From: Alphaproteobacteria bacterium
Lineage (GTDB): Bacteria; Pseudomonadota; Alphaproteobacteria; UBA9219; RGZA01
Direction: 5' to 3'
Assembly (NCBI GenBank): GCA_028278105.1
Contig: JANQEX010000003.1
Span: 6,972 to 70,971, forward strand
Length of the DNA: 64,000 bases
In this document: in pieces, positions 1 through 64,000 of the stretch
Layout: each line of letters begins with the position of its first letter
How positions within the stretch are numbered: position 1 is the stretch's first letter
Made by a program: the position numbers and the translations under genes
Notes under the pieces: model-generated
Told to the model about the DNA's origin: nothing
The model's input: the letters and a program-made list of their open reading frames with translations, nothing else
Database searches by the model: none

Positions 1-794
1 CCCTGCCGGAGCGGCAGGACGTGATCCTGTTCGACGCGCTGGTGCATGCCAGCATCCGCGACGGGATTCAGGCCAATCCCGCCCGCCATTTCCGTTTCGC
101 GCATAACGACCTGAACGCGCTGGAAGACCTGCTGAAAAAAAATTCCGCCGCGCGGCTGTGGGTGGCCATCGACAGCGTTTACAGCATGGACGGCGACATC
201 GCCCCCCTGCGCGATATGGTGGCTTTGTGCCGGAAATACGGGGCTTTTCTGGTGGCGGACGAGGCGCACGGCACCGGCGTATTCGGCACGGGCGGACGCG
301 GGCTCGCGCACGGAATTGACTATGAAAAGCTGATTACCCTTCACACCTGCGGCAAGGCCTTGGGCGTGGCGGGGGCCCTGATCTGCGCTTCCGCTCCTGT
401 CATTGAGCTTCTCGTCAACCGGGCCAAGTCCTTTCTCTTTTCAACCGCGCCCATGCCGCTCCAGGCGCATCTGGTGGAAAAGGCGCTGGCGCTGTGCGAG
501 GCGGCGGACGGCCGCCGCGCGCATCTGCAAAAACTCTGCAAGACGGCGGAAAAAGCGTTTGGCTTTTCGTCTCCCACTCCGATCTTTCCCTATATTCTGG
601 ACGAAGACACGAAGGCCACCACCGCCGCCCGTTTTCTGCGGGAACACGGCTTCGACATTCGCGCCGTCCGCCCGCCGACCGTGCCGGAGGGAACCGCCCG
701 CCTGCGCATCACCCTCAACGCCCTGCGCACGGAGGATGAAGTCGCCGCGCTGGGCCAGGCGCTTGCCGAATTCACCGCGCATGCTGCGGCATAA
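1..794 (+). CDS. bioF: 8-amino-7-oxononanoate synthase, C-terminal part (5' end lies outside the window)
   Basis: The reading frame is open to the window edge. It carries class-II PLP aminotransferase motifs DSVYSMDGD, DEAHGTGVFG and HTCGKALG (PLP lysine). It belongs to the same biotin cluster as bioD/bioA. Confidence 0.8.
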   Translation, partial: LPERQDVILFDALVHASIRDGIQANPARHFRFAHNDLNALEDLLKKNSAARLWVAIDSVYSMDGDIAPLRDMVALCRKYGAFLVADEAHGTGVFGTGGRGLAHGIDYEKLITLHTCGKALGVAGALICASAPVIELLVNRAKSFLFSTAPMPLQAHLVEKALALCEAADGRRAHLQKLCKTAEKAFGFSSPTPIFPYILDEDTKATTAARFLREHGFDIRAVRPPTVPEGTARLRITLNALRTEDEVAALGQALAEFTAHAAA

Positions 795-859
795 CGCCCT
801 GAAACAGGCCGGGCAAGGCGGTGAAGTCCCCGGATGCCTTTGGCTTCGCGGGGCCGGCG

Positions 860-3628
860 TCAATTCGTCTTAACGCAAACAGCATGTACGGCAGTAGTAG
901 TAGCCACCGGGGAATAAGGGTCATAGGAAATACATCGCCATCCGTTATTGTAAGGTATGCTGGATATAATATGGCCATCGTAAGATACTGTCTCACAGCC
1001 GCCGGAAAGCACCGTGTAATTCACCGGACACTGAACGCTAACCATTTTTCCGCCAGCTTGCGTAATTGAGTTGTTCACAATCGTGGTCGTGAGGCCAAAG
1101 GCGGTTGCAGCCACCTTGCCTGCAACATCGAGCTTGGTTGCCGGACTCGTCGTCCCGATGCCGACATTGCCGGAGGGAGTGACGGCAAAGATATCGTTCC
1201 ACGCTGTTCCATTATAATAAGAAATTTCGAAATTATTCGCGCGAGTTCCCCAGCCGCTCGACCGTTTTGAAACGACCCAGATATTAGATGAATCTTCAAA
1301 AAAGCTGACCGCGCCTGTATTGAGCGTCCCGGAGGTATGCGGACTTTCAAGGCGCAATTCCGCGGACGCCGACGCATTATATATTTCCAGTGGAAATTCC
1401 GGGCTCGTTGTTCCGATGCCGACGTTGCCGTCGTGGTCGATGGTCATCCGCGCCAAATTGCTTGTTCCAAAATGCAGGGCGTCATTGTTCACGTTGACCA
1501 CCGCGGCTGAGTTGTCGGCGCCACTGGTCGAATGGTGATAACTGTCGTCAGAATTCCCGTCGCTGTTGGTCAGCAAAAGGCCCCAGCTTGTATTGGCGGC
1601 GTGCGCGATATTGACCTGGTTATAGATGGCACCCTTAATGCGCAGCACGTGGCCATGGCCCCCGCCGCCCACGTCAAGCAAAGCACCCGGCGTTGCCGTC
1701 CCGATGCCGATATTGCCGCCGGTGTAGTAGAGGGCGCTGCTGGCGCCGTCCTGCCACTGCGAGGAACCCGCCGCCGCGCCGTTTTCCCATGCGCCGCTGG
1801 AGGAATTATAGACCAGCGCCTCGCCGTCCGAGAGCGTGCCGAGCGACACGTCGGTCAGCCCGGCCAGCGTGCTTGAGCCGCCACCTCCGCCGCCGTCCCC
1901 GCTGCCGTTTATCAGGAAACCAGAGAACCTTGTGAATAGCGTTGTGCCGTGAATATTCAACCCGCCGGCATCATCTGCGAGAGCGTAAATTTCAATATAA
2001 TCGGTGCTGCCATTCATATCCAGCACCGCCGTCACGTTCGGTACGACCGTCGCGCTGTTTTGGTATCCACTCAAATATATAACGCCGTTTTTATATATCC
2101 TCAGAAAGCAAGCAGTGGCCGCATGCTCACAAAGCGCATTGGCGGTGACGAGGTACTTGCCGGCAACGGTTGGGGTAAAGCGACTGGTTGCCGTATCAAA
2201 GTTGTTGTTGGTGTCGTAATCCTCCGCAGGCCAGGTCACCTTTGTCTCGGTAAAATGGGGGATCGCCTGGCTGACGCCGTTCTTGTGGACCGAGAACGCG
2301 ACCTGGGTTCCGCTGCCCGGCCCGGCAGCCGTCCAGCCTGAGGCAGTCTTGACGTAGAGGGAATCCCGGTCGGTGTCATAGACCACAAGACCGGTGGCGG
2401 GCGAACTGATCGCCTCGCGCTGCACCGTGGTCATGCGCGGGGGGAGGAAGCCTTTGCTGGTGCTGGTCACGTCGAACAGCGCCGAGGCGGCGGGCGATGA
2501 CGTGCCAATCGCCACCGCCCCCGTGGTGTAATAAAGATCACTCCCCGACGCGCCCCATTGCGAGGAAGAGACGCTGGCCCATGTCTGGTCCCCCCGCAGA
2601 TAGGTGGAATTGTCCGCCGTGCCGCCGCCAAGCCGGGCAGTAGGCACCGTGCCGCTGGCGAGATTGCCGGCGTTCAGAGCCGTCAGCGACGCGCCGGAGC
2701 CTGAGAAAGCCATGGCCGTCACCGTACCGTTCACATCAAGCTTCGTGGCCGGACTCGCCGTTCCGATGCCGATGTTGCCGGAAGGAAGGACACTGAATAA
2801 ATCGCCATTCGACACGCCATATGTGCTGATTGCAAAAAGACTGGCCGTCTGTCCGTACGCGCTCCTGATCTGGAGCCCAACCTGGTCATTCGCAGGCATC
2901 AATGCCAATCCTGGCTGCGGACTCCATCCAGTAGAAAATTGGGCAACGTAAGATCCGCCCGTACTTCCGACCGCCACGTAAGGCCCGCCCTGGAGGCCAA
3001 TCCCCCCGCCCCCATAAGTTACTATCCTATATTTCGAAGCACCGGATTGAAGGCGAATGAGTTCGCCAAAATCTGAAGCAGCAACATGCAGGGGTGCAAC
3101 GGGAGTGCTCGTCCCGATCCCCACATTGCCGTTTGCATCCACCACGCCCAACACATTGCCCGAAGAGTCCCGCCACTCCTGCAAATTCCCCGTCTGGCTT
3201 GCCGCGCCCTTTACGACAAGGGGAGTGTCGGTCGCGGCCTGTGATATAAGCATCAGCAGGACGCCGGAGGTGGCATAGGTGGCGGCCACGGCACCACCAA
3301 GGCCTGTTCCGGTGTTATACTGCACCTGCCCGCTGGAGCCGCCGGCGCCGCTGACCGGCGCATCCTCGGTGCAGGTGATAATGGTACCATTGCTGGAGCA
3401 CCATTTGCCGTTCTCCAAGGTACCCACCTTGGGGTCCACCTCGGTGGCCGAGCCGGAAGCCGCCATGCTGATCCAGCTTGCGCCGTCGCAGAACTGCATC
3501 ACGCCGTGGTCGGCATTGTAGATTTGCTCGCCCTTAATGCCGGTGGGGTTCGCACAGCCCGCCCACAAGGGACCACCGGCCAGCAGCGCGGCGCAAAGGG
3601 CGGCAAGGAAGGCAAGGTCGCGCGTCAT
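860..3628 (-). CDS. secreted fibre-like repeat protein (tail-fibre/adhesin type, with internal C1q/TNF-like domain and Cys-rich C-terminus)
   Basis: Lies in a 950-aa ORF; the likely start is the ATG at 3628, giving MTRDLAFLAALCAALLAGGPLWAG-C, a signal peptide with an atypical lipobox. It has six GN(V/I)GIGTxxSP...L(D/H/E)(V/I) repeats. It also has YLRGDQTW and GFLPPRMTTVQREAI motifs typical of phage tail-fibre-like proteins, and a poly-Gly linker. GC is visibly lower than in the flanking bio genes. Confidence 0.75.
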   Translation of the reverse strand: MTRDLAFLAALCAALLAGGPLWAGCANPTGIKGEQIYNADHGVMQFCDGASWISMAASGSATEVDPKVGTLENGKWCSSNGTIITCTEDAPVSGAGGSSGQVQYNTGTGLGGAVAATYATSGVLLMLISQAATDTPLVVKGAASQTGNLQEWRDSSGNVLGVVDANGNVGIGTSTPVAPLHVAASDFGELIRLQSGASKYRIVTYGGGGIGLQGGPYVAVGSTGGSYVAQFSTGWSPQPGLALMPANDQVGLQIRSAYGQTASLFAISTYGVSNGDLFSVLPSGNIGIGTASPATKLDVNGTVTAMAFSGSGASLTALNAGNLASGTVPTARLGGGTADNSTYLRGDQTWASVSSSQWGASGSDLYYTTGAVAIGTSSPAASALFDVTSTSKGFLPPRMTTVQREAISSPATGLVVYDTDRDSLYVKTASGWTAAGPGSGTQVAFSVHKNGVSQAIPHFTETKVTWPAEDYDTNNNFDTATSRFTPTVAGKYLVTANALCEHAATACFLRIYKNGVIYLSGYQNSATVVPNVTAVLDMNGSTDYIEIYALADDAGGLNIHGTTLFTRFSGFLINGSGDGGGGGGSSTLAGLTDVSLGTLSDGEALVYNSSSGAWENGAAAGSSQWQDGASSALYYTGGNIGIGTATPGALLDVGGGGHGHVLRIKGAIYNQVNIAHAANTSWGLLLTNSDGNSDDSYHHSTSGADNSAAVVNVNNDALHFGTSNLARMTIDHDGNVGIGTTSPEFPLEIYNASASAELRLESPHTSGTLNTGAVSFFEDSSNIWVVSKRSSGWGTRANNFEISYYNGTAWNDIFAVTPSGNVGIGTTSPATKLDVAGKVAATAFGLTTTIVNNSITQAGGKMVSVQCPVNYTVLSGGCETVSYDGHIISSIPYNNGWRCISYDPYSPVATTTAVHAVCVKTN

Positions 3629-3885
3629 GGCTTGCCGGGCGCGGAAAAGAGGGACGGGATAATGGGATAAGGCTTGGGCTTCGCAGCACCCGTCACCACG
3701 CGGCCCTGACACCGCCGCCAGTCGGCGGGGTGATCCGGCGTTCCGGTGGCGCAGGGCGGCGCTTTTTCACGGGAGGCCTTCGCCAGATGAAAGGATTCCG
3801 GCCCGGCCAAGACGGCGGCAAGGACGGCCAAAACAGCCACTCCCGCGGCTGTACCCATGAGTGCAAGTGACCGGCGCGCGCCCAC
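3625..3885 (-). CDS. small single-pass membrane protein (86 aa), translationally coupled to the fibre-like gene
   Basis: GTG start at 3885 is preceded by GGGGGAG. A hydrophobic helix LMGTAAGVAVLAVLAAVLAG is present. Its TGA overlaps the ATG of the downstream gene (ATGA, 3625-3628). It sits directly behind leader RNA copy 3. Confidence 0.5.
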   Translation of the reverse strand: MGARRSLALMGTAAGVAVLAVLAAVLAGPESFHLAKASREKAPPCATGTPDHPADWRRCQGRVVTGAAKPKPYPIIPSLFSAPGKP

Positions 3886-4076
3886 GCTTAAACTCCCCCT
3901 GGTGGCTGGGAGTTCGAAAATCGTACACAGACGACTGCAGGGGCCTTTGGCCGTAAGGCTTGGACATGCGCCACTGCCTCCCAGCCCGACAGGCCGGAGG
4001 CAGCGTTCATCTCGGCAACGCTGACCGCTGTGTACGAGGTTTCGACACCCCGGAAATGGCCAGAACCATTTCCGCC
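3886..4076 (-). ncRNA. structured 5' leader RNA, unclassified family, copy 3
   Basis: Shares the conserved core ATGTCCAAGCCTTACGGCC and the same hairpin order as the other three copies, with compensatory arm changes. On the minus strand it is preceded by TTGACC (4108-4103), 17 nt, then CAGTAT (4085-4080). The terminal helix AACTCCC/GGGAGTT covers the SD of the 3885 ORF. Confidence 0.6.
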
Positions 4077-4311
4077 AAAATACTGCGGGATCAGCTTAAA
4101 AAGGTCAACAGCATTATGGTAATGTTCCGGCCTGGCTGGTATCACGCCCGCGCCCGGCTTCGCCAAGGCCATGCCGGGATAATATGCGGACATCCCATTG
4201 TGTTTCATCACATGGAATCTTCGCCGGAGTCCGTCCCCGTCCCGGTCCTCATGAAGACAGGCTCCGGCGGGCGCGGGAATGTTCGCAATATTTTGCCAGA
4301 CGGGCCGTTTC

Positions 4312-4947
4312 ATGACTCAACGCTTCATCATCACCGCCACCGGAACCGATATCGGCAAAACACTGATTGCCGCTGTTTTGATGCTGGGGCTCAAGGCCAG
4401 CTACTGGAAGCCGGTGCAATGCGGCACGGGCGGCACGGAAGGAGAAACGGACACGCAAACCCTGCGCCGCGTCACGGAACTGCCCGGTGAAAGATTTTTT
4501 CCTGAATCCTGCGTTTTCAGGAATGCGCTTTCGCCCCATCGGGCCGCCGAGCTTGAAGGACGCGAAATCGATCCTGAAAAAATCACCATGCCCGCATGCG
4601 ACGCGCCGTTGTTGATCGAAGGCGCGGGCGGATTGCTCGTGCCGCTTACGCGCAAATTTCTGCTGGTCGATCTTTTCGCAAAATGGCAAATCCCCGTTTT
4701 GCTTTGCGCCTCTACCGCGCTTGGCACCATCAACCATACCTTGCTTTCGGTCGAGGCGCTGAAAGCGCGCAAAATCCCGCTGCGCGGACTGATATTCACC
4801 GGCCCCGAAAACCCCGACAACATAAGGACCATATGCGAATTCTCCGGCGCGCGGGCTTTGGGATGCCTGCCCCCGCTGGAAGCGCCATCGCCCGCCCGTC
4901 TCTCCACGGCGTTCGACACATATTTCAACGCGGCGGATTTCGCATGA
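4312..4947 (+). CDS. bioD: dethiobiotin synthase
   Basis: N-terminus MTQRFIITATGTDIGKT (P-loop GTDxxxGKT) followed by WKPVQCG. The stop overlaps the bioA start (ATGA). Confidence 0.85.
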   Translation: MTQRFIITATGTDIGKTLIAAVLMLGLKASYWKPVQCGTGGTEGETDTQTLRRVTELPGERFFPESCVFRNALSPHRAAELEGREIDPEKITMPACDAPLLIEGAGGLLVPLTRKFLLVDLFAKWQIPVLLCASTALGTINHTLLSVEALKARKIPLRGLIFTGPENPDNIRTICEFSGARALGCLPPLEAPSPARLSTAFDTYFNAADFA

Positions 4948-6224
4948 CAGGCCACGCCTCCGCCCTTTGGCATCCCTTCACCCAACATGCGCGGACGGAC
5001 GCGCCGCTTTTTGTCGAACGGGCCGAAGGCGCCACGCTGCTCACGAAAGACGGGCGGCGGATCATCGACGGCATCTCGTCCTGGTGGGTGAATATTTATG
5101 GCCACAACCATCCTGCAATCGTGGAGGCGGTGAAGGCGCAGGCCGAAAAGCTGGACCAGGTGATTTTCGCGGGCTTCACCCATGCCCCGGCCGAAGAGCT
5201 GGCGGCAAGCCTGACCGCGCTCATGCCGCCCGCGCTTCATCATGTTTTCCTGTCCGACAGCGGCTCAACCGCCGTGGAAGTGGCCCTGAAAATGGCGCTG
5301 GGCGCGCATATCCACCGGGGCAAGCCGCGCCGCATGATCGCGGCGTTTCAGCACGGCTATCATGGCGACACCTTCGGCGCGATGGCGGCGGGCGCCCCTT
5401 CGGTATTCAACGAAATCTACGCGCCGTGGCTCTTCAGGGTAGAACGCCTGCCCTTTCCCGAAGCGGGGCGCGAAGAGCAAACCGTCGAAGCCTTCCGCAC
5501 CCTGCTGAAAGAACATGAAAACGATGTCGCCGCGTTGATCGTCGAACCATTGGTGCTGGGCGCGGGCGGCATGCGGATGTATTCCCCCACGGTTTTGCGG
5601 GATCTCAAGCGGCTTTGCGAAGCGCACGGGGTTTACCTGATCGCCGACGAGGTGATGACGGGCTTCGGCCGCACCGGCACGCTGCTGGCAAGCCAGCAGG
5701 CCGATATTGTTCCCGATATTCTATGCCTTTCAAAAGGACTGACGGGCGGCATGCTGCCGCTGGGCGCCACGCTGTGCGGCGATGATATTTACCAGGCTTT
5801 TTACTCATCCGACCGCAACAAAACCTTCTGGCATTCCTCATCCTATACCGGAAACCCGCTGTCCTGCGCCGCCGCCTGCGCCAGTTTAAAGCTATGGCAA
5901 ACGGATGAAACGCAAAAAAACATCGCGCGGCTTTGCAAGGCGCAGGAAGAACATCTGGGCGCAATCGCCGCGCATCCGCGGGCCGTAAATGCGCGGCACC
6001 GTGGCACTATCGCGGCGTTCGATCTTCGCGCGGAGGATGCCGGATATTTTTCGCGGATTGGCCCGAAACTCTATTCCTTTTTCCTCGCGCGCGGCGTTCT
6101 GCTGCGCCCGCTCGGCAACACGCTGTATGTCATGCCGCCTTACTGCATCGCGCCGGAGGCGTTGAACCGGATTTACGCCTGCCTGAAAGAGGCTCTGGAT
6201 TCCGTCGCGCAAGAGGAAAAATAA
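4944..6224 (+). CDS. bioA: adenosylmethionine-8-amino-7-oxononanoate aminotransferase
   Basis: Class-III aminotransferase motifs: WHPFTQ, SSWWVNIYGHNHP, DEVMTGFGRTG, LSKGLTGG (PLP lysine). The ATG at 4944 overlaps the bioD stop. Confidence 0.9.
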   Translation: MTGHASALWHPFTQHARTDAPLFVERAEGATLLTKDGRRIIDGISSWWVNIYGHNHPAIVEAVKAQAEKLDQVIFAGFTHAPAEELAASLTALMPPALHHVFLSDSGSTAVEVALKMALGAHIHRGKPRRMIAAFQHGYHGDTFGAMAAGAPSVFNEIYAPWLFRVERLPFPEAGREEQTVEAFRTLLKEHENDVAALIVEPLVLGAGGMRMYSPTVLRDLKRLCEAHGVYLIADEVMTGFGRTGTLLASQQADIVPDILCLSKGLTGGMLPLGATLCGDDIYQAFYSSDRNKTFWHSSSYTGNPLSCAAACASLKLWQTDETQKNIARLCKAQEEHLGAIAAHPRAVNARHRGTIAAFDLRAEDAGYFSRIGPKLYSFFLARGVLLRPLGNTLYVMPPYCIAPEALNRIYACLKEALDSVAQEEK

Positions 6225-6531
6225 ACCCTCCTTAACTGGCGCGCCTTGAAGGCGGAAAATCCGCGCCGATGGTCACGCCGAAAGATATGCACAAGGGATT
6301 TCCGCTCCGGCAAGCTGAAAAAGCTTATAATTTCAGCACTTTCGGACCACGCGGCGCGAAAAACATCTTGCGGCGGGGAACGGCTCTGTTAGGGTTGCGC
6401 ATCGGGCGGCTGCCTTGAACCCATTCTGGAAACAGGCGGCTCAGGTGAAGCCGGTTGCGTTTTACCCGCCTTTTGCTAGTGTTTTTCCCACCTGTCGAAT
6501 CAACTTTTAATACCAGGAAAGGTTCCAAGCC

Positions 6532-6831
6532 ATGGCTACTGCATCCCAACCCACCGTGACCCTGAAGCACATCGCGGCGGATCTCGCCGACAAGCACAAG
6601 CTTCCGAAAAAGCAAGCCACCCAGATGCTGGAAGACTTCGTGACTCATGTCGTCAAGAACCTGAAGAAAGGCAACCGCATCCGCATTGGCGGCCTTGGCA
6701 TCCTGCAGGTCCGCAAGCGCGCGGCGCGCATGGGCCGCAACCCCGCAACCGGCGAAACGATCCAGATTCCGGCCAAGAAGAAGATCGCCTTCCGCGCCGC
6801 GAAGGAACTCAAGGAAGCCGTGGGCAAATAA
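6532..6831 (+). CDS. HU/IHF-family DNA-binding protein
   Basis: 99 aa with IRIGGLGILQVRKRAARMGRNPATGETIQIPAKKKIAFRAAKELK, the typical HU beta-arm signature (RNPxTGE). Confidence 0.9.
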   Translation: MATASQPTVTLKHIAADLADKHKLPKKQATQMLEDFVTHVVKNLKKGNRIRIGGLGILQVRKRAARMGRNPATGETIQIPAKKKIAFRAAKELKEAVGK

Positions 6832-6868
6832 GCCCGGTTTTCCCGCCGGAATACGGCATCATTTCAAG

Positions 6869-6895
6869 GAGCGGCCTTCGGGCCGCTCTTTTTTT
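6869..6895 (+). terminator. rho-independent terminator downstream of the HU gene
   Basis: GAGCGGCC-TTCG-GGCCGCTC hairpin followed by a run of seven T. Confidence 0.65.
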
Positions 6896-6943
6896 ATGCG
6901 CATGTGCGGGCGCATGCGCCTGTTGCAAGGAAATTCCCGCTTT

Positions 6944-6978
6944 TTCTGACTTCTGACTTCTGATATCTGATTTCTGAT
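6944..6978. repeat. 5 x 7-nt tandem repeat (TTCTGAC TTCTGAC TTCTGAT ATCTGAT TTCTGAT) abutting tRNA-Ser
   Basis: Read directly from the sequence. It ends 2 nt before the tRNA 5' end. Confidence 0.8.
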
Positions 6979-6980
6979 AT

Positions 6981-7070
6981 GGAGGGGTGGCAGAGTGGTC
7001 GATTGCGGCGGTCTCGAAAACCGTTATACCCGCGAGGGTATCGGAGGTTCGAATCCTCTCCCCTCCGCCA
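6981..7070 (+). tRNA. tRNA-Ser (anticodon CGA), CCA encoded
   Basis: Acceptor stem GGAGGGG/CCCCTCC, anticodon loop CT-CGA-AA, long variable arm, T-loop GGTTCGAATCC, 3' GCCA. Confidence 0.9.
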
Positions 7071-7082
7071 CCGGCAGTGTCT

Positions 7083-7700
7083 CACTTTGAAAATCACCCC
7101 CGCGCCCGTCTTCTCGCGGGGGCAAGCTCCAGCAGGGGCAGGCATGACATTTGGTTAAATTGGGTCTGGCCCCCAATTCCTCTCCCCCTTGGGGGAGAGG
7201 TTGCAAGAGCTTGGGTTTAGATGCGAAGCAGCTAAACCCTTATACTAACGAATTTATGAACGGACACGCGCCAAAAAGTAACCTGTCATGCCCGCCCCCG
7301 CTGGAGTTTACCCCCGCGAAGGCGGGGGCGAGGGCAGGCTCCGGCGGGCATCCACGCTAAAAAACCATCAAAACAAAAGTTTTAAAGCGTGGACCCCCGC
7401 CTGCGCGGGGGTGACGGTCCATGCTTTCAGGATGAGTTATTTCATAAGACCGCTGGTATTAGTTGTTGCTGGTGAGGGGGTTCACTCCCCGAACTCCTCC
7501 CCGCCTTCGCCCTTCGAGCTTCGGTGGACGAGATTTCTTCAAGGACCCGCCGGAGCTTTGGCGAAGGCGGGCAAGAGAAGAGAAAGCCTTTCCCGAAAGA
7601 GACGAAGGCCCCCATGGTTCTTCCTCCCATACCCTCCCCTAACCCCTCCCAAAGGGAGGGGGAGCATGAATGTCATGGCCGGGTCGCGGAAATGTTCGGG
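7083..7700. repeat. dense cluster of nested GC-rich palindromic repeats (REP/MITE-like), approximate bounds
   Basis: Contains units also found elsewhere in the window: a family unit at 7086-7148, hairpin CCTCTCCCCC-TT-GGGGGAGAGG at 7179-7200, a family-C element at 7253-7448, a CCCGCCTTCGCC...GGCGAAGGCGGG palindrome at about 7498-7572, and a CCCTCCCAAAGGGAGGG hairpin at about 7626-7665. Confidence 0.7.
7253..7448. mobile_element. MITE-like element, family C, copy 1
   Basis: Ends TTATGAACGGACACGCGCCAAAAAGTAACC... and ...GAGTTATTTCATAAG. Shares the core GTCATGCCCGC...GGGCATCCACGCTAAAAAACCATCAAAACAAAAGTTTTAAAGCGTGG with 49570-49743. Confidence 0.6.
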
Positions 7701-7767
7701 TGCGGCCTTGTTCTTCAGGCATTTTCCTCCGTTCATTGACAGCTTGCGGCAGGACTGCCAATCTGAT

Positions 7768-7989
7768 GCCAGAAGATCACTGGATCTTTCGGGGTATAGT
7801 TACCTCTCGATTAGCGGAACGAGCGTTGCCGACACAAACGCTGCCTCCGGCCTTATGGCTGGGAGGCAGTGGCGTATGTCCAAAGCCTCGCGGCTGAAAG
7901 GCCATTGCAATCGTCTAATCGCGATTAACTAACTCCCAGTCACCAAAAAGCATGCCGGCGCGCGGCATGCCCATCAATGGGAGGGCATC
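7768..7989 (+). ncRNA. structured 5' leader RNA, unclassified family, copy 1
   Basis: Preceded by TTGACA (7735-7740), 17 nt, then CAATCT (7758-7763). The hairpin series and conserved core ATGTCCAAAGCCTCGCGGC are present. Anti-SD CTCCC pairs with SD GGGAG just upstream of the ATG at 7990. Confidence 0.6.
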
Positions 7990-8151
7990 ATGGACTGGAT
8001 AGACGTCGTTCTGCGGCTGTTAAGCTGGCAAAACTTCCTTATCATAATCATCACCACATGGGGCTATAATTTCCATCTCCGCATTCTGGAAATCCAGAAA
8101 CAACATCGGGAAGTCATTGCCCTGTTGCAGGAAATTTCGGCGAAGACATAA
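7990..8151 (+). CDS. 53-aa hydrophobic membrane peptide (MDWIDVVLRLLSWQNFLIIIITTWGYNFHLRILEIQKQHREVIALLQEISAKT)
   Basis: ATG is preceded by GGGAGGG. There is one predicted TM helix. A near-identical paralogue lies 549 bp downstream. It is below the 60-aa cutoff of the ORF track. Confidence 0.55.
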   Translation: MDWIDVVLRLLSWQNFLIIIITTWGYNFHLRILEIQKQHREVIALLQEISAKT

Positions 8152-8321
8152 AATTCGCCGTCTTCTTCGCGCATCGCTTAACCTGCGGCCATCTGAAGCT
8201 CGACCCACTCCCCGATCAGGCCCTTTCCATATCCCCAATGTACGTATCTTGTGCGGCTTTGTTCCTTGAGCCTTTTTTTCTCCGTTCATTGACAGTTTGC
8301 GGCAAGACTGCCAATCTGATG

Positions 8322-8538
8322 CCGGAAGATCACTTGATCTTCCGGGGTGTAGTTACCTCGCAGTTACCGGAACGAGCGTTGCCGACACAAACGCTGCCTC
8401 TGGCCCTATGGCTGGGAGGCAGTGGCGTATGTCCAAGCCTCACGGCCAAAGGCCCCTGCAATCGTGTAACTGCGATTAACTAACTCCCAGTCACCAAAAA
8501 GCATGCCGGCGCGGCATGCCCATCAATGGGAGGGCATC
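8322..8538 (+). ncRNA. structured 5' leader RNA, unclassified family, copy 2
   Basis: Preceded by TTGACA (8289-8294), 17 nt, then CAATCT (8312-8317). Helices: GGAAGATC/GATCTTCC (8324-8343), GCGTT/AACGC (8376-8394), CTGCCTC/GAGGCAG (8394-8422), AATCG/CGATT (8460-8477), GCATGCC/GGCATGC (8501-8519), and anti-SD CTCCC (8484-8488) with SD GGGAG (8528-8532). Confidence 0.6.
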
Positions 8539-8700
8539 ATGGACTGGATAGACGTCGTTCTGCGGCTGTTAAGCTGGCAAAACTTTCTTATCATAATCAT
8601 CACCACATGGGGCTATAATTTCCATCTCCGCATTCTGGAAATCCAGAAACAACATCGGGAAGTCATTGCCCTGTTGCGGGAAATTTCGGCGAAGACATAA
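8539..8700 (+). CDS. 53-aa hydrophobic membrane peptide, paralogue of 7990-8151 (one Q/R difference)
   Basis: Lies within the track ORF 8503-8700. The ATG at 8539 has a GGGAGGG SD. It differs from copy 1 at only 2 nt over 162 nt. Confidence 0.55.
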   Translation: MDWIDVVLRLLSWQNFLIIIITTWGYNFHLRILEIQKQHREVIALLREISAKT

Positions 8701-8875
8701 AAAACGCGCCAATCCGGGCCGAACGCCAAGCGCAAAAGCCGTGAAAATCGCCTCGCGCGCCAATAAAGCCGGAAGCCAAAGACCAGGCGCGAGACCGTTC
8801 CGCGCATGGCTGCGGGCTGGAAATTCAGATGCTCTGCGGTTATGCCCGGTACAGGCGGCAGGCCGTCCCCGCCCT

Positions 8876-10585
8876 TTAGGCCACCTTGACGGCGGGAGCC
8901 GCGCGGCGGGCTTCTTCCTCGATCAAATAGCGGCGGGACAGCTTGCCGATGGCCGTTTTGGGCAAGGAGTCGCGGAATTCCACCTGTTTGGGAATTTCAT
9001 GCGCGCCGAGCCTGTCTTTTAGAAAGCCGCGCAATTCCAGCCCGGTGAGCGCCGCGCCCGGCCTCAGCCTGACATAGGCCTTCACGATCTGGCCGCGCGT
9101 GGCGCTGTCCACCCCCGCCACCACGCATTCCTCGACGGCGGGATGGGTATAGATGGCCTCTTCCACATGGCGCGGGTAAATTTTCATGCCGCCCATCATG
9201 ATCATGTCCTTGATGCGGTCGACAATGCGGATATAGCCGTCTTCGTCGCGCACACCCACATCGCCGGTATGAAGGCGCCGCGCGCCGTCCGGCATTTTTT
9301 CCAGCACGCCCGCGGTATCCAGCGGGCGGTTCCAGTAGCCCATCATCACCTGCGGGCCGCGAATGCACACCTCACCCATCTCGCCCGCGCCAAGCGCCGA
9401 GGTTTCATCCTCCAGCGACACGATGTCCAGCGTCGTGCCAATCATCGGCAGGCCGATGGTCCCTTCCTTCTGCGGCGCGCCGATGGGGTTGCAGGTGGCC
9501 ACCGCCGAGCATTCGGTCAGTCCGTAGCCCTCGGCCACCACGCAGCCGGTCAGCCGCTCGAATGTGCGTTTCACCTCCACGGGCAGGGGCGCGCCGCCGG
9601 AGATGCAATAATCGATGGACGACAGGTCATATTCCTGCGCCGACTTCGACTGGTTGATCGCGGCGAAAATGGACGGCACCGCCGGAAACAGCGTGGGCCG
9701 CTTGTTATGGATGTGGCGGATAAGGTCCATCACCTCGAAGCGGGGCAATAGGATGATGGTTCCCATCATGGCGGTGGTGACGTTCAGCACCACCGTCAGC
9801 GCGAAAACATGGGTCAGCGGCAGCACGCCCATCATCCGCACCGCGCCCATCTCAAGCGTCGGGAAAATGCCCCGGCCCTGCAGCGCGTTGGCGGCAAGAT
9901 TGGCGTGGCTCAGCATCGCCCCCTTGGGAACGCCGGTCGTGCCGCCGGTGTATTGCAACACGGCGACGTCTTCCACAGGATCGATGACGGCGCGCTGATA
10001 AGCGCCGTCATTGTCCAGAAGCCTGCCAAAAGACATGTAGACGTCATCCCGCGGCATGGACACGGCCGATTTCGCATCCAGAACCCCGCGCAACAGGCTT
10101 TTCCAGCCGGGCAGCATCTCGCCGAGCTGGCAAAAAATAACGGCGCGAAGCTCTGTTCCCGTCCGCGCCTTTTCGAATTTTTCGAAAAGCGCGGGGTGGT
10201 CGAGCGTGGCCATGACGCGGACGCCGGAATCCTGCATCTGCTGGGCGATTTCGCGCTCGGCGTAAAGCGGGTTGAAATTGACGACGGTCGCGCCGATCTT
10301 CAGCGCCGCCAGATAAAGAATGATGTAATGCGGCGTGTTGGGGAGAAGCAGGCCGACACGGTCGCCCTTCTTCACGTCCAGATCCTGAAGCCCGCGCGCC
10401 GCGCGGGCCACCAGTTTCGCAACCTCGGCATAGCTGAAATGGCGGTCCAGAAAATCGATGAAGCAATGATGCGGCAGGACCGCCACCGCCTCGTCGAACA
10501 AGCTGTCGGCCGGGCGCGGCGCAAGAAGCCGGGCAATATCGGCCTCGGATTCAGGACGTGTTATGATTTGCGGGGAAGTTGTCAT
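8876..10585 (-). CDS. AMP-dependent acyl-CoA synthetase/ligase (long-chain fatty-acid-CoA ligase-like)
   Basis: AMP-binding motif YTGGTTGVPKGAMLSH, GYGLTE, DGYIRIVDRIKDMI. The ATG at 10585 (MTTSPQ) is preferred over the upstream alternative. Confidence 0.85.
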   Translation of the reverse strand: MTTSPQIITRPESEADIARLLAPRPADSLFDEAVAVLPHHCFIDFLDRHFSYAEVAKLVARAARGLQDLDVKKGDRVGLLLPNTPHYIILYLAALKIGATVVNFNPLYAEREIAQQMQDSGVRVMATLDHPALFEKFEKARTGTELRAVIFCQLGEMLPGWKSLLRGVLDAKSAVSMPRDDVYMSFGRLLDNDGAYQRAVIDPVEDVAVLQYTGGTTGVPKGAMLSHANLAANALQGRGIFPTLEMGAVRMMGVLPLTHVFALTVVLNVTTAMMGTIILLPRFEVMDLIRHIHNKRPTLFPAVPSIFAAINQSKSAQEYDLSSIDYCISGGAPLPVEVKRTFERLTGCVVAEGYGLTECSAVATCNPIGAPQKEGTIGLPMIGTTLDIVSLEDETSALGAGEMGEVCIRGPQVMMGYWNRPLDTAGVLEKMPDGARRLHTGDVGVRDEDGYIRIVDRIKDMIMMGGMKIYPRHVEEAIYTHPAVEECVVAGVDSATRGQIVKAYVRLRPGAALTGLELRGFLKDRLGAHEIPKQVEFRDSLPKTAIGKLSRRYLIEEEARRAAPAVKVA

Positions 10586-10780
10586 CGGCTGCCTTTTCGC
10601 GGGGCGAGTGTGGCAAATCCGGTGATCGAAAATCAAGCTTTGGATAATCCTGATCATCCCCATGAAATATTATAAAATACTCAAAATGGCCACTAATTAT
10701 GACAGAAACGGTTGCACGTTTTTTACGACGTGCGAAAGCACACGCAAACAACGTCAACCGGACGGTCAATTGTCGAAGGG

Positions 10781-11710
10781 TCAGATTTTTTCGATCAGTT
10801 CAGGCACGGCCTGGAACAGGTCGCCCACAAGCCCGTAATCGGCCACCTGAAAAATGGGAGCGTCGGGATCCTTGTTGATGGCGACGATGACCTTGCTGTC
10901 CTTCATGCCCGCCACATGCTGAATCGCGCCGGAGAGGCCCACGGCGATATACAGGGCCGGGGCCACCACCTTGCCCGTCTGGCCGATCTGGCAGTGATTG
11001 GGAACGTAATTGGCATCCACCGCCGCGCGCGAGGCGCCCACCGCGCCGCCCAGCTTGTCGGCCAGTTTTTCCAGCATCTTGAAATTGTCGGCCGACGCCA
11101 GGCCGCGCCCGCCGGCCACCACCACGCGGGCCGCCGTCAGTTCGGGCCGCTCGGACTTGGCGATCTCGCTCCCGGCGTATTTGGAAAGGCCCGCATCGGG
11201 CGTCGCCTCAAGCTTTTCAACCGCGCCCGCGCCGCCGGTCGTGGCCGCGGCCTCGAACGCCGTGCCGCGCACCGTGCAAAGCTTGATGGCGTCAGCGGAT
11301 TGAACGGTGGCAATGGCGTTGCCCGCATAGATGGGGCGGCGGAAGGTGTCGGCGCTTTCCACGGCGATGATGTCGGAGATGGGCGCAACGTCCAGCAGCG
11401 CCGCCGCGCGCGGCAGCAGATTGCGGCCAAAGGTGGTGGCGGGCGCAAAGACGTGGGTATAGTTCTTCGCAACCTGCGCGACCAGCGGCGCAAGATTCTC
11501 CGCGAGATTGCCCGCGAAATGCGGCGCGCTGGCGCAAAGCGCCTTTTCGACGCCCGCGACCTGCGCGGCGCTGGCGACCACGGCCTCCGCCGCCTCGCCC
11601 ATCACCAGGGCATCGACCGGCGCGCCGGTCCTGGCCGCGGCGGTCACGGCGCTGAGGCTGGCGGGGATGATGGCTTTTCCATCATGTTCGATCATAACAA
11701 GGGCGCGCAT
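10781..11710 (-). CDS. etfA: electron transfer flavoprotein subunit alpha
   Basis: 309 aa. The C-terminal FAD-binding region is GGRGL...LADKLGGAVGASRAAVD...QIGQTGKVVAPALYIAVGLSGAIQH. Confidence 0.9.
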   Translation of the reverse strand: MRALVMIEHDGKAIIPASLSAVTAAARTGAPVDALVMGEAAEAVVASAAQVAGVEKALCASAPHFAGNLAENLAPLVAQVAKNYTHVFAPATTFGRNLLPRAAALLDVAPISDIIAVESADTFRRPIYAGNAIATVQSADAIKLCTVRGTAFEAAATTGGAGAVEKLEATPDAGLSKYAGSEIAKSERPELTAARVVVAGGRGLASADNFKMLEKLADKLGGAVGASRAAVDANYVPNHCQIGQTGKVVAPALYIAVGLSGAIQHVAGMKDSKVIVAINKDPDAPIFQVADYGLVGDLFQAVPELIEKI

Positions 11711-11747
11711 GGCAGGTCCTTTCGGAAGTCCGGGTTAACTACAAAAC

Positions 11748-11864
11748 GAACATTCCCGCCCCCGCCTGCGCGGGGGCAGGCTCCAGCGGGAATCCCATTT
11801 TATAAAATGGGATTCCGGGTCGCGCGCCCTCCGCTGTCGCGGAGGGCCCTTGCCCGGAATGTTC
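11748..11864. repeat. palindromic MITE/REP-like element, family A (TIR GAACATTCC)
   Basis: Runs GAACATTCCCG...CCGGAATGTTC. Its first 56 nt are identical to the copy at 63574-63693. Confidence 0.75.
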
Positions 11865-11906
11865 AATTTTTATTTTCATGGGGTTCGATCCTGATTGCCG
11901 CGGAAG

Positions 11907-12650
11907 TTAGATGACTTTCGCCTCAACGCGGAGTTTTTCGACCAGCGTGGCCACGTCGGGCACCTTGATGCCGGCCTTGCGCGTTGGAGGCTCGTCCACC
12001 TTCAGCACTTTCAGGCGCGGGGCGAGGTCCGCCGCCGGCGCTTCCATTGTTTCAACCGGCTTCTTCTTGGCCTTCATGATGTTGGGCAGCGTGGCATAGC
12101 GCGGCTCGTTCATGCGCAGGTCGGCGGTGATGATGCAGGGACATTTCAGCTCCACCGTCTCCAGCCCGCCGTCGACCTCGCGCACGACTTTCGCCGAACC
12201 GCCCGCAAGCTCGACCTTCGAGGCGAAGGTGGCCTGCCCCCAGCCCAGCAGCGCCGCCAGCATCTGGCCGGTCTGGCCGTTGTCGCCGTCGATGGCCTGC
12301 TTGCCGAGAATGACCAGATCGGGCTTTTCCTTCCCGACAAGAAGCCGGAGCGTCTTGGCGACGCCGAGCGGCTCGGCCTCGCCCTCGAACGGAACATGCA
12401 CGGCGCGGTCGGCGCCCATGGCCAGGGCGGTGCGCAGAATTTCAACACAGCCTGCCGGGCCAAGGCTGGCGGCGATCACTTCCGTGGCGGTTCCTTTTTC
12501 TTTCAGGCGCACGGCTTCCTCGACGGCGATTTCGTCGAAAGGATTCATCGACATTTTGACATTCGCCGTTTCAACGCCGGTCTTGTCGGATTTGACGCGG
12601 ATGGCCACGTTGTAGTCGATCACGCGCTTGACAGGCACAAGGACTTTCAT
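11907..12650 (-). CDS. etfB: electron transfer flavoprotein subunit beta
   Basis: [15 protein letters not shown]...[16 protein letters not shown] signature; adjacent to etfA. Confidence 0.9.
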
Positions 12651-12900
12651 GCCATTTCCTTATGATAAGGGGTGGGAACCGGAAATTACGTGAAAGCCGG
12701 TGAAGAAAGCCTTAACGCCCGCGGCACGGCCGGATGCGGCAAAAAACAAATTTCCTGCGATTTCATCCTTCAACCTCGCGTTTTTCATATTTTCTCATGG
12801 CGGAATGTTTGGAAAAATCGCAAAAATTGCGACCGGAAGACACCCTTCTCCTACACATTTCGGCGCAAGCCGGAATGGGTATGGTTATTTCAGGCTTGGC

Positions 12901-13920
12901 ATGATCGTTCTTGGCATCGAAACATCCTGCGACGAGACCACCGCCGCCCTGGTGGACGACGCGCGCGTCATTCGCGGGCAGGCCGTTTTGTCGCAAATGG
13001 ATCACCGGCGCTTTGGCGGCGTGGTGCCGGAAATCGCCGCGCGGGCGCATCTGACGCATCTTGACCGGTTGATCGGCGCGGCCTTCGCGCAAGCCGGGCT
13101 TGATTTCGAAAAGGCCGACGCCATCGCCGCCACCTGCGGCCCCGGCCTGATCGGCGGGGTGATGGTGGGCGCGATGACCGCCAAGGCTTTTTCGCTGGCG
13201 CTGAAAAAGCCTTTTCTGGCCGTCAATCATCTGGAAGCGCATGCGTTGACCCCGCGCTTGACCGGCAACGTGTCTTTTCCTTATCTGCTGCTTCTTGTTT
13301 CGGGCGGGCATTGCCAGTTGCTGGCGGTGGAAGGAGTCGGCCGTTACCGGCTTTACGGCACGACGCGCGACGATGCCGTGGGCGAAGCTTTCGACAAGGT
13401 AGCCAAGCTGCTTGATCTTGGCTTTCCCGGCGGGCCCACGGTGGAACGCGCGGCGCGTGAAGGCGATGCCGCGCGCTTTGATCTTCCCCACCCCATGCTG
13501 GGGCATGACAGCATGGATTTTTCCTTCTCCGGCCTGAAAACCGCCGTGCGTCATGCGGCGCATGGAAGGGATCTGTCGCCGCAAGACAAGGCCGGTCTCG
13601 CGGCCTCCTTCCAGCAGGCGGTCTGCGCCACGCTGGCCGACCGCGCGGCGCGCGCCGCCGGACAGTTCCGGCAGGACTATCCCGAAGGCAGGGTTCTGGT
13701 GGCGGCGGGCGGCGTGGCTTGCAACCTAGCGGTGCGCGAATCCCTTGCCGCCTGCGCCGCGCGCGCGGGACTTGATTTTATCGTGCCGCCGCCCGCGCTT
13801 TGCACCGACAACGCCGCGATGGTGGCCTGGACGGGAATCGAAAAGCTGCGCCTTGGCCTGACGGACGCGCTGGATTTCGCCCCCCGCCCCCACTGGCCAC
13901 TGACGGACTTGACGGAATGA
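12901..13920 (+). CDS. tsaD: tRNA N6-adenosine threonylcarbamoyltransferase
   Basis: Starts MIVLGIETSCDETTAAL; also has HLEAH, LLVSGGHCQL and GFPGGP motifs. Confidence 0.9.
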   Translation: MIVLGIETSCDETTAALVDDARVIRGQAVLSQMDHRRFGGVVPEIAARAHLTHLDRLIGAAFAQAGLDFEKADAIAATCGPGLIGGVMVGAMTAKAFSLALKKPFLAVNHLEAHALTPRLTGNVSFPYLLLLVSGGHCQLLAVEGVGRYRLYGTTRDDAVGEAFDKVAKLLDLGFPGGPTVERAAREGDAARFDLPHPMLGHDSMDFSFSGLKTAVRHAAHGRDLSPQDKAGLAASFQQAVCATLADRAARAAGQFRQDYPEGRVLVAAGGVACNLAVRESLAACAARAGLDFIVPPPALCTDNAAMVAWTGIEKLRLGLTDALDFAPRPHWPLTDLTE

Positions 13921-14150
13921 TGGGGATTCCCACTTTTGTGGGAACGGGTGTGATGTTAGCCTTGACTTGCGGGACGTTTTGAACGGGTCATTGCGAGCCC
14001 CGCTGCAAGCGGGGCGAAGCAATCCAGGACTTGATACATCGGGCGTCCCCGCCCCTGCTTTCGCAGGGGCGGGAATGTTTGGGGCGTGGATTGCTCCCTG
14101 CTTCGCCTTCGGCTCTGCCGGGTTGGCTGAGCAAACCAGCCCGGCGCAAC
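13921..14150. repeat. cluster of GC-rich palindromic repeats (family A-related units), approximate bounds
   Basis: Contains units GTCATTGCGAGCC...GCGGGGCGAAGCAATCC and GTCCCCGCCCCTGCTTTCGCAGGGGCGGGAATGTT. The same units are seen at 32455-32713 and 35085-35215. Confidence 0.65.
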
Positions 14151-14247
14151 TTTCGTGAAGCCGGATTGTCGGCTCTTTGGGCCTTCTCATATAATAACGG
14201 GATTATGTCCTGCCCTGTTTCTGTCACTCAAACCTCAACGAAACGCC

Positions 14248-15255
14248 ATGCCTGAAATTTTCAACACGGTCGGAATTGTCGGAGCCGGAGCCTGGGGCAC
14301 CTGTCTTGCGCAGACGCTGCGCATGGCGGGACGCAACGTGCTGGTGTGGGCGCGGGAAGACGCGGTCGTGGAATCCATCAACAAGCGGCACGAGAACGCC
14401 GATTACCTGCGTGGCGTGCGGCTGGACGAAGGCATCAAGGCCTCAAAGGATTTCGCGGCGCTCGCCCCTTGCGAGGTGCTTTTTCTCTGCCCGCCGGCCC
14501 AGCACATGGAAACGTTGTGCAAAAGCATGGCTCCCGCCGTCAAGCGCGGCATACCTATCGTGGTTTGCTCGAAGGGCATTGACGGTAAAACCGGCGGGTT
14601 GATGACCGAAATCACGGGCCTTTCCCTTGCCGCCAGCCCCACCGCCGTGCTGTCGGGGCCCAGCCTGGCCATCGAAGTGGCGCGCGGCCTGCCGACGGCG
14701 GTTGTGGTGGCCTCGAACGAAAGGAACTACGCCAGCAAGCTGGCCGAGACCGTGGCCGGGCCGCGCCTGCGCCCCTACACCTCGGACGACATGATCGGCG
14801 TGCAGGTGGGCGGCGCGGTGAAAAACGTGTTCGCCATCGCCGCCGGCATCGTGATGGGCAAGGGCCTCGGCGAAAGCGCGCGCGCGGCGCTTGTCACAAG
14901 GGGCCTCAGCGAGATGACCGCCCTTGCCCTCGCCCTTGGCGGCAAGATGGAAACGCTGATGGGGCTTTCGGGCGTGGGCGACCTGGTGCTGACCTGCGGC
15001 TCGCAACAATCGCGCAACATGTCCCTGGGCGTGGCGCTGGGACGCGGCGATACGCTGGAAAAGGTTCTGGGCCTGCGCCACAGCGTGGCCGAAGGCGTGG
15101 CCACCGCCATCGCCACGCTGATCCGCGCCGAGCGGCATAATGTGGACATGCCGCTTACCAGGGCCATCCATGACATCCTGCACAAGGGCGCCGACGTCAT
15201 GCTGACCATGGAGCAGCTTCTGGCCCGCCCCCTGACGGACGAATTCAAGTATTAA
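14248..15255 (+). CDS. gpsA: NAD(P)H-dependent glycerol-3-phosphate dehydrogenase
   Basis: VGIVGAGAWGT Rossmann motif, GVQVGGAVKNV, LTCGSQQSRN. Confidence 0.9.
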   Translation: MPEIFNTVGIVGAGAWGTCLAQTLRMAGRNVLVWAREDAVVESINKRHENADYLRGVRLDEGIKASKDFAALAPCEVLFLCPPAQHMETLCKSMAPAVKRGIPIVVCSKGIDGKTGGLMTEITGLSLAASPTAVLSGPSLAIEVARGLPTAVVVASNERNYASKLAETVAGPRLRPYTSDDMIGVQVGGAVKNVFAIAAGIVMGKGLGESARAALVTRGLSEMTALALALGGKMETLMGLSGVGDLVLTCGSQQSRNMSLGVALGRGDTLEKVLGLRHSVAEGVATAIATLIRAERHNVDMPLTRAIHDILHKGADVMLTMEQLLARPLTDEFKY

Positions 15256-15417
15256 GGTTCCGGGCTGCGGGGCGGCGCATGGCCTGCCAGCCTCTGAAAA
15301 AAGCAGCCGCGTCGCAGCATTTCTCCTGTTGCAGTGCGAGAATGGAGTCGGCTGATGCGGCTTGGCGTCTGATGGAAAGTGATTCAGAATTATAACAGTA
15401 TTTTTTAACAGTGAACC

Positions 15418-16362
15418 ATGACTGACGTGGCACTCACGCAAACGGAAAAACCCGCTTCTTCCGCTTCATCGCAATTACCGGCCTTGTCGGAAACAGGGGT
15501 CCGGGGTGAGTTTGTCTTTGTTACCCAGATTTCCGGCGACCTGATCGTGGGGCATGCTCTTGAAGGCGGACGGGAAGTCTCCCTGAAATTCGATCCGGAA
15601 GATCCGGCGCTTTTCGCCGGGGCCAGGCGATGGGAAACGGCTTTTGCCCCCGCCAGCGCAGACATTGCACAGCGTCCTCCCGCAAGACCGTACAGAGATA
15701 TCATTGCCCATATTGCACATGATAATGACACTGTAAAACGCATTACGGCCACTTTTTCCGACCTCGATAATGGAATCGGGTTGGTGCGTCTGCACAACAT
15801 TAAAGCTTACCACATCAAATGCCGCACCCGTCCTGCCAAACAGCGTTCATGCAGTTTGAGCAATTACTGTTACATTCAGGGACGCGGCATTAACGGGGCG
15901 GATTATGTGGTGGCGGCTCCGGTCCACAATGCCCTGATTCCTTCATGGAACAGCGTTCTGTCAAACAGCGGAAAATTCCGGGACATTGATGCTGCGGAAA
16001 ATCCTGAGTTTTTTGCAAAGCTGCAAAGGCATTTCAATGCCATTTTTTTCCCGGAAATCACGGATCCAGGAAGCGATTTCGACAGGGCAACTTTTTTCAG
16101 CATCCAGGCATATCATTCAAACGAATTTGGCCTGATCGTCCCGATTTCCGCCGAAAACAACACAATCGTGCCGTCTCCGGGCTCAGGACGCAACCCGGAG
16201 CGTGTTCGCGCGCAACTGATTGCCTTGCCAGTTCTTTTCAGGGAAGTGGGTGGAGTGCGCGAACTCTATTTCAACGCCTACCGTAACACGCCGGCGCGGA
16301 ACGGCGTGCGAAGCTTGCCGGCCGTATGTCAGGATGAAACTCTCAGCATATCTCCGAAGTGA
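15418..16362 (+). CDS. hypothetical protein (314 aa), no recognisable domain
   Basis: Long ORF with an ATG start. GC is moderately lower than the backbone. No motif recognised. Confidence 0.5.
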   Translation: MTDVALTQTEKPASSASSQLPALSETGVRGEFVFVTQISGDLIVGHALEGGREVSLKFDPEDPALFAGARRWETAFAPASADIAQRPPARPYRDIIAHIAHDNDTVKRITATFSDLDNGIGLVRLHNIKAYHIKCRTRPAKQRSCSLSNYCYIQGRGINGADYVVAAPVHNALIPSWNSVLSNSGKFRDIDAAENPEFFAKLQRHFNAIFFPEITDPGSDFDRATFFSIQAYHSNEFGLIVPISAENNTIVPSPGSGRNPERVRAQLIALPVLFREVGGVRELYFNAYRNTPARNGVRSLPAVCQDETLSISPK

Positions 16363-16416
16363 AAAGGAGAAAAAATCGCGTGAACGCCTTGAGACGCGCT
16401 CCTGCGCCGGAAAGCG

Positions 16417-16656
16417 CTAAACCCGCTGTTCGCCCAGGGTCGCGCCGACTTCATGCGCCGCGCGGACAATCCGCTCGCCTATGGAACCCACGCGCGCGGC
16501 GGCCGCCGCATAGGTGGTGACCGGCGAGCGGCGGACGGCCGCGATGGTTTTATCCAGCGCCACGAGATTCGTCTGGTTGGTCATGGCCACAAGGCGCTCC
16601 AGCGTGTCGTCCACGCCGCCAAGGCCATTCATGGAAAACTCGATATCGCGTGACAT
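16417..16656 (-). CDS. hypothetical small protein (79 aa) with weak resemblance to the MCP signalling-hairpin motif
   Basis: The ATG at 16656 is preceded by GGAGAGG. The segment LVAMTNQTNLVALDKTIAAV resembles the chemoreceptor tip consensus QTNLLALNAAIEAAR. Confidence 0.45.
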   Translation of the reverse strand: MSRDIEFSMNGLGGVDDTLERLVAMTNQTNLVALDKTIAAVRRSPVTTYAAAAARVGSIGERIVRAAHEVGATLGEQRV

Positions 16657-17106
16657 GTTCCTCTCCGGTTTTCTCCGGCCTTGCGCCGACCTTGCGGAAC
16701 GGTTTTCCCGTTTCTTTTTCTTCGATGAGCTTGAGTATGCCGCATGAATGGCTAAGGGCCGGTTAAATATAACTTGCTGAATTCTTAAGGCTTTTTTGAT
16801 TCTGATTTTTGCCTGTTCATGAAGAAAGGATTGATGATGAAATTCCGGCCTGTGGAAAAGCGCCTTTTCGCCCCGCGCCGTCCACAAGAGGACGCGGCGA
16901 ATTCAACACGTTAGGTCAAGCTTATAATGAACAATCCTGTCTCTCGTGGCGCTGTGGGCGCGTGGATATTTTTCCGGTCTCTTCTTCGGCGTTAACCAAA
17001 GGTAAGGGATTTTATATGTTAGGGCTCGGACTCATTGAAATACGGTATGCCAGAAACGCGAGGACTGTTTTACGAAGTAAAACAACCGAACGTTACATCT
17101 CCCAAC

Positions 17107-17901
17107 TCAACCATGCTCTTTTGACGGAATATTCTTCCCCGATTTAACCAGATTGGCGTGGGCCTCGGTCCCATCAGGTGAGGCTGGGGCTTCTCCCTCT
17201 GGAAAGCCGTGTTCTAAGTCAAAAATATCCCAATCTATTAGCGAACAATCTTCTAATGGTCTAGTATCTACACGAAAAGCATGGACAAGAAATTCGCCCA
17301 AAGAACCAGATGGACAGGTTTGTCTTCCATCTAAATAGTCTTCGTACTCATTTATTCCGTTAGCACTCACTAAAGGTGTTGATGTTGGTGGGATTTGAAA
17401 AACATATTTATTATCATACCCAGGGAGAGGACCTTTACCAAAAAAGACGATTTCAGGATCAATAATCTTCCGCTCTATGCGACCGTCACCCCAAGCTGTA
17501 ACATTCTCATACTTTTCGGCCGGACCAATTTCAACCAGCAGTGACGTCTCTCCAGAACTTAATAAGCCGATGATGACTTCGCCGTTGCACTTCCCACCAC
17601 CTGAAAAATCAATGCCAGCCAGCCAAGAGTCTGAGGATACGGGTGTAGCGTAATTCTCGATGTCCAGATCGATATGTCTTGGCAACTCGTAAACAAACTT
17701 GAAATCAGTCCCGGTTTGCTGCGCTATATGCTGTAATACTTCGGCGAAACGCCGCAGGTTAGGACCGTGGACAGATTCACGCCCAATATCCCAAACCAGC
17801 TTTTCACCTTTATTCACAGTTTCGATGACCTGCTCTTGTTGTGCAGGAAAATCTCCGCGCTCATCCTTGGCGCTCACGCTATCAGAAATTGACCTAGCCA
17901 T
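17107..17901 (-). CDS. hypothetical acidic protein (264 aa), no recognisable domain
   Basis: The ATG at 17901 is preceded by GAGAGG. The gene and its flanks are clearly AT-richer than the backbone. Confidence 0.55.
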   Translation of the reverse strand: MARSISDSVSAKDERGDFPAQQEQVIETVNKGEKLVWDIGRESVHGPNLRRFAEVLQHIAQQTGTDFKFVYELPRHIDLDIENYATPVSSDSWLAGIDFSGGGKCNGEVIIGLLSSGETSLLVEIGPAEKYENVTAWGDGRIERKIIDPEIVFFGKGPLPGYDNKYVFQIPPTSTPLVSANGINEYEDYLDGRQTCPSGSLGEFLVHAFRVDTRPLEDCSLIDWDIFDLEHGFPEGEAPASPDGTEAHANLVKSGKNIPSKEHG

Positions 17902-18036
17902 CGTGCCTCTCAATACATTTTTGGAATTCTATCACAAAATTACGAAACTATTTTTTGTTCGGCTGGAGAAAATAAAATAAACAACAATTAACCTTAGACC
18001 CGACGTGAAAGCTGCCCCCTTTATAGGGTCTGATCT

Positions 18037-19044
18037 TTACTTCCCCCCCTTTTTGGGATTCATCTGCCCCCAGGTGGCCTGTTCCATGTAGTTTTCGGCG
18101 AGGAACTGGTAGAACTTGCGGAAGAAACGCTCGTTGGCGTCGCTGCGGTCGATCTTGATGTTTTCAAAAAAGCACAGATGCTCGTTCCATTTTTTCAGTT
18201 CAAGGCTGATGTCGTCGCGCGCCTCGCGCAAGGCGGCAATGGCCCCTTTCAGGTCGGTGACCATGCGCGGCAAATCCTGGGGCATGTCATCCACCTTCCG
18301 GAACTTGTCCTCGATGAGGCCGATGGCGCGGCGCACCAGGTCCTGCATGCGCATGTTTTCGGCGGCAAAGGACGTTTCCTTCTTGAAGGCCGCGCCGAAA
18401 CTCACCAGTTTTTGCAGGATGTCGTCCAGCTTTTTCGAAAGCTCGCGCAGGGCCTCGACATAGGCAAGCTCGCGCGCAAGGTCGTCGATGCGCGGCACGA
18501 TCAGGCGCGCGTCCCGCAGGCCCACCAGGCGCGCCAGTTTCAGGTGCGCGTCGCGCAATTGCCCGCGCCCGTCCGCGTCCTTGTGCATCTCCTGCATCTC
18601 CTCCAGCGGAGGCATCTCGGAGCGGAAGCCGGTGATCCAGAAGATCAGCTCCATGTTCAGGCGGCTTTTGGCCAGCAGCTTGTGATGCTCTTCCACCGCC
18701 CAGGAGGCGCTGCCGTCCAGGATCTCGCGCGGGATGCTGTCGTTGGGGCGGATGTCGCGCACATATTTCAGCCCCTTTTCCACCGTTTGCAAAAGCGCCA
18801 CGTCTTCGGGCGGAATGTGAAATTCCTTTTGCAGCTTGCGCAGTTCAATCGCCGCCACCTGCTCGCCCATCGGCACGTAGAAACAGGGCAGCTTGTCGGA
18901 GCCGTTCAGCGCGAAACGGCATTTGTCGATCATGAAAATGCGGTGCCTGAAAACAAAATGCGTACTGGGATCCGCGCCCGCATTGGCCGGTGGCGGGGGC
19001 GCCGGATCGGAAAGCATTGCGGCGGACGCGGTCGTTTCTTCCAT
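18037..19044 (-). CDS. hypothetical helical protein (335 aa), no recognisable domain
   Basis: Long ORF with an ATG start and backbone-like GC. Divergent from glmM. Confidence 0.55.
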   Translation of the reverse strand: MEETTASAAMLSDPAPPPPANAGADPSTHFVFRHRIFMIDKCRFALNGSDKLPCFYVPMGEQVAAIELRKLQKEFHIPPEDVALLQTVEKGLKYVRDIRPNDSIPREILDGSASWAVEEHHKLLAKSRLNMELIFWITGFRSEMPPLEEMQEMHKDADGRGQLRDAHLKLARLVGLRDARLIVPRIDDLARELAYVEALRELSKKLDDILQKLVSFGAAFKKETSFAAENMRMQDLVRRAIGLIEDKFRKVDDMPQDLPRMVTDLKGAIAALREARDDISLELKKWNEHLCFFENIKIDRSDANERFFRKFYQFLAENYMEQATWGQMNPKKGGK

Positions 19045-19222
19045 AAGCCGGACACTGAACGGACAGAGAGGAAAATCTAAGGCTTATAGCCTGTTTACGC
19101 CAGCCATCATTGGCCGCAAAAGGGGCTTTTCTGCTTTCGTTGCAAAAGAGCGTAAAGACATGTGATATTGCCAAAGCGTTACAATGTACTATTTTTCATG
19201 GTTATCAAGCGGCAGGCAGGCA

Positions 19223-20569
19223 ATGACTCGCAGGATATTCGGCACGGACGGCGTGCGCGGCAAGGCGAATGCCGAGCCCATGACCGCCCCCACCCTTCTG
19301 AAACTGGCGATGGCGGCGGCGATTCACTTCCGCCATGGCGATCACCGGCACCGCGTGGTGATCGGCAAGGATACGCGGCTTTCCGGTTACATGATTGAGC
19401 CCGCGCTGACGGCCGGCTTCGTCTCCATGGGCGTGGACGTCACGCTGCTGGGGCCCTTGCCCACGCCGGCGGTCGCCATGCTGACGCGATCCTTGCGGGC
19501 GGATCTGGGGGTGATGATCTCGGCCTCGCACAATCCTTACGATGACAACGGCATCAAATTATTTGACGCGGGCGGCAACAAACTGTCGGACGCGGTGGAG
19601 GCGCGGATCGAAGCGCATATGAACAACAATCCCTCCGCCCATTGCGCCGAACCGGCGGGCTTCGGCCGCGCCATGCGGCTGGACGATGCGCTGGGTCGTA
19701 CCATCGAATTCGTGAAGAGCAGCTTTCCGCGTGGCTTGCGGCTGGACGGGCTGCGCATCGTGGTCGATTGCGCCAATGGCGCGGCCTACAAGGTGGCTCC
19801 CGCCGTGCTGTGGGAGTTGGGCGCGGAGGTGATCCCGCTGGCCATCCATCCCGACGGGCTGAACATCAACCGCAACTGCGGAGCGCTTTCGCCCGATACG
19901 CTGTCCGAAAGCGTGGTGATGCACCAGGCCGACATCGGCATCGCGCTGGACGGCGACGCCGACCGGGTCATCCTGATCGACGAAACCGGCAAGGCGGTGG
20001 ATGGCGACCAGATCATGGCGCTGATCGCGCAGGACTGGAAAGAACGCGGCCGGCTTCGCGGCGATGCGCTGGTGGCCACGGTGATGTCGAATCTCGGCCT
20101 GGAGCGTTACCTGGCCAAACACGGCATCGGCTTGCGCCGCACGCCGGTGGGCGACCGTTATGTGGTGGAGCGCATGCAGGCCGAGGGTTGCAACATTGGG
20201 GGCGAGCCGTCGGGCCATGTCGTGCTGAGCGATTTCAACACCACCGGCGACGGGCTGATGGCGGCGCTTCAGGTTCTGGCGGTTCTGGTGCAAAAAAAGA
20301 GGAAAGCCAGCGAGGTTCTGAATCTCTTCACGCCCGTGCCGCAGGTTTTGTCGAATGTGCGCGTCACCTCCGCCGATATTCTGGACGCCGGCGCGCTCCG
20401 GGACGCCATCCGCAAGGCCGAGGCGCGGTTAAGCGGCGCGGGCGGACGCCTTCTGGTGCGGCGTTCGGGCACCGAGCCGCTGATCCGCGTCATGGCCGAA
20501 GGCGACGATGCCGCGATGGTCAACGACGTCGTGCTTTCGCTGTGCGATTTCATCCGCAAGGCGGCCTGA
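19223..20569 (+). CDS. glmM: phosphoglucosamine mutase
   Basis: FGTDGVRG start motif, active-site [19 protein letters not shown]. Confidence 0.92.
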
Positions 20570-20600
20570 CAGGTTTGCCATAAAAGAGCCCGGTAATATT

Positions 20601-20715
20601 CTCCTCCCTCTGGAACAGGTTAGGGGAGGGATCACGCAAAAGGGTCCATAGGGCCAAAGACCCTTCTTGATCCTTTCGACCCTTCAAGACCCTTCATCAT
20701 CCTCCCATGGGAGAG
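20601..20715. repeat. palindromic repeat, family B (GGGTC-module hairpin), approximate bounds
   Basis: GGTTAGGGGAGGGATC...AAGGGTCCATAGGGCCAAAGACCCTTCTTGATCCTTTCGACCCTTCAAGACCC. Confidence 0.6.
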
Positions 20716-20736
20716 CCATAAGAGAGGGCCTAATAT

Positions 20737-21549
20737 ATGCAAGGCCGCGTTCTTATCATCGCGGGATCGGATTCGGGCGGCGGCGCAGGGATTCAGGCCG
20801 ATCTGAAAACTGTCATGGCTCTTGGCGGCTACGGCATGACCGCCGTTACCGCCGTCACCGTTCAAAACACGCAAGGCGTGGGCAACGTTTACCCCCTGCC
20901 GCCGCAAGCGGTGACGGAGCAGATGGAAACCGTTCTGGACGATATCGGCGCGGACTGCATCAAGACCGGCATGCTGCATGATGCGCCGCTCATTGAAGCG
21001 GTGGCGAAAATCCTGCGTCCCAAGGCGAAGGATATCCCCCTTGTGGCCGATCCCGTGATGGCCGCAAAGGGTGGCCGGCCGCTTTTGGAAAACGACGCCG
21101 CAGTCACGCTGAAAAAGGAAATCCTGCCTCTCGCCGCCCTGCTGACCCCCAATGTGCCGGAAGCGGAAATACTGCTTCAGAAAAAAATCGCCGATCTGGA
21201 AGCGATGCGCAAGGCGGCGTGCGATCTGGCCGCGCTTGGCCCGAAGGCCGTGCTTCTGAAGGGCGGGCATCTGCCGGGCGGGATGGTCACCGATGTTCTT
21301 TGGGATGGAACGGAACTTCACGAATGGCAAAGCCCGCGCATTCCCACCACCCGCACTCATGGCACGGGCTGCACGCTGGCCAGCGCCATCGCAACCGCGC
21401 GCGCGCAAGGGCTTGGAATGAAAGACGCCGTGGCCCGCGCCCGTGACTATGTGCGGGGCGCGATCCTGAACGCTCCCCGGCTTGGCCAGGGCCACGGCCC
21501 GCTGAATCACGGCTGGATGATGGAAAAACAGACGCAAACGGATGGTTGA
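20737..21549 (+). CDS. thiD: bifunctional hydroxymethylpyrimidine/phosphomethylpyrimidine kinase
   Basis: VLIIAGSDSGGGAGIQADLKT, DPVMAAKGG, THGTGCTLASAI. Confidence 0.9.
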   Translation: MQGRVLIIAGSDSGGGAGIQADLKTVMALGGYGMTAVTAVTVQNTQGVGNVYPLPPQAVTEQMETVLDDIGADCIKTGMLHDAPLIEAVAKILRPKAKDIPLVADPVMAAKGGRPLLENDAAVTLKKEILPLAALLTPNVPEAEILLQKKIADLEAMRKAACDLAALGPKAVLLKGGHLPGGMVTDVLWDGTELHEWQSPRIPTTRTHGTGCTLASAIATARAQGLGMKDAVARARDYVRGAILNAPRLGQGHGPLNHGWMMEKQTQTDG

Positions 21550-21559
21550 TGCGGCGGCG

Positions 21560-22783
21560 TCAGAGAAATTTTGGCCGTTCTATTGGTATTGGTATTGGTG
21601 GTTTCCTGAGCGTTGGCCGCCGCGGTGGAACCGGCACAGGGCCAATTCTTAAATCCGTGGTCCTCGCAGAGGGCGCGGTAATGGAAGCGGTCGAGTCTAA
21701 CAACCGGCGCATCAACTCGTTCCGGGACGCGGGTTTTGGCGCGCCTATGATGACACCGACCCTGCCATCAGGAAGCACGACAGCGATATTAAACGCGCCG
21801 CCACCAAAGCCTGTCTTGATCGTGGCCCCATCCTCCGCGAGCGGATTGCTGTTACGGTCACGGGAATTAGGCAGCCGCTTGAAACTGGCTTTCGAGAGGC
21901 GGATGCCTGGATTTTTCAGTATCGCAACAGGTTTTTTAAGGCTGCGTATGTTCAGCAGCCAGCCAAAAGTATATTCGCTACCAGGAATTTTTTCGCCGCG
22001 CATGCGGTGAACGGCCCTGACAAGAATTGCAAGGTCCCGCGCGGTCGTGACCATGCCGTTCACAGGCCAGCCGGAACTGTTCCTGAAAACCGTCTTTTTC
22101 ATGCCGATTTGCCGGGCTGTCCTGTTCATCAAATCGACAAAGGCTTTTTCGTGATTCCCGCCTTTGTTTGCGTAAGGAAGATTGCGCGCCTCGCTGACAA
22201 ATACGCCCAAAAGCCGCGCCGCCGTATTGGAAGAAACGACGTAGGCCGCTATGATGGCGTCCTGAAGCGTGATTGTTGCGCCTGGCTTGAAATCAACGGA
22301 GCTTTCTCTCGGCCTGTCCAGCCGGTGCTGCTTATATGTCAGCGTGTCACCAAGCCCCAGCTTACGGTCCCGCATCGCCTGAAAAACCAAATATAGCGTC
22401 ATCAACTTGGTGATGGAGGCTGGCACACCCTTCGCATCGGGCCGGAAACGGGCCAACTCCCTGTCGCCCTTCATAACCAGAACGCTGGCCTTGCAACGGC
22501 TAAATTCTCGTGGCAGAGGGATAGTATGTCCCTTTTCTGGCAACACGATGGGGCCTCGCCTTTCTTGAGGGCATGCACGCCTCTTGCGAGGCTTCGCTCG
22601 TGTCGCTGGTTTTCGTGGGGCCTTGCTTTTTCGAGGGCTTGCTTCTTGTGTGACCGGCTTGTGCCTTTCCGTTTCTGTCTGACTGCCGATTCTCGTCAAC
22701 ACACCGATGACCGCCAGGGCAAAAAGACCTTTGACGGCACCGGTAAAGAGCGCTCTTGCAAAACCTTTCCTTGTTCTCGCCAT
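21560..22783 (-). CDS. D-alanyl-D-alanine carboxypeptidase family (serine peptidase S11) protein
   Basis: SxxK (ASITKLMT), SxN (VVSSNTAA) and KTG (IKTGFGG) motifs. The N-terminal anchor is followed by a basic linker. Confidence 0.8.
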   Translation of the reverse strand: MARTRKGFARALFTGAVKGLFALAVIGVLTRIGSQTETERHKPVTQEASPRKSKAPRKPATRAKPRKRRACPQERRGPIVLPEKGHTIPLPREFSRCKASVLVMKGDRELARFRPDAKGVPASITKLMTLYLVFQAMRDRKLGLGDTLTYKQHRLDRPRESSVDFKPGATITLQDAIIAAYVVSSNTAARLLGVFVSEARNLPYANKGGNHEKAFVDLMNRTARQIGMKKTVFRNSSGWPVNGMVTTARDLAILVRAVHRMRGEKIPGSEYTFGWLLNIRSLKKPVAILKNPGIRLSKASFKRLPNSRDRNSNPLAEDGATIKTGFGGGAFNIAVVLPDGRVGVIIGAPKPASRNELMRRLLDSTASITAPSARTTDLRIGPVPVPPRRPTLRKPPIPIPIERPKFL

Positions 22784-22844
22784 CCAACAAGTATAAGGGG
22801 CTGGACTGAAAGTAATTAACGGTTATTCGTGCCGGTAGTGACGC

Positions 22845-22950
22845 ATTTTAAAAATCACCCCCGCCCCCGCCTGCGCGGGGACAGGCTCCGGCGGGGGTCC
22901 CATTTGATTAAAAAACAATGGAATGCCCGCCTCCGCGGGCATGATATTTT
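22845..22950. repeat. GC-rich palindromic repeat units, approximate bounds
   Basis: TTTAAAAATCACCCCCGCCCCCGCCTGCGCGGGGACAGGCTCCGGCGGGGG... is the same unit type as 7086-7148 and 26503-26567. Confidence 0.6.
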
Positions 22951-22975
22951 TCAAACTGAGGCACCGCCCAAGAAA

Positions 22976-23125
22976 ATAGAAAACCACGTTCATGCAACAG
23001 CCCTGCATTTTCTGCACTATAATTTTGCGCGGGTTCACAAAACGCTGTGGATCACTCCAGCTATGGCCGCAGGGATGTGTGACCATATTTGGGAAATCGA
23101 TGAAATTGTCGGCCTCATGAAACAA
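22976..23125 (+). pseudogene. transposase C-terminal remnant (IS1595/IS1-like tail)
   Basis: Translation is LHFLHYNFARVHKTLWITPAMAAGMCDHIWEIDEIVGLM, matching the conserved YNFxRxHKTLxxTPAMAAGxxDxxW tail of such transposases. No catalytic N-terminal part is present. Family assignment is from memory only. Confidence 0.5.
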
Positions 23126-23131
23126 GGAAGG

Positions 23132-23263
23132 CTAAAGCCCGTCTTCTTCTCTGTCCCATTTTTTAAGCAGAGCGCTAATTTCTTTGTGGGACAGCCAAAG
23201 ATTGCGAACGACTTTGTAGACGACAAAGGCAAGCAAGGCGCATCCCGCAGGCCACCACAGCAT
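23132..23263 (-). CDS. 43-aa hydrophobic membrane peptide (MLWWPAGCALLAFVVYKVVRNLWLSHKEISALLKKWDREEDGL)
   Basis: Hand-translated. The ATG at 23263 is preceded by GGGGAGGT. It shares the TM helix plus HxE(V/I)xALL(R/K) tail architecture with the 53-aa peptides. It is below the ORF-track cutoff. Confidence 0.5.
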   Translation of the reverse strand: MLWWPAGCALLAFVVYKVVRNLWLSHKEISALLKKWDREEDGL

Positions 23264-23445
23264 TCTCAACCTCCCCGGTGGGTGAACCGGAGGTTAAGAA
23301 CCGCGTAGACGCGGCCAGCAGCTTTTGGCCGTGAGGCTTGGACATGACTGCCGCCTCCGGCCCCCAGGCACGGACAGGCGGCATCTTGACAGTGATGCCT
23401 ACTGGTCTACGGAGGTTCTTAAGCCTCAAAGCGCATGTTTGTATG
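23264..23445 (-). ncRNA. structured 5' leader RNA, unclassified family, copy 4 (5' boundary uncertain)
   Basis: The conserved core ATGTCCAAGCCTCACGGCC is present. Helices are GGCATC/GATGCC, GCCGCCT/AGGCGGC, GGCCA/TGGCC and CCGCG/CGCGG. The anti-SD/SD helix is AACCTCC/GGAGGTT. Confidence 0.5.
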
Positions 23446-23594
23446 CACTTCATCGCTGAGGATAATCCCTATGAATCACTAAAACAATCAGATAAGTTTG
23501 CCCTTATTTAGCCGTGAATTTGTCAACAATTCAAAATGCGTCACTGCCTTCGTGCCGGTTTCCGCATTTGCCGGTTAATTTGGTAGAGTTCGGC

Positions 23595-24116
23595 ATGTCC
23601 CGAATCAATGCCTCCCCTGCCCTACGCATCCTTGGCCTTGATCCCGGCCTGAACCACACCGGCTGGGGGATCGTCGGGGTGGAAGGGAACAGGCTGGCTT
23701 ATGTGGCCTGCGGACGCATCAATCCGCCCGCTTCGGCGGAAATGGGCGAACGGCTTGCCTTTTTGCATGAGGAACTGGGCAGGATCATCGCCTTGCACCA
23801 GCCGCTTGAAGCGGCGGTTGAAGAAACCTTTGTCAACAAAAACGCGGCCTCGGCCCTGAAGCTGGGCATGGCGCGGGGCGTGGTGTTGCTGGCCCCGGCC
23901 TTGGCGGGATTGAGCGTCGCCGAATATTCGGCCAATCTGGTCAAGAAATCGGTGGGCGGCCATGGCCACGCCGAAAAGGAGCAACTGGCGCGCATGGTCA
24001 AAATGCTTTTGCCAAAGGCGGACGCCTCCTCGGCCGACGCCGCCGACGCGCTGGCCGTCGCCATCTGCCACGCGCATCACCGCAAGGCGGCGCAACTTGA
24101 AAAGGCGGCGTCATGA
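23595..24116 (+). CDS. ruvC: crossover junction endodeoxyribonuclease
   Basis: ILGLDPGLNHTGWGIV, EETFVNKNAASALKLGMARG, ADAADALAVAICH. Confidence 0.9.
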   Translation: MSRINASPALRILGLDPGLNHTGWGIVGVEGNRLAYVACGRINPPASAEMGERLAFLHEELGRIIALHQPLEAAVEETFVNKNAASALKLGMARGVVLLAPALAGLSVAEYSANLVKKSVGGHGHAEKEQLARMVKMLLPKADASSADAADALAVAICHAHHRKAAQLEKAAS

Positions 24117-24739
24117 TCGGCAGGCTGACGGGACGCATCGAATTCACCGGCGAGGATCACCTTCTGATCGACGTGAACGGCGTGGGCTATGTTGTTTACG
24201 CATCCTCCCGCAGCCTGAAGCGCGCGCGCGCGATGGGCGAGGCCGCAAGCCTTCTGATCGAAACCCAGGTGCGCGAAGACGCCATCACCCTGATCGGCTT
24301 TGCCGACGCCGAAGAGCGCGACGCCTTCAAGATGCTGGCCACCGTTCAGGGCGTGGGGACGCGCGTGGCGCTCTCGCTGCTTTCAAGCCTTTCGCCCGCG
24401 CAACTGGCGGGCGCGATTGCCGGGGGCGACACCAGGCTTCTATGCAGCGCCGACGGCATTGGCCAAAAACTGGCGGCGCGGCTTGTGACGGAGCTTAAGG
24501 ACAAGGTTGCAAGCCTTGGCGCGGCAACGGTGACGTCCTTTCCAACAAAAGGCATCGCGTCCAAGGACGGGGTTGCGGGCGACGCGGTTTCCACCCTCAC
24601 CCATCTCGGCTTCCGCCGCGACGAAGCTTTCGCCGCCGTCATGCATGTTCTTGACGCCGGCAAAGGCGTGGGCTTTGACGAGTTGATCCGCCTTTGTCTC
24701 CAGGAGCTTGCCTCGCCCCAGGCAAGGGCCGTGCGATGA
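24113..24739 (+). CDS. ruvA: Holliday junction DNA helicase subunit RuvA
   Basis: MIGRLTGRI...VNGVGYVV...[17 protein letters not shown]. Overlaps both ruvC and ruvB. Confidence 0.9.
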
Positions 24740-25788
24740 ATTCGGCCAACCCCGCCCTTTCCCCTCATGCGCAGGAAGGCGACGGCCCCGCCATCCGCCC
24801 GCGGCGGCTTGGGGAATTCATCGGCCAGACGGGACTTAAGGAAAATCTTTCCGTCTTCATCCAGGCGGCGGGCCTGCGCAAGAAGCCGCTGGACCATGTG
24901 CTGCTTTGCGGCCCGCCCGGTCTTGGCAAGACCACCCTTGCCCACATCATCGCGCGCGAGCTGGGGGTGGGGTTTCATGCCACCTCCGGCCCGGTTCTGG
25001 CGCGGGCGGGCGATCTGGCCGCCCTTCTCACCAACCTGCAACCGGGCGACGTGCTGTTCGTCGATGAAATCCACCGCATGAACGCGGCGGTGGAGGAAAT
25101 CCTTTATCCCGCGATGGAGGATTTCAAGCTCGACCTGATGATCGGCGAAGGGCCGGCGGCGCGCTCGGTGCGCATCGACCTTCCCGCCTTCACCCTGATC
25201 GGCGCCACCACGCGCGCCGGGCTTCTGGCCAAGCCCTTGCGCGAGCGTTTTGGCATTCCGCTTCAGCTTCAATTCTACAGCGACACGGAACTACAGCAGA
25301 TCGTGGAGCGCGCGGCGGGTGTGCTGGACATGGCCATCAGTCCCGACGGCGCATCGGAAATCGCGCGGCGCTCGCGCGGCACGCCGCGGGTGGCGGGGCG
25401 TTTGCTGCGCCGGGTATGCGATTTCGCCGCCGTGGCTCTTGCCGCCGGGCAAAAGGGCCGGATCGACGCCCGGCTGGCCGATGCCGCCCTGCAAAGGCTG
25501 GAGGTGGACCGCGAAGGCTTCGACGCGCTGGACCGCCGTTATATCCGCCATATCGCCGAGCATTTTTCGGGCGGGCCGGTAGGCGTCGAAACGCTGGTGG
25601 CGGCGCTGTCGGAAGCGCGGGATGTTCTGGAGGAAGTGGTGGAGCCCTACCTGATCCAGCGCGGGCTTTTGCAGCGCACGCCGCGGGGCCGGGCGCTGAC
25701 CGACGCCGCCTTCCGCCATGTAGGACTGCCGCCGCCCGCGCAACCCGGACCCCAGATGAATTTTCTATCCAACGACGAGGACGCATGA
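24736..25788 (+). CDS. ruvB: Holliday junction DNA helicase RuvB
   Basis: Walker [12 protein letters not shown], Walker [24 protein letters not shown]. The ATG overlaps the ruvA stop. Confidence 0.92.
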
Positions 25789-25790
25789 AT

Positions 25791-25894
25791 GGGGTCTCAA
25801 GGGTCATAAGGGGCATAAGGGTCTTTTTTGTTGGCCCTAATATTGACCCTTCCGACCCTCACGACCCTTTCATAAAACCCCACCCCTTGATCCC
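25791..25894. repeat. palindromic repeat, family B
   Basis: GGGGTCTCAAGGGTCATAAGGGGCATAAGGGTC...GACCCTTCCGACCCTCACGACCC...CCCCACCCCTTGATCCC. Confidence 0.7.
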
Positions 25895-26344
25895 ATGACG
25901 GTCCCGTCCCTTCCCCACCTCTACAAGTTCCGCGTCTATTTCGAGGACACCGACGCGGGCGGGATCGTCTATTACGCCAATTACCTGAAATTCATCGAGC
26001 GCGCGCGCACCGAGATGCTGCGCGATCTCGGCCTTTCCCATTCCGGGATGATGAAGGAAACCGGCCAGTTCTTCGTGGTGCGCCGCTGCGCCATCGACTA
26101 CGGGAAACCGGCGCATCTGGACGACGCGCTGACGGTCCGTTCCACGGCGCTGGAATGCGGCGGGGCTTCGCTGACCCTGCGGCAGGACGTCATGCGCGGA
26201 GATACGCTGCTGGCCCGCGCCGAAGTGTTGCTGGTCCATATCAACGCCGAAGGCGCGCCTTGCCGTATTCCGGCCTCAATCCGCGACAAGATTGGACCGG
26301 CCCCGGAGGGGAAACAGAATCCCCCTCCCTCCGGGAGGGGTTAG
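25895..26344 (+). CDS. ybgC: tol-pal system-associated acyl-CoA thioesterase
   Basis: 4HBT-fold signature FRVYFEDTDAGGIVYYANYLKF; first gene of the tol-pal cluster. The last codons run into a repeat. Confidence 0.85.
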   Translation: MTVPSLPHLYKFRVYFEDTDAGGIVYYANYLKFIERARTEMLRDLGLSHSGMMKETGQFFVVRRCAIDYGKPAHLDDALTVRSTALECGGASLTLRQDVMRGDTLLARAEVLLVHINAEGAPCRIPASIRDKIGPAPEGKQNPPPSGRG

Positions 26345-26567
26345 GGGAGGGTCCATGAGAAAGAATTAGGGGAGGGCTTGCGAAAAGGGTCGAGAGGGTC
26401 AGAAGGGTCAGGCGGGTCAAAGACCCTTTTGACCCTTTCGACCCTTATGCCCCTCCGTGATCCCTCCCCCAGCCCCTCCCAAAGGGAGGGGAGATAATCA
26501 CCCGTTTTGAAAATCATTCCCGCCTTCGTTTTCGCGGGGGTAAACTCCAGCGGGGGCGGGCATGACT
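26321..26567. repeat. family B palindromic repeat followed by a family A-type unit, approximate bounds
   Basis: CCCCCTCCCTCCGGGAGGGGTTAGGGGAGGG...GGGTCGAGAGGGTCAGAAGGGTCAGGCGGGTCAAAGACCCTTTTGACCCTTTCGACCC...CCCTCCCAAAGGGAGGGG, followed by TTTTGAAAATCATTCCCGCC... Confidence 0.7.
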
Positions 26568-26650
26568 TTTTTTGTGTGTCCGTCCGCTGGGGCGTTGGTA
26601 TAAAAGCTTGTTCCGTTGCAAAAGATGTAAAATCCTAAAAGGACCGTTTC

Positions 26651-27379
<729 letters not shown>

Positions 27380-27817
27380 ATGGCAATGCTGGCCGCTCCG
27401 CGCGTCCGCATACGCGGACGCCGCGTCTCCTCCGCCATGAGCGAGATCAACGTCACCCCTTTTGTCGACGTGATGCTGGTGCTTTTGGTGATTTTCATGG
27501 TCACCGCGCCGCTTCTGTCGGTTTCGGTGCCGGTGGACTTGCCGAAAACCACGGGCAAGAACATCCCGTCCAACAAGCAGCCTCTGGTGGTCACCGTGAC
27601 CGCGAAGGGTGAAATCTTCATTCAGGAGACGCGCGTCGGCTTCGACAGCCTCGTGCCGCGCCTGAAAAGCCTGCAAGGCGTCGATCCCGGCATGCGCATT
27701 TTCGTGCGCGGCGACCGGTCGCTGACCTATGGCCGCATCATGGAAGTGATGGGCGCCTTGTCGGCCGCGGGCTTCAAGCATGTGGCGCTGGTGGCCGATC
27801 TGCCCAAGGCACGGTGA
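27380..27817 (+). CDS. tolR: Tol-Pal system protein TolR (ExbD/TolR)
   Basis: [22 protein letters not shown] segment with the conserved Asp; follows tolQ directly. Confidence 0.88.
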
Positions 27818-27845
27818 GAGATGGAAGCTGCCTGATGATCCTTCC

Positions 27846-27935
27846 AAAAGAATTGGGGCGTCCCCGCGAAAGCGGGGACCCAGTTTGTTATAATAAAACT
27901 GGATTCCCGCTTACGCGGGAATGCTTGGTCATAGG
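27846..27935. repeat. GC-rich palindromic repeat units, approximate bounds
   Basis: GTCCCCGCGAAAGCGGGGAC and GGATTCCCGCTTACGCGGGAATGC hairpins. Confidence 0.6.
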
Positions 27936-27962
27936 GATCGCCCAGAACCGGGAAAAACTCCC

Positions 27963-28790
27963 ATGCAGGGCCATATGAAAAAATGGCTGGCGCTTTCCGT
28001 CCTGCTGCATCTGGCGGTGTTCCTGCTGGTCTGGCTGGGCCTGCCGCATATTCCCAGGCGCTTTCCCGAACCCATGCGGATCGTGCCGGTGGATATTGCC
28101 GGCACGCCGGACATCACCGCCGCGAAAAAGACGAAACCACGCAAAGCCGCCCCGGCCCCGCCCAAACCCAAACCGCCCAAGCCGCCGGAGCCGAAAAAGC
28201 CCAAACCCGCCAAGCCGCCTCCTTCCCCGAAGCCCAAGCCTCCGGAGCCGAAGCCACAGCCCAAAACCGAAAAAGCCGACGCGGCCATCCCGAAGCCCAA
28301 GGCCAAACCCAAAAAAAAGCCGCCCAAACCCAGGCCGCCGCAACGGGACGCGCTGGCCAGCATCCTGAAAAACGTTGCAAAAATGAAACCGCCGCCTTCG
28401 CCGCCGGACGCGGAAGGCCCGCCCAAAAAAGAGCCGCCGCCTGCCACGGCCGCGCCACAGGTTCCTGCTATGGCGGAACGGCTCAGCGTGAGCGAGGAGG
28501 ACGCCCTGCGCCGCCAGCTCGCGCAATGCTGGAACGTGCCGATTGGCGCGCGCGACGTGGAGAATACCGTTGTGGAGATTTACGCTTCCATCAATCCCGA
28601 CCGCACGATACGCGAAGCCGTGGTGGTGGATCAGGCCCGCATGGGCCGCGATCCCTTCTTCCGCACGATTGCCGAGTCGGCCCTGCGGGCGCTTTACAAT
28701 CCGCTTTGCAGCCCCCTAGCCTTGCCGCCGGAAAAATACGATGAATGGCGCGATACTCTGATGACCTTCAACCCCAGGGACATGTTCTGA
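27963..28790 (+). CDS. tolA: Tol-Pal system protein TolA (Pro/Lys-rich linker)
   Basis: N-terminal [20 protein letters not shown], a long (K/P)-rich domain II, and a C-terminal TolA/TonB-like domain. Position between tolR and tolB supports the call. The start codon is uncertain. Confidence 0.75.
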
Positions 28791-30118
28791 TGCCCGCCTT
28801 GCCCCGCCTGCTGCCTGTTCTTGTCTTTTTCGCCGTATGGATGGCCGGCTCCCCGCCCGCCCACGCGCTGCTGAAGGTCGACATCACGCGGGGCACGGTC
28901 GCGCCCATTCCCGTCGCCATTTCGCCCTTCGTGGCCAAGGGCGGCGCCGCGGCCGGCACCGGGGTCAATATCGTTCAGGTCATCGCGCAGGACCTTGAGC
29001 GCTCCGGCCTGTTTCGCACGCTTGATCCTTCCAGCTTTATCCAGGACGGCGAAAGCCTCCAGGCGGGGCCCCGCTTTGCCGACTGGCGCGTCCTGAACGC
29101 GCAGGCGCTGGTAAGTGGCGCGGTCATGCCGCAGGCCGACGGCAGGCTGCGCGTGGAATTCCGCCTGTGGGACGTGTTCGCCGGACAGCAGATGACCGGC
29201 ATGGCCTATTTCACCACGCCGCAGAACTGGCGCCGCATCGCCCATATTATCTCCGACGCCATCTACAAGCGCATCACCGGCGAGAAAGGCTATTTCGACA
29301 CGCGCATCGTGTATATTTCGGAAACCGGGCCCGCGAGCCGCCGCGTCAAGCGCCTGGCCATCATGGACCAGGACGGCGCCAACCACCGTTTCCTGACCGA
29401 CGGGCGGACGCTGATCCTCACGCCGCGCTTTTCGCCCACGCTCCAGGAAATCACCTATCTGGCCTATTACAACAACAAGCCGCGCGTTTATCTGTTCAAC
29501 ATCGACACCGGACGCCAGGAGGCCCTTGGCGATTTTCCCGGCATGACCTTCGCGCCGCGCTTTTCGCCCGACGGCAAGAAGGTGATCTTCAGCCTGATCG
29601 AGCAGGGCGGCGACAGCAATATTTTCATCATGGACCTGCGCACCCGCCGCGTGACGCGCCTCACCAATCACCCCTCCATCAATACCGCGCCCTCCTTTTC
29701 GCCCGACGGGCGGCAGGTGACGTTTGAATCCAACCGCGGCGGCTCGCAACAGGTTTACGTGATGAACGTGGACGGCGGCAATGTGCGCCGCATCAGTTTC
29801 GGCAACGGCAAATTCGGCACGCCCGTCTGGTCGCCAAGGGGAGACCTGATCGCCTTCACCAAACAGCAGGGCGGACAGTTTTCCATCGGCGTGATGCGGC
29901 CCGACGGCAGCGGCGAGCGCGTTCTCACCTCCGCCTTCCACGCCGAGGGCCCCACCTGGGCCCCCAACGGGCGCGTGCTGATGTATTTCAAGGAGCGTCC
30001 CAACAGAAGCGGCAAAAGGGCGCGGCTTTATTCCATCGACATCACCGGCCACAACGAGCGCGAGCTTGTCACGCCGCTGGACGCCTCCGACCCCGCCTGG
30101 TCGCCGTTGATTCCGTAA
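28790..30118 (+). CDS. tolB: Tol-Pal system beta-propeller protein TolB
   Basis: Signal peptide [26 protein letters not shown], plus repeated PRFSPDG/PSFSPDG/PVWSPRG propeller motifs. Confidence 0.92.
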
Positions 30119-30130
30119 CCGGCAAAGCCC

Positions 30131-31579
30131 CTACCCGTGGTTGTTGGCCGGTTGGGCCGGGCTGCCGCATCTGGCTTTAACTTGGATAAGAGTTTTAAGA
30201 GTTTCAGGCCCGTCGCTTTTGTCTTTGCCCCACAGAAATTTGGAATTGCTACGGACGCGCTCCGGGTCAAGACCTTGCGAAAATTCAACCGCCACCGCCG
30301 GCACTTTTCTTACCAAAGCACTCATGTCTGCCTCAAGGTACAGAAGACAAGGGCGCTTTTTCGTGATGCAATTGGGATCGTTATAATTCCTGATATAGTA
30401 AGGAACCATTCTATCGAGATAGGTCCCTTGGGCCAGATCGCACAGACGAGAGCCAAGACTTGCATTCTCGAATAGCTGCCAGGTGGCGAGATCCCCAAGA
30501 GCGCGCTCGGCCTTGTCCCTGTTATCGATGAGATCACGAAGCCTGCGCTCGGCTTCTTTTCTTTCGCCAGAATGAGGTGAACCCAGCATGGACATCAGTC
30601 TTGTATACTCACACGCTTTCTCTCCAAATACCTTTGCGATAGAGGGCCTTTTTACGCCTTCATACCTTTTTGTGGTTGGCCCGGCCGCGGATGAAAAATC
30701 GTCATGAGCCCGCCGGGTTGTGCTGCTGTGTTGGGGAGCCATTGCTTGTTGGGCAAAAGTTTCAAGCTGGTCACGAAACAGAAAATCTTTACGGAGGTAA
30801 TCTGGATTAAGTTTTTGCAAAAATCCAACTGCTACTGACGGCACTTTTTGTGTCAGTTCAAGCATCGCCATCCAGAGATTCGGGCGAGAATGCTTATGGT
30901 AATCGGGATCTTCCTCGTAATCAGGATCATTGAATATTTCGATATAATAAGGAACCATTTTTTTGAGATAGGCGTCCGGGGCATGCGTGAACAGATGATG
31001 GCTAAGCGCTGTCTGCCTGAATAGCCACAACTCGACGATATCCTCGATTGCGCATTCTGCTTGCCCCTTGTTTCGGATGAGCATGCCAAGCCCGCCAGCG
31101 GCTCTTCTTCTCTCTTCAACATCAACGTAACCCGGTTCAGAACGAGGAACCGGTGAATTCAGCAAGGCGCTCAGCCTTTTATATTCATCAGCCTTCTCTC
31201 CGAACACCTCTGCTCTTTTTGCTTTCCTCCCAGCCTCTGCTTTTTCAGCCGCGGCCCTTTCGCTTGCTTCCCTCTCAACCCTTGCTCTTTCAGCCGCGGC
31301 CTTTTTTTCTGCTTGCCTCTTGGCCTCCGCTTTTTCAGCCACGGCCACCTTTTTTGCTTTCCTCTTAGCCTCTGCTCTCTCATAGGCGGCGCGTTTATCT
31401 GGATCTTTCAATATCTCATAAGCTTCGTTGATTTCCTTGAATCGAACTTCCGCCACCTTATCTCCCGGATTACGGTCGGGATGATGTTTCATCGCCAGCT
31501 TGCGGTAAGCCGCTTTGAGGCCGGAATCCGATGCGCCGCGCGCAACGCCCAGAACTTCGTAATAATCTCTTTTCGCCAT
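30131..31579 (-). CDS. J-domain protein with charged K/A/E-rich linker and an internally duplicated unknown C-terminal domain
   Basis: N-terminal DYYEVLGV...[11 protein letters not shown] (HPD motif). The linker is AEAKRKAKK...[11 protein letters not shown]. Two paralogous segments of about 135-145 aa (aa 125-270 and 317-452) share VFGEKAxEYxRL and MVPYYI. GC is visibly lower than the tol genes. Confidence 0.75.
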
Positions 31580-31840
31580 AGCCTTGCCTGATAATGTCCG
31601 TGTGAGACTATATCACACCGGCTTCGCGTTTTTACTTTCGGCCCTTAACCAAAATATCGTTCCGGTCTAAAAACATGATGGCCGACTCTGGCCATATCCA
31701 TTTACCAGACAAGGTCTTGTTTTTGCCGCTATTCGGTTCCATCTGTTTTTGCTATTCAATGCGGGGCGTACGGCGGAATCCCCTTTCGCCCGGTTCAACG
31801 GACATTTATACGCGGCCAAGGGCCGGCAAAGGAGACGAAA

Positions 31841-32362
31841 ATGTTTTTTCGAATTGCAAGCCTGATGGCGGCGCTGGTTCTGGTCACGGCCTGCGAATCC
31901 ACTCCCGACAGCGCCTCCGGCACCGTCAAGGGTTCGGGCACCATGGCCGGCGGCGCGGGCGGCCCCGGCGTTGCCGGGCATGTGCTGAAAAATCCCAACG
32001 CCAAGCCCGGCTCGGTGGAGGATTTCGTCGACAACATCGGCGACCGCGTTTACTTCGCCTTCGATTCCGCCGAGCTGACGCCCGAAGACCAGGCCACGCT
32101 CGACCGGCAGGCCGAATGGCTGGGCAAGTACAGCGCGGTAACCATCACCCTGGAAGGCCATTGCGACGAGCGCGGTACGCGCGAGTACAATCTGGCCCTC
32201 GGCCAGAAGCGCGCCAATGCCGCCAAACAGTATCTGGTTGCCGCCGGCGTTCCTTCCGGCCGGATCGAAACCATTTCCTACGGCAAGGAGCGTCCTGCGG
32301 TTCCCGGTCATAATGAAGAGGCGTGGGCCATGAACCGCCGCGCGGTCTCGGTCGTCAAGTAA
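31841..32362 (+). CDS. pal: peptidoglycan-associated lipoprotein Pal (OmpA family)
   Basis: Lipobox LVTAC. OmpA-like domain motifs YFAFDSAEL and EGHCDERGTREYNLALGQKRA. The RBS is AAGGAG. Confidence 0.92.
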   Translation: MFFRIASLMAALVLVTACESTPDSASGTVKGSGTMAGGAGGPGVAGHVLKNPNAKPGSVEDFVDNIGDRVYFAFDSAELTPEDQATLDRQAEWLGKYSAVTITLEGHCDERGTREYNLALGQKRANAAKQYLVAAGVPSGRIETISYGKERPAVPGHNEEAWAMNRRAVSVVK

Positions 32363-32382
32363 GGGCCGGACGCGGGTTTTCG

Positions 32383-32418
32383 GAAGGCGCGGGACAAACG
32401 GCCCCGCGCCTTCTTTTT
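32383..32418 (+). terminator. rho-independent terminator downstream of pal
   Basis: AAGGCGCGGG...CCCGCGCCTT stem followed by CTTTTTT. Confidence 0.6.
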
Positions 32419-32454
32419 TGCCCAAAAGGCTGGCATGATCTTGCATGGAGGATA

Positions 32455-32713
32455 TTGCCGTCATTGCGAGCCACGCGGATAGCGGGGCGAAGCAATGCAG
32501 AATATTTAATGAACATTCCGGGCAAGCGAGCCCCGGCGAAAGCCGGGGCCGCGCCGACCCGGAATCTCATTTGTTTTCTGTTCGAAGAATAAAACGGGAT
32601 TCCCGCTGGAGCCTGCCCCCGCGCCCGGCTTCGCCTGCGGCACCGCCGAGGTCTTGGCGCATGTGTCGCGCCGGAGCTTTTGCGGAGGCGGACAGGCGGG
32701 GGCGGGAATGTTC
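32455..32713. repeat. family A-related palindromic repeats, including an approximately 200-bp element with GAACATTCCGG...CGGGAATGTTC ends (32512-32713)
   Basis: Units GTCATTGCGAGCC...GGGGCGAAGCAATGC and GGGATTCCCGCTGGAGCCTGCCCCCGCGC are shared with other intergenic sites. Confidence 0.65.
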
Positions 32714-32817
32714 GTATTTGGTTATGCTGGATTGCTTCGGGAGCAAAGCTCCCTCGCAATGACGGCTTCGGACAATTTTTGCACAAGTTCTCCTGTTATT
32801 CCAAGGATGCATGGCCC

Positions 32818-33648
32818 ATGTTGCGATCTTTCCTGTTTTCCTCGTTCCTTGTGGCGGCGCTTGCGGCAACGCCTGTCCCGGCCCTTGCACAGTTCGACAC
32901 CGGAAGCGCGCCGCCGCCGCCGGGCATGGGCGCGCCCTATGCGGCTGCGGCTCCAACCGACCTTCAGGTGCGCATGAACGCGCTGGAAACGCATCTTCGC
33001 AACGTGACCGGCCAGATGGAACGCGCGGAATACCAGAACAACCAGTTGCAACAGGCCCTGCGGCGCATGAACACCGATTACGACGGCCGTTTCCGGCTTC
33101 TGGAGAAAAGGCTTGACGCGCTGGAGGCCCGCGCCGCCGCGCCGCCGCCTTCACCGCCGCCCGCCGCCCCGTCCGCCGTCATGGATGTCCCGCGGGAAGA
33201 GCCGCGCGCGGAGACGCCGGAACAGGTTCTGGGCACGTTTTCATCCGCCGGCGACGAGGAAGGCGCGCAAGCGCTTTATGACAAGGCCTTTGCCTCCTTG
33301 CGCCAGGCCCGCTATGGCGAGGCGGAACAGCTTCTGCGCCGGTTCCTGAAAACCTATTCCAGGCACCGCCTTGCCGAAAACGCCAAATACTGGCTGGGTG
33401 AAACCTATTACGTGCGCGGCAAGTTTCAGGACGCCGCCATCGCCTTCGCCGAAGGATTCCAGCGATTCCCCAAGGGCCGCAAGGCGCCCGACAATCTCCT
33501 GAAGCTCGCCATGTCGCTCGGAGCCAGCAACCAGAAAAAAGATGCCTGCACCACGCTGTCCGAATTGAGCAAGCGCTTTCCCAACGCTTCGGCCATTATC
33601 CGCAACCGGGCCGCGCAGGAGAAGAGAACGCTTGGCTGCGCGTCATGA
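32818..33648 (+). CDS. cpoB: Tol-Pal system protein CpoB/YbgF (coiled coil + TPR)
   Basis: Signal peptide MLRSFLFSSFLVAALAATPVPALA, a coiled-coil region, and C-terminal TPR YWLGETYYVRGKFQDAAIAF. Located downstream of pal. Confidence 0.85.
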   Translation: MLRSFLFSSFLVAALAATPVPALAQFDTGSAPPPPGMGAPYAAAAPTDLQVRMNALETHLRNVTGQMERAEYQNNQLQQALRRMNTDYDGRFRLLEKRLDALEARAAAPPPSPPPAAPSAVMDVPREEPRAETPEQVLGTFSSAGDEEGAQALYDKAFASLRQARYGEAEQLLRRFLKTYSRHRLAENAKYWLGETYYVRGKFQDAAIAFAEGFQRFPKGRKAPDNLLKLAMSLGASNQKKDACTTLSELSKRFPNASAIIRNRAAQEKRTLGCAS

Positions 33649-35024
33649 GCGCGGGTTTCCGCCGCGCCGCGCCGGCGGGGCCGGTCGGCGATGATGAATT
33701 CGCGGGGCTGATGGCGCTGTGCGGCAAATGGGAGGCTCCGCTTTCCTTCGCCGTGGCCGTCTCCGGCGGGCCCGACAGCATGGCGCTGGCGGCCTTGCTG
33801 CACGGCTGGCTCGCCGCGCGCGGGGGCGCGCTTCTGGCGCTGACCGTCGATCACCGCCTCCGTCCCGCCTCCGCCCCGGAAGCGGAAGAGGCCGGGCAAC
33901 GCCTTTCGCGCCTTGGCATTCCCCAGCTTGTTCTCCGCTGGGACCATGACGCGCCGCCCCAAAGCGGCATCCAGAAAAAGGCGCGCGCGGCGCGTTACGC
34001 GCTGCTGACCTCTGCCTGCCGCGAAAGAAACATTCCCTTCCTTTTTCTGGCCCATCATGCCGACGACCAGGCCGAAACGCTGGTGATGCGCATGGAACGT
34101 TCCTCCGGACCCGACGGACTGGCCGGCATGCCGCTTTGCCGCGCGGAAGACGGCGTGACCCTGCTCCGCCCGCTTCTGCCGCTGCGCAAGGCGCGGCTGG
34201 AAGCGACCTGCGCCGCGCGCGGTATCGGCTTTGCGCGCGACCCGTCGAACGGCGCCCTGCGATTCATGCGCGCCCGGCTGCGGGCATGGAACGCGCCGCG
34301 TCCTGACGTGGAGCGCATCAACGCCCTGTCGCTGCGCGCCGGCCTGACCCGCGCGCATCTTGAAGAATCCTGCAACCAATGGCTTGCCCTTTTCGCCACG
34401 GCGGATGCCTTTGGCGGCATCCGGTTCGATCACAAGGCCTGGCGGGAGTTGAGCGGGCCGCTGCGCGCCCGCGCGCTCGACCGCGCCCTGCTCTCGGCCG
34501 GAGGGAATGATTACGCGCCGCGCGGCAAGGCCCGCGCGCGCCTGATGGAAGCGTTGATGCAAAACGGACCCGTGCAAAAAACACTGGGGGGTTGTTTTAT
34601 CACCCTCCACGGAGGACAAATCACTCTTCACCGTGAGGCCGGGCTGATTACGCATGACGCGCCGCTTGCGGCCTTCGTCGCGCGCCTGAGCCGCTGGGAC
34701 AACCGCTTTTCCTTTTCCTTTCCTGAATCCCTGAAAAATGAGGAGCTGCGCGTCGCCCGGCTTGGCGGCGCCAGCCGGAAGCTTCTTGAGAAAATGGGAG
34801 CCGGCCCGATTGCGGCGCTGCCCGCCCGTCCGCGCGCGGGCCTGCCCGCCTTATACCGGAACGCCGAATTATTCGCTTTTCCCGACTTTGTCGCCGGCGC
34901 GCCCCTTTTATCCAAGGAGTCCGTTGTAACCGCTGGATTTTTTCCAAAAAGACCCTTACAAATCATGCCTTTCCGGCCCGCGGCTTATCCCGTGCCTGAG
35001 GAAGGCCTTTTTGACGTTGCTTAA
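33645..35024 (+). CDS. tilS: tRNA(Ile)-lysidine synthase
   Basis: PP-loop VAVSGGPDSMAL and LAHHADDQAETLVMR motifs. Confidence 0.85.
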   Translation: MSAGFRRAAPAGPVGDDEFAGLMALCGKWEAPLSFAVAVSGGPDSMALAALLHGWLAARGGALLALTVDHRLRPASAPEAEEAGQRLSRLGIPQLVLRWDHDAPPQSGIQKKARAARYALLTSACRERNIPFLFLAHHADDQAETLVMRMERSSGPDGLAGMPLCRAEDGVTLLRPLLPLRKARLEATCAARGIGFARDPSNGALRFMRARLRAWNAPRPDVERINALSLRAGLTRAHLEESCNQWLALFATADAFGGIRFDHKAWRELSGPLRARALDRALLSAGGNDYAPRGKARARLMEALMQNGPVQKTLGGCFITLHGGQITLHREAGLITHDAPLAAFVARLSRWDNRFSFSFPESLKNEELRVARLGGASRKLLEKMGAGPIAALPARPRAGLPALYRNAELFAFPDFVAGAPLLSKESVVTAGFFPKRPLQIMPFRPAAYPVPEEGLFDVA

Positions 35025-35084
35025 TCTTTGCCGGGCACTATCTCTGGAACAAGGGCCATCGCATATGGACTGCGAAGAAAATAA

Positions 35085-35215
35085 CCAGGCGTCCCCGCCC
35101 CTGCTTTCGCAGGGGTAAACTCCAGCGGGGACCCAGTTTGTTTAATGATAAAAGCGGCGCTATGCGAAAGACCTCGGCGAAGCCGGGTGCGGGAATGTCT
35201 CCGGTTGGCGTGTTT
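35085..35215. repeat. GC-rich palindromic repeat units, approximate bounds
   Basis: GTCCCCGCCCCTGCTTTCGCAGGGG...CTCCAGCGGGGAC...GGGTGCGGGAATGTC, the same units as at 14040-14090. Confidence 0.6.
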
Positions 35216-35287
35216 TTGCTCAAATGTGGTAGTCTTGCCATTGGAAAAAAAGGATAGACGCAACTCCCAAGCAAGGTTGGAAACATC

Positions 35288-37219
<1,932 letters not shown>

Positions 37220-37224
37220 CAAAG

Positions 37225-38967
37225 CTACCCGCAAGCCGGCCACGCCACTTGTTCTATTTTTTCCCGAAACTTGCGTTTGCTGTTGTTCCGTCCGTCTTCA
37301 TACCGCCTGGCGGCCGAGGCGTGCTTTGCCATACCAAGGCAGCACCTTACGGGCTCACCGGCATCCAGCGCTTCAAGTCTTTGTATCAGGACGTCGATAC
37401 AAAAACGTTTATAGGCGTTATCAAACCTGTGCAAGCGAATGGTATCGCGTATGTTCCTGTCTATGGACTTGCGCCAGCTTTCCTCCCGTGTCGCGCAGCG
37501 CAGAATGGTTTGTAATTGCGCCCAATTTTTTTCCCGGAGCAGATAGCCGATGGCCACGGGCACGAACGCGGCTTCGTCGCCATTCCGCCAGTTTTTGTCG
37601 CGCGCCTGATGGCACAGCATGTGGGAAAGGGCGCGTTTGCCCATAAACCTTTTCGAACCATAATTTTCCGCGGCCAGCGCCCCCAGCAGGGGCATGATGT
37701 CCCCGCCCGTGATCTCCTTGCGCCATTCGGGAACTTTTGAAGCAATGGCAAGAATGCGCTGGGCCTCGGCCGCCGACCCGGCGGCGCAGGCCGTGGCGAC
37801 GATCTCCGCGATAAATCGCCCGGATACCAGCCTGCGTTCCGCCTTGTTTCCGGCAAGGACTTGCACATCCCTTGAGGCATTTTCAAAATGTCCCGTTTGG
37901 GCGTCGTCCTCTTCTTCCCCGCGGGCGATGCTTTCCCGCGCATCCTCGATCAAGCCTTCAAATCTCTTCTCGAATGACCGGGCCAGCGCCCCTTCCGAAA
38001 AAAAGCTGGGCGCATGAGGCAGCCCATGCATCGCCTCATAAAAGCGACGGCCCGCATAATCCCTTTCGTCCTGCTCTGCCGGCAAGACCTGCCGGATCAC
38101 GTCCAGGATTTCCGGATAGGCGCGCAACAGACCGCACAAATTAACGTCATCATCTTTTTCGTTTGTCGTGCTTGCGTTTGACCCGTCGATGCGAAAACGG
38201 GCGCCGCCAGCGATTTCAACCTGCAACAACCGAACCGGTTCGTCCTCCCTGACCCACCAACGGGTACCCTTTTCATAGGCAGCGGCGGCTTCATGACTTA
38301 CGATTAAATAGACGCGCAGCCTTTCAGAATGATGCAAAAGGCCGACACCACGCTTCAGATGGTCCCGGTCCCGTTCCTCGAAACCGGCCGCCGCGAATTC
38401 GCGGCGGTCTTTGCAAAGATCGACATAGTCTTCCAGATCTGCGGTATACCGGAAAGCCTTTAGCGGATCGCCGCTTAAAGGTTTCTTGTTCGAGCCACGG
38501 GAGATTATGCATAGCCGCTCATAGGGAGGCACTCGTGGAATGCCCCCTTCTTGTCTTAGCTTGTGAAATTTCTCCAACGTCTCTTTATATCCGCCAAGAT
38601 GATTGATATGAAGCTTCTCATTAAAAAAGTCTCTACTGATATAGGAGTAATAATCACTCTCCTCCGTCGGAGCGGCCTGTTGAAGAGTCCGGAAGACAAA
38701 GGCGGCAAAGTTTTCTTTTTCCGCGGGAGAAAGCTCGGGATATTCTTCTTCCCAGATTTCCCGAAACTCTCTGCCCTTGACCTCAAGATACCGCCCGGAG
38801 AAAAAAGCGCGTACCCATCCCTCTATGCTTGCGTGCCTGGCGATTCTAAAATCGTCCTCAAGAAACCAAGCCCGAAAATTCCTGAAGTTTTGATCTGCCG
38901 GCAAGACTGAAACACTCCCCCTCAATATGCGCGCATCGTAAATCAGCCGCCGGAACAATCGCAACAC
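37225..38967 (-). CDS. hypothetical protein (580 aa), no recognisable domain
   Basis: Long uninterrupted ORF, convergent with ftsH with a 5-bp gap. GC is visibly lower than in its neighbours. Confidence 0.55.
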   Translation of the reverse strand: MLRLFRRLIYDARILRGSVSVLPADQNFRNFRAWFLEDDFRIARHASIEGWVRAFFSGRYLEVKGREFREIWEEEYPELSPAEKENFAAFVFRTLQQAAPTEESDYYSYISRDFFNEKLHINHLGGYKETLEKFHKLRQEGGIPRVPPYERLCIISRGSNKKPLSGDPLKAFRYTADLEDYVDLCKDRREFAAAGFEERDRDHLKRGVGLLHHSERLRVYLIVSHEAAAAYEKGTRWWVREDEPVRLLQVEIAGGARFRIDGSNASTTNEKDDDVNLCGLLRAYPEILDVIRQVLPAEQDERDYAGRRFYEAMHGLPHAPSFFSEGALARSFEKRFEGLIEDARESIARGEEEDDAQTGHFENASRDVQVLAGNKAERRLVSGRFIAEIVATACAAGSAAEAQRILAIASKVPEWRKEITGGDIMPLLGALAAENYGSKRFMGKRALSHMLCHQARDKNWRNGDEAAFVPVAIGYLLREKNWAQLQTILRCATREESWRKSIDRNIRDTIRLHRFDNAYKRFCIDVLIQRLEALDAGEPVRCCLGMAKHASAARRYEDGRNNSKRKFREKIEQVAWPACG

Positions 38968-39030
38968 AAAACAGATACATAAATCCGGGGTGAATCGATG
39001 ATTTGGATGCTAAACGGAGCGGCGGCCTGA

Positions 39031-39220
39031 TAGGGTCTGAACTCAATTAGAAATGAATCAAATCAAACAGATAACTGCTCATTCCGGCGAAAGCCGGAAT
39101 CCAGCAACCGCCGTAGGCGGTTGCATGAAGCCTCCGGCTTCATGCTGGACCCCGGCTTTCGCCGGGGTGAGAAGTTGTTTTTTTGAGTGAAAAGCTTGTT
39201 TAATTGAGTCCAGACCCTAG
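39031..39220. mobile_element. MITE with 17-bp terminal inverted repeats flanked by TA (IS630/Tc1-mariner-like signature)
   Basis: Left end TA-GGGTCTGAACTCAATTA (39031-39049); right end TAATTGAGTCCAGACCC-TA (39201-39219), matching at 16 of 17 positions. The interior has no ORF and contains GC-rich hairpins. Confidence 0.6.
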
Positions 39221-39251
39221 TATTTGCTCTTCCGTTTTGAGTGTTTTTTCA

Positions 39252-41306
39252 ATGTCCTGGCCGCGCGCGCTTTATCTTTTCTTTATCGACGCCTTCCGCC
39301 CGCCTTTCCGCACCACGCCGTGGATCGTGCTGCTGTATGCGTATCTGTCGGCGGTCTACAATCCCGACAGCGCCTTCAACCGCTGGGTCCTGCCCGACAC
39401 CGACGATTACATCCGCCTGGTCCAGGTTTTCAACTGGACCGGCGGGCAAGGCTGGTTCGACACCACCCTCGGCCGCCTTTACCCCCTTCACCCCATTTCC
39501 ATGCATTGGGCGCGGTTGCCGGATATTCCGCTGGCCGGGGTTTACCTGTTTCTTTCCGCCCTGGCCAAATTCTTCCAGTGGGACGCCACGCGGCAGGCCA
39601 TAGGCATGCTGACGGCTTTTTTCGTTCCCTCCCTCCTGCTGACCGGCCTTCTGTTTCTGGTGCGGGCGCTGGCGCGGCCGCTGACGGGAAAACGGCTTTC
39701 GGGCGCGGTGTGTTTTCTGGTGCCGCTGGCGGCGCAGCTTGTTTTTCAGTTCATGCCCATGCGCATCGACCACCATGCCTGGATCATCCTGGGCGGCGGG
39801 GCGGCTTTCTGGTGTCTGCAAGGCATGGCGCTTGGCGTGCGGCCGCTGCGATGCGCGGCGGGCGCGGCCCTTGCCCTGACCCTGGCGGCGTGGAACGGCG
39901 CGGAAATCCTGCCCTTTATCCTGTTTTTCTGCGCGGCGCTGACCCTGCTTGCGGTGTGGAAACAGCGGCTGTTCATGGCTGCCCTTGTTTTCGGCGCGGC
40001 CTGGCCCGCCTTTACCGCGCTTTGCCTTTTGCTGGCGCGCGGCCCGCATTTCATGGTGATTGAATATGACAGTTTCTCGTTCTTCTACCTTCTTCTGGCG
40101 CTTCTGGCGGGTGGATGCTTTCTGGCGCTGTTTCTTCTGTCGCGCCTCGTTGCCAACCGGGCCGTTCTTCTGGCGGCCTCGGTCTTTACCGGAATGGCGG
40201 GTCTGGCGCTGCTTTTGCACGTTTTCCCCGATCTGGTTCTGGGACCCTACGCCAAAGCCAACCCGCTGCTGAATGTCGTTTTCTTTCCCAATATCCGCGA
40301 GGCGGTGCCGCTTTATAAATCATGGGCCGATATCGGGATGGCTTTTGTCACCGCGCCCGACCAGTCGATTGGCGGAGCGCTGTATTACATCGGCACAAGA
40401 ATGTTCATCAATCTGGCGGGGGCTGGCGCCGCGCTTTGCCTTGCGTTGCGCAAGGGCAGCGCCCGCCGCCGCATGCTCTGGGCGCTTTACGCCTTTTTCG
40501 GCGTCGCCTTCGGCCTTCTGGCCATGATCTGGGAGGTGCGCGTGATCACCTATGCCCAGCTTTTCGGACTGATCCCCCTGGCCTGGCTGGTGGCGGCGGC
40601 GCTGCGTGAATTGCGAAGGAATTTCTCCGGCCGTGAACTGTTCGCCTACGAAATCGTGATGGTCTTTGGCCTCACGATTTTCCCCATGCTGGTTCTGCCC
40701 GCCATTCTGCACCAGAGCCGCTTCATGCCCGACATGATCTTTTTCCTGGGCAAGGGCAATATGGGCGCGTGCAGCAATCGTATCCATTTGATTTCCTATC
40801 TGCGCGACATCGCCGAGCGCGAAAAACGCATCGTCACCATTCTCGCGCCGCTGGATTACACGCCGGAGCTGATGTATTACACGCCGCATCGTTTCATCGC
40901 CGCCCCCTATCACCGCAACGGCCGGGGCATCATGGACATGGTCAGCTTTTTCCGCTCAAGACCGCCAGATGATTACGCCGGCCGCCGCATCGCCGAAAAG
41001 CTCGGTCTGGACTACGTGCTGATCTGCAAATCCTCGTTCCGGCAGGGCACGCTGGACCGCTCGCCGGAAGTGCGGAATATTCAGGTGACGTTCAACAATT
41101 CACGCTATGAAACGACGCCCGATGCCGACGACGTGGCCAGGGGCACGCTGGCCCTGCGCCTGGCCAACGGCCAGCCGCCCGGCTGGCTGGAAGAGCGCAA
41201 CGTGCCGCTGGAAAGCGACTTCGGCCTGTTCGAAGTGAAAAAGAAGCGGCTGGATCCTCCGAAGAAAAGGCGCGCCGGAAAAACCGGATTTATTTCTAAA
41301 AAGTAG
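39252..41306 (+). CDS. polytopic integral membrane protein, possible GT-C-fold glycosyltransferase (STT3/ArnT-like)
   Basis: More than 10 hydrophobic segments, an early loop motif LPDTDDYIRLVQV (DxD-type), and a soluble C-terminal domain. The function call is tentative. The start could be 39204. Confidence 0.6.
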   Translation: MSWPRALYLFFIDAFRPPFRTTPWIVLLYAYLSAVYNPDSAFNRWVLPDTDDYIRLVQVFNWTGGQGWFDTTLGRLYPLHPISMHWARLPDIPLAGVYLFLSALAKFFQWDATRQAIGMLTAFFVPSLLLTGLLFLVRALARPLTGKRLSGAVCFLVPLAAQLVFQFMPMRIDHHAWIILGGGAAFWCLQGMALGVRPLRCAAGAALALTLAAWNGAEILPFILFFCAALTLLAVWKQRLFMAALVFGAAWPAFTALCLLLARGPHFMVIEYDSFSFFYLLLALLAGGCFLALFLLSRLVANRAVLLAASVFTGMAGLALLLHVFPDLVLGPYAKANPLLNVVFFPNIREAVPLYKSWADIGMAFVTAPDQSIGGALYYIGTRMFINLAGAGAALCLALRKGSARRRMLWALYAFFGVAFGLLAMIWEVRVITYAQLFGLIPLAWLVAAALRELRRNFSGRELFAYEIVMVFGLTIFPMLVLPAILHQSRFMPDMIFFLGKGNMGACSNRIHLISYLRDIAEREKRIVTILAPLDYTPELMYYTPHRFIAAPYHRNGRGIMDMVSFFRSRPPDDYAGRRIAEKLGLDYVLICKSSFRQGTLDRSPEVRNIQVTFNNSRYETTPDADDVARGTLALRLANGQPPGWLEERNVPLESDFGLFEVKKKRLDPPKKRRAGKTGFISKK

Positions 41307-41420
41307 CGTCATCCCGGAAATCGCCATGGGCGATTATCCGGGATATCTTTTCCCGATTGGCGCAAGACCCCGGACAAGGCTCGGCTCTTCGAGCCTCGCC
41401 TTTCCGGGGTGACGCATATG
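41305..41420. repeat. palindromic repeat units, approximate bounds
   Basis: GTCATCCCGGAAATCGCCATGGGCGATTATCCGGGAT... and CCCCGGACAAGGCTCGGCTCTTCGAGCCTCGCCTTTCCGGGGTGAC hairpins. Confidence 0.55.
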
Positions 41421-41558
41421 TTAAAAATCCGAAACGCGGCCGTTTTTTTCCCAGTCGCCGAAACGGGTGGGCTCCGGCCCCTTGGGACCGCCGATCTCCC
41501 GCGGCTTCGGGTCAACGGGTTTTTCGGACGCGGCGGTCGGGGCTTTTTCCTTTTCCAT
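41421..41558 (-). CDS. DUF1674-family small protein (SDHAF4-like), 45 aa
   Basis: Hand-translated as [45 protein letters not shown]. The C-terminal [12 protein letters not shown](F/Y)GDWExxGRxxDF signature is characteristic of the family. It is below the ORF-track cutoff. Confidence 0.7.
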
Positions 41559-41616
41559 GGGATGGATATGGCATGACGGGCTTGGCCTGCCAAGCCCGCT
41601 CTGCTAAAAAACCGGC

Positions 41617-42279
41617 ATGTCCCGCCAGAACCTTCGCATCGCGCCGTCCATTCTTTCCGCCGATTTCGCCCGTCTGGGCGACGAGATCCGCGCCATCGAC
41701 CGCGCCGGGGCCGACTACATCCATGTCGACGTGATGGACGGGCATTTCGTGCCCAACATCACCATCGGCCCCGGAGTGGTGAAGGCGCTGCGCAGCGCCT
41801 CGCGCCTTGTTTACGACGTTCACCTGATGATCGCCCCGGTTGATCCTTATATCCCCTCTTTCGCGCAGGCGGGCGCCGACATCATCACCCTCCACCCCGA
41901 AGCGGGACCGCATCTGCACCGCTCCATCCAGCTTGTGAAGGACCAGGGCAAAAAGGCCGGCGTGGCCCTGAACCCCGCCACGCCCATTTCGGCCATTGAG
42001 GACGTTTTGGCCGAGCTTGATCTTGTCCTGGTCATGACGGTCAATCCCGGTTTCGGCGGCCAGAAATTCATCGAAAGCCAGCTTGGCAAAATCAAGACCC
42101 TGCGGCGCATGATCGATCTGATCGGCAAGCCCATCGACCTTGAGGTGGATGGCGGCATCAACGCCGAAACCGCGAAGCTGGCGGCCGATGCCGGGGCCGA
42201 CGTGCTGGTGGCGGGAACGGCCGCCTTTCAGGGCGGGCCGGTGCATTACGCCGAAAACATCCGCGCGCTGCGGGTGTGA
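41617..42279 (+). CDS. rpe: ribulose-phosphate 3-epimerase
   Basis: [45 protein letters not shown]. Confidence 0.92.
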
Positions 42280-42291
42280 TTCCTCGGCAAA

Positions 42292-42370
42292 AGGGTCAAG
42301 AGGGTCATAAGGGTCAAGAGGGTCAAGAAGATCAAAAGACCCTTTATGACCCTTTCGACCCCTATGACCC
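42292..42370. repeat. palindromic repeat, family B
   Basis: AGGGTCAAGAGGGTCATAAGGGTCAAGAGGGTCAAGAAGATCAAAAGACCCTTTATGACCCTTTCGACCCCTATGACCC. Confidence 0.7.
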
Positions 42371-42377
42371 CTTTCTT

Positions 42378-44288
42378 TTACTCTTCCTCACCCTCGAATG
42401 CGGCACCTTCATCCTCCTCCGGCGGCAAGGCGGGTTCGGGCCTCTTTTCCGGCATGACCAGGGGTTTTGCCAGAGCCCCGGCGGGATCGCGCTTTTGCAC
42501 CTCGATCAGCAGGTCGCGGGCCAGGGGCGCCGCCGTTTTCGAACCGCCGCCGCCATGCTCCACCACGACCGCCGTCACGTAACGCGGCGCATGCACGGGG
42601 GCGAAGCCGACAAACAAAGCGTGATCCCGCTCTTCCCAGCGCAGATCCTCGTTGGCGATCACGCCTTTCGCGCGTTCGGCGCGGGTGATGCGGCGCACCT
42701 GGGACGTGCCGGTCTTGCCGCCCATCTCGTAGCCTTCCACGCCGATGCGCGCGCGCGCCGCCGTGCCGCCGGGGTAGACCACACCGGCCATGGCGTTGCG
42801 CAGGAATTCGAGGTCTTCGGCGCGCAGGCCGAGTGATGGAAAAGAATTTTCATCCCCTTCAGCCAGCGCCAGATGCGGCTTCACGGCAAAGCCGCCCCCC
42901 ACAAGGCGCGCGGTCATGGTAGCCAGTTGCAAGGGCGTGGCCAGCATGTAGCCCTGGCCGATGGCGGCCACCAACGTTTCGCCCGGCTGCCAGCTTTCCC
43001 TGAAGTTTTTCTTTTTCCATGCGCGGGTGGGAATAAGGCCGGGTTTTTCATGCGGCAGGTCAACGCCAAGATGCGCGCCCAGGCCAAGACGCCGGGCGGT
43101 TTCGGCGATCTTGTCGACGCCCAGTTTCTGGCCCAGATGATAGAAATACACATCACAAGACTCCACAATCCCGCGATGCATGTCGCAGGCTCCATGCCCG
43201 CCCCTTTTCCAGCAATGGAAACGGTGATTGCCAAGATCGAGATGGCCGGAACAAAAAGCGCTGAAATCGGGGCTCATCCCGTCCACGAGCGCCGCCAGGG
43301 CCACCACCATCTTGAAGGTGGAGCCGGGCGCGTAAGCTCCCGTGAGGGTTTTGTTCAACAAGGGCGTGAGCGGGTCGGAATTCAGCTTTGCCCACCGCTC
43401 TTTCGGAATGCGCCTTGAAAACAGGTTGGAATCGAATGACGGGTGCGACGCCATGGCATAGACCCCGCCTGTTGCGGCATCCATCACGACCGCGCTGGCG
43501 CTTTTTTCCTGCGCCAGGCGCTCCTGCGCGAAGGATTGCAGCCCGCTGTCCAGGCAAAGCTTCAGCTCCTGCCCGGCGACGGCCGGCGTGTGCGCGAGTT
43601 CGCGCACCTGCTGGCCATAGGCGTTGACCTCAAGCTGCACCGATCCCGGCCGGCCCTGCAGAAGCTTTTCGTAATATTTTTCAACCCCCGTCTTGCCGAT
43701 GCGGAAGGCCGGCTCGTTCAACAGGGGACTGTCGCCCGCTTCGGCCCCGGTCGGCGGGCCGACATAGCCCAGCACATGCGCCGTGACTTCCCGGAAGGGA
43801 TAGCTGCGCACCTCGCCCGCCGCAATCGCCACGCCCGGCAATTCGGGCTGGTGAAGCTCAAGCAGGGAAAGCGTCTCCCAGTCCAGATTGTCGCGCACCA
43901 GCACGGGCAGGCGGTAGCGGCCGCGCCGCAAGTCGCGGGCGATGCGCCGCCGCTCGGATGAATCAAATTCCAGGAGATCGTAAAGCCTTTTCAGCGTGTC
44001 CGTGACATGGGGCGTTTGCTCCGGCACCAGTGCGGCGTGAAAATTCTTTTCGCTTCGCGCCAGCACAATGCCGGACCGGTCGGCAATAATGCCGCGTATG
44101 GGCAACACCAGCCGGGTGCTGATGCGGTTCTCCTCGGCCATGTCGCGGTAACGCGCGCCTTGCGTGATCTGCAAGTCGTAGAGCCGCCAGAAAAGCAGTC
44201 CAAAAAGCCCGGCCTGCGCGCCGCCCACCAGAAAAGCGCGCCGCGTCAGAAGGCGGCCGGGATCGGTATCGCGGATGCGGCGGCCCAT
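42378..44288 (-). CDS. mrdA: penicillin-binding protein 2 (elongasome transpeptidase)
   Basis: SxxK APGSTFKMV, SxN and KTG(T/S) (GGKTGTSQV) motifs. Located downstream of mreBCD. Confidence 0.9.
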   Translation of the reverse strand: MGRRIRDTDPGRLLTRRAFLVGGAQAGLFGLLFWRLYDLQITQGARYRDMAEENRISTRLVLPIRGIIADRSGIVLARSEKNFHAALVPEQTPHVTDTLKRLYDLLEFDSSERRRIARDLRRGRYRLPVLVRDNLDWETLSLLELHQPELPGVAIAAGEVRSYPFREVTAHVLGYVGPPTGAEAGDSPLLNEPAFRIGKTGVEKYYEKLLQGRPGSVQLEVNAYGQQVRELAHTPAVAGQELKLCLDSGLQSFAQERLAQEKSASAVVMDAATGGVYAMASHPSFDSNLFSRRIPKERWAKLNSDPLTPLLNKTLTGAYAPGSTFKMVVALAALVDGMSPDFSAFCSGHLDLGNHRFHCWKRGGHGACDMHRGIVESCDVYFYHLGQKLGVDKIAETARRLGLGAHLGVDLPHEKPGLIPTRAWKKKNFRESWQPGETLVAAIGQGYMLATPLQLATMTARLVGGGFAVKPHLALAEGDENSFPSLGLRAEDLEFLRNAMAGVVYPGGTAARARIGVEGYEMGGKTGTSQVRRITRAERAKGVIANEDLRWEERDHALFVGFAPVHAPRYVTAVVVEHGGGGSKTAAPLARDLLIEVQKRDPAGALAKPLVMPEKRPEPALPPEEDEGAAFEGEEE

Positions 44289-44291
44289 GAC

Positions 44292-44795
44292 CTATTCCCG
44301 CCCGTCTTGCAGCCGTTCCGCCAGTCCCGCCATCGGCGGAAAAAGCAGCGCGCCAAACAACAGGCGCAGCGCAAACGGCAAGAGATCGCCCGGATGCCGG
44401 GCCAGCAGGCCGAACAACGCCCATTGCAACAGGCCGGCGACGAACAGCGCCAGCGCGAACGCGCGCCAGCTTCGCCCGAAGGATTCTCCGGGAAAAAACA
44501 GGCGCCGTCCGCGCAGAAGAAGATCGGCCAAAAGCCAGGAAAGCGCGGTGACGCCCAGAAAATGGCCCGACAAGGCGTCATAAAGCAGGCCCATGAGAAA
44601 CGTGGCGTAAGCCGGGAAAGATCCGGGAGCCCGCATGGCGAAGGCGCACAGGAAAACGAGCGGGAAAACATCAAACAGCGCATGGAGAAGCGGCGACGGC
44701 CAGGGCGCAAGCGCAAGAAGCAGCAGCGCAAAGCCGCCCCCCAGCGGCAGGACCGCATGCGGCATCCGGTCAACCCTGGACAACAATCCGCTCAT
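44292..44795 (-). CDS. mreD: rod shape-determining protein MreD
   Basis: 167-aa polytopic membrane protein lying between mreC and mrdA. Confidence 0.75.
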   Translation of the reverse strand: MSGLLSRVDRMPHAVLPLGGGFALLLLALAPWPSPLLHALFDVFPLVFLCAFAMRAPGSFPAYATFLMGLLYDALSGHFLGVTALSWLLADLLLRGRRLFFPGESFGRSWRAFALALFVAGLLQWALFGLLARHPGDLLPFALRLLFGALLFPPMAGLAERLQDGRE

Positions 44796-45679
44796 GGCGC
44801 GTCCGGCGAAGGCGGGACCGGCGCGGCGGCGGGATCCTGTTTGGGAACGTCAAGCTTGTACCGGACGATACGCACGATTTCCATCCGGTCCGGCCGGGCA
44901 TGGGGCGCAAGGGTGATGCCTTCCGGCTCCACGTCCTTTACCAGGCCCACCGGCAGCCCCGCCGGGAAAATCCCCCCCTGCCCGGACGTAATGACATGCA
45001 TGCCGGGCTTGATGGCTCCTTCCTGCGCCACATGCTTCAGGCGCGGCGCCTTGCCCCCGGTGCCGGAAAGAATCCCGCGCTGCCCGGCCTCCTCCACCGT
45101 CACCGGAAGACGGAAATCGAAATCACGAAGGGTAAGAATGCGCGCGGTCCAGCCGCCCACCTCGATCACCCGCCCGGCCACGCCGTTTTCGTCGAGCACC
45201 ACCATGTCCTTTTCGACGCCGTCCCGCGCGCCCGCGGTCACCAGCATGCTGTCGCCGAAACCGCCGCCGCTTTTGGCGATCACGCGCGCCGAAAGAAAGG
45301 AAAGCTCCGCCGGGTTCCTGTATTGCAACAGGCCCTTTAGCCGGCGGTTTTCGACTTCCAGCCTTTGCGCGGTTTGCGCCCAGCCTTTCAGGACCGCCAG
45401 ATCGCGGCGCAGGCGCTCGTTTTCGTCCTGCAGCCGGGCGCGGTCCCGCCAGGCTGCCTGGGCCTGTCCTGCGGCTTTTGCCGGCAGGGCGGCAAAATCG
45501 ACCGCCGGGGCCAGAAAATCGGCCAGCGCCATGCGCAGCGCCGCGGCGGACACCGGCGCGAACATGTTGAATGCAACCAGCCCCAGCGCCACGGCGATCA
45601 GCGCAAGACCGGTGGCCTGTTTTGTGGAAAGAAGGTTGCGCCGGGTTTGCATGTTGAATCCTGCTTCAATCAACACCAT
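44792..45679 (-). CDS. mreC: rod shape-determining protein MreC
   Basis: N-terminal anchor, a coiled coil (LQDENERLRRDLAVLK), and beta-barrel domains with GIFPAGLPVG. Confidence 0.88.
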   Translation of the reverse strand: MVLIEAGFNMQTRRNLLSTKQATGLALIAVALGLVAFNMFAPVSAAALRMALADFLAPAVDFAALPAKAAGQAQAAWRDRARLQDENERLRRDLAVLKGWAQTAQRLEVENRRLKGLLQYRNPAELSFLSARVIAKSGGGFGDSMLVTAGARDGVEKDMVVLDENGVAGRVIEVGGWTARILTLRDFDFRLPVTVEEAGQRGILSGTGGKAPRLKHVAQEGAIKPGMHVITSGQGGIFPAGLPVGLVKDVEPEGITLAPHARPDRMEIVRIVRYKLDVPKQDPAAAPVPPSPDAP

Positions 45680-45704
45680 GCATCTGATCTCGAAAGCGGC
45701 AAGC

Positions 45705-46787
<1,083 letters not shown>

Positions 46788-46888
46788 TTACCCGCGCCCG
46801 TGGCAAATTTCACCAAAAATTGCGCTTCTTTCTTCGCTGGCCTGCGCCGCGCGGGAGCGGTAAAATGCCCGCTTTTCCGGGAAGGTCC

Positions 46889-47590
46889 ATGTCATCCTGG
46901 CAGCCCCACATTCTGGTCATCGACGACGACCGGCGCCTGCGCGACCTGTTGCGGAAATACCTGATGGAACAGGGCCATCTGGTCTCGACCGCCATCGGCG
47001 CGGAAGACGCGCTGGAAAAGATGCGCGCCGTGCAGTTCGACCTTGCCGTGCTGGATGTCATGATGCCGGGCGAAGACGGCTTTTCCTTCGCCCGCCATCT
47101 CCGCAAGGACCGGAAGCTGAAAGACCTGCCGATCCTGTTCCTGACGGCCCGCGGCGATTCTTCCGACCGCATCGAGGGGCTGGAGGCCGGCAGCGACGAT
47201 TATCTTGCCAAGCCCTTCGAGCCGCGCGAGCTGCATCTGCGGATTCAGGCCATCCTGCGCCGCGCGCCGCCGGAAAAGGAAGGACGGGATATCTGGCTGG
47301 GACGCTGGCAGTTCGACGCCGGGCGGGGCGAGCTGCGCGACGAAACCGACATTTTGCGCCTGACCGAGGTGGAAGCCAGCCTGCTGCGCATCCTGGCCGA
47401 AGCTCCGGGAGAAACCGTCAGCCGCGAGGAGCTTGTGCGCCGCGCCGCCACCGCCGTCAACGACCGCACCGTGGACGTGCAGGTCACCCGCCTGCGCCGC
47501 AAGATCGAGCCCGACGCGAAACAGCCCCGCTATCTTCTAACCGTGCGCGGCGAGGGCTACCGCCTGTTGCCTGAGCGGGAAAGAGCCTGA
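46889..47590 (+). CDS. OmpR-family response regulator
   Basis: Receiver domain ILVIDDD...DLAVLDVMMPGEDG...KPF. Winged-helix output domain LTEVEASLL...VDVQVTRLRRKIE...TVRGEGYRL. The ATG at 46889 has a GGAAGG RBS. Confidence 0.88.
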   Translation: MSSWQPHILVIDDDRRLRDLLRKYLMEQGHLVSTAIGAEDALEKMRAVQFDLAVLDVMMPGEDGFSFARHLRKDRKLKDLPILFLTARGDSSDRIEGLEAGSDDYLAKPFEPRELHLRIQAILRRAPPEKEGRDIWLGRWQFDAGRGELRDETDILRLTEVEASLLRILAEAPGETVSREELVRRAATAVNDRTVDVQVTRLRRKIEPDAKQPRYLLTVRGEGYRLLPERERA

Positions 47591-47593
47591 ATC

Positions 47594-48988
47594 ATGAACA
47601 AGGCTACCGCGAAACCTTTCCGCCTCGCCGAGCTTTTCCGCCGGCTGCGTTTCGACCTCGCCTTTTTCCACTGGTTGAAACATTACCTGCCGCGCGGGCT
47701 TTACGGGCGGGCGCTGCTGATCCTCGTGACGCCGGTGATTCTGGCCCAGGCCGTCGCCACCTATGTGTTCTATGAACGCCACTGGCAAACCGTCACCAAC
47801 CGGCTGACCCATGCGCTGGCGGGCGAGATCGGCGTGGCCGCCACGCGCATGAGCGAGGGCGATCCCGCGCAAATGGCCGAAAGCCTGCGCGCGGCGCTGG
47901 CGCAAAAGCTGGATATCGACATTCTTTATGATCCCGGCAAGACGCTGGCCGGGTATCCGGCGCGCGGCGATTACACCACGCTTCTGGCCCGCATGCTGCA
48001 CAAGGGACTTGATGAAAAGCTCGAACGCCCCTACTCGCTCGACCTGCGGCATGCCAGGGAATGGATCGCCGTGCATGTGCAGCTTGAGCCCGGCGTAATG
48101 ACCATTATTTTCCCGGAGCGCCGCGTTTACACGCCGACCGCCACCATTTTCGTGATCTGGATGATCGGCAGCTCGGCGCTTTTGTCGTTGATCGCCATTC
48201 TTTTCATGCGCAAACAGATCCGCCCCATCCGCCGGCTGGCGGACGCCGCCGAACGCATCGGCCGCGGCGAGGATGTGCCGCATTTCCGCCCCGAAGGGGC
48301 CCGCGAGGTGCGGCAGGCCGCCGTGAACCTGATTATCATGCGCGACCGCCTGCGCCGCCAGATTGCCCAGCGCACCGGCATGCTGAACGGCGTGTCGCAT
48401 GATCTGCGCACGCCGCTCACCCGCATGAAGCTGCAACTGGCCCTCATGCCGGAAACCGCCGAAATCGCCGGCCTCAAGGCCGATGTGCGCGACATGACCG
48501 AGATGATCGAGGCATACCTGTCTTTCGCGCGCGGCGAAGACCCGGAAGACGTGGCCCCCACCCGCCTGTCCGTCTTGCTGGAAGCGGCGGTGGATTCGGC
48601 GCGGCGGCTGCATCCTTCGGTGCCTTTTTATCTGGAAAAAGGCGGCGACGCGGTCATACGCCTTCGCCCCAAGGCCATGGGCCGGGCTCTCGGCAATGTG
48701 ATCGGAAACGCCGCGCGCTACGGCAATTCGGTGTGGATTTCCGTAAGGCCGGGCCAGAAATTCATCGACATCATTGTCGATGACGACGGCCCCGGAGTCC
48801 CTCCCGAAAAGCGCGAGGATGTGTTCCGGCCTTTCATGCGCCTGGAGGAATCGCGCAACCTGGAAACGGGCGGCGTGGGGCTTGGCATGACCATCGCCCG
48901 CGATATTCTGCGTCATCATGGCGGCGACGCGCTGCTGGAAAACAGTCCCCGCGGCGGCCTTCGCGTTGTTTTTCACCTTCCCTTGTAA
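47594..48988 (+). CDS. EnvZ-type sensor histidine kinase
   Basis: Two TM segments, a HAMP domain, H-box VSHDLRTPLTRM, N-box and G-box (DDDGPGV, GGVGLGMTIA). Confidence 0.88.
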   Translation: MNKATAKPFRLAELFRRLRFDLAFFHWLKHYLPRGLYGRALLILVTPVILAQAVATYVFYERHWQTVTNRLTHALAGEIGVAATRMSEGDPAQMAESLRAALAQKLDIDILYDPGKTLAGYPARGDYTTLLARMLHKGLDEKLERPYSLDLRHAREWIAVHVQLEPGVMTIIFPERRVYTPTATIFVIWMIGSSALLSLIAILFMRKQIRPIRRLADAAERIGRGEDVPHFRPEGAREVRQAAVNLIIMRDRLRRQIAQRTGMLNGVSHDLRTPLTRMKLQLALMPETAEIAGLKADVRDMTEMIEAYLSFARGEDPEDVAPTRLSVLLEAAVDSARRLHPSVPFYLEKGGDAVIRLRPKAMGRALGNVIGNAARYGNSVWISVRPGQKFIDIIVDDDGPGVPPEKREDVFRPFMRLEESRNLETGGVGLGMTIARDILRHHGGDALLENSPRGGLRVVFHLPL

Positions 48989-49024
48989 GTTTAGTTGAAT
49001 TATTTATCGCCTGGCGCAAGCTTC

Positions 49025-49195
49025 GCTCCCCTCCCCTTGAGGGAGGGGTTGGGGATGGGGTGGAGCGTCAGAAATAGGGTCTCAAGGGTCATAAGGGGCG
49101 CAAGGGTCTTTTTTGTCGACCCCCATGGACCCTTCTGACCCTCACGATCCTTTCGCCCCCCCTCACCCCTTGATCCACTTCCCTCAGGGGGAGGA
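49025..49195. repeat. palindromic repeat, family B (full composite form)
   Basis: CTCCCCTCCCCTTGAGGGAGGGGTTGGGGATGGGGTGGAGCG...GGGTCTCAAGGGTCATAAGGGGCGCAAGGGTC...GACCCTTCTGACCCTCACGATCC...CACCCCTTGATCC...CCCTCAGGGGGAGG. Confidence 0.7.
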
Positions 49196-49204
49196 AGAAA
49201 TCAT

Positions 49205-49558
49205 ATGACCAATCTCCGCCGCATTTTTATCCGCAACTGGAAAATCAGGGCCCGGACCGGCGTCCGCCCGCATGAGAAAACGAAGAAGCAGCTTTTGCGC
49301 CTGAATGTCTCGCTGTTTCAGGAAGAGGCCGCGGCGCGCGGCCTTGACGACGTGATCTGCTATTCCGCGCATAAATCGCGCATGGAAAAAGAGATTCTGG
49401 CGCGGCACTACCCGCTTCTGGAAAACATGGCCGAGGCGCTCGTGGCCTGCGCCTTCGAGGATCACAAGGTGAAGCAGGTCATAGTCCGCATCGAAAAGCT
49501 GCGCATCCTGCCCGGCGCGGAAAGCTGCGGCATCCGCATTGAGCGCGAGAAAAAATAA
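49205..49558 (+). CDS. folB: dihydroneopterin aldolase family protein
   Basis: 117 aa. The N-terminal pattern IFIRNWKIRARTGVRPHEK...LNVSL is typical of FolB-type proteins. Confidence 0.65.
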   Translation: MTNLRRIFIRNWKIRARTGVRPHEKTKKQLLRLNVSLFQEEAAARGLDDVICYSAHKSRMEKEILARHYPLLENMAEALVACAFEDHKVKQVIVRIEKLRILPGAESCGIRIEREKK

Positions 49559-49569
49559 TACCAACGAAC

Positions 49570-49743
49570 CTATGAACTGACACACGCCAAAAAGCAACCC
49601 GTCATGCCCGCGAAGGCGGGCATCCACGCTAAAAAACCATCAAAACAAAAGTTTTAAAGCGTGCCCCCCCCCCCCCCGCCGGAGCCTGCCCCCGCGCAGG
49701 CGGGGGTGACGGTCCATGCTTTTGGGATGAGTCATTTCATAAG
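49570..49743. mobile_element. MITE-like element, family C, copy 2 (contains a C14 homopolymer at 49664-49677)
   Basis: Same ends and core as 7253-7448: CTATGAACTGACACACGCCAAAAAGCAACCCGTCATGCCCGCGAAGGCGGGCATCCACGCTAAAAAACCATCAAAACAAAAGTTTTAAAGCGTG...GAGTCATTTCATAAG. Confidence 0.65.
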
Positions 49744-49867
49744 ATCGCTGGTACAATTCAATGCAGCCTCCCGGAAAAGCGCGCCGTGCTTTGTCCGGGA
49801 TTTTTTGCCCGTACAGGAAAGAGATCCTGGAAAACGCGCCTTGCGCGTTTTCCAGGATCACGGCTTT

Positions 49868-50209
49868 TCAAAACATCCGCACGCCGTCCGGCACCTTGCG
49901 GTCAAGGCCCAGAAGCACCACGGCGCCATTTTCGTCCGGCGCGCCCAGGGTCAGGACTTCCGACACAAAGGGGCCGATCTTCTTTTCGGGAAAATTCACG
50001 ACCGCCAGGACCTGCCGGCCCACAAGGTCTTCCGCCTTGTAATGCGCGGTGATCTGGGCGGATGATTTTTTCCGGCCGATCTCCGGTCCAAAATCGATTG
50101 TGAGCTTGCAGGCCGGCTTGCGCGCCTCAGGAAACGGCCGCACCTCGACAACGGTGCCCGCCCGGACGTCAACCTTCAGGAAATCCTCATGGGAAAGGGT
50201 GTTTTGCAT
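49868..50209 (-). CDS. csaA: tRNA-binding domain protein (CsaA/EMAP-like)
   Basis: FLKVDVRAGTVVEV...KLTIDFG...VLAVVNFPEKKIG, an OB-fold tRNA-binding signature. Confidence 0.8.
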   Translation of the reverse strand: MQNTLSHEDFLKVDVRAGTVVEVRPFPEARKPACKLTIDFGPEIGRKKSSAQITAHYKAEDLVGRQVLAVVNFPEKKIGPFVSEVLTLGAPDENGAVVLLGLDRKVPDGVRMF

Positions 50210-50292
50210 GGTTTTTTCCCAAGAAAAAGCCCCGGCCGTCTGCGCGCCGGGGCCCAGGACGCCCGGCCAAGGCCAGGCAAAAGGATACAATC

Positions 50293-50721
50293 CTATTTTT
50301 TCTGCCCGGAGGCCGCGCGGAACTGCGCAAAGGCATCACTTACGCGGGATGACACCATGTCCGCCGCCTGCTGCTGGAAGCCGGAAGCCATTTCCATCAA
50401 CTCCTTGCCGTTGGAGACGGCCTTTTCCATCGCGGCGCGGGCCATGTCGCTTTGCCCGCTGATTTTATCCTGCGGCGAGGAAGAAACATTTATCTTGCCA
50501 ATGGTCGCGGCATAATCGCGCACGCTGTCGCACCACATTTCACAGCCGCGCAGCATGATCGCCTGCGCGTTTTTCCACACCGCGTCGTTTGCCTGAAACC
50601 ATGCATTGACATTGCGCTGCTGCGCCGCGACCAGCGAACTGAAGTCGGGAACATAGTTGGAAAAATCTGTCGTGCCGAACACGTTGCAAAACGAACCATA
50701 CATATTGTTCTTTTTGGACAT
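50293..50721 (-). CDS. phasin-family (PHA granule-associated) protein
   Basis: 142 aa with a helical profile and the typical LVAAQQRNVNAWFQAND...ARAAMEKAVSNGKELMEM phasin-2-like pattern. Confidence 0.7.
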   Translation of the reverse strand: MSKKNNMYGSFCNVFGTTDFSNYVPDFSSLVAAQQRNVNAWFQANDAVWKNAQAIMLRGCEMWCDSVRDYAATIGKINVSSSPQDKISGQSDMARAAMEKAVSNGKELMEMASGFQQQAADMVSSRVSDAFAQFRAASGQKK

Positions 50722-50814
50722 GAGCGCAGCCCTCCTCGTTAAGGGGCTTTATACCTTAATACATGTTTCCGGTCACGCGATTCAGCACCACGCCGTTATG
50801 GAAACGATTTGACC

Positions 50815-51414
50815 TCAGGACAAACCAAGCCAGCTAACATACTTCTCAAGTCCTTTATCCAGGGCCGCCATGGTGGGGCTTAAATCGGCGCTTTCATCGT
50901 CCTTCCACTTCGCCCAGGCGCGTGAATAAACCAGCGGAAGAGCGCAAATCGCCGCTTCGGCACGGGGTTTGGAGGCTGAAAAATCAGCAAGATCGAGGAC
51001 AAGACGGGCGGACCGCCGCACCGCAGGCCCCATGGCGGCCACGAAGCAAACGGCGTCAAGAGGAGCAAGCTTCATATCCTCAACCAGCCGGACAAGCCCT
51101 GCCCGGTAGGGGCGCATGAGTTCGAGCCGCCGCATCAGAACCTCGAACAGGCGTTCCTTAAGATTGGCGCCCTCAAACCCGGTTCCGGCCAGCTTCCGGT
51201 CGATGAAGGAAAAAAACCGCGCCAGCAATTCCTGCCGGGAGCATCCATAGTCCATAAGCTGCGTCACGCTTACCTTTGCCGCGCGGGCGACGCGGGGCAG
51301 GGTCAGCGCGCGCCATCCCCGCCGCGCGATCAAGTCAAAACAAGCGGCATGGATACGTTCTTCCGTTTCGTCTGTTTTCCGGCTTGAGCTTTTTGCTGGC
51401 TTCTTCCGTGGCAT
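50815..51414 (-). CDS. TetR-family transcriptional regulator
   Basis: N-terminal HTH IHAACFDLIARRGWRALTLPRVARAAKVSVTQLMDY. The ATG lies 2 nt after the proC stop. Confidence 0.75.
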   Translation of the reverse strand: MPRKKPAKSSSRKTDETEERIHAACFDLIARRGWRALTLPRVARAAKVSVTQLMDYGCSRQELLARFFSFIDRKLAGTGFEGANLKERLFEVLMRRLELMRPYRAGLVRLVEDMKLAPLDAVCFVAAMGPAVRRSARLVLDLADFSASKPRAEAAICALPLVYSRAWAKWKDDESADLSPTMAALDKGLEKYVSWLGLS

Positions 51415-51415
51415 G

Positions 51416-52213
51416 CTACGCCCCTCCCGCAAGTTCCCTTGCCCGCGCCACGGCTGCCTGGAGCGCCCGCGACATCAGTTTTTCAAGCGCGGCATCATGC
51501 TTCAGCGTCCCAATCGCGGCTTCGGTCATGCCGCCTTTGACCGCAACGTTCTGATAGAGCGTGCGCAGGCTGGCGGGATCATCCTTGCAGCAAAGGGCGC
51601 TTCCCAAAAGCGTTTGCCGGGCCAGATCCCGCGCCAGGGCTGGGGAAAGGCCGAGCCGCGCCGCGCTTTCCGCCAGAACATCGGCCAGCATCCAGAAATA
51701 GGCCGGCCCGCAGCCGGAAAGCGCCGTTCCGGCGTCAATCAGCCCCTCGTCGGGAAGCCAGAAGCTTCGCCCCACGGGCGCAATAAGATATTCGGCCAGC
51801 GCCTTGTCCGGGCCCGTGGCGTTGCGCCCGGCCACAAGCAGCACCGCCGCTTCCCGCACGCGGGCGGCAAGATTGGGCATGGCGCGAACGACGCGCGCCG
51901 AAGGGCCAAGAATTTCCCCGTAAAGCGCCAGCGGCTTTCCGGCGGCGATGGTCAGAAACAGGCTGGAGGAATATTTCGCATAGTCCGGCAACACCTGTTC
52001 CAGCGCCTGCGGCCGGAGGGCGATAACCACCGCATCGGGCGCAAGACCATCGGGAAGCTCGTGCGCCGCCGGCACCGTCACTGCGCCATGCGGCGTGTCG
52101 TCGTCAAGGTTCGGATCGACGACATAAATGAGATCGGCAATGCGCGGCGACAGCCACGGCATCAGCATGGCCCGGCCCATATGGCCGCAGCCGACAAGGA
52201 GAAGGGTTTTCAT
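51416..52213 (-). CDS. proC: pyrroline-5-carboxylate reductase
   Basis: LLLVGCGHMGRAM Rossmann motif and C-terminal VAVKGGMTEAAI. Confidence 0.88.
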   Translation of the reverse strand: MKTLLLVGCGHMGRAMLMPWLSPRIADLIYVVDPNLDDDTPHGAVTVPAAHELPDGLAPDAVVIALRPQALEQVLPDYAKYSSSLFLTIAAGKPLALYGEILGPSARVVRAMPNLAARVREAAVLLVAGRNATGPDKALAEYLIAPVGRSFWLPDEGLIDAGTALSGCGPAYFWMLADVLAESAARLGLSPALARDLARQTLLGSALCCKDDPASLRTLYQNVAVKGGMTEAAIGTLKHDAALEKLMSRALQAAVARARELAGGA

Positions 52214-52298
52214 GCCTTTACTTATAATCCTTCACAAAAATATTCCTACGGAAATAAAATTTTCCCCATGAGCCATGCTTCTTCTTATGGAAAGGTCT

Positions 52299-52510
52299 TC
52301 CCTCCCCCTTCCCCCTCCCGGAGGGAGGGAGTGCGGTTTTTATTCCCCTCCCTTTGGGAGGGGTTAGGGGAAGGGATCAAGGGGTGGGGTTTTGTGAAAG
52401 GGCCGTGAGGGCCGGAAGGGTCAATGGGGATCAACGAAAAAGACCCTCTTGACCCTTATGACCCTTGAGACCCTGTTTCTAACGCCTCAACCTCTCCCTC
52501 AGGAGAGGAA
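52299..52510. repeat. palindromic repeat, family B (composite form)
   Basis: CCCTCCCGGAGGGAGGG, CCCCTCCCTTTGGGAGGGGTTAGGGGAAGGGATCAAGGGGTGGGG...GAAGGGTCAATGGGGATC...GACCCTCTTGACCCTTATGACCCTTGAGACCC...CCTCTCCCTCAGGAGAGG. Confidence 0.7.
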
Positions 52511-52513
52511 AAA

Positions 52514-53017
52514 TCACGCCCGTCCCGCCGGGTCGAGTATCGCGGCGGTCATGGCCTCGGCGGCGTTCTTGCCGCCCCAGATAACATACTGGAATGAGGG
52601 ATAGAACCGCTCGCTCTCGGTCAGGGCGATCTCCACCATGTCTTCCAGCTGCTCCAGCGCGGGGCCGGGGCTGCCGCGATAAAGGCTGGTATAGCGGAAG
52701 AGCGGGGTTTTCTCCTCCGTGCACAGGTCGAAATGGCCGAACCACAGGCGATTGTTGACGAGGCCGATCAACTCATACGCTTTCGCCTCGCGTCCTTCGG
52801 GCACCCGCATGTCGAACTGGCAGGTGAACTGAAGCGCGTTGATGTCGCGCTGCCAGAGAAAATACATCCTGTACCGGCACCAGGCGCCGCTCATCTCCAC
52901 CACCATTTCATCGTCATGCGTACGCTCGAAATGCCACTGGTTGGCCAGCACGATCTCCTCAACCATGTCGAGCGGGTTGGGGGGCGGCGGCGTTGTTTCC
53001 TGCAACAACATGGTCAT
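52514..53017 (-). CDS. YbjN-domain (putative sensory transduction/chaperone-like) protein
   Basis: MVEEIVLANQWHFERTHDDEMVVEMSGAWCRYRMYFLW...NNRLWFGHFDL. The ATG at 53017 is preferred. Confidence 0.7.
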   Translation of the reverse strand: MTMLLQETTPPPPNPLDMVEEIVLANQWHFERTHDDEMVVEMSGAWCRYRMYFLWQRDINALQFTCQFDMRVPEGREAKAYELIGLVNNRLWFGHFDLCTEEKTPLFRYTSLYRGSPGPALEQLEDMVEIALTESERFYPSFQYVIWGGKNAAEAMTAAILDPAGRA

Positions 53018-53262
53018 GAAAAAAATCTCCCGGAAGAGCCCTGTCGGGGGCTTTGTGCGCGGCGCGGCCTGAAAGGAGACCGGCGCGACAGGTTGGGAGG
53101 CTCGCATAACCGGAATCCGCGCCGCAAGAGTCCGGTCAGGTGATTTGCCGGGTTCGATGAATGTGTGATTCTTTTGGCACGGCTTGCGGTGGAACCTTAA
53201 GGAAGGTTGATGCGCGCGCCGTGGTTGTTTTGACTCAATTGCTTGATCTTTTCCAAGCCGAT

Positions 53263-53556
53263 TCAATTTTTCCGTTTCGCGCGGCGCGGACGGGATGCGG
53301 GTCTCTTCACGGGTTTTGAATCCCTGTCAAGCTGACTCAGCCTGTGCATAAGCTGTTCCTGAATCGCCCGCGTCTCTTTCACCATGGCGCGAAGCTGATC
53401 GAACTCCTCCCGCGTCACCAGCTTGAGTCGTTTGGCGAGATGTTCCATGCGGTCCATTCCCAACGCCTCCACCTCGCGCCGAAGATGGGTAGCCGAGACC
53501 AGAGCCTCGCTGCCCAGCTTGCCAAGCTTGCCCAGAATTTTTTCACGGCGGGTCAT
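53263..53556 (-). CDS. ubiK: UbiK/YqiC-family accessory factor
   Basis: 97-aa coiled-coil protein with LVTREEFDQLRAMVKETRAIQEQL. Confidence 0.7.
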   Translation of the reverse strand: MTRREKILGKLGKLGSEALVSATHLRREVEALGMDRMEHLAKRLKLVTREEFDQLRAMVKETRAIQEQLMHRLSQLDRDSKPVKRPASRPRRAKRKN

Positions 53557-53654
53557 GTTCGCTCCAGGGAAAACGGGATCGGATATGGCCGCATCCTAAT
53601 ACACATTCCCCGCTTGCGCCAGAAGCCGCGCCTGTTCACAATCGCGGCATCGCC

Positions 53655-54452
53655 ATGAGCCTCGCCTTTCCTTCCATCGATCCCGTCGCCATCCAGATCG
53701 GCCCCCTTGCGGTGCGCTGGTACGCGCTGGCCTATCTGGCCGGCGTCGGCCTTGGCTGGCTCTACGCGCGGTATCTGGCAAAACGCGCCAAGGACGGGCC
53801 CGCGCCGCGCTATTACAGCGACGCGATAAGCTGGATCGTGGTGGGGATGCTGCTGGGCGGGCGGCTGGGCTATATTCTCTTCTACAACGCCATCCATTAT
53901 ATGCATCACCCGCTGGAAGCCTTGATGCTGTGGCGGGGCGGCATGTCCTTTCACGGCGGCGCGCTGGGCGTGATCGTGGCCTGCTGGCTGTTCTGCAAAA
54001 TCAGGCGGATTCCCTACCTCGCCTTCATGGACCCGATTGCCTGCGCCGCGCCCATCGGCCTGTTCTTCGGGCGCATCGCCAATTTTATAAACGGCGAATT
54101 GTTCGGACGGACAACCGGCGCGTCCTGGGGCATGATCTTTCCCCATGGGGGCGATTTGCCCCGCCATCCCAGCCAGCTTTACGAGGCGGGGCTGGAAGGC
54201 CTGGGCCTGTGCATCATTCTCGGTATTTTTGCTCATATGAATTCTTTCAGGGAACGCGCCGGTTTTCTTTCCGGCGCGTTTCTGGCGTTCTATGCCGCTT
54301 TCCGCGCCTTTGTCGAAAACTTCCGCGAGCCGGACGCGCAACTCGGCTATCTGTGGGGCGGGCTGACCATGGGACAGATTCTATGCATTCCCATGGGAAT
54401 CCTCGGCCTCTACCTGATGCGGCGCGCCTTCCGCAAATCCGCCGCCGCATGA
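53655..54452 (+). CDS. lgt: prolipoprotein diacylglyceryl transferase
   Basis: IQIGPLAVRWYALAYLAG, GGMSFHGGALG, GRIANFINGELFGR, HPSQLYEA. Confidence 0.92.
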   Translation: MSLAFPSIDPVAIQIGPLAVRWYALAYLAGVGLGWLYARYLAKRAKDGPAPRYYSDAISWIVVGMLLGGRLGYILFYNAIHYMHHPLEALMLWRGGMSFHGGALGVIVACWLFCKIRRIPYLAFMDPIACAAPIGLFFGRIANFINGELFGRTTGASWGMIFPHGGDLPRHPSQLYEAGLEGLGLCIILGIFAHMNSFRERAGFLSGAFLAFYAAFRAFVENFREPDAQLGYLWGGLTMGQILCIPMGILGLYLMRRAFRKSAAA

Positions 54453-55528
54453 CGCCGCTTGAGCAATTCATCCGCGCCCATATCGCCCGGCACGGGCCCG
54501 TGACCTTCGCGCAATTCATGGAATGGGCCATGCGTCACCCGCAACACGGCTATTATATCACCCGCGACCCGCTGGGCAGCGGCGGCGATTTCGTCACCGG
54601 CCCGGAAATCAGCCAGATGTTCGGCGAGATGCTGGCGCTGTGGTGCGTGGATGGCTGGATGAAAATGGGCGCGCCCGCCGCTTTCGCCCTGGCCGAGGGC
54701 GGGCCGGGCCGCGGCACGCTGATGGAAGACATGCTGCGCACCGTTGGCAAGGCGCCCGACTTCCTGAAAGCCGCCCATGTGACCCTGATCGAAAAAAGCC
54801 CCGCCCTGCGCGCGAAGCAGAAAGAACGGCTTTCGGATCATGCCGTGGCATGGGCGGAAACGCCGGAGGAACTGCCGCCCCTCCCCCTGCTGTTCTTCGC
54901 CAATGAACTGCTGGACACCTTCGCCATTCACCGCTTTATCAAAAACGGAAACGGCTGGGCGGAACAGGGGCTGACCGTGGAGAACGGTAAACTTGCCTTT
55001 TGTCCGCTGGCCCTGCCCGACGCCCTGCGGCCCGTCCTCGCCCAGCCGGCCTATACGCAGGCGCCGTCCGGCTCCCATGCCGAAATCAGCCCCGACAGCG
55101 CGGCGTGGTTCGGCGTCATCGTCCGTCATGTCGCCAGGCATGGCGGGGCGGCGCTGTTCATCGATTACGGCTATGAGGGTCCGGTGGCCATCGACACGGT
55201 GCAGGCAATCCGCGCCGGAAACGCCGCGCCGCTGCTGGAAGACCCCGGCGAGGTCGATATCACCGCCTATCTTGATTTCGGCGCGCTGCGGCGCGTGGCG
55301 GAAAAAGAAGGGCTGGCCTCATACCCCTTGCTGCTGCAACGCGACTTCCTGCTTCGCTGCGGCATCTTCCACCGCGTGAAGATCCTGAAGCAAAATGCCC
55401 GGCCCGACCAGCAGGCAAGCATCGACACCGACCTTGAAAGGCTGCTCTCCGGCAATCACATGGGCGTTCTGTTCAAGGTTTTTTGCGTGGCCCACCCCTC
55501 CCTGCCGCCCTTGCTGGGGTTCCAATAA
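54449..55528 (+). CDS. MidA/NDUFAF7-family SAM-dependent methyltransferase (DUF185)
   Basis: FAQFMEWAMRHPQHGYY...GDFVTGPEISQMFGEMLA...EGGPGRGTLMEDML. The ATG overlaps the lgt stop. Confidence 0.85.
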   Translation: MTPLEQFIRAHIARHGPVTFAQFMEWAMRHPQHGYYITRDPLGSGGDFVTGPEISQMFGEMLALWCVDGWMKMGAPAAFALAEGGPGRGTLMEDMLRTVGKAPDFLKAAHVTLIEKSPALRAKQKERLSDHAVAWAETPEELPPLPLLFFANELLDTFAIHRFIKNGNGWAEQGLTVENGKLAFCPLALPDALRPVLAQPAYTQAPSGSHAEISPDSAAWFGVIVRHVARHGGAALFIDYGYEGPVAIDTVQAIRAGNAAPLLEDPGEVDITAYLDFGALRRVAEKEGLASYPLLLQRDFLLRCGIFHRVKILKQNARPDQQASIDTDLERLLSGNHMGVLFKVFCVAHPSLPPLLGFQ

Positions 55529-55609
55529 GCTTCCCCCATGCTCTTTGCCGTCATAAAACGATGTGAAGGGACCTTCGTCGTCGTGCGTATCAAAAACCGA
55601 CATGATCGC

Positions 55610-55933
55610 CTATACATCCTCGAACGGGTCCGGCTCGGGTGGTATGGTCACGTAGACGACATATCTCTGTGGATCAAGTTCCCGCTCAAGCTGCTCCACG
55701 GCCTCATCCATCAATCGCCAGAAGTGCTTTTTTTCTTCGACGCTCCCGCGCCGCTCAATCTCGTTCACACTCAAAAATTCGTTATGATAATCCATTACAG
55801 CCTGAAGCTTCTGGCGGCATTCCCGACTTAGATTGAGTTTCCGTGACTCAATCGGCATGTACCCCCCTGCGCTTAGGTTACATATGATGTCAATACCAAA
55901 AACAGAACCAATTTCCAGTCGAATGGCCGTCAT
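55610..55933 (-). CDS. hypothetical small protein (up to 107 aa; possible antitoxin-like partner)
   Basis: ORF in a lower-GC patch. The ATG at 55933 overlaps the stop of the upstream small ORF (ATGA). There is an alternative start at 55858. Confidence 0.4.
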   Translation of the reverse strand: MTAIRLEIGSVFGIDIICNLSAGGYMPIESRKLNLSRECRQKLQAVMDYHNEFLSVNEIERRGSVEEKKHFWRLMDEAVEQLERELDPQRYVVYVTIPPEPDPFEDV

Positions 55934-56097
55934 GATACCTCTCGTGGGAATGCCGTAACAACATACCCATTTTTGCTGACTACTACCATAATTTTGTACT
56001 CTTTCTCTTTCATAACAGCGCGGACAGACCCCCCTCCCTTTGGGAGGGGAATAATACCAACGATCTTAATAAACTGATCCATCCCATAAGGAGGCAT
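55930..56097 (-). CDS. hypothetical small protein, possibly a truncated toxin-like remnant
   Basis: The C-terminus KEYKIMVVVSKNGYVVTAFPREVS resembles the tail of small toxin families. The N-terminal part runs into repeat sequence and no SD is visible. Confidence 0.3.
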   Translation of the reverse strand: MPPYGMDQFIKIVGIIPLPKGGGSVRAVMKEKEYKIMVVVSKNGYVVTAFPREVS

Positions 56098-56238
56098 GTC
56101 ATGCCCGCGAAGGCGGGCATCCACGCTTGAAATCCAAATAAACCCAAAGATAATAAGCGTGGCCCCCGCCGGAGCCTGCCCCCCACGCAGGCGGGGGCGG
56201 GGGTGACGGGTTACTTTTGGCGTGTGTCTGTTCATAAG
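56098..56238. mobile_element. MITE-like element, family C-related, copy 3
   Basis: GTCATGCCCGCGAAGGCGGGCATCCACGCT...AGCGTGG...GGGGGTGACGGGTTACTTTTGGCGTGTGTCTGTTCATAAG. Its right end is the inverted form of the family C left end. Confidence 0.6.
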
Positions 56239-56270
56239 CCTTTTGGTTAATAATATCCCCTGCCCAAATC

Positions 56271-57047
56271 ATGAGCGATACGCCTGTTTTCCTCACTCAC
56301 CCGGCACTGAACAACAAGAAATCCTGCCACGGCTTCTTTACGCGCGAAGGCGGCGTGAGCGCCGGCCTGTTTTCCTCGCTGAATTGCAGGTACAAATCGA
56401 AGGACGATCCTGAAAACATACGCGAGAATTTGCGGCGCGTGGCGGATGCGTCGCGGATCGCGCCGCAAAATCTCCTGACCTGCCGGCAAATCCATTCCAG
56501 CCATGTCCTCACGGTTGAAAAGCCCTGGCCGCCGCATGAACGGCCGGAAGCGGACGGCATGGTCACCACGCAAAAGGGCTTTGGCCTTGGGATCCTCACC
56601 GCCGATTGCGCGCCGGTGCTTTTTCATGACGAAAAAGCCGGCGTGGCTGGCGCGGCGCATGCCGGGTGGAAAGGCGCGCGGCGCGGCGTCATGGAAAACA
56701 CCCTCGCCGCCATGGAAAAGCTTGGCGCGTCCCGGCAAGACATCCGCGCCGTGATCGGCCCCTGCATTCAGCAGAATTCCTATGAAGTGGGGCCGGAGTT
56801 TATGGAAGACTTTTTAAAACAGGACCGGGAGAACGGGGCTTTTTTCAAAAAATCGGAAAAGCCCGGCCATTTTCTGTTCGATCTCCCCGGCTATTGCCGG
56901 CGCCGGCTGAAATGGGCGGGCGTCGAGACGCACAGTCTCGGTCTTGATACCTGTTCGGATGAGGCGCGGTTTTTCAGCTACCGCCGCCGCACCCTTCGCG
57001 GCGAGCCCACTCACGGCACGCTGGTTTCGGTGATCGCGCTGGCCTAG
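56271..57047 (+). CDS. pgeF: peptidoglycan editing factor PgeF (YfiH/laccase-domain protein)
   Basis: QIHSSHV, ADGMVT, TADCAPVLF and HAGWKGA motifs. Confidence 0.88.
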   Translation: MSDTPVFLTHPALNNKKSCHGFFTREGGVSAGLFSSLNCRYKSKDDPENIRENLRRVADASRIAPQNLLTCRQIHSSHVLTVEKPWPPHERPEADGMVTTQKGFGLGILTADCAPVLFHDEKAGVAGAAHAGWKGARRGVMENTLAAMEKLGASRQDIRAVIGPCIQQNSYEVGPEFMEDFLKQDRENGAFFKKSEKPGHFLFDLPGYCRRRLKWAGVETHSLGLDTCSDEARFFSYRRRTLRGEPTHGTLVSVIALA

Positions 57048-57100
57048 AAATGCAGTCATGGCCAATTCCAAGAATGCTTTTACGAAACAAGGATAACCGA

Positions 57101-57232
57101 ACTCCCCTCCCCTTGAGGGAGGGGTTGGGGGTGGGGTGGAGCGTGGTACCTTCAAAGCCTTGCCATTTACGCTATTGGCAACCGGCGGACCCCACCCCTT
57201 GATCCCCTCCCTCAAGGGGAGGGGAAAAGTTC
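57101..57232. repeat. palindromic repeat, family B outer module without the GGGTC core
   Basis: ACTCCCCTCCCCTTGAGGGAGGGGTTGGGGGTGGGGTGGAGCG...GACCCCACCCCTTGATCCCCTCCCTCAAGGGGAGGGG. Confidence 0.65.
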
Positions 57233-57327
57233 CATCACAAAAGTAGTCTTGTGATTGATTGTTATATTCCAGATTGCTTCGCCATGTCATGCACGGCTCG
57301 CATGACGCTCCAGTTAAACCCGGACCC

Positions 57328-58128
57328 CTAGATGAATATCGTGCCCGTTAGATACGTGACGGCGCTCCCGGCGATATGCACCCTGTCCCCATCCAGCCGG
57401 CACGCCAACGCGCCGCCGCGCGGTGAAACCTGAAAAGCGCGCATGTCCGTTTTGCCAAGGCGCGCCGCCCAATAGGGAATCAAATGGCAATGCGCCGAAC
57501 CGGTGACGGGATCCTCCGGCATCGCGTCTCCGGGGCAGAAAAAGCGGCTGACAAAATCCGCCGTCCGTCCCGGCGCGGTCACCGAAACGCGCGCGGGCCG
57601 GCCAGGTTTGTTCAGCCGCTCCATGATTTGATAGTTGGGCGCGATGTGGCGAATGGTTTCCTCATCCTCAAACACCACGACATAATCCCGCGCCATCAGC
57701 ACCTCGCGCGGGCGCGCGCCGCCGAGACCTTGCAGCAACTCCGGGGGATAGTCTTCAAGCGGCGCGGGCGGCCGGGAAGGAAAGTCCATCGAATAAAGGT
57801 CTCCCGCGCGCGCCACCCGCAAATCCCCCGCCTTGCGCGTGCGGAACAGCACATGCGGGGCGGAAAAGCCCAGATGCGCATAAAGCACATGCGCCGCGGC
57901 CAGCGTCGCGTGACCGCAAAGGTCGATTTCCTCCAAAACCGTGAACCATCGCAATTCAAGGCCGTCTTTCGCCGGGACGAAAAACGCCGTTTCCGAAAGA
58001 TTGTTTTCACGGGTGATGGCGAAAAGAACATCGTCGGGCAGCCATTCCTTGAGCGGCACCACGGCGGCGGGATTGCCCTTGAAAACGGCATCGGCAAAGG
58101 CGTCGGCCTGATAGAATGGCAGCTCCAT
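57328..58128 (-). CDS. PhzF-family isomerase
   Basis: FYQADAFADAVFKGNPAAVV...NLSETAFF...CGHATLAAAH. Confidence 0.85.
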   Translation of the reverse strand: MELPFYQADAFADAVFKGNPAAVVPLKEWLPDDVLFAITRENNLSETAFFVPAKDGLELRWFTVLEEIDLCGHATLAAAHVLYAHLGFSAPHVLFRTRKAGDLRVARAGDLYSMDFPSRPPAPLEDYPPELLQGLGGARPREVLMARDYVVVFEDEETIRHIAPNYQIMERLNKPGRPARVSVTAPGRTADFVSRFFCPGDAMPEDPVTGSAHCHLIPYWAARLGKTDMRAFQVSPRGGALACRLDGDRVHIAGSAVTYLTGTIFI

Positions 58129-58131
58129 GCG

Positions 58132-59130
58132 CTACGTCCACAGCCCGATGATATCCTTCACCTCCCGCACATGGCGGGATGCCAGCGGGCGGGCGCGAGC
58201 CGCCGCTTCTTTCATCAGGCGGTCGATCTCGGCTTCATCCTTCATAAAATCGCGCATTTTCGCGGTGAGGGGCGAAAGCACGGCCACCGCCAGATCGGCG
58301 AAGTCTTTCTTGAACCCGGAAAAATTCCTGCCCGCGTGACGCGCCAGAACGTCCTTTTTCGGCTTTCCCTCCAGCGCCGCGAAAAGCGTGACCAGGTTGT
58401 CGGCCTCCGGCCTTTTGGCGAGGTCCTCCAGCGTTTCCGAAATCGGGTGCGGGTCGGTCTTCGCCTTCTGGATTTTCCTGCGGATGGCGTCAGGATCGTC
58501 GGTCAGGTTGATGCGCGAATAATCGCTTTCGTCCGACTTGCTCATTTTCCTCGCGCCGTCGCGCAGGCTCATTACCCGCGTGGCCTCGCCCAGGATCTGC
58601 GGCTCAGGCAGCGGAAAATAATCCACGCCATAATGGCGGTTGAAGGCTCCCGCCACGTCGCGCGAAAGCTCCAGATGCTGCTTCTGGTCCTCCCCCACCG
58701 GCACATGGGTGGCCTTGTAGACAAGAATATCGGCCGCCATCAGCACCGGGTAGGAATAAAGCCCCAGCAATTCCAGATCGCGGTTTTTGGCCGCCTTGTC
58801 CTTGAACTGGGTCATGCGGTTCAGCCAGCCCAGCGGCGTGTGGTTGGACAGCAGCCAATGCAAATAAGCATGTTCCGGCACGGCGCTCTGCGCAAAGACC
58901 GGGCAACGCTTCGGGTCAACTCCCGCGGCGAAATAGGCCGCCGCCGTCTCGCGCGTGTTGCGGGCGAGCCGGGACGGGTCCTGCGGCAGGGTGAGCGCGT
59001 GCAGATCCACCACGCAGTAAAGGCACTCATAATCCTTCTGCAGCGCCACCCAGTTGCGCAACGCCCCCAGATAATTGCCGAGGTGAAGCTCCCCCGTGGG
59101 CTGCATGCCGGAAAAGATGCGGCGCGTCAT
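58132..59130 (-). CDS. trpS: tryptophan-tRNA ligase
   Basis: SGMQPTGELHLGNYLGAL (HIGH-type motif) and KMSKS. Confidence 0.93.
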   Translation of the reverse strand: MTRRIFSGMQPTGELHLGNYLGALRNWVALQKDYECLYCVVDLHALTLPQDPSRLARNTRETAAAYFAAGVDPKRCPVFAQSAVPEHAYLHWLLSNHTPLGWLNRMTQFKDKAAKNRDLELLGLYSYPVLMAADILVYKATHVPVGEDQKQHLELSRDVAGAFNRHYGVDYFPLPEPQILGEATRVMSLRDGARKMSKSDESDYSRINLTDDPDAIRRKIQKAKTDPHPISETLEDLAKRPEADNLVTLFAALEGKPKKDVLARHAGRNFSGFKKDFADLAVAVLSPLTAKMRDFMKDEAEIDRLMKEAAARARPLASRHVREVKDIIGLWT

Positions 59131-60686
59131 GATGAGGATTCCGATTTGCGTAAAAGGTTTTTGAATTCGGAAAAGGTCATCGCCCCCGAAAGACGCAGGC
59201 TTGCGCCGTAGATCAGGGTCGCCGCCGCAAGATAACCAAAAAGCGCCGGCACCGCGACGAGTTTCGTCTGTTGCAGGATAAAATGCCCGAAAGGCCCGCC
59301 GGCCAGCAGCAGGAACAGGCCCATGACTCCCGCCGAAAAGACAATCCTGAGCGTGCGCGGCAGCACGCTACGGTCAAGATAAAGCAGCCTGCGGCGCCGC
59401 AACGCGAAATAAAGCATCAGCACGTTCGCCCATCCCGCCAGCCCCGTGGCCAGCGCCAGGCCCACATGCTTCAGGGGGAAAATCAGGGCCAGCGCGAGCA
59501 GAATATTCAGCGCCACCGCCAGAATGGCGAAGCGCACCGGTGTGCGCGTGTCGTGATGCGCGAAGAACAGGCTGCTTTCGATCTTCACCAGAATAAAGGG
59601 CACGACGCCCAAAGCATAGGCCGACAGCGCCGCCGCGGTGGCCACGGTGTCGGCGCGCAGGAACCTGCCATGCTCGAACAGCACCTGAATGATGGGCTGC
59701 GCCACCAGGCAAAGCCCGATGGCGGCCGGCAGGCCCAGCAGCAGCCCGGCATAGAGCGCCTGCGCGGTGGCGCTGCGCACGCCCTTGATATCCTCCGCCT
59801 GCACGCGGGCCGAAAGAATGGGCAGGAGCGTGGTGGAAATGGCGATGCCGATCACGCCCAGCGGAAGCTGGTTCAGCCGGTCGGCGTAAAACAGATGCGA
59901 CACGGAGCCCGTGGGCAGGAACGAGGCCAAAACGGTGGACACGGCAAGGTTGATCTGCGTCGCCCCCGCCCCCAGCGCGCCCGGCCCCACCTGCTTGAAC
60001 AGCCTTTTCACGCGCGGCGTCAGGCGCGGCAGGGTGACGCGCGGCGCAATGCCCAGCGTCTTGCAATGCAGCCAGAGCCACAAAACCTGCACAAGGCCGG
60101 ATATGGGCGCCGCCACCGCCATCATCCAGCCCGGCTCCCGATGAAAAACGGGGCTGAGCAGCAGTCCCGCCATCATGATGAGGTTGAAGGCAATCGGCGC
60201 GGCCGCGCCCGGCGCGAAACGGTCATGGGAATTCAAAACGCCCGACAGCATCGCCACCACCGACACCAGCAGCAGATAGGGAAAGGTGATGCGTCCGTAT
60301 TCAACCGCCAGGGCGAACACCTCCGGCCGGTCGCCGAAGCCGGGAGCCAGCACCGTCATCGCCTGCGGCATGAACAGGACAATCAGCGCGGTGAAAGGCA
60401 GCAGCACCGCCGTCAGCACCGAAATCCCCTCGCCCGAAAAAGCGCGCGCCCGCGCCAGCCCGCCTTCCTTTTTCACCCGCGCGTAAAGCGGCACAAAGGC
60501 CGCCGCAATCGCGCCCTCGGCAAAAAGCGAGCGGAACAGGTTGGGCAGCCGCAGCGCCACGAAGAATGCGTCGGCCACCGGGCCCGCGCCCAGCATGTTG
60601 GCGGAGAGAGTGTCGCGCAAAAAGCCGCTGACGCGGCTCAGGATCGTCATGCCGCCGACGGTCAGAATGGAACGGGTGAAATTCAT
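59127..60686 (-). CDS. murJ: lipid II flippase MurJ
   Basis: SILTVGGMTILSRVSGFLRD start pattern and about 14 TM segments. The ATG at 60686 is preferred over the TTG at 60722. Confidence 0.88.
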   Translation of the reverse strand: MNFTRSILTVGGMTILSRVSGFLRDTLSANMLGAGPVADAFFVALRLPNLFRSLFAEGAIAAAFVPLYARVKKEGGLARARAFSGEGISVLTAVLLPFTALIVLFMPQAMTVLAPGFGDRPEVFALAVEYGRITFPYLLLVSVVAMLSGVLNSHDRFAPGAAAPIAFNLIMMAGLLLSPVFHREPGWMMAVAAPISGLVQVLWLWLHCKTLGIAPRVTLPRLTPRVKRLFKQVGPGALGAGATQINLAVSTVLASFLPTGSVSHLFYADRLNQLPLGVIGIAISTTLLPILSARVQAEDIKGVRSATAQALYAGLLLGLPAAIGLCLVAQPIIQVLFEHGRFLRADTVATAAALSAYALGVVPFILVKIESSLFFAHHDTRTPVRFAILAVALNILLALALIFPLKHVGLALATGLAGWANVLMLYFALRRRRLLYLDRSVLPRTLRIVFSAGVMGLFLLLAGGPFGHFILQQTKLVAVPALFGYLAAATLIYGASLRLSGAMTFSEFKNLLRKSESSS

Positions 60687-60737
60687 CGGGGCGAGTATCC
60701 GGGCAAACGCCGCGGCAATCAAGCCCGCCCGCGTCCT

Positions 60738-61430
60738 TTAGCGGCGGTAAACATGCAGTTTGGCAAGAAACGGGGTGCGCAGGCGAATGACCTCCACCGG
60801 CTCCCAGCCGCCGCCCAGCGGAAATTCATTGGCAAGGACAAGCGCGCCGGGCTTCAGTTCGCGCGCCAGTTTTTCGCCCGCCCGCAAGGTAAGGCCGGAG
60901 GAAAGAAACATCACCACCGCGTCCGCGCCGGAGCAATCATGGGCCAGCAAATCGCCCCGCACGAACATAACATTCTTCGGGCCGAACAGGCGTTGCATCT
61001 GTCGCGCCCAGTTGTGCGGTCCGGCGCAAAGCTCCACGCCCGTCACTTCGGCTTCGGGAATGGCGCGGCCGATGCTGCGGCACAACGCGCCGCCGGCCGA
61101 GCCGAGATCGGCCACGCGAAAGGGCCGTGCACCGGACTCTTTCGCCGCCTGCTTCAGAATGCGGATCATCGCGCGGCGCTCGAACAGGCCGGAGGCCAGC
61201 ACGGGAACGCCGCCCTTGAAAAACAGCGCCGCCGACGCGCGCAAGGCGAAGAAGCCGAAAAGGACGGCAAGGATAATGCCCGCCATCCCGCCATCGCGCA
61301 CAAGGTGGAAGGCGGTAAAACCAAAAAAACACAGAACCGCGAGCCCGATGCCGCGCAGCAGAAGCGTGTTTCGCGCAGGCGGCGGCGCGGCGGCTTTACC
61401 GGAGGCGTCGTCGGGTGGTAAAGACGGCAT
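60738..61430 (-). CDS. class I SAM-dependent methyltransferase with N-terminal membrane anchor
   Basis: VADLGSAGGAL (motif I) and ADAVVMFL (motif II-like), with two N-terminal hydrophobic helices. Confidence 0.7.
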   Translation of the reverse strand: MPSLPPDDASGKAAAPPPARNTLLLRGIGLAVLCFFGFTAFHLVRDGGMAGIILAVLFGFFALRASAALFFKGGVPVLASGLFERRAMIRILKQAAKESGARPFRVADLGSAGGALCRSIGRAIPEAEVTGVELCAGPHNWARQMQRLFGPKNVMFVRGDLLAHDCSGADAVVMFLSSGLTLRAGEKLARELKPGALVLANEFPLGGGWEPVEVIRLRTPFLAKLHVYRR

Positions 61431-61595
61431 GGGATGATGAAAAAAACAGGGCAGCGTTTCCGGCGCGCACACACCTTGCTTTCGCCGGACAAATCACCTT
61501 ACCACCCTACCCTGTTTTTCCGAGGATTTGTCTTCATAAATAGCGTGCGGTGTCTCACCCTGGACATCACGCCCGTTCCGCAAGCATATTTCCGG

Positions 61596-61624
61596 TTGAA
61601 CCCGTGGCCACGTCCCCCTATGGT
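61596..61624 (+). promoter_or_regulatory. candidate sigma70-type promoter for tRNA-Glu
   Basis: TTGAAC (61596-61601), 17 nt, then TATGGT (61619-61624), 24 nt upstream of the tRNA 5' end. Confidence 0.4.
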
Positions 61625-61647
61625 AGCCGCCTTCGGCAAGGCCGCCT

Positions 61648-61723
61648 GTCCCCTTCGTCTAGTGGCCCAGGACACCGCCCTCTCACGGCGGCAACACGGG
61701 TTCAAATCCCGTAGGGGACGCCA
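61648..61723 (+). tRNA. tRNA-Glu (anticodon CTC), CCA encoded
   Basis: Acceptor GTCCCCT/AGGGGAC, anticodon stem CCGCC/GGCGG with loop CT-CTC-AC, T-loop GGTTCAAATCC. Confidence 0.9.
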
Positions 61724-61907
61724 TTAAGGAAAAAGCGGCCCTTGCGGCTGCTTTTTCCTTGATGACTTTCTACCAAGGTTTGAAGCCGTGGCGACACGGG
61801 TTCATGACGAGCAATTCCATACGCGCGGCGCGCGTGTACGCCGCGCGCAAAAAATGACAAAGCGATTGCGAAGTCAGGGCGAACGGCGCTCAAGCGCCGT
61901 GAAGCCA

Positions 61908-61926
61908 ATTCCCGTAGGGGACGCCA
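61908..61926 (+). repeat. direct repeat of the tRNA-Glu 3' end (att-like)
   Basis: CCCGTAGGGGACGCCA at 61911-61926 is identical to tRNA positions 61708-61723. The preceding AAT(T) also matches, with one indel. Confidence 0.75.
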
Positions 61927-62104
61927 CTATAGCAAAACCAAACAATTTCTGTATGCGGATTTCCTATATGCACATTCCCGCGACCCGGCTACACGAAAGC
62001 TACGTCGGGCCTTTTTGCAAATGTGCCCTGCGGAGCCGGGTCACAGGAGCGTTCGGAGTGGAACGTTCGGAAATGAACGCGCACGGCAATATGCTTGATG
62101 ATCC

Positions 62105-62338
62105 CTAATCTTCCGCCTCGCGCAGAAGCTTGAGGGCGCTGACCTTAAGAGCCGCGCAATAGTCCAGAAATTCGATGACATCAAGCTGGCGCACGCCGGT
62201 TTCTATGTCCGAAACAAGGGTCTGGCGTATGCCAAGCTTTTTCGCCAGTTCCGTTTGGGACAGACCCAGATCCCGGCGGGCGTTAACCAGCCGTTCCCTA
62301 AGCTTTTTTCTTCTCCGGCTATGTGGATTCCTGTCCAT
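62105..62338 (-). CDS. XRE-family helix-turn-helix transcriptional regulator
   Basis: RRDLGLSQTELAKKLGIRQTLVSDIETG, a classic Cro/CI-type HTH. Confidence 0.85.
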   Translation of the reverse strand: MDRNPHSRRRKKLRERLVNARRDLGLSQTELAKKLGIRQTLVSDIETGVRQLDVIEFLDYCAALKVSALKLLREAED

Positions 62339-62474
62339 GGGCCGCCTTCTTTGTTGCGCGGCCCTACCTCATAATCCGGTGTTTACCTTTACCGGAAAAT
62401 ACGGTACAATGGGATCGCTCACAACCTGATTGCCAAAGGGATTTAATCATTGGATTTTTTCCGGCCCCATTCAT

Positions 62475-62804
62475 CTACCCTTCCAACGCCCGCTGCACGG
62501 CGTCAGGATCACGAGCGATGACTGTAAGATAGGCTTTTGTGGGCTTGTCCGGCACAGAACGGCCTTGCTCCCAATCGCGCAAGGTGCCGAGAGGAATATG
62601 ATAACGGGCCGCGAATTCTTCCTGCGTCACGCCCAGGGCGCGGCGAATAATTTTCACCTGCGGCGTGCGTTTCATGCGCTTGAAATCCCTGGGTGTCAGG
62701 GGCGGCGCGTCAGGGTCGCCGCGAGCAGCTACATGACGCGCCTTGGCGCTCATCGCATCCAGCCGCCGCCAGTCAGGCTTGGTCGTCTTGACTGTTTTCT
62801 TCAT
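62475..62804 (-). CDS. brnA: BrnA-type antitoxin (HTH, XRE-like)
   Basis: IRRALGVTQEEFAARYHIPLGTLRDWEQGRSVPDKPTKAYLTVIARDP. The ATG at 62804 lies inside the 3' end of brnT. Confidence 0.8.
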   Translation of the reverse strand: MKKTVKTTKPDWRRLDAMSAKARHVAARGDPDAPPLTPRDFKRMKRTPQVKIIRRALGVTQEEFAARYHIPLGTLRDWEQGRSVPDKPTKAYLTVIARDPDAVQRALEG

Positions 62805-63063
62805 GATATTTCCGTCTCTCACAAGGTTCAGCCGCGCGGGCTGAAATGATACGGATGACGTCATCTCTCATCGCATACACCACAAGCAGAAGCCGGTCTT
62901 GAACCATGCCGATGATGATAAAACGCTCCTCGCCATAGTCTTCCCTGTCGTCCGAAAATTCGATGGCGAACGGGTCTTTGAACACGTCTTTCGCCACTTC
63001 GAAACGGACGCCATGTCTGGCATCGTTGCTCTTGGCCTTGACCTTGTTCCACGTGAATTTCAT
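62773..63063 (-). CDS. brnT: BrnT-family toxin (DUF497 ribonuclease)
   Basis: MKFTWNKVKAKSNDARHGVRFEVAKDVFKDPFAIEFSDDREDYGEERFIIIGM...VIRIISARAAEPCERRKY. Confidence 0.85.
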   Translation of the reverse strand: MKFTWNKVKAKSNDARHGVRFEVAKDVFKDPFAIEFSDDREDYGEERFIIIGMVQDRLLLVVYAMRDDVIRIISARAAEPCERRKYHEENSQDDQA

Positions 63064-63274
63064 AGTACTGGATACCAGTAGTTTCGTCAAGTATGAACCC
63101 CGGCCGCTTTTACCAAACCTTAACCCCGGCAGCCTGTTTTATTTTGTAAAGACGATTTTTTGACCGCCTCGCCGGACGCGGCCCAGCCTGTTGAACCCTG
63201 CCGCCTCCAATTTCATCCTGATGTCCCGGTTCGGCAAATTCATCCTGGCCGGGGTGTCGCGCGCGCAGGCATCA

Positions 63275-63523
63275 TTACAGCCGCGCCACCTTGTTATAGA
63301 TCCAGGCGACAAGGGCGCCGGCCACGAAGCCCTCGGCGAACGCCCACAGGGCGCCAATCACGGAACCCAGGAGGGTGGCCTCGTAGCCGATATAAAGGGA
63401 GCCGAGCGCGGTCACAAGTTCCGCGCCCCAGCCGAACATGCCGAACACGCCAAGGCAAAAGAAATACAGCGCGCAGACAGCCCCCACGGCGACGCCCAGC
63501 GCGGGCACATGACATTGACCCAT
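63275..63523 (-). CDS. small glycine-rich membrane protein (82 aa)
   Basis: Strong RBS GGAGGA 5 nt upstream of the ATG at 63523. Two to three hydrophobic helices with GxxxG-like spacing. Confidence 0.6.
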   Translation of the reverse strand: MGQCHVPALGVAVGAVCALYFFCLGVFGMFGWGAELVTALGSLYIGYEATLLGSVIGALWAFAEGFVAGALVAWIYNKVARL

Positions 63524-63573
63524 GACTTCCTCCTTCCGGCCGAGCTATTAGGTTCAATGGCCAATGACCAACA

Positions 63574-63693
63574 CGAACATTCCCGCCCCCGCCTGCGCGG
63601 GGGCAGGCTCCAGCGGGAATCCCATTTTATTTGATATAGAAACCAAATGGGATTCCGGGTCGCGGTTGCTGCGCAACCTTGCCCGGAATGTTC
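63574..63693. repeat. palindromic MITE/REP-like element, family A
   Basis: Runs GAACATTCCCG...CCCGGAATGTTC. Its first 56 nt are identical to 11748-11803. Confidence 0.75.
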
Positions 63694-64000
63694 ATCGGGT
63701 CTTTTCGATGATTTGAGTTTAATTATCCATTGAACCTAGAAATAAACCGTCCGGGCGGGGGCGCGGCCTGTCAAGCCGTCCTTCGCCGATTCCCCGGTAG
63801 CTTGACCCTTTGCATAAAGCCGCTTTTACTCAAGTCTTTCCCCAATGGCAGGCAGGCGTTTTGCTGGCTTCCAGCTTGTTCAAGATTGAAAACCGGAAAA
63901 CGCGGCGGCTGTGGCTGCTGCTGGCGGTCATGGGCCTCGCGCTCGGCCTGCGGCTGGTCTTCGCCGCGCAATGGCTGGCCACGCCCTTCGGCGCGGCGCC

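Follow-up and report, generated by a model that had tools for sequence, protein, structure and literature searches.

The analysed window (the whole stretch of DNA, 64,000 nucleotides) carries the biotin genes bioF, bioD and bioA, and the gap between bioF and bioD is filled by a minus-strand unit of promoter, leader RNA, 86-aa ORF and 922-aa fibre-like ORF. An earlier note had described this anatomy, with bioF ending at 794 and bioD starting at 4312, and all of its coordinates and parts were found again. The features of the locus are listed below.

3–794, plus strand: 3' part of bioF (8-amino-7-oxononanoate synthase; TIGR00858, E 8e-76; PF00155), stop TAA at 792–794
795–859, no strand: 65-nt spacer that separates the stop of bioF from the stop of the convergent fibre gene (from sequence)
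860–3628, minus strand: 922-aa secreted tail-fibre-like or MAT-like protein (ORF; Pfam, PHROG and PDB sequence matches)
3625–3885, minus strand: small ORF of 86 aa, GTG start at 3885 (ORF; homologue P0122)
3893–3899, minus strand: Shine-Dalgarno GGGGGAG of the 86-aa ORF (from sequence)
3886–4073, minus strand: leader RNA of about 190 nt, copy 3 of 4 in the window (Rfam, RNAalifold, folding)
3986–3896, minus strand: Xcc1-like domain of the leader
3967–3949, minus strand: invariant leader core ATGTCCAAGCCTTACGGCC
4005–3992, minus strand: alternative 5' strand of the leader, competitor for the GGGAGGCAG segment
4080–4108, minus strand: predicted sigma-70-like promoter TTGACC-N17-CAGTAT (TTGACC 4108–4103, 17-nt spacer, CAGTAT 4085–4080)
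4112–4124, no strand: palindrome CATTATGGTAATG, adjoining the -35 box upstream, unique in the 64-kb window
4190–4285, no strand: copy of a GC-rich palindromic REP/MITE family, GGAAT...CTGGAGCC...GGCGGGAATGTTCG (alignment and blastn)
4312–4947, plus strand: bioD (dethiobiotin synthase), intact (TIGR00347, 111 bits, cut-off 83.3)
4950–6224, plus strand: bioA (adenosylmethionine-8-amino-7-oxononanoate transaminase), intact (NF004624, 577 bits, cut-off 494)

The bioF match is partial because the window begins within the gene, and bioA starts 2 nt past the bioD stop. A terminator scan of 795–859 revealed no convincing intrinsic terminator. The REP/MITE copy takes up most of the stretch from the cassette promoter to bioD; it aligns with window copies at 11740–11870, 32560–32720 and 63568–63700, and the palindrome CATTATGGTAATG in this divergent region is a possible operator.

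The bioF-cassette-bioD arrangement is not an assembly artefact. Junctions were followed in Logan contigs from separate coral metagenome runs. In run X1, a 3663-nt contig covering window 1–1583 crossed the bioF/fibre junction and a 3113-nt contig covering 3993–6500 crossed from upstream of the leader into bioD and bioA, each with 0 differences and at a depth (37–45x) like that of the flanks; over the single-copy parts, depth (34–45x) likewise matched the flanks. A contig of run X2 covering 405–900 reproduced the bioF/fibre junction in a second sample, and a 426-nt contig joined 3494–3919 (fibre start, small ORF and Shine-Dalgarno), also with 0 differences. A chimera of the metagenome bin could be suspected, as repeats such as the leader and head segments can misjoin contigs and these segments collect reads from many sources (depth about 3400 at most versus 40); given the independent contigs, the probability of a chimera is next to negligible.

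Comparison of gene order shows the cassette between bioF and bioD to be an insertion relative to the relatives, as the earlier note had proposed. Across alphaproteobacterial and other loci with all three genes, bioF and bioD lay at most 120 nt apart in 57 of 68, and none of the 68 carried a fibre gene between them; an ancestral arrangement common to all relatives was thus not what was found. In the three closest relatives found (BioD identity 62–65%), the junction was either bioF-TAA-3 nt-ATG-bioD or a gap below 40 nt. The TAA + 3 nt + ATG junction was seen in L120–L122 (BioD 65% in L120/L121 and 64% in L122; BioA 69–72%), and BioA identity was 69% in L001. In the closest relatives that could be obtained, bioB-bioF-bioD-bioA are contiguous, and HU also lies downstream in L120/L121 and L122. 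No BioD above 65% identity could be found in 5.8 billion proteins, and the databases searched held no genus-level relative, the nearest having about 65–72% protein identity. No integrase, transposase or target-site duplication was found at the cassette. Compared with the contiguous relatives, bioF is physically separated from bioDA, and in that sense the uncoupling that had been suggested holds.

Base composition gave a mixed answer to the earlier statement that the fibre gene has visibly lower GC. The whole gene has a GC of 0.59 and a GC3 of 0.68, close to bioD (0.585 and 0.675) and to the background GC3 of 0.70 ± 0.09 over 39 window ORFs, while GC3 drops to 0.53 and 0.39 in the last approximately 120 codons, which encode the tip. 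The cassette is not compositionally foreign, the tip excepted, so the statement applies to the 3' end and not to the gene as a whole.

The 922-aa protein has a predicted signal peptide, cleaved probably at LWA/GC, followed by a Cys-containing head (about residues 25–100) with the four-Cys motif CxNPxGxxGxxIYNxDxxVMQFCDGxxW. The shaft consists of repeated GNVGIGT..P..LDV units, and the gene contains five 55-nt DNA repeats. A weak C1q/TNF-like segment (residues 461–573; PF00386, E 0.006) is followed around residue 600 by a Gly-rich hinge; further on come a second shaft and, at the C-terminus, a knob rich in Cys. Similarities were seen to PHROG tail fibre phrog_9942 (E 5e-20) and, among PDB sequences, to Bdellovibrio Bd2133 (8ond_A, E 1e-6, residues 716–788) and 8ojn_C. 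Residues 1–176 are common to paralogues P0002/5/6/7/10/11 at 74–82% identity, with differing tips; about 10 paralogues with the common head occur in the same metagenome, full-length head matches form at least 15 clusters at 50% identity, and tips among relatives include S74, BNR propeller and others. The protein is most likely a trimeric cell-surface adhesin. A prophage remnant, in the form of a stray tail-fibre gene of a phage or tailocin that reached the bio cluster by horizontal transfer and has no relation to the leader and small ORF, would account for the tail-fibre PHROG matches, the S74 chaperone domains of relatives (typical of phage fibres) and the GC-poor 3' tip. The protein, however, carries a signal peptide at its N-terminus and has a disulfide-type head, both absent from phage fibres; within 795–4311 there are no further phage genes, no integrase and no att-like repeats, and GC3 is host-like over most of the gene. 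With the paralogues sharing its head, a leader core that found no match in 2.9 million viral contigs, and the recurrence of leader, small ORF and fibre as a block, such an origin is very improbable.

The small ORF ends within the start of the fibre gene, its TGA overlapping the fibre ATG (ATGA, 3628–3625), which implies translational coupling. The fibre gene itself lacks a Shine-Dalgarno sequence ahead of its ATG at 3628. The 86-aa product combines Arg residues close to the N-terminus with a hydrophobic core of 18 residues and the sequence AKA/S, and its mature part of about 49 aa is hydrophilic with two Cys and a Pro-rich tail. P0122 (87 aa) is 56% identical over the full length with one 1-aa gap; both begin with MGA, and the cleavage-like site of P0122, ANA/D, occupies the position of AKA/S. 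The product had earlier been called a membrane protein; it reads better as a small secreted pre-protein with a signal peptide. Beyond signal peptide and cysteines, homology between the small ORFs of different loci was undetectable, and these ORFs may matter as coupling ORFs only.

The cassette promoter scores below the threshold of a generic promoter scan, and its layout of a TTGACN box, a 17–18-nt spacer and a -10 end 111–119 nt before the leader core is kept at matching distance in copies c1 and c2 and in L085, L089, L100, L101, L102, L103 and L116. The core ATGTCCAAGCCTNACGGCC occurs three times in the window (up to 3 mismatches) versus 0.09 expected by chance, and the fourth copy, c1, carries a 1-nt insertion. 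Copy 3, for which alone a match was reported, scored 38.7 bits (E 2.4e-4) against Rfam RF02221, sRNA-Xcc1, below the gathering score of 53. In metagenomes, the core gave 37 matches, 24 of them with full leader features (18 distinct). RNAalifold analysis of 18 leader family members revealed compensatory changes in 24 of 33 pairs; the alternative helix was 87.5% paired and covarying, with column 75 covarying with both partners, and the folding z-score of the window leader (copy 3) was -3.0. This covariation shows support for both folds, and the leader can be read as a two-state RNA distantly like sRNA-Xcc1 and P1 C4. In the minimum-energy fold, GGGGGAG is paired with the anti-Shine-Dalgarno ACUCCC (3913–3908; local hairpin -12.1 kcal/mol). 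In the computed energies, the OFF fold was favoured over the ON fold by 8.7 kcal/mol, and the program still paired the Shine-Dalgarno elsewhere when the P1 strands of the leader were enforced; a switch would therefore need an unmodelled factor or a pseudoknot.

A different role for the leader would be mainly that of a gene for a trans-acting small RNA, the way sRNA-Xcc1 and the processed C4 RNA of P1 are described, with the fibre translated independently, the 86-aa protein non-functional and the ATGA incidental. Rfam lists the only similar family as a trans-acting sRNA, and the unchanged core at unrelated loci fits a common trans partner better than locus-specific mRNA. The lack of mutual homology among the small ORFs, and leaders preceding unrelated non-secreted genes (e.g. 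L097, L089 and Paracoccus versutus pBEN), point the same way. Pairing of the anti-Shine-Dalgarno with the Shine-Dalgarno of the first ORF is, however, kept across loci through compensatory changes, whatever the spacing, and copy 3 has no terminator-like hairpin with a T-run between leader and ORF. The ATGA overlap is present in five independent cassettes, and the P0122 reading frame has been retained, which together with the fibre ATG lacking its own Shine-Dalgarno makes a mainly trans-acting role unlikely. The P1 C4 RNA acts both in cis and in trans, so that the two roles are not exclusive.

As the earlier note had observed, the same leader fronts small peptides: hydrophobic peptides of 43–53 aa follow the three other window copies. 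These peptides, and a Shine-Dalgarno-sequestering 5' UTR resembling hok/aapA-type mRNA logic, would suit a type I toxin-like module with the fibre as a passenger. The 86-aa product is not a short pore-forming helix, having a cleavable-looking signal peptide and a hydrophilic Cys/Pro mature part; in the five cassettes with ATGA, the coupled partner of the small ORF is a large exported protein. No gene for an antisense RNA is apparent, and most first ORFs behind the leader encode ordinary secreted proteins of 65–278 aa. A toxin-like module is accordingly regarded as highly unlikely.

The new result of this analysis is that the design of leader, small ORF, ATGA and fibre-family gene recurs. A leader followed by a signal-peptide ORF of about 100 aa, ATGA and a large fibre-family ORF could be observed at four unrelated metagenome loci (L086, L095, L110/L114 and L116), as well as in a paralogue of the cassette from the metagenomes that also contain the window copy. 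L116 has a 103-aa signal-peptide ORF before an ORF with the head motif CTNPGG..IYN..MQYCNG..W, and L095 has a 102-aa ORF before a fibre of 1090 aa that ends in an S74-type domain; L086 and L110/L114 follow the same plan. For the paralogous cassette, P0122 and the fibre paralogue P0011 lie on contigs of the same length (23,705); paralogous contigs share 3579–3702 and 3813–3912 with the window, and the loose end at 3702 (runs X1–X3) translates to VDMSRCRH, part of P0122. Variants were also seen, with the leader directly before a 141-aa head protein (L100/L112/L119) or before a secreted protein and a mini-fibre whose knob resembles the C-terminus of the window fibre (L102). Among the 18 distinct leader loci, 13 had a signal-peptide first ORF and 6 a fibre-family protein. 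Head-bearing fibres also occur without a leader (none in L081; within a tandem fibre array in L082), and the link between leader and fibre is therefore frequent but not obligatory. As the same layout recurs, the cassette is taken to have arrived as a unit, and the landing of a fibre gene behind a resident leader was rejected. Recurrence in other environmental bacteria argues against a chance arrangement and for a genuine expression module that can be reused, and this comparative evidence favours the control of the fibre by the leader that had been proposed earlier. Overall, the earlier note stood in its parts and coordinates, and gave way on whole-gene GC and the membrane-protein label.

We therefore favour, with a probability of about 0.7, the reading that the 3.5 kb is an inserted copy of a native multi-copy expression module of promoter, two-fold leader, gated small ORF and coupled fibre. 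Transcription would start at the sigma-70-type promoter and yield an approximately 190-nt leader able to take up either of two folds that exclude each other. In OFF, the fold of higher stability, a 5' hairpin would tie up GGGAGG, and the downstream CUCCC would pair with the Shine-Dalgarno of the first ORF. In the ON, sRNA-Xcc1/C4-like fold, GGCUGGGAG would pair with CUCCCAGCC upon a presumed signal, setting the Shine-Dalgarno free. The leader would thereby gate translation of the 86-aa secreted protein, and the 922-aa MAT-like protein would be made only upon small-ORF translation, probably by termination-reinitiation, since its Shine-Dalgarno-less ATG overlaps the small ORF TGA. The insertion of this module copy would be confined to this lineage; placed precisely between the stop of bioF and the start of bioD, it would have broken an ancestral bioF-TAA-NNN-ATG-bioD coupling. 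As bioD and bioA are intact, their expression would now presumably rely either on a promoter within the MITE-containing 200-nt spacer or on read-through that runs antisense to the fibre gene.

Compared with the canonical alphaproteobacterial bioBFDA operon, the window keeps intact bioF, bioD and bioA equivalogs in the usual order and orientation, with HU downstream as in the closest relatives, but 3.5 kb of genes on the opposite strand stand in place of the 3-nt bioF-bioD spacer. Insertions that are comparable but unrelated, also on the opposite strand, were seen in L023 (between bioF and bioD) and L001 (between bioD and bioA). The leader resembles sRNA-Xcc1 in an outer stem closing two hairpins and in its CUCCC..CC ACC end, though its 38.7 bits stay below the Rfam threshold of 53; no C4 family match to it was reported by Rfam at E up to 10. 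In phage P1, icd is reportedly a small ORF coupled to ant. The P1 immI operon c4-icd-ant, in which C4 RNA represses Ant synthesis (PMC8546580), has the same part order of regulatory RNA, small ORF and overlapping or coupled large ORF, with control exerted on the small ORF's ribosome-binding site. Here, the genes after the leader encode exported proteins rather than antirepressors, and the setting is chromosomal, neither integron nor prophage. Unlike sRNA-Xcc1 and C4, the element has an extra 5' competitor helix and therefore reads as a cis-acting two-state leader. With phage tail fibres (S74 chaperone PF13884; PHROG 9942/18345), the window fibre shares GNVGIGT..P shaft repeats and domain mosaicism, and paralogue P0007 and the L095 fibre have an S74-type end; the window fibre itself carries a signal peptide and is host-like in codon composition, with neither an S74 domain nor a phage neighbourhood. 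The host is an uncultured coral-metagenome alphaproteobacterium, not a known predator as is Bdellovibrio; the head does not resemble the N-terminal region of the single Bdellovibrio protein it was compared with, and a leader RNA with a coupled small ORF is not described for MAT genes. The overall design nevertheless matches the mosaic adhesive trimer (MAT) fibres of Bdellovibrio bacteriovorus (Caulton et al. 2024, PMC10769870) in the signal peptide, an N-terminal domain common to many paralogues, a long tail-fibre-like shaft, similar in sequence (residues 716–844) to the solved Bd2133 and a second MAT structure, and interchangeable C-terminal tips (S74, TNF/C1q-like, lectin-like, beta-sandwich).

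The cassette on the minus strand between bioF and bioD, and the biotin genes that flank it, were resolved into the following features. The matches of BioD and BioA to curated models are at equivalog level, and BioF could be matched over the part available.

792-794, plus strand: stop codon of bioF, whose start lies beyond the window edge; TIGR00858 match over the part present
4312, plus strand: start of bioD; TIGR00347, 111 bits (cut-off 83)
4950, plus strand: start of bioA; NF004624, 577 bits (cut-off 494)
4108-4103 and 4085-4080, minus strand: candidate cassette promoter in the sequence, TTGACC and CAGTAT with a 17-nt spacer
From promoter to small ORF, minus strand: leader, an untranslated stretch of about 190 nt in the sequence
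3899-3893 and 3885, minus strand: Shine-Dalgarno GGGGGAG and GTG start of the small ORF, 86 codons (ORF map and sequence)
3628-3625, minus strand: ATGA overlap of the small ORF with the fibre ORF, in the sequence
End at 860, minus strand: fibre ORF of 922 codons, 65 nt from the bioF stop (ORF map)

The end of bioF, the start of bioD and the minus-strand cassette between them, as described in the earlier note, were confirmed by the ORF map, the sequence and the curated models. The neighbours of the fibre gene are bioF, bioD, bioA, HU and tRNA-Ser. Two other readings were dismissed: a 141-aa ORF at 3888-4313 on the minus strand, which is translation running through the leader, and a GTG-extended fibre of 950 aa, since every paralogue begins MTR.

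An assembly artefact does not account for this arrangement. Three coral-metagenome runs (X1-X3) contained the stretch, and in X1 one contig spans 1-1583 and another 3993-6500 with zero differences each. These junction contigs had 37-45x depth, similar to the single-copy parts of the cassette, where Logan contig depths are sums over organisms and not copy numbers. The bioF/fibre junction was seen again in X2, and a 426-nt contig bridges 3494-3919. An X1 joint of 671 to 4968, which would remove the cassette, was rejected as spurious (a 21-nt side, depth 8, a single contig). A further joint, 4022 to 4147, skips the promoter and the 5' hairpin. X1 and X2 each had a single contig with it, at a depth in X1 (39.7) equal to that of the genome itself, and the flanking match spans only 22 nt. 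The joint probably reflects a different leader copy beside a different MITE copy and not a deletion variant.

A BioA scan of the genome collection yielded 80 loci, of which 68 held all three of bioF, bioD and bioA. The three genes were co-oriented in these 68 loci, and bioF and bioD were separated by 120 nt or less in 57; the wider gaps of sphingomonads contain same-strand bioH and bioC. No BioD more than 65% identical to that of the window could be found among 5.8 billion proteins, and the host lineage is deep and poorly sampled. The closest relatives that could be obtained were L120/L121 (a Logan assembly and GCA_016307145.1, with BioD at 65% and BioA at 69%), L122 (a JGI metagenome; BioD 64%, BioA 72%) and L001 (a groundwater MAG; BioA 69%). 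All of them share the order bioB-bioF-bioD, with bioA next in L120-L122, and HU lies downstream of the bio cluster in L120/L121 and L122, as in the window.

The bioF-bioD junction in L120-L122 reads ...GCCGCCGCTTAA-NNN-ATG..., a gap of 3 nt, compared to 3517 nt of opposite-strand sequence in the window. The ancestral spacer was therefore 3 nt, and the 3.5 kb represents a lineage-specific insertion placed exactly between stop and start. The proposal that an insertion separated bioF from bioDA is thus supported by synteny, both by the 3-nt junctions of L120-L122 and by the 57 of 68 loci within 120 nt. Neither an integrase, a transposase, flanking direct repeats nor repeats linking both junctions were found at the cassette. 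In the canonical bioFDA operon bioF and bioD are adjacent and co-oriented with no gene between them, and the window breaks this adjacency. The split itself is an ordinary lineage-specific insertion; it also shows cleanly, in a natural setting, how two tightly coupled genes (TAA-3 nt-ATG) came to lie 3.5 kb apart while both stayed intact.

Inserts unrelated to the cassette could be observed at two other bio loci. An opposite-strand 355-aa ORF (8842-9909, minus strand) separates bioD from bioA in L001, and opposite-strand ORFs of 335 and 174 aa (3059-4594, minus strand) lie between bioF and bioD in L023, a Bdellovibrionales MAG. Bio-operon junctions evidently tolerate such events and appear to be recurrent landing sites. 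In L122, the closest relative, genes for a DUF2924 protein and a large serine recombinase come after HU (9800-12200), in the position of the tRNA-Ser repeat hotspot of the window (6981-8800).

Most of the 200-nt spacer that separates the cassette promoter from bioD is taken up by a single GC-rich palindromic REP/MITE copy (4190-4285) directly upstream of the bioD start, with relatives at 11740-11870, 32560-32720 and 63568-63700. This copy could be a carrier of a bioDA promoter or an insulator. No plus-strand promoter consensus was found before bioD, and neither a BioR box (TTATMKATAA) nor any other biotin operator of known type in the whole window. A perfect palindrome, CATTATGGTAATG, adjoins the -35 box of the cassette at 4112-4124; it occurs once in the 64 kb, the bio loci of seven relatives lack it, and it is a possible operator. 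bioD and bioA are intact and must remain expressed; their transcripts may start in the MITE-containing spacer or may read through the cassette, antisense to the fibre gene.

The lower GC attributed to the fibre gene in the earlier note holds for its 3' end and not for the gene as a whole. The gene has a GC of 0.59 and a GC3 of 0.68 (bioD: 0.585 and 0.675), against a background GC3 of 0.70 ± 0.09 in 39 long ORFs of the window. Only its last two 100-codon blocks drop, to GC3 values of 0.53 and 0.39, and values as low as these occur in 8.8% and 0.7% of background blocks, respectively. By composition the cassette is thus native, with an imported look at the tip-coding end alone.

The fibre protein opens with a predicted signal peptide, MTRDLAFLAALCAALLAGGPLWA|GC, read from the sequence. 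A lipoprotein reading (LWAGC) was rejected because position -3 is W, R, H or Y, position -1 is D in one paralogue, and the AxA of the relatives lies one residue before the conserved Cys (AMA|AC, ALA|DC, AWA|NC). The head contains four Cys within residues 25-100 and is followed by a shaft of repeated GNVGIGT..P..LDV units, which correspond to five 55-nt DNA repeats. A weak C1q/TNF-like segment occupies residues 461-573; after it come a glycine hinge, another length of shaft and a knob rich in Cys. The protein matched tail-fibre PHROGs (E 5e-20), and sequence matches to two solved mosaic adhesive trimer (MAT) fibres of Bdellovibrio were obtained, for residues 716-788 to 8ond_A (Bd2133; E 9.7e-7) and for residues 717-844 to 8ojn_C (E 3.3e-5). 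A precomputed match to PF26696 PTL_trimer is also listed for it.

Comparison with seven paralogues revealed that residues 1-176 are common at 74-82% identity and then give way to divergent tips, including an S74 domain (P0007), a BNR propeller (P0010, P0011) and others (P0002, P0005, P0006). At 50% identity, at least 15 clusters contained full-length matches to the head. Metagenomes scanned with an alignment of the head domain gave no confirmed relative, and the fibre gene was found in none of the RNA-seq runs searched. Against the one Bdellovibrio fibre-like protein compared (P0057), the shaft motifs alone matched, with no N-terminal similarity. The window fibre is therefore best described as like the MAT fibres of Bdellovibrio in its predicted design and related to them in its shaft, and not as a demonstrated MAT member. 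The Cys-rich knob (window 860-1500, CPVNYTVLSGGC...NNGWRCISYD) is common to a mini-fibre of L102 (2027-2608, CPEGTVVLSGSC...GNGWSCIYG), which also stands behind a leader. In the fibre gene the knob is encoded where GC falls, at the 3' end, which fits tip exchange.

The small ORF had one homologue among 5.8 billion proteins. This protein, P0122, is 87 aa long; it aligns end to end at 56% identity with a single one-residue gap, and it too starts MGA. A hydrophobic N-terminus leads up to AKA|S in the window protein and to ANA|D in P0122, and the two share two conserved Cys and a near-identical Pro-rich C-terminus. The contigs that carry P0122 and the fibre paralogue P0011 are of equal length (23,705). 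Paralogous metagenome contigs share 3579-3702 (the small-ORF C-terminus and fibre start) and 3813-3912 (the Shine-Dalgarno and small-ORF N-terminus), and the loose end at 3702, as the consensus of X1-X3, translates to VDMSRCRH, a peptide of P0122. The homology and the paralogous contigs together argue that the small ORF is real; it accompanies a fibre gene in at least two cases and is best read as a putative small secreted pre-protein. The ATGA overlap and the absence of a Shine-Dalgarno before the fibre ORF point to translational coupling of the two.

No match reached an Rfam threshold. A match to RF02221 (sRNA-Xcc1) at 3986-3896 scored 38.7 bits (E 2.4e-4), below the gathering score of 53, and its alignment was full-length (positions 1-87 of 87 in the model). 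Three sibling copies of the leader lie elsewhere in the window (7.8 kb, 8.4 kb and 23.3 kb); for copies c1 and c2, no RF02221 match was reported with an E-value of 10 or less. When metagenome contigs were scanned for exact copies of the 19-nt core, 37 loci were obtained, of which 24 (18 distinct) had the full flanking elements. The other 13, which lay inside coding sequence without flanking helices, were left out as chance matches, and none of 2.9 million viral contigs matched the core. A TTGACN box with a 17-18-nt spacer occurs 111-119 nt before the core in c1, c2, the cassette leader (c3) and seven metagenome loci, and this constant distance supports the promoter call.

RNAalifold analysis of 18 sequences gave four helices with compensatory changes in 24 of 33 pairs. 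GGCYGGGAG/CUCCCRGYC forms the outer stem and the invariant AUGUCCAAGCCUNACGGCCAAAGG lies at the inner one; the other two are a third hairpin and a 5' hairpin. The leader helices P1, P2 and P3, in which an outer stem encloses two hairpins as in RF02221, were thereby recovered independently, with compensatory changes. In an alternative, mutually exclusive helix, the upstream CGCUGCCUCC pairs with the segment GGGAGGCAG, which is also used in the other fold. This helix was 87.5% paired, above all 500 shuffles and all slid controls. One column covaries both within the alternative helix (CG 8, UA 6) and with its inner-stem partner (GC 9, AU 7). Such covariation with two exclusive partners argues that the leader RNA is two-state.

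In the minimum-energy fold of c3 the 5' helix is formed and ACUCCC is paired to the Shine-Dalgarno GGGGGAG, in a hairpin of -12.1 kcal/mol, and the z-score of the whole leader is -3.0. Forcing the Xcc1-like outer stem cost 8.7 kcal/mol in silico. By default the leader would thus be OFF, and for ON to be favoured, some factor or tertiary contact outside the model must contribute. The RNA-target pairing analysed, that of the Shine-Dalgarno by the 3' strand of helix P1 only, is kept in other leader members at any spacer length.

In X1-X3 the leader core (3940-4030) reached a summed depth 50-85x that of flanking single-copy DNA (up to approximately 3400 compared to 40 in X1), and the fibre head region was 3-30x higher than its flanks. 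The leader family is very abundant in these coral metagenomes, probably in several organisms. A diverged leader (L123; 78% identity over 89 nt) was observed in an unannotated stretch of Paracoccus versutus DSM 17099 chromid pBEN (NZ_CP038196.1, 364029-364116), upstream of a 100-aa non-secreted ORF, with the GGGGCGUCGAAACCCC box and the CUCCCC/GGGAG pairing kept. This cultured Paracoccus is a possible laboratory host for work on the RNA.

The layout of the cassette was found to recur. A first ORF with a signal-peptide-like N-terminus follows 13 of the 18 distinct metagenomic leaders, and a first ORF of about 100 aa that ends in ATGA with a second exported ORF occurs at four loci. In L116 the second ORF begins with ADCTNPGGIAGNMIYNTTVNKMQYCNGTDW, the head motif also seen in the window fibre, and extends into GIGT shaft repeats; the second ORF is a 1090-aa fibre with an S74-type C-terminus in L095 and a head-motif protein with a tip like that of paralogue P0006 in L086; L110/L114 is the fourth locus. 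Elsewhere, the leader stands directly before a 141-aa head-domain protein (L100/L112/L119), or is followed by a secreted protein and then by the 193-aa mini-fibre of L102, whose Cys-rich knob resembles the C-terminus of the window fibre. Members of the fibre family are present at 6 of the 18 leader loci, and the family is rare overall (4145 clusters at 50% identity in 1.84 billion). The earlier view of a surface-fibre gene placed behind a shared leader is therefore supported, as the layout recurs in L086, L095, L110/L114 and L116, and leader, coupling ORF and MAT-like fibre together are a conserved operon type. The link between leader and fibre is not obligatory: some leaders precede unrelated genes, including that of pBEN, and L081 carries a head-bearing fibre without a leader. 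In L082, an alphaproteobacterial MAG (GCA_016124955.1), at least four consecutive fibre genes (1956, 1068, 393 and 565 aa; PTL_trimer/Peptidase_S74) with 4-nt overlaps are followed by a Gly_rich_2 protein within 1-11079, and a head-bearing fibre lies inside the array. This tandem array is a different organisation of the same protein family.

A mechanism can be proposed for the cassette. As the leader is transcribed from the TTGACC promoter, it would fold into the OFF state and hide the ribosome-binding site of the small ORF. Some cue would shift the leader to the Xcc1/C4-like fold and allow translation of the small ORF, and ribosomes terminating at its TGA may reinitiate at the overlapping fibre ATG, which has no Shine-Dalgarno of its own. 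The fibre would be exported and is predicted to be displayed, probably as a trimeric adhesin, while the small secreted protein may aid fibre assembly or anchoring or serve only as a coupling ORF.

A wider reading is that Alphaproteobacteria have a dedicated surface-fibre system, a riboregulated repertoire of MAT-like fibres, which combines a shared module, leader control in trans, a recombining 5' block and biotin-linked display; we give it roughly one chance in four. If it were true, each fibre, with a common head and a swappable tip, would be driven by the same promoter, two-state C4/Xcc1-like leader and coupling ORF. Since the complementary leader segments are common to all copies, a processed leader RNA could act in trans on the others, like the C4 RNA of phage P1, and expression of the fibres would be all-or-none or mutually exclusive. 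The shared 5' block would be a recombination handle that moves cassettes round the genome, here into the biotin operon, and biotin-promoter read-through antisense to the fibre gene would tie fibre display inversely to biotin starvation.

Promoter, putatively bistable leader, coupling ORF and fibre make this locus a control module that is compact, conserved and open to testing. It ties a leader RNA that is widespread in Alphaproteobacteria but unannotated to exported proteins of a defined class and extends tip-swapping fibre repertoires to a coral-associated alphaproteobacterium that is not a known predator.

To our knowledge, how fibres of the MAT type are regulated and anchored is not known, even in Bdellovibrio. 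The window fibre shares the design logic of the Bdellovibrio MAT fibres (Caulton et al., PMC10769870), as the signal peptide, a homologous tail-fibre-like shaft and diverse swappable tips over a shared head are all present. Other traits of the MAT superfamily are an N-terminal domain of ~130 aa conserved among paralogues, and surface display of trimers that bind a target glycan. Phage tail-fibre genes sit among phage structural and assembly genes, whereas the window fibre gene does not. The sRNA-Xcc1 family acts in trans and has an integron-cassette, plasmid or phage context; the window cassette differs in context, as no integron, integrase or phage genes were found in 795-4311. In the immI region of phage P1, icd is a small ORF coupled to ant, and the C4 RNA controls ant through icd and acts in trans once processed. 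Its loops are complementary to targets around the icd ribosome-binding site, and RNase P carries out the processing. The order and logic of c4-icd-ant are mirrored in the window, which likewise holds a regulatory RNA, a small ORF and a large ORF overlapped by ATGA, although no match to the C4 antisense RNA family was obtained at E up to 10 in 3700-8700. In phage P1 it is Ant that C4 RNA represses (PMC8546580). Each part of the window cassette is of an already known kind, and what is new is their combination and its chromosomal spread in Alphaproteobacteria.

Follow-up and report, generated by a model that had tools for sequence, protein, structure and literature searches.

A C4- and sRNA-Xcc1-like leader RNA in four copies on an alphaproteobacterial contig, and its probable role as a cis-acting ON/OFF control of diverse downstream genes

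The window analysed here, a stretch of 64,000 nt from an Alphaproteobacteria bacterium (assembly GCA_028278105.1, contig JANQEX010000003.1), carries two tandem units at ~7700-8158 and 8250-8707. In each, a promoter-like box is followed by a structured leader of 220 nt and an ORF for a 53-aa peptide. Using the covariance model R1, we found exactly four copies of the leader in the window. The main features are:

7736..7764, + strand: promoter-like site of unit 1, TTGACA-17 nt-CAATCT, read off the sequence
7789..7947, + strand: core RNA of unit 1 (R1 128.6 bits, E 2.5e-27)
7990..8151, + strand: ORF of unit 1, 53 aa, a single long helix by prediction, ORFan
8255..8280, + strand: terminator-like hairpin and T-run between the units, from a consensus scan only
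8289..8317, + strand: promoter-like site of unit 2, from the sequence and the alignment of related loci
8342..8498, + strand: core RNA of unit 2 (R1 139.1 bits, E 1.1e-29)
8539..8700, + strand: ORF of unit 2, 53 aa with R47, from ORF reading and base-by-base comparison
23278..23429, - strand: core RNA of unit 3 (R1 96.5 bits, E 4.3e-20)
23132..23263, - strand: ORF of unit 3, 43 aa, ORFan, from ORF reading and database searches
3898..4053, - strand: core RNA of unit 4 (R1 139.3 bits, E 1e-29)
3625..3885, - strand: 86-aa ORF behind unit 4, with a GTG start, a hydrophobic N-terminus and a stop that overlaps the next ATG (ATGA)
860..3628, - strand: secreted protein of 922 aa, tail-fibre-like (PHROG tail fibre families, E 4.8e-20) and coupled in translation to the 86-aa ORF

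A preliminary description of this DNA had recognized the tandem duplication of the leader and the 53-aa module (ORFs at 7990-8151 and 8539-8700), and direct repeats bear it out: a repeat search paired 7722-7883 with 8275-8436 (92%), 7897-7962 with 8448-8513 (92%) and 7960-8158 with 8509-8707 (98%). The spacing is 553 nt instead of the 554 given there, with the TTGACA boxes at 7736-7741 and 8289-8294. Base-by-base comparison agreed with the description that the two ORFs differ at only 2 of 162 nt, namely 8037 C/T, which is synonymous (Phe), and 8129 A/G, which gives Q47R. Between the leaders there are 21 differences in 222 nt (9.5%), and the promoter region has 12 in 73 nt. The tract of low divergence spans 7921-8153 and begins ~70 nt 5' of the ATG; gene conversion and selection account equally well for the near-identity of the ORFs. 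Most of the 71 related loci in our alignment have a TTGAC...TAnnnT box at an equal distance; a strict consensus scan for sigma-70 promoters called no site on either strand. The terminator-like stretch at 8255-8280 has a diverged copy at 7700-7726.

The third unit, proposed earlier from its 43-aa peptide, stands: a leader at 23429-23278 (-) is followed by the ORF at 23263-23132 (-), and directly after the core RNA there is an SD-sequestering hairpin, CCUCCGG...CCGGGGAGG. The fourth copy (4053-3898, -) was absent from the preliminary description. The N-terminal Cys motif of the 922-aa protein encoded there was also seen directly behind the leader motif in L002, L014, L017, L044, L059 and L067, and the 86-aa ORF had no match in Pfam, NCBIfam, PADLOC or PHROGs. 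At Rfam gathering thresholds, two tRNAs were the only matches in the whole window.

For the 53-aa peptide, AlphaFold2 predicts a helix over residues 3-52 (pLDDT 96), and the hydrophobicity is modest, the best 11-residue window reaching 1.87. Most likely, the products of the 53-aa ORFs are small membrane peptides that consist of a single helix. We found no relatives of the peptides: phmmer against 1.84 billion representatives matched the query only, no homologues of the 53-aa and 43-aa sequences appeared in 5.8 billion clusters, and word-index searches returned the query only. A back-translated scan of metagenome contigs gave 600 pattern matches with 0 confirmed, an exact-sequence contig look-up gave no record, and BLAST of the unit DNA against plasmids gave no match. 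Profiles from Pfam, NCBIfam, PADLOC and PHROGs gave no toxin, defence or other match. An HxExxALL motif had been taken to unite the 53-aa and 43-aa peptides; the resemblance is weak (BLASTP 16 bits, pairwise E 0.008) and not significant, so one common family is unsupported. All three ORFs, thought to escape routine annotation, are already called genes in the protein collection (P0001-P0003).

The leader of unit 1, all on the + strand, can be divided as follows:

7768..7790: variable 5' hairpin P0, from the MFE fold
7791-7806: hairpin Pa, with loop a1 at 7797-7802
7808-7814: linker b1
7815-7841: S1/S2 pseudoknot
7840-7852: pyrimidine strand
7857-7865 paired with 7933-7941: P1
7866-7873 paired with 7901-7908: P2
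7915-7921: loop b' of P3
7926-7932: a'
7942-7945: ACCA tail
7950..7989: expression platform, a hairpin at 7950-7970 and then the SD UGGGAGGG at 7978-7985, complementary to the P1 3' strand ACUCCCAG

Pair counts over 75 sequences showed the 53 pairs of this structure to be paired in 91.6%, against 38-48% with slid partners. Both sides have changed in 43 of the 53, all three pseudoknot helices included. In the helices of a1/b1 with a'/b' (helices 2-4), pairing is 73-88%, with changes on both sides in 13 of the 14 pairs. An alternative hairpin, which excludes the first fold, is likewise paired in 90.4% (42-65% for slid partners), and an RCCA tail follows P1 in 68 of the 75 sequences. The compensatory changes noted earlier between the two window leaders were confirmed, since 7/7 substitutions in the linker 7807-7814 and the loop 7915-7920 keep or lengthen one helix. 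By these changes the b1/b' helix CGAUUAG:CUAAUCG of unit 1 has become GCAGUUAC:GUAACUGC in unit 2. In P0, two of the substitutions between the units improve pairing.

The MFE fold of unit 1 pairs CUCCCA with UGGGAG (duplex energy -11.0 kcal/mol). The most stable fold hides the SD, and the earlier view of a separable, structured, SD-occluding leader before short helical hydrophobic peptides holds. ACUCCC pairs with the SD in all four window copies and in the relatives other than those that carry terminators. In ~28 relatives there is instead a long-armed terminator, the 5' arm of which (CCGGYCACCAG) partly coincides with the P1 3' strand; no terminator is present in the window copies. Complementarity between the SD region and the P1 3' strand often extends past the SD core, for example over CCGGGAG with -17.5 kcal/mol. 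The OFF and ON nested folds lie only 4-8 kcal/mol apart, pseudoknots not counted.

The 19-nt core pattern occurs in more than 70 copies, mostly in alphaproteobacterial assemblies, and several leader copies are present per genome. R1 gave 77 matches in 84 related loci; these loci were gathered by the exact 19-nt pattern, so that the invariance of the core is by construction and the sample of the family is biased. In 63 cases the core is followed on the same strand, after 104-125 nt, by an SD and an ORF start. Where a terminator is present in relatives, only 10-30 nt separate it from the SD or start, which is too short for a promoter. The genes behind the leader are very diverse, with more than 60 that are unrelated and mostly encode exported proteins, among them genes for a lectin-domain protein and a BamE-like protein. 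A hydrophobic N-terminus (signal-peptide, lipoprotein or TM-like) was found in 47/63. At the Rfam gathering threshold, 18 related loci gave tRNAs and one group I intron only, and none of the related loci compared was near-identical to the window. A Micavibrio-like source for this DNA is suggested by the genomes whose leader copies come nearest to those described here. The leader family is large, lies below the Rfam gathering thresholds and is a general regulatory RNA rather than a peptide-specific one.

We consider it probable that the leader is a cis-acting translational ON/OFF element of the C4/sRNA-Xcc1 kind and that each unit is a self-contained expression cassette. Such a cassette would comprise its own promoter, a pseudoknotted leader of ~190-220 nt and a small ORF with a leader-controlled RBS. 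The hairpin loop a1 pairs with a', and the linker b1, which follows it, pairs with b'; a' is the junction segment and b' a hairpin loop of a three-way junction further downstream, in which the outer stem ends in RCCA. In the proposed ON fold, P1 would form from GGCUGGGAG and CUCCCAGUC, leaving the SD free. In the OFF fold, the upstream pyrimidine strand would capture GGCUGGGAGG, and the freed ACUCCCAG would pair with the SD UGGGAGG, as predicted for all four copies in the window, whereas in many relatives this strand would complete an intrinsic terminator. The two folds are mutually exclusive and both are conserved. This reading draws on the observed structure with its covariation, the alternative fold, the two kinds of platform and the constant placement ahead of diverse ORFs. 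Which way the switch works is inferred by us, and some signal would set the balance between the folds. As for C4, RNase P may cleave on the 5' flank of P1; such a cut would set free a stable ~90-nt RNA and lock the mRNA in the ON fold. The tandem pair is a duplication in which the 3' part (7921-8153) stayed or became near-identical, while the b1/b' helix diverged through compensated changes. On our best reading, the new aspect is a chromosomal multi-copy variant of a C4/sRNA-Xcc1-type leader.

A further step, which we put forward as a speculation and would not bet on, is that the 3' domain excised by RNase P may act back in trans on a1/b1 of the nascent transcripts of its own cassette. The hypervariable and always complementary a1:a' and b1:b' pairs would then serve as address codes against cross-talk among paralogous cassettes. 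A domesticated phage immunity device might in this way provide Micavibrio-like Alphaproteobacteria with an array of orthogonal, self-limiting circuits for small peptides and exported proteins. If the copies were becoming orthogonal, this would account for a b1/b' helix recoded with three fully compensated pairs beside a near-identical ORF.

A small-molecule riboswitch, in which the pseudoknotted domain is an aptamer and a ligand stabilizes P1, appears unlikely to us, although much of the architecture would suit it. The domain is conserved, covarying and aptamer-like, the two folds are exclusive, P1 competes with a terminator or an SD-sequestering helix, transcriptional and translational platforms occur among the representatives, and genomes hold several copies. 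However, the downstream genes form no coherent set and share no metabolic theme, with a Pfam domain in only 4/39, and no candidate ligand is suggested by them. A large share of the tertiary pairs is hypervariable, the helices looking like specificity codes, and a conserved pocket is not evident outside the ascertained core. Moreover, the RNA-RNA and RNase P logic of C4 in phage P1 works without a ligand.

The preliminary description had taken the hallmarks of the module to identify a family of type I toxins. In such a toxin-antitoxin system the 53- and 43-aa peptides would be membrane toxins, with mRNAs that are inert until processed and an RNA antitoxin that restrains them. Several features recall hok/sok, ldr/rdl, zor/orz, aapA/isoA and symE/symR: the peptides are short, the 53-aa one is predicted to form one helix that has a hydrophobic core, the SD is hidden by a long structured 5' UTR, and the module has tandem paralogues. 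Removal of the OFF strand by RNase P would be a 5' processing-dependent activation of the type I kind. Related leaders precede the symE toxin gene in Xanthomonas cassettes (bioRxiv 10.1101/2025.06.18.660453), and five tandem sRNA-Xcc1 copies with a spacing of ~381 bp have been described in Xylella (PMC12189769). In phage P1 a related leader precedes icd, a gene for a toxic inhibitor of cell division. On the other hand, the same leader stands before the more than 60 unrelated genes, including those for the 922-aa tail-fibre-like, the lectin-domain and the BamE-like proteins, and it is therefore no evidence that the peptides are toxins. The peptides themselves are ORFan with no toxin-family homology in the profile collections searched, only modestly hydrophobic, and not significantly alike. 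In a crude consensus scan, which gives a weak negative, we found no promoter on either strand and no minus-strand terminator inside the units that would mark an antisense antitoxin gene; the sole RNA complementary to the peptide mRNA is the leader's own 3' domain. The earlier identification is therefore not borne out, and we regard the type I explanation as improbable. A residual, unproven link to toxicity may lie in the small toxic proteins Icd of phage P1 and SymE of Xanthomonas, whose genes stand behind the known RNAs that are closest to the leader. On the minus strand we saw a single terminator-like site, at 8805-8787, outside the units.

It has also been shown that X. campestris produces an RNA of ~88-100 nt, seen on Northern blots and with mapped ends (PMC2996969). 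This would suit a free-standing gene for a trans-acting sRNA, with the downstream ORF an independent neighbour or no gene at all. Many relatives end in an intrinsic terminator, and the RCCA tail suggests the release of a stable processed RNA. We think this explanation very improbable: in the 63 cases the SD and start codon stand downstream at a constant spacing and in the same orientation, 10-30 nt from the terminator where there is one, the match of the SD regions to the P1 3' strand often extends past the SD core, and the window copies have no terminator at all. The two readings are not exclusive, since an sRNA derived from the leader could also act in trans.

A MITE-like transposable repeat was rejected, as the copies lack terminal inverted repeats, differ throughout save at paired and core positions, and in every case face an ORF, and an RNA thermometer (ROSE) or a known riboswitch class was rejected with no Rfam match at E <= 10.

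If the cis-acting leader reading is true, sRNA-Xcc1 would be the 3' half of a C4-type leader module and not a free-standing, virulence-linked sRNA, and the module would tie to the RNA-based control of phage antirepressor genes. It would also define a new regulon, in which little-studied Alphaproteobacteria, epibiotic predators among them, reuse the device many times on their chromosomes before unannotated genes for secreted, lipoprotein and tail-fibre-like products. The covariance model R1 offers a way to find this previously undescribed regulon. For the calling of type I toxins, an SD-occluding leader with a small hydrophobic ORF is insufficient.

Among known RNAs, sRNA-Xcc1 (RF02221) shares the three-way junction, in which the outer stem carries two hairpins, the first with a 3-bp tip and a conserved internal loop, as well as a CACC tail and a position directly upstream of a same-strand gene. 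Its Rfam model scores 27.9 bits on unit 1 (7857-7949), 31.6 on unit 3 and 38.7 on unit 4, below the gathering score of 53 bits, which was reached by none of the 18 related loci. Model positions 1-87 of 87 are aligned in the three window copies and the helices covary; the model spans only the 3' half of the leader seen here. In the reverse direction, R1 hits a true sRNA-Xcc1 in L085 at 1415-1578 (28.9 bits, E 7e-5; RF02221 gives 72.6 bits there), with weaker matches in L086 and L087. The true sRNA-Xcc1 leaders carry the same Pa, a1, b1 and AGCGG elements, 38-41 nt before BRO and Ant genes. They differ in habitat, being found on mobile elements (Xanthomonas integron cassettes, plasmids, temperate phages, Xylella islands) before ant, BRO, ORF6N or symE, and they have a2/b2-like repeats at the RBS, as seen in L085 and L086. 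The copies of the family described here, in contrast, are chromosomal and multi-copy, and their P1 3' strand is an anti-SD or a terminator arm. Moreover, sRNA-Xcc1 was published as a trans-acting sRNA, whereas we read the leader here as cis-acting.

Homology to C4 would rest on architecture; the Rfam models of C4, c4-a1b1 and isrK gave no match in 7600-8800 at E <= 10. Unlike C4, the window copies show on inspection no a2/b2 target repeats downstream of 7947, 8498 and 23278, P2 has a large conserved internal loop that C4 lacks, and the genes under the leader are not antirepressors. Processing by RNase P is a feature of the phage P1 C4 RNA and is assumed for the leader. According to the P1 annotation and the Rfam alignments, the order of elements in immI of phages P1 and P7 (c4-a1b1 RF03163 and C4 RF01695, clan CL00128, with P4 CI RNA and isrK as C4 relatives) is the same as in the leader: a promoter and a first hairpin, a second one whose loop contains a1, b1 immediately 3' of this second hairpin, then a GCGG hairpin and an RNA of ~87 nt. 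Within this RNA, too, an outer stem encloses two hairpins; the loop of the second holds b', the junction holds a', and the tail contains CCA. The sites a1/b1 and a'/b' vary and yet stay complementary, as Citron and Schuster reportedly observed in 1990 between phages P1 and P7. In phage P1, as in the units described here, a small ORF follows the C4-type RNA.

The leader RNA preceding the small hydrophobic ORFs is a member of a large family of C4/sRNA-Xcc1-type cis-regulatory RNAs and is not a hallmark of a toxin locus. Using R1, a covariance model of the core leader built from 35 of the related sequences, we found exactly four copies in the window (96-139 bits). Units 1 and 2 form the tandem pair; the third locus of the preliminary description (unit 3) does exist on the minus strand, and a fourth copy near 3960, also on the minus strand (unit 4), was found by searching the stretch common to units 2 and 3.

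7736 and 8289, plus strand: promoter-like TTGACA boxes of units 1 and 2
7990-8151, plus strand: 53-aa ORF that closes unit 1
8539-8700, plus strand: 53-aa ORF that closes unit 2
within 860-4053, minus strand: 86-aa ORF with GTG start, behind unit 4
within 860-4053, minus strand: 922-aa secreted, tail-fibre-like protein behind the 86-aa ORF, its ATG overlapping the 86-aa stop (ATGA)

Relatives were gathered by scanning one genome per species with a 19-nt core pattern, AUGUCCAAGCCUYRCGGCC, which is invariant by construction as it served as the search key. The scan gave 84 stretches, about 73 with the whole motif, and R1 has 77 matches in the fetched loci. The majority of the stretches are alphaproteobacterial, from assemblies carrying the labels Micavibrio, Hyphomicrobium, Bradyrhizobium, Afipia or Devosia or belonging to unnamed lineages; bins labelled Verrucomicrobia or Bdellovibrionales supplied a few, and several genomes contributed two or three copies each. 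A Bradyrhizobiaceae assembly carries two leader copies in tandem (L071, 7412-7990, minus strand), the first before a 51-aa membrane peptide and the second, divergent one (42.9 bits with R1, extended P2 tip) ahead of an 82-aa ORF; tandem leader-ORF cassettes therefore occur beyond this window. Another alphaproteobacterial locus (L007, 2280-2473) matches the group I intron model RF00028 at 55.9 bits, a match unrelated to the leader.

The structure was read from an alignment of 75 related sequences, which suggests the following order from 5' to 3':

P0: variable hairpin, first element of the leader
Pa: hairpin GGGG-loop-CCYC, 3' of P0
linker
S1/S2: H-type pseudoknot beginning at a conserved AGCGG
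pyrimidine-rich strand
P1/P2/P3: three-way junction, P2 with a conserved internal loop and a 3-bp tip

Two long-range complementarities link these parts: the Pa loop can pair with the junction immediately 5' of the P1 3' strand, and the linker with the P3 loop. Across the alignment, 91.6% of cells are paired in the proposed structure, compared with 38-48% after shifting the partners by 1-3 columns, and 43 of the 53 pairs show changes on both sides. S2 is paired in 94.5% of cells, the Pa-loop helix in 88% and the helix of linker and P3 loop in 73-86%. The pyrimidine strand can also form a hairpin with GGCCGGGAGGCGGC, which is 90.4% paired (42-65% for slid partners). Since this second hairpin is conserved and is incompatible with P1 and P2, the leader has two conserved alternative folds.

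In 63 cases the core is followed, after 104-125 nt on the same strand, by a Shine-Dalgarno sequence (SD) and start codon, or after about 82 nt where an SD hairpin directly follows P1. A long-armed intrinsic terminator is present in about 28 relatives; its 5' arm, CCGGYCACCAG, shares sequence with the P1 3' strand, and the SD follows 10-30 nt beyond the terminator. The terminator is absent from the remaining relatives and from all four window copies, where the SD region finds its complement in the P1 3' strand, ACUCCC(A/G)G. In unit 1, CUCCCA (7934-7939) pairs with UGGGAG (7978-7983), and the same pairing is present in unit 2. A single logic would fit all copies: in the ON state the formed P1 would hide the anti-SD or terminator arm, while in the OFF state the pyrimidine strand would capture the P1 5' strand and free that arm. 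The SD-sequestered fold lies 4-8 kcal/mol below the P1 fold in nested-only energies, which leave out 13-15 pseudoknot pairs that could make up the gap.

The tandem module itself is real and almost certainly functional. A repeat search of the window recovered the two proposed head-to-tail units as three co-linear blocks, spaced 549-553 nt apart and 92%, 92% and 98% identical. Base-by-base alignment confirmed near-identical ORFs, with 2 differences in 162 nt (one silent, in a Phe codon at 8037, and one giving Q47R at 8129), and more changes in the leader (21 in 222 nt); the promoter region around the TTGACA boxes has 12 in 73 nt, and homology ends a few bases 3' of the stop codon. The described compensatory changes were also borne out: all seven substitutions in the linker and P3 loop preserve or lengthen their pseudoknot helix. 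The low-divergence tract (7921-8153) begins within the leader and not at the ATG, and therefore a gene-conversion tract accounts for the ORF near-identity as well as purifying selection does. Unit 1 carries an extra A at 7882 and a C-to-UG change at 7895-7896 within the otherwise invariant core (CCAAAGCC, GGCUGAAAG) and scores about 10 bits below unit 2; it may be a degenerating or diverging copy. The 1.8-kb intergenic stretch with both units begins directly after tRNA-Ser(cga) (6981-7070), which is flanked by GC-rich REP-like palindromic repeats (7099-7149 and 7284-7334; for example CCCGC...GCGGG with GGCAGGCATGA). Similar repeats (22860-22945) flank the unit 3 region.

The preliminary description took a structured leader before a short hydrophobic peptide as the mark of a type I toxin. 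This does not hold, as the leader precedes heterogeneous genes, 47 of 63 products having a hydrophobic N-terminal segment of signal-peptide, lipoprotein or transmembrane type; the hydrophobic N-termini of the 53-aa and 43-aa peptides are therefore the family norm and not a toxin signature. A Pfam domain of any kind is present in only 4 of 39 downstream products (GIY-YIG, C-type lectin, BamE, DUF3192). The genes behind unit 4 differ greatly from those of the other units, and its 922-aa protein belongs to a recurrent family with the N-terminal motif CxxPxGxxGExxYNxxxxxxQFCDGxxW, which stands behind the leader in at least six further genomes.

Both peptides are ORFans. Word-index searches gave only the window's own proteins, phmmer against 1.84 billion representatives returned the query alone, a back-translated metagenome scan confirmed nothing, and Pfam, NCBIfam, PADLOC and PHROGs had no match. 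The similarity between them comes to 5 of 11 residues (16 bits), and the ORFs had not escaped annotation, being already called as genes in a public collection. They lie at canonical distance from a strong SD and are therefore probably translated. For the 53-aa peptide AlphaFold2, with single-sequence input, predicts a single helix (residues 3-52, pLDDT 96), which is compatible with many roles. On the plus strand, opposite the 43-aa ORF and running towards its 3' end, a stretch at about 22990-23115 translates to ...LHFLHYNFARVHKTLWITPAMAAGMCDHIWEIDEIVGL and resembles a C-terminal transposase remnant. That the peptides are type I toxins is still conceivable because the toxins Icd and SymE lie behind related leaders; we nevertheless consider it improbable, as nothing specific supports it and a promoter and terminator consensus scan of the units found no antisense antitoxin gene, a defining feature of such loci.

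Only sRNA-Xcc1 among the Rfam families matches the leader, aligning across the whole model in three window copies, at 28-39 bits and thus below the gathering score of 53. Conversely, R1 matches a true sRNA-Xcc1 of a Pseudomonas plasmid (E 7e-5; RF02221, 72.6 bits), which precedes a BRO-family gene by 38 nt, and homologues in an Stx2 phage and an Aggregatibacter phage lie before antirepressor genes. In Aggregatibacter phage S1249 (L087), two apparent weak tandem R1 matches (1117-1286 and 1370-1517; E 4e-4 and 2e-3) lie ahead of the antirepressor gene. Published contexts are upstream of symE in Xanthomonas cassettes (bioRxiv 10.1101/2025.06.18.660453), upstream of an ORF6N gene in APSE phages, and a tandem array of five copies on a genomic island of Xylella (PMC12189769). 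On inspection, true members share the promoter, the hairpin with a junction-matching loop, the P3-loop-matching linker and AGCGG, and two have an unannotated 5' domain:

L085, 1385-1620: true sRNA-Xcc1, Pseudomonas plasmid
L086, 1060-1325: true sRNA-Xcc1, Stx2 phage

The Rfam model therefore appears to leave out the 5' half of a longer unit and to cover the 3' half alone.

The element order of the leader is also that of the annotated immI region of phage P1: promoters, a hairpin with site a1 in its loop, b1 immediately 3' of that hairpin, a GCGG hairpin and C4 RNA. C4, 77 nt long, folds into an outer stem and two hairpins; b' occupies the loop of the second hairpin, a' the junction, and the tail is CCACC. 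On the 3' side of C4, the target repeats a2/b2 lie at the ribosome-binding site of the small toxic gene icd, followed by ant. C4 is matured by RNase P via its acceptor-like stem and CCA. RCCA follows the P1 helix in 68 of 75 family members, and the 5' end mapped for the sRNA in Xanthomonas falls at the start of this helix (PMC2996969), which by analogy suggests the same processing here. As in phage P1, a1/b1 are repeated at the ribosome-binding site of the BRO/Ant gene in L085 and L086 (in L086, UCAGAAC versus UCAGAAG, and CUAAAG versus CUAAAG then GAGG). The window copies, unlike true sRNA-Xcc1 leaders, are without a2/b2-like repeats. They represent a new, chromosomal and multi-copy alphaproteobacterial variant of this leader type, which stands before exported proteins and orphan peptides and in which the P1 helix appears to be wired directly to the terminator or SD.

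Follow-up and report, generated by a model that had tools for sequence, protein, structure and literature searches.

A leader RNA of Alphaproteobacteria with two mutually exclusive folds, apparently a distant chromosomal relative of the phage C4 and sRNA-Xcc1 regulatory RNAs

The C4 RNA of phages P1 and P7 (RF01695) and the CI RNA of P4 are built on a common plan, with a long outer stem around two hairpins, a linker and a CACC tail. Their specificity is set by a variable loop and the linker (a' and b'), which have complementary copies further upstream on the same transcript (a1/b1, or seqA). C4 is excised from a longer transcript by RNase P and works through a'/b' loops (PMC5320573), while the P4 CI RNA is flanked by seqA and seqC sites and the isrK mRNA takes up two structures through long-range pairing (PMC4825925). 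The RCCA motif contacts the RNase P RNA (PMC11143913), and the release of C4 and CI from their leaders has been described as RNase P reading an acceptor-like stem together with RCCA (PMC5320573, PMC4825925, PMC11143913). In IsrK and the isrK-orf45-anrP mRNA of Salmonella Gifsy-1 (RF01394), a 5' domain pairs over a long range with a downstream structure of the same mRNA to give inactive and active forms (PMC4825925); in a Stx phage, isrK lies directly upstream of C4. The third relevant RNA, sRNA-Xcc1, is placed just upstream of a co-oriented gene (bioRxiv 10.1101/2025.06.18.660453; 10.1101/2020.03.17.996009) and may form tandem arrays (PMC12189769). Its settings are Xanthomonas integron cassettes, Stx and other lambdoid phages, Xylella islands and a Kingella plasmid. 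We know of no earlier report of C4/Xcc1-type RNAs in Alphaproteobacteria.

The 64-kb stretch of alphaproteobacterial DNA analysed here, referred to as the window, was described in an initial annotation as carrying four copies of a structured leader RNA. A covariance model built from the family returned exactly those four as strong matches in the window (92-144 bits; Table 1), and the next match, at 48608-48744, scored 8.9 bits (E = 1.9) and was taken as chance. The core ATGTCCAAGCCTCACGGCCAAAGGCC occurs three times in the window with at most two mismatches, where none is expected, and the core of copy 1 carries two insertions of 1 nt each. Searching genomes with the model revealed at least about 50 homologues outside the window, in genomes and metagenome-assembled genomes (MAGs) dominated by Alphaproteobacteria, many of the taxon labels being those of MAG bins. 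The carriers include cultivable Rhodopseudomonas (Rhodopseudomonas pentothenatexigens JA575 and Rhodopseudomonas sp. NSM; loci L079 and L082) and the predatory Micavibrio. A plasmid collection queried with copy 2 gave no match and IMG/VR only three matches to the family, which indicates that it is not mainly phage- or plasmid-borne. A full-text literature search for the core sequence, together with riboswitch-candidate papers, returned nothing relevant, and a Rfam scan of the window and 18 homologous loci gave no family at gathering score. The four repeats are true copies of a widespread, unannotated, mainly alphaproteobacterial leader RNA.

Read from 5' to 3', the 3' half of the element consists of the outer stem P3', P4 with a mini-hairpin, the hairpin P5, a linker J and an RCCA tail. 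The outer stem comprises 9 bp, GGCYGGGAG being paired with CUCCCRGYC (the "anti-SD" of the initial annotation), and P4 is stacked on it. P4 itself is a covarying 8-bp helix (97% paired) that closes an invariant internal loop of 23-25 nt with the consensus GU-AUGUCCAA-[GCC-UYRC-GGC]-YAAAG, in which GCC-UYRC-GGC makes an invariant 3-bp mini-hairpin; the core had thus been rightly recognised as near-invariant, but it is a closed and partly paired internal loop rather than a single strand. The RCCA tail is found in 42 of 48 members, with U or G at -1 and a G at +1 that is paired with C. The 5' half, an IsrK-like domain made up of hairpin H_A, the a1 strand, the a/b hairpins and the P3 strand, is complementary to the 3' half segment by segment, giving the long-range helices P1 and P2. 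Helix P1b joins the H_A loop to linker J, P2 joins the a1 strand to the P5 loop, the P3 strand pairs with the 5' strand of P3'/P4, and the GGGG of the 5' half pairs with CUCC. A hairpin of variable sequence at the position of P0 is also present in homologues.

Table 1. Coordinates of the four copies in the window. Segment coordinates of the modules are from alignment A4; H1, H2, H3 and H5 of the initial annotation correspond to P0, b, P3 and P5.
Feature	Position	Strand	Remarks
Copy 1, module	7790-7946	+	covariance-model score 129.9 bits
Copy 1, promoter-like site	TTGACA 7736-7741; CAATCT 7759-7764	+	17-nt spacer; read from sequence
Copy 1, P0 (5' hairpin, H1)	7770-7790	+	
Copy 1, 5' domain	H_A 7791-7806; a1 (P2 5') 7807-7814; a/b 7815-7842; P3 5' strand 7843-7852	+	
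Copy 1, P3'/P4	P3'a 7857-7865; P4 5' strand 7866-7873; core loop 7874-7900; P4 3' strand 7901-7908	+	
Copy 1, P5 to tail	P5 7909-7926; J 7927-7933; P3'b 7934-7941; ACCAA tail 7942-7946	+	P3'b is CUCCCAGUC
Copy 1, expression platform	7947-7989	+	GCAUGCCG/CGGCAUGC hairpin ~7950-7970
Copy 1, SD GGGAGGG	7979-7985	+	can pair with CUCCCA of P3'b
Copy 1, downstream ORF	7990-8151	+	53 aa, one predicted transmembrane helix
Copy 2, module	8343-8497	+	covariance-model score 137.8 bits
Copy 2, promoter-like site	TTGACA 8289-8294; CAATCT 8312-8317	+	17-nt spacer
Copy 2, P0 (5' hairpin)	8322-8345	+	CCGGAAGAUC-ACUU-GAUCUUCCGG
Copy 2, 5' domain	H_A 8344-8359; a1 8360-8367; a/b 8368-8395; P3 5' strand 8396-8406	+	
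Copy 2, P3'/P4	P3'a 8410-8418; P4 5' strand 8419-8426; core loop 8427-8451; P4 3' strand 8452-8459	+	
Copy 2, P5 to tail	P5 8460-8477; J 8478-8484; P3'b 8485-8492; ACCAA tail 8493-8497	+	
Copy 2, expression platform	8498-8538	+	hairpin and SD GGGAGGG 8528-8534
Copy 2, downstream ORF	8539-8700	+	53 aa, paralogue of copy 1 ORF
Copy 3, module	3899-4052	-	covariance-model score 143.7 bits
Copy 3, promoter-like site	TTGACC 4108-4103; CAGTAT 4085-4080	-	17-nt spacer
Copy 3, 5' domain	H_A 4051-4036; a1 4035-4028; a/b 4027-4002; P3 5' strand 4001-3991	-	
Copy 3, P3'/P4	P3'a 3986-3978; P4 5' strand 3977-3970; core loop 3969-3945; P4 3' strand 3944-3937	-	
Copy 3, P5 to tail	P5 3936-3919; J 3918-3912; P3'b 3911-3904; ACCAG tail 3903-3899	-	
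Copy 3, SD and start	SD GGGGGAG 3899-3893; GUG 3885-3883	-	SD pairs with AACUCCC of J/P3'b
Copy 3, downstream ORF	3625-3885	-	86 aa, exported small protein
Copy 3, second gene of operon	860-3712	-	950-aa tail-fibre-like protein
Copy 4, module	23279-23428	-	covariance-model score 92.6 bits
Copy 4, 5' domain	H_A 23427-23412; a1 23411-23405; a/b 23404-23380	-	H_A is GAGG/CCUC
Copy 4, P3'/P4	P3'a 23363-23355; P4 5' strand 23354-23347; core loop 23346-23323; P4 3' strand 23322-23315	-	
Copy 4, P5 to tail	P5 23314-23299; J 23298-23292; P3'b 23291-23284; ACCCA tail 23283-23279	-	
Copy 4, SD, start and ORF	SD GGGGAGG 23276-23270; AUG 23263-23261; ORF end 23132	-	43-aa transmembrane ORF

The leader RNA can fold in two mutually exclusive ways, and the helices of both covary. 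P3', P4 and P5 form what we call the module fold and P1, P2 and P3 the clamped fold, with P3' competing against P3 (H3), P2 against P5 (H5) and H_A against P1. In a structure-blind MAFFT alignment of 46 homologues all helices are 84-100% paired, the mutually exclusive pairs included, and in both whole-structure tests none of 500 shuffles reached the observed values. Since covariation supports each helix of a competing pair, we regard the RNA as bistable. The pairings proposed in the initial annotation, namely H1, H2 (GCGUU/AACGC versus GGCAUC/GAUGCC), H3 (CUGCCUCC/GGAGGCAG), H5 (AAUCG/CGAUU) and the anti-SD/SD helices, are all present in the sequence and covary across these homologues, and the strong covariation bears out the view of the region as a structured 5' leader. 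The chain of local hairpins drawn there is real, but it is one of two exclusive folds, and P1b, P2 and P3' had been missed.

The long-range helices were also recovered in a duplex test that uses no alignment, in which cognate P2 strands gave -10.07 against -2.69 kcal/mol for non-cognate ones (cognate best or tied in 40 of 45 cases) and cognate P1b strands -3.24 against -0.28 kcal/mol, with swapped controls flat. P2 takes up all 8 nt of the P5 loop and the first nucleotides of the P5 3' strand. A pseudoknot in which P2 and P5 coexist was ruled out on geometry, there being no linker between their 3' strands; H_A and P1b, by comparison, could sterically form together. P3 is rich in G-U pairs, and in one homologue (L101) compensatory changes in P3' (C-G to G-C and G-C to A-U) break P3. 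Nearest-neighbour calculations, in which pseudoknots and tertiary contacts are ignored, favour the clamped fold in 39 of 45 members, with a mean advantage of 6.75 kcal/mol, and predict the two folds of copies 1 and 2 to be nearly isoenergetic. These tandem copies differ at 7 of 16 columns in P2 and at 13 of 167 elsewhere (p = 4e-4), and three P2 pairs are altered on both sides with pairing kept.

The sole Rfam similarity of the family is to sRNA-Xcc1 (RF02221). It recurs consistently throughout the family but stays below the gathering score of 53, with 27.9 bits for copy 1 and 30.6 bits for the homologue L010. That the motif could not be matched to a known family stands at gathering level, but by similarity and architecture the element is related to the sRNA-Xcc1/C4/CI class. 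Over its whole length, the family model can be aligned with a Stx-phage locus (L118, 1403-1566; E = 2.6e-6), where the Rfam Xcc1 match spans 1486-1569, so that the family model also covers the upstream partner region; the 5' half of the family matches the IsrK-like a1/b1 partner region in the Stx phage. The order of elements is alike in both. Inside a 9-bp G-rich outer stem lie two hairpins, the first with an internal loop of 8 nt, a 3-bp mini-hairpin with a tetraloop and 4-5 nt, the second with GUCU in its loop; a linker leads from there into the stem's 3' strand, and the CACC tail follows. Upstream of Xcc1 loci, as in the family, there is an H_A hairpin whose loop pairs with J and an a1-AGCGG strand that pairs with the loop of the second hairpin, and at L117 and L118 the loop and linker are complementary to an upstream a1/b1 segment.

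The differences from Xcc1 are also evident. The hosts are Alphaproteobacteria, the genes 3' of the module are chromosomal and specify exported proteins, and the sequence of the invariant loop is another (AUGUCCAAGCC... versus AUACAAUACCC...). The a2/b2 copy at the downstream ribosome-binding site, present in the phage and Kingella Xcc1 loci, is absent from the family: duplex energies at that site were -8.24 kcal/mol for cognate and -8.05 kcal/mol for non-cognate combinations, with the cognate best in 0 of 46, and the a1 strand does not recur downstream of the module. Unlike in Xcc1, moreover, no terminator separates the 5' domain from the module to which it is fused, this domain contributes an extra strand (P3) whose partner is the module's 5' strand, and the anti-SD or terminator base is supplied by the outer stem's own 3' strand. 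The general plan of C4 and CI, with outer stem, two hairpins, linker and tail, and with upstream copies complementary to a variable loop and linker, is likewise that of the family, whereas its hairpin 1 is far larger than that of C4 and holds the invariant loop, and the element lies outside any phage immunity operon. The C4 model found no match at E <= 10 over copies 1-2, nor at E <= 1 on L010, and as a positive control scored 77.4 bits in a Stx phage. With IsrK the family shares the layout of the 5' domain (hairpin, single-stranded address, hairpin), but no terminator closes that domain, and for this reason no separate short sRNA isoform is predicted; no match of the isrK model to the window copies was seen. 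Judged from sequence and architecture, the family appears to be a distant chromosomal relative of the phage C4 and sRNA-Xcc1 regulatory RNAs and not a wholly new kind of RNA.

Co-oriented ORFs with a Shine-Dalgarno sequence (SD) start within about 130 nt of the core in most of the members read. The genes are heterogeneous ORFans, for small membrane proteins, lipoproteins, tail-fibre-like proteins and a NERD-like nuclease; Pfam returned almost nothing for their products, and the 53-aa ORF of copy 1 has no Pfam or PHROG match. A homologue of the 86-aa protein of copy 3 is encoded downstream of the Rhodopseudomonas element in L079 (BLASTP E = 3e-10), the 950-aa protein encoded behind it matches PHROG 9942, tail fiber (E = 1.2e-19), and the DNA of this second gene resembles regions downstream of L079 and L107. 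The 43-aa ORF of copy 4 and the 53-aa ORFs may have a motif in common, H-x-E-(I/V)-x-A-L-L (E = 0.008).

With regard to promoters, the TTGACA or TTGACC boxes and 17-nt spacers noted in the initial annotation are there, but the -10 hexamers, CAATCT or CAGTAT, are weak, and the sites are not called by a standard consensus scan; in about 25 of 48 family members a TTGA(C/T)N box precedes the module by 54-62 nt. Directly after the module, most of 47 members have a hairpin with the 5' arm GGYCRCCAG, and in 19 of the 47 a U-tract follows it, as in an intrinsic terminator. The 3' strand of P3' has a second role, as the base of this terminator or, in the window copies, as anti-SD. In copies of the SD type CUCCC pairs with the SD, and this hairpin appears in the minimum-free-energy folds of copies 3 and 4, in copy 3 as an SD:AACUCCC pairing. 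The proposal that the terminal helix masks the SD thus fits the window copies, but the family as a whole uses several expression platforms, of which such masking is one. When SD accessibility was computed over the ensemble for the full leader, with the 5' domain removed and with P3' forced, no consistent difference between states emerged.

On balance, each copy is probably the 5' leader of an mRNA that acts in cis as a two-state switch, possibly with processing by RNase P. Since the 3' strand of P3' is also the terminator base or anti-SD, the module fold would hold that strand, and read-through and translation would follow (ON), whereas the clamped or all-hairpin fold would free it for termination or SD masking (OFF). 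The overlap of these elements is observed; the direction of regulation we infer from it, along with a trigger that would shift the balance. For members of the SD type the ON/OFF assignment relies on the stronger CUCCC:SD hairpin in the minimum-free-energy folds, because CUCC can also be taken up by GGGG in the clamped fold, which would likewise free the SD. By analogy with C4, the module fold looks like a putative RNase P substrate, with G+1 in the first pair of a long stem and RCCA after it, and cleavage would remove the clamp and so lock the leader in the module fold. In most members RCCA sits within the 5' arm of the downstream hairpin, so that access of RNase P would need a further rearrangement.

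One could instead regard the element as a trans-acting antisense sRNA, a true functional equivalent of C4 and Xcc1, that is cut out or terminated on its own and pairs through the P5 loop and J with unlinked targets or sibling transcripts, the position of the ORF being secondary. The architecture and RCCA tail are those of C4/Xcc1, the terminator-like hairpin of 19 of 47 members stands ahead of the ORF, and the compensated divergence of P2 between copies 1 and 2 resembles selection for distinct specificities, compare P1/P7 heteroimmunity (PMC5320573). Yet we consider this unlikely: no cognate target is found near the downstream ribosome-binding site, a search of the window for further a1-like sites gave back just the copies and chance near-matches, the variable loops covary with segments of their own leader, the co-oriented ORF is close by in most members read, and consensus scans find no terminator between module and ORF in the window copies. 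A riboswitch, in which a small molecule or ion bound by the invariant P4 loop and the P3'/P4/P5 junction would favour the module over the clamped fold, is a decidedly unlikely alternative, even though an invariant loop of 23-25 nt framed by covarying helices, two exclusive folds, and terminator and SD-masking platforms within one family make up a classic signature. A conserved covarying aptamer with alternative platforms is indeed what was found, but a shared downstream function was not; none of the heterogeneous ORFans is metabolic or a transporter, so there is no pointer to a ligand, the architecture is common to phage antisense RNAs that depend on neither protein nor ligand, and copy-specific "address" helices are not typical of riboswitches.

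The size of the window ORFs brings to mind type I toxin-antitoxin leaders such as those of hok and aapA1, in which the 5' UTR keeps a small hydrophobic toxin untranslated until processing: the ORFs have 43-53 aa and one transmembrane helix, two of them stand in tandem, the SD can be sequestered, the leader has long-range 5'-3' pairing, and Xanthomonas Xcc1 lies upstream of the symE toxin gene (bioRxiv 10.1101/2025.06.18.660453). A small hydrophobic ORF (under about 60 aa) is, however, confined to window copies 1, 2 and 4 and a few homologues; most homologues stand ahead of 90-340-aa proteins bearing signal peptides or lipoboxes, or ahead of tail-fibre-like proteins, which makes this explanation very improbable. 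Over the four copies the consensus scans, themselves weak evidence, found neither an antisense promoter nor an antisense terminator, and no antisense gene was seen. Attenuation by a leader peptide, with translation of a mini-ORF (MSKPxG...) from the core AUG setting the fold, is the kind of mechanism suggested by an AUG 8-10 nt after a GGAGG-like motif in 41 of 46 members, and by a six-codon ORF in 16 members; it was rejected as scarcely credible, there being no conserved upstream ORF with third-position variation. The 18-nt core shows no variation at any codon position, the UYRC tetraloop being the only variable codon, the frame stops after 6 codons in 16 of 46 members and extends over 12 to more than 29 in the others, copy 1 is frameshifted, four members have a hairpin of 25-30 nt between GGAGG and AUG, and GGAGG and AUG both lie within covarying helices or the closed loop. 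These features uphold the earlier reading of the region as RNA and not protein.

The cis-acting two-state switch can be carried further, to a self-addressed device gated by RNase P, although we regard this extension as tentative and rather doubtful. In it, a private address, the a1/b1 pairing with a'/b' in each leader, would clamp the tRNA-like module; a cut by RNase P once the module fold forms would irreversibly commit the mRNA to expression; and the freed pieces would act on the same locus only, like short IsrK, giving an insulated feedback loop for each copy. If true, this would be phage immunity RNA logic domesticated by the host to control exported and tail-fibre-like proteins across the Alphaproteobacteria.

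Regardless of mechanism, the Alphaproteobacteria gain a large and well-supported RNA family, and the Rfam model of Xcc1 may capture only the 3' half of a two-domain element. The compensatory changes that preserve both exclusive folds offer a clean natural model of RNA bistability, and the tandem paralogues with their re-coded address helices a direct test of RNA orthogonality. The family would thereby tie the RNA logic of phage immunity to chromosomal genes for small envelope and tail-fibre-like proteins.

Exactly four strong matches are given in the 64-kb window by R1, a covariance model built from the family, so the four copies of a leader RNA reported in the initial annotation are real; a fifth match (8.9 bits, E = 1.9; R1 E-values are rough) is attributable to chance. 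At no more than two mismatches, the window contains three instances of the 26-nt core against 0 expected, the core of copy 1 differs by two 1-nt insertions in an alignment of the four copies, and the fold of each copy is more stable than its shuffles (z -2.8 to -5.2). No match to Rfam 15 was found at the gathering score in the window or in 18 homologous loci and, together with the covariation described below, this bears out a structured, covarying leader RNA outside Rfam.

Features of the leader family and of its loci (window positions, or positions within the named locus; fold energies with helices forced)
Feature	Sequence	Positions	Strand	Details
Copy 1	window	7790-7946	+	R1, 129.9 bits; module fold -60.1, clamped fold -59.5 kcal/mol
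Copy 2	window	8343-8497	+	R1, 137.8 bits; module fold -58.5, clamped fold -58.2 kcal/mol
Copy 3	window	3899-4052	-	R1, 143.7 bits; module fold -59.6, clamped fold -65.4 kcal/mol
Copy 4	window	23279-23428	-	R1, 92.6 bits; module fold -50.0, clamped fold -64.5 kcal/mol
Copy 3 operon	window	860-3885	-	86-aa exported protein; gene 2, 950 aa, tail-fibre-like (PHROG 9942, E = 1.2e-19; weak C1q match)
53-aa/43-aa products	window	7990-8151, 8539-8700, 23132-23263		one transmembrane helix, then H-x-E-(I/V)-x-A-L-L motif
Terminator-like hairpin	window	6866-6891		strong; just before tRNA-Ser(CGA) gene
tRNA-Ser(CGA)	window	6981-7070
Terminator-like hairpin	window	8255-8272		between copy 1 and copy 2 units
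Acyl-CoA synthetase gene	window	8876-10663		convergent
Tandem family members	L050	1502-1653, 1754-1906	-	starts about 250 nt apart
Family element	L120 (IMG/VR contig, 1-6981)	2168-2324	-
Primase/helicase-like gene	L120	3812-5083		adjoins element
Large serine integrase gene	L120	5104-6891		adjoins element
Shared 3' half and lipoprotein gene	L095; L093 (MAG loci)	1-134; 3731-3890
Weak match	L013 (Acidobacteriota MAG)	849-978	+	27.8 bits, E = 5e-4
isrK, C4 and Xcc1 region	L118 (Stx phage P13374)	463-1650		isrK 463-538, C4 563-650, sRNA-Xcc1 1486-1569
Partner domain	L118	1403-1485		H_A-like hairpin + a1 strand
Full-length R1 alignment	L118	1403-1566		24.6 bits, E = 2.6e-6
Xcc1 region	L117 (Kingella potus plasmid)	1291-1580
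Tail-fibre-like protein	L119	8515-10809		764 aa; after element

A scan of one genome per species for the pattern ATGTCCAAGCCTNNCGGC returned at least 116 loci; in about 48 of those listed the core is followed by YAAAG and has complementary flanks. At least 47 members outside the window are supported by R1 (86-159 bits), and IMG/VR contigs supplied three further members. One of the 47 is the upstream unit of the tandem pair in L050; its core has diverged to AAGCCCUCCAGCC, and it escaped the exact-pattern scan. Among the loci listed, carriers are mainly Alphaproteobacteria, MAG taxonomy being uncertain: Micavibrio and Micavibrionaceae, Rhodospirillales and Rhodospirillaceae, Hyphomicrobium, MAGs labelled Bradyrhizobium and Afipia, and two cultured Rhodopseudomonas. 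A few MAGs bear other labels (Bdellovibrionales, Planctomycetota, Verrucomicrobiales, Acidobacterium), which may be binning artefacts. The weak match in an Acidobacteriota MAG has AUGUCCAAGCCUCUCGGCUAGAA as its core, plus a P4-like helix, and may represent a remote relative beyond the Alphaproteobacteria. L095 shares the 3' half and the lipoprotein gene with L093 but carries unrelated sequence on the 5' side of its core; it is either a natural variant without the 5' domain or an assembly break. The neighbours of the L120 element imply that at least some copies are carried by integrative elements.

The TTGAC(A/C) element of the initial annotation has counterparts in the family: about 25 of 48 members carry a TTGA(C/T)N box at a distance of 54-62 nt upstream from the structured module. 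In the window copies, the -10 hexamers were too weak to be called in a consensus promoter scan. The conserved position of the box fits transcription initiating immediately ahead of P0, the variable 5' hairpin.

Base pairs were counted on a structure-blind MAFFT alignment of 46 members for two sets of helices. Three hairpins of the initial annotation, H2 (b), H3 (P3) and H5 (P5), do covary: b is 92% paired, with at most four pair types per position, P3 84-89%, largely with C/U opposite G, and P5 93%, with three to six pair types. Four helices had been missed. P4 (8 bp, 97% paired) closes the core, GU-AUGUCCAA-[GCC-UYRC-GGC]-YAAAG, which is not the single strand first described but an internal loop containing an invariant mini-hairpin of 3 bp. 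P3' (9 bp, 96% paired) joins GGCYGGGAG with CUCCCRGYC, one position being C-G in 33 members and U-A in 10. P1b (7 bp) pairs the loop of H_A, a GGGG...CCYC hairpin, with linker J after P5, and P2 (8 bp) pairs the strand after H_A with the P5 loop, with 4-6 pair types per position. For both sets the observed whole-structure values were reached by 0 of 500 shuffles, and the pairing signal collapsed when the 3' partner was shifted by 1-3 columns. Without an alignment, cognate P2 strands pair at -10.07 kcal/mol versus -2.69 (sd 2.1) between members, the cognate partner being best or tied in 40 of 45, and P1b strands at -3.24 versus -0.28 kcal/mol; swapped controls in this duplex test gave no signal.

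A reading of the core as a leader peptide was rejected: its 18 nt are invariant at every codon position, and variation is confined to one 'codon', the UYRC tetraloop. Of 46 members, 16 reach a stop after 6 codons and the rest stay open for 12 to more than 29, the frame is shifted in copy 1, and four members carry a 25-30-nt hairpin between GGAGG and AUG; the original preference for RNA over protein therefore stands. The chain of hairpins first drawn is one of two folds and not the only one. Pairing in P2 takes up the entire P5 loop together with the start of the 3' strand of P5; no linker is left, so that P2 and P5 are mutually exclusive. Similarly, P3 and P3' share the GGCYGGGAG strand, the lower part of P3 competes also with P4 and b, and GGGG has two possible partners, the local CCYC (H_A) and the distant CUCC (P1a), the latter lying also within P3'. 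In L101, changes on both sides leave P3' perfect and P3 broken. The module fold (H_A, b, P3', P4, P5) and the clamped fold (P1, P2, P3, P4) are both maintained through compensatory change. With helices forced, and pseudoknots and tertiary contacts left out, energy prediction favours the clamped fold in 39 of 45 members, with a mean advantage of 6.75 kcal/mol.

In most of the 47 members the module is followed by a hairpin whose 5' arm, GGYCRCCAG, consists of the final 4-5 nt of P3' and the conserved tail; a U-tract in 19 cases makes it terminator-like. In the window copies and in L079, L082 (both Rhodopseudomonas), L107 and L002, an SD directly after the module pairs with (AA)CUCCC, as had been stated for the window. 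The P3' 3' strand therefore belongs both to the module and to the base of the terminator or the mask over the SD, an overlap visible in the sequence itself. The module fold would be ON and the clamped or all-hairpin fold OFF; ensemble SD-accessibility calculations did not distinguish the two. An RCCA tail is present in 42 of 48 members, within the following hairpin in many, and P3' opens with a G-C pair that has U or G before it. These are features recognised by RNase P (PMC11143913), which may process the leader.

Copies 1 and 2 are tandem units, 91.5% identical, whose differences are concentrated in P2 (7 of 16 columns versus 13 of 167 elsewhere; Fisher p = 4e-4), where three pairs are altered on both sides with pairing kept. 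By analogy with P1/P7 heteroimmunity, this would be expected if each copy must recognise its own partner only, and pairing between molecules as well as within one is a possibility. Both copies, in the stretch 7288-8800, sit between the tRNA-Ser(CGA) gene and a convergent acyl-CoA synthetase gene; the tRNA-adjacent position and the duplication in tandem suggest a hot spot for insertion.

In most members the core is followed, within about 130 nt, by the start of a co-oriented ORF that has an SD. The products are heterogeneous, comprising single-helix membrane proteins of 43-65 aa (window copies 1, 2 and 4; L014, L044, L067), lipoproteins and other proteins with signal peptides (90-340 aa), and a few that look cytoplasmic, one of them weakly matching a NERD nuclease; Pfam families were found for almost none. 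The 53-aa and 43-aa window products, similar at BLASTP E = 0.008 over 11 residues, may form a small membrane-protein family. Several downstream proteins are tail-fibre-like, among them the second gene product of the copy 3 operon and those of L048, L119 and, more weakly, L064. A homologue of the 86-aa copy 3 product is encoded downstream of a Rhodopseudomonas element (E = 3e-10), and the leader with the same gene pair recurs in L079 and L107.

In the initial annotation the motif was matched to no known riboswitch, thermometer or sRNA family, but the RNA is not without known relatives. At relaxed thresholds, the only Rfam similarity in both members tested was to sRNA-Xcc1 (copy 1, 27.9 bits; L010, 30.6 bits; cut-off 53), and R1 aligns over its full length to an Stx phage. 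True Xcc1 elements lie 37 nt upstream of a KilA-N gene on a Kingella plasmid (56.4 bits) and just upstream of the antitermination-protein gene of phage P13374 (79.6 bits), with isrK and C4 farther upstream in the phage. Other reported sites of Xcc1 are Xanthomonas integron cassettes (upstream of symE), phage APSE (upstream of an ORF6N gene) and a Xylella island, where it is repeated five times in tandem (bioRxiv 10.1101/2025.06.18.660453; 10.1101/2020.03.17.996009; PMC12189769). The Xcc1 consensus has the element order of the leader's 3' half: a 9-bp outer stem, an internal-loop hairpin (8 nt, 3-bp mini-hairpin, then 4-5 nt), a second hairpin, linker, 3' strand and CACC tail. The conserved partner domain of the phage, which is made up of roughly 80 nt ahead of the Rfam match and lies outside that model's coverage, has an H_A-like hairpin with a loop, CUCAAAA, that pairs with UUUUGAG of the linker, and a strand, GCAAGUAG-CGG, that pairs with the second-hairpin loop CUACUUGC. 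A second copy of both partner strands (AUCAAAA...UCAAGUAGGA; b2/a2) lies on the RBS of the downstream antitermination gene. On the Kingella plasmid, UUUACAAAG is present upstream (then CGG) and at the RBS, both complementary to the second-hairpin loop.

The phage layout, with upstream partner strands, loop and linker, and a second target at the RBS (a1/b1 - a'/b' - a2/b2), is that of P1/P7 C4 and P4 CI seqA/seqC. C4 is cut by RNase P from a longer transcript and its loops mask an RBS (PMC5320573, PMC4825925), and isrK mRNA interchanges inactive and active structures via long-range pairing (PMC4825925). Unlike C4 and Xcc1, the leader family keeps a1/b1 without a2/b2: within 220 nt downstream there was no cognate preference for such a target (-8.24 versus -8.05 kcal/mol; cognate best in 0 of 46). 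No terminator separates its 5' domain from the module, to which it is fused, a G-U-rich strand, P3, is added opposite the module's 5' strand, and the output element is the module's own 3' strand. We infer the direction of regulation, its trigger and the RNase P step. The best-supported account from sequence comparison is that of a cis-acting two-state leader of the C4/CI/Xcc1 and IsrK kind, which would have been domesticated on alphaproteobacterial chromosomes before genes for exported and tail-fibre-like proteins.
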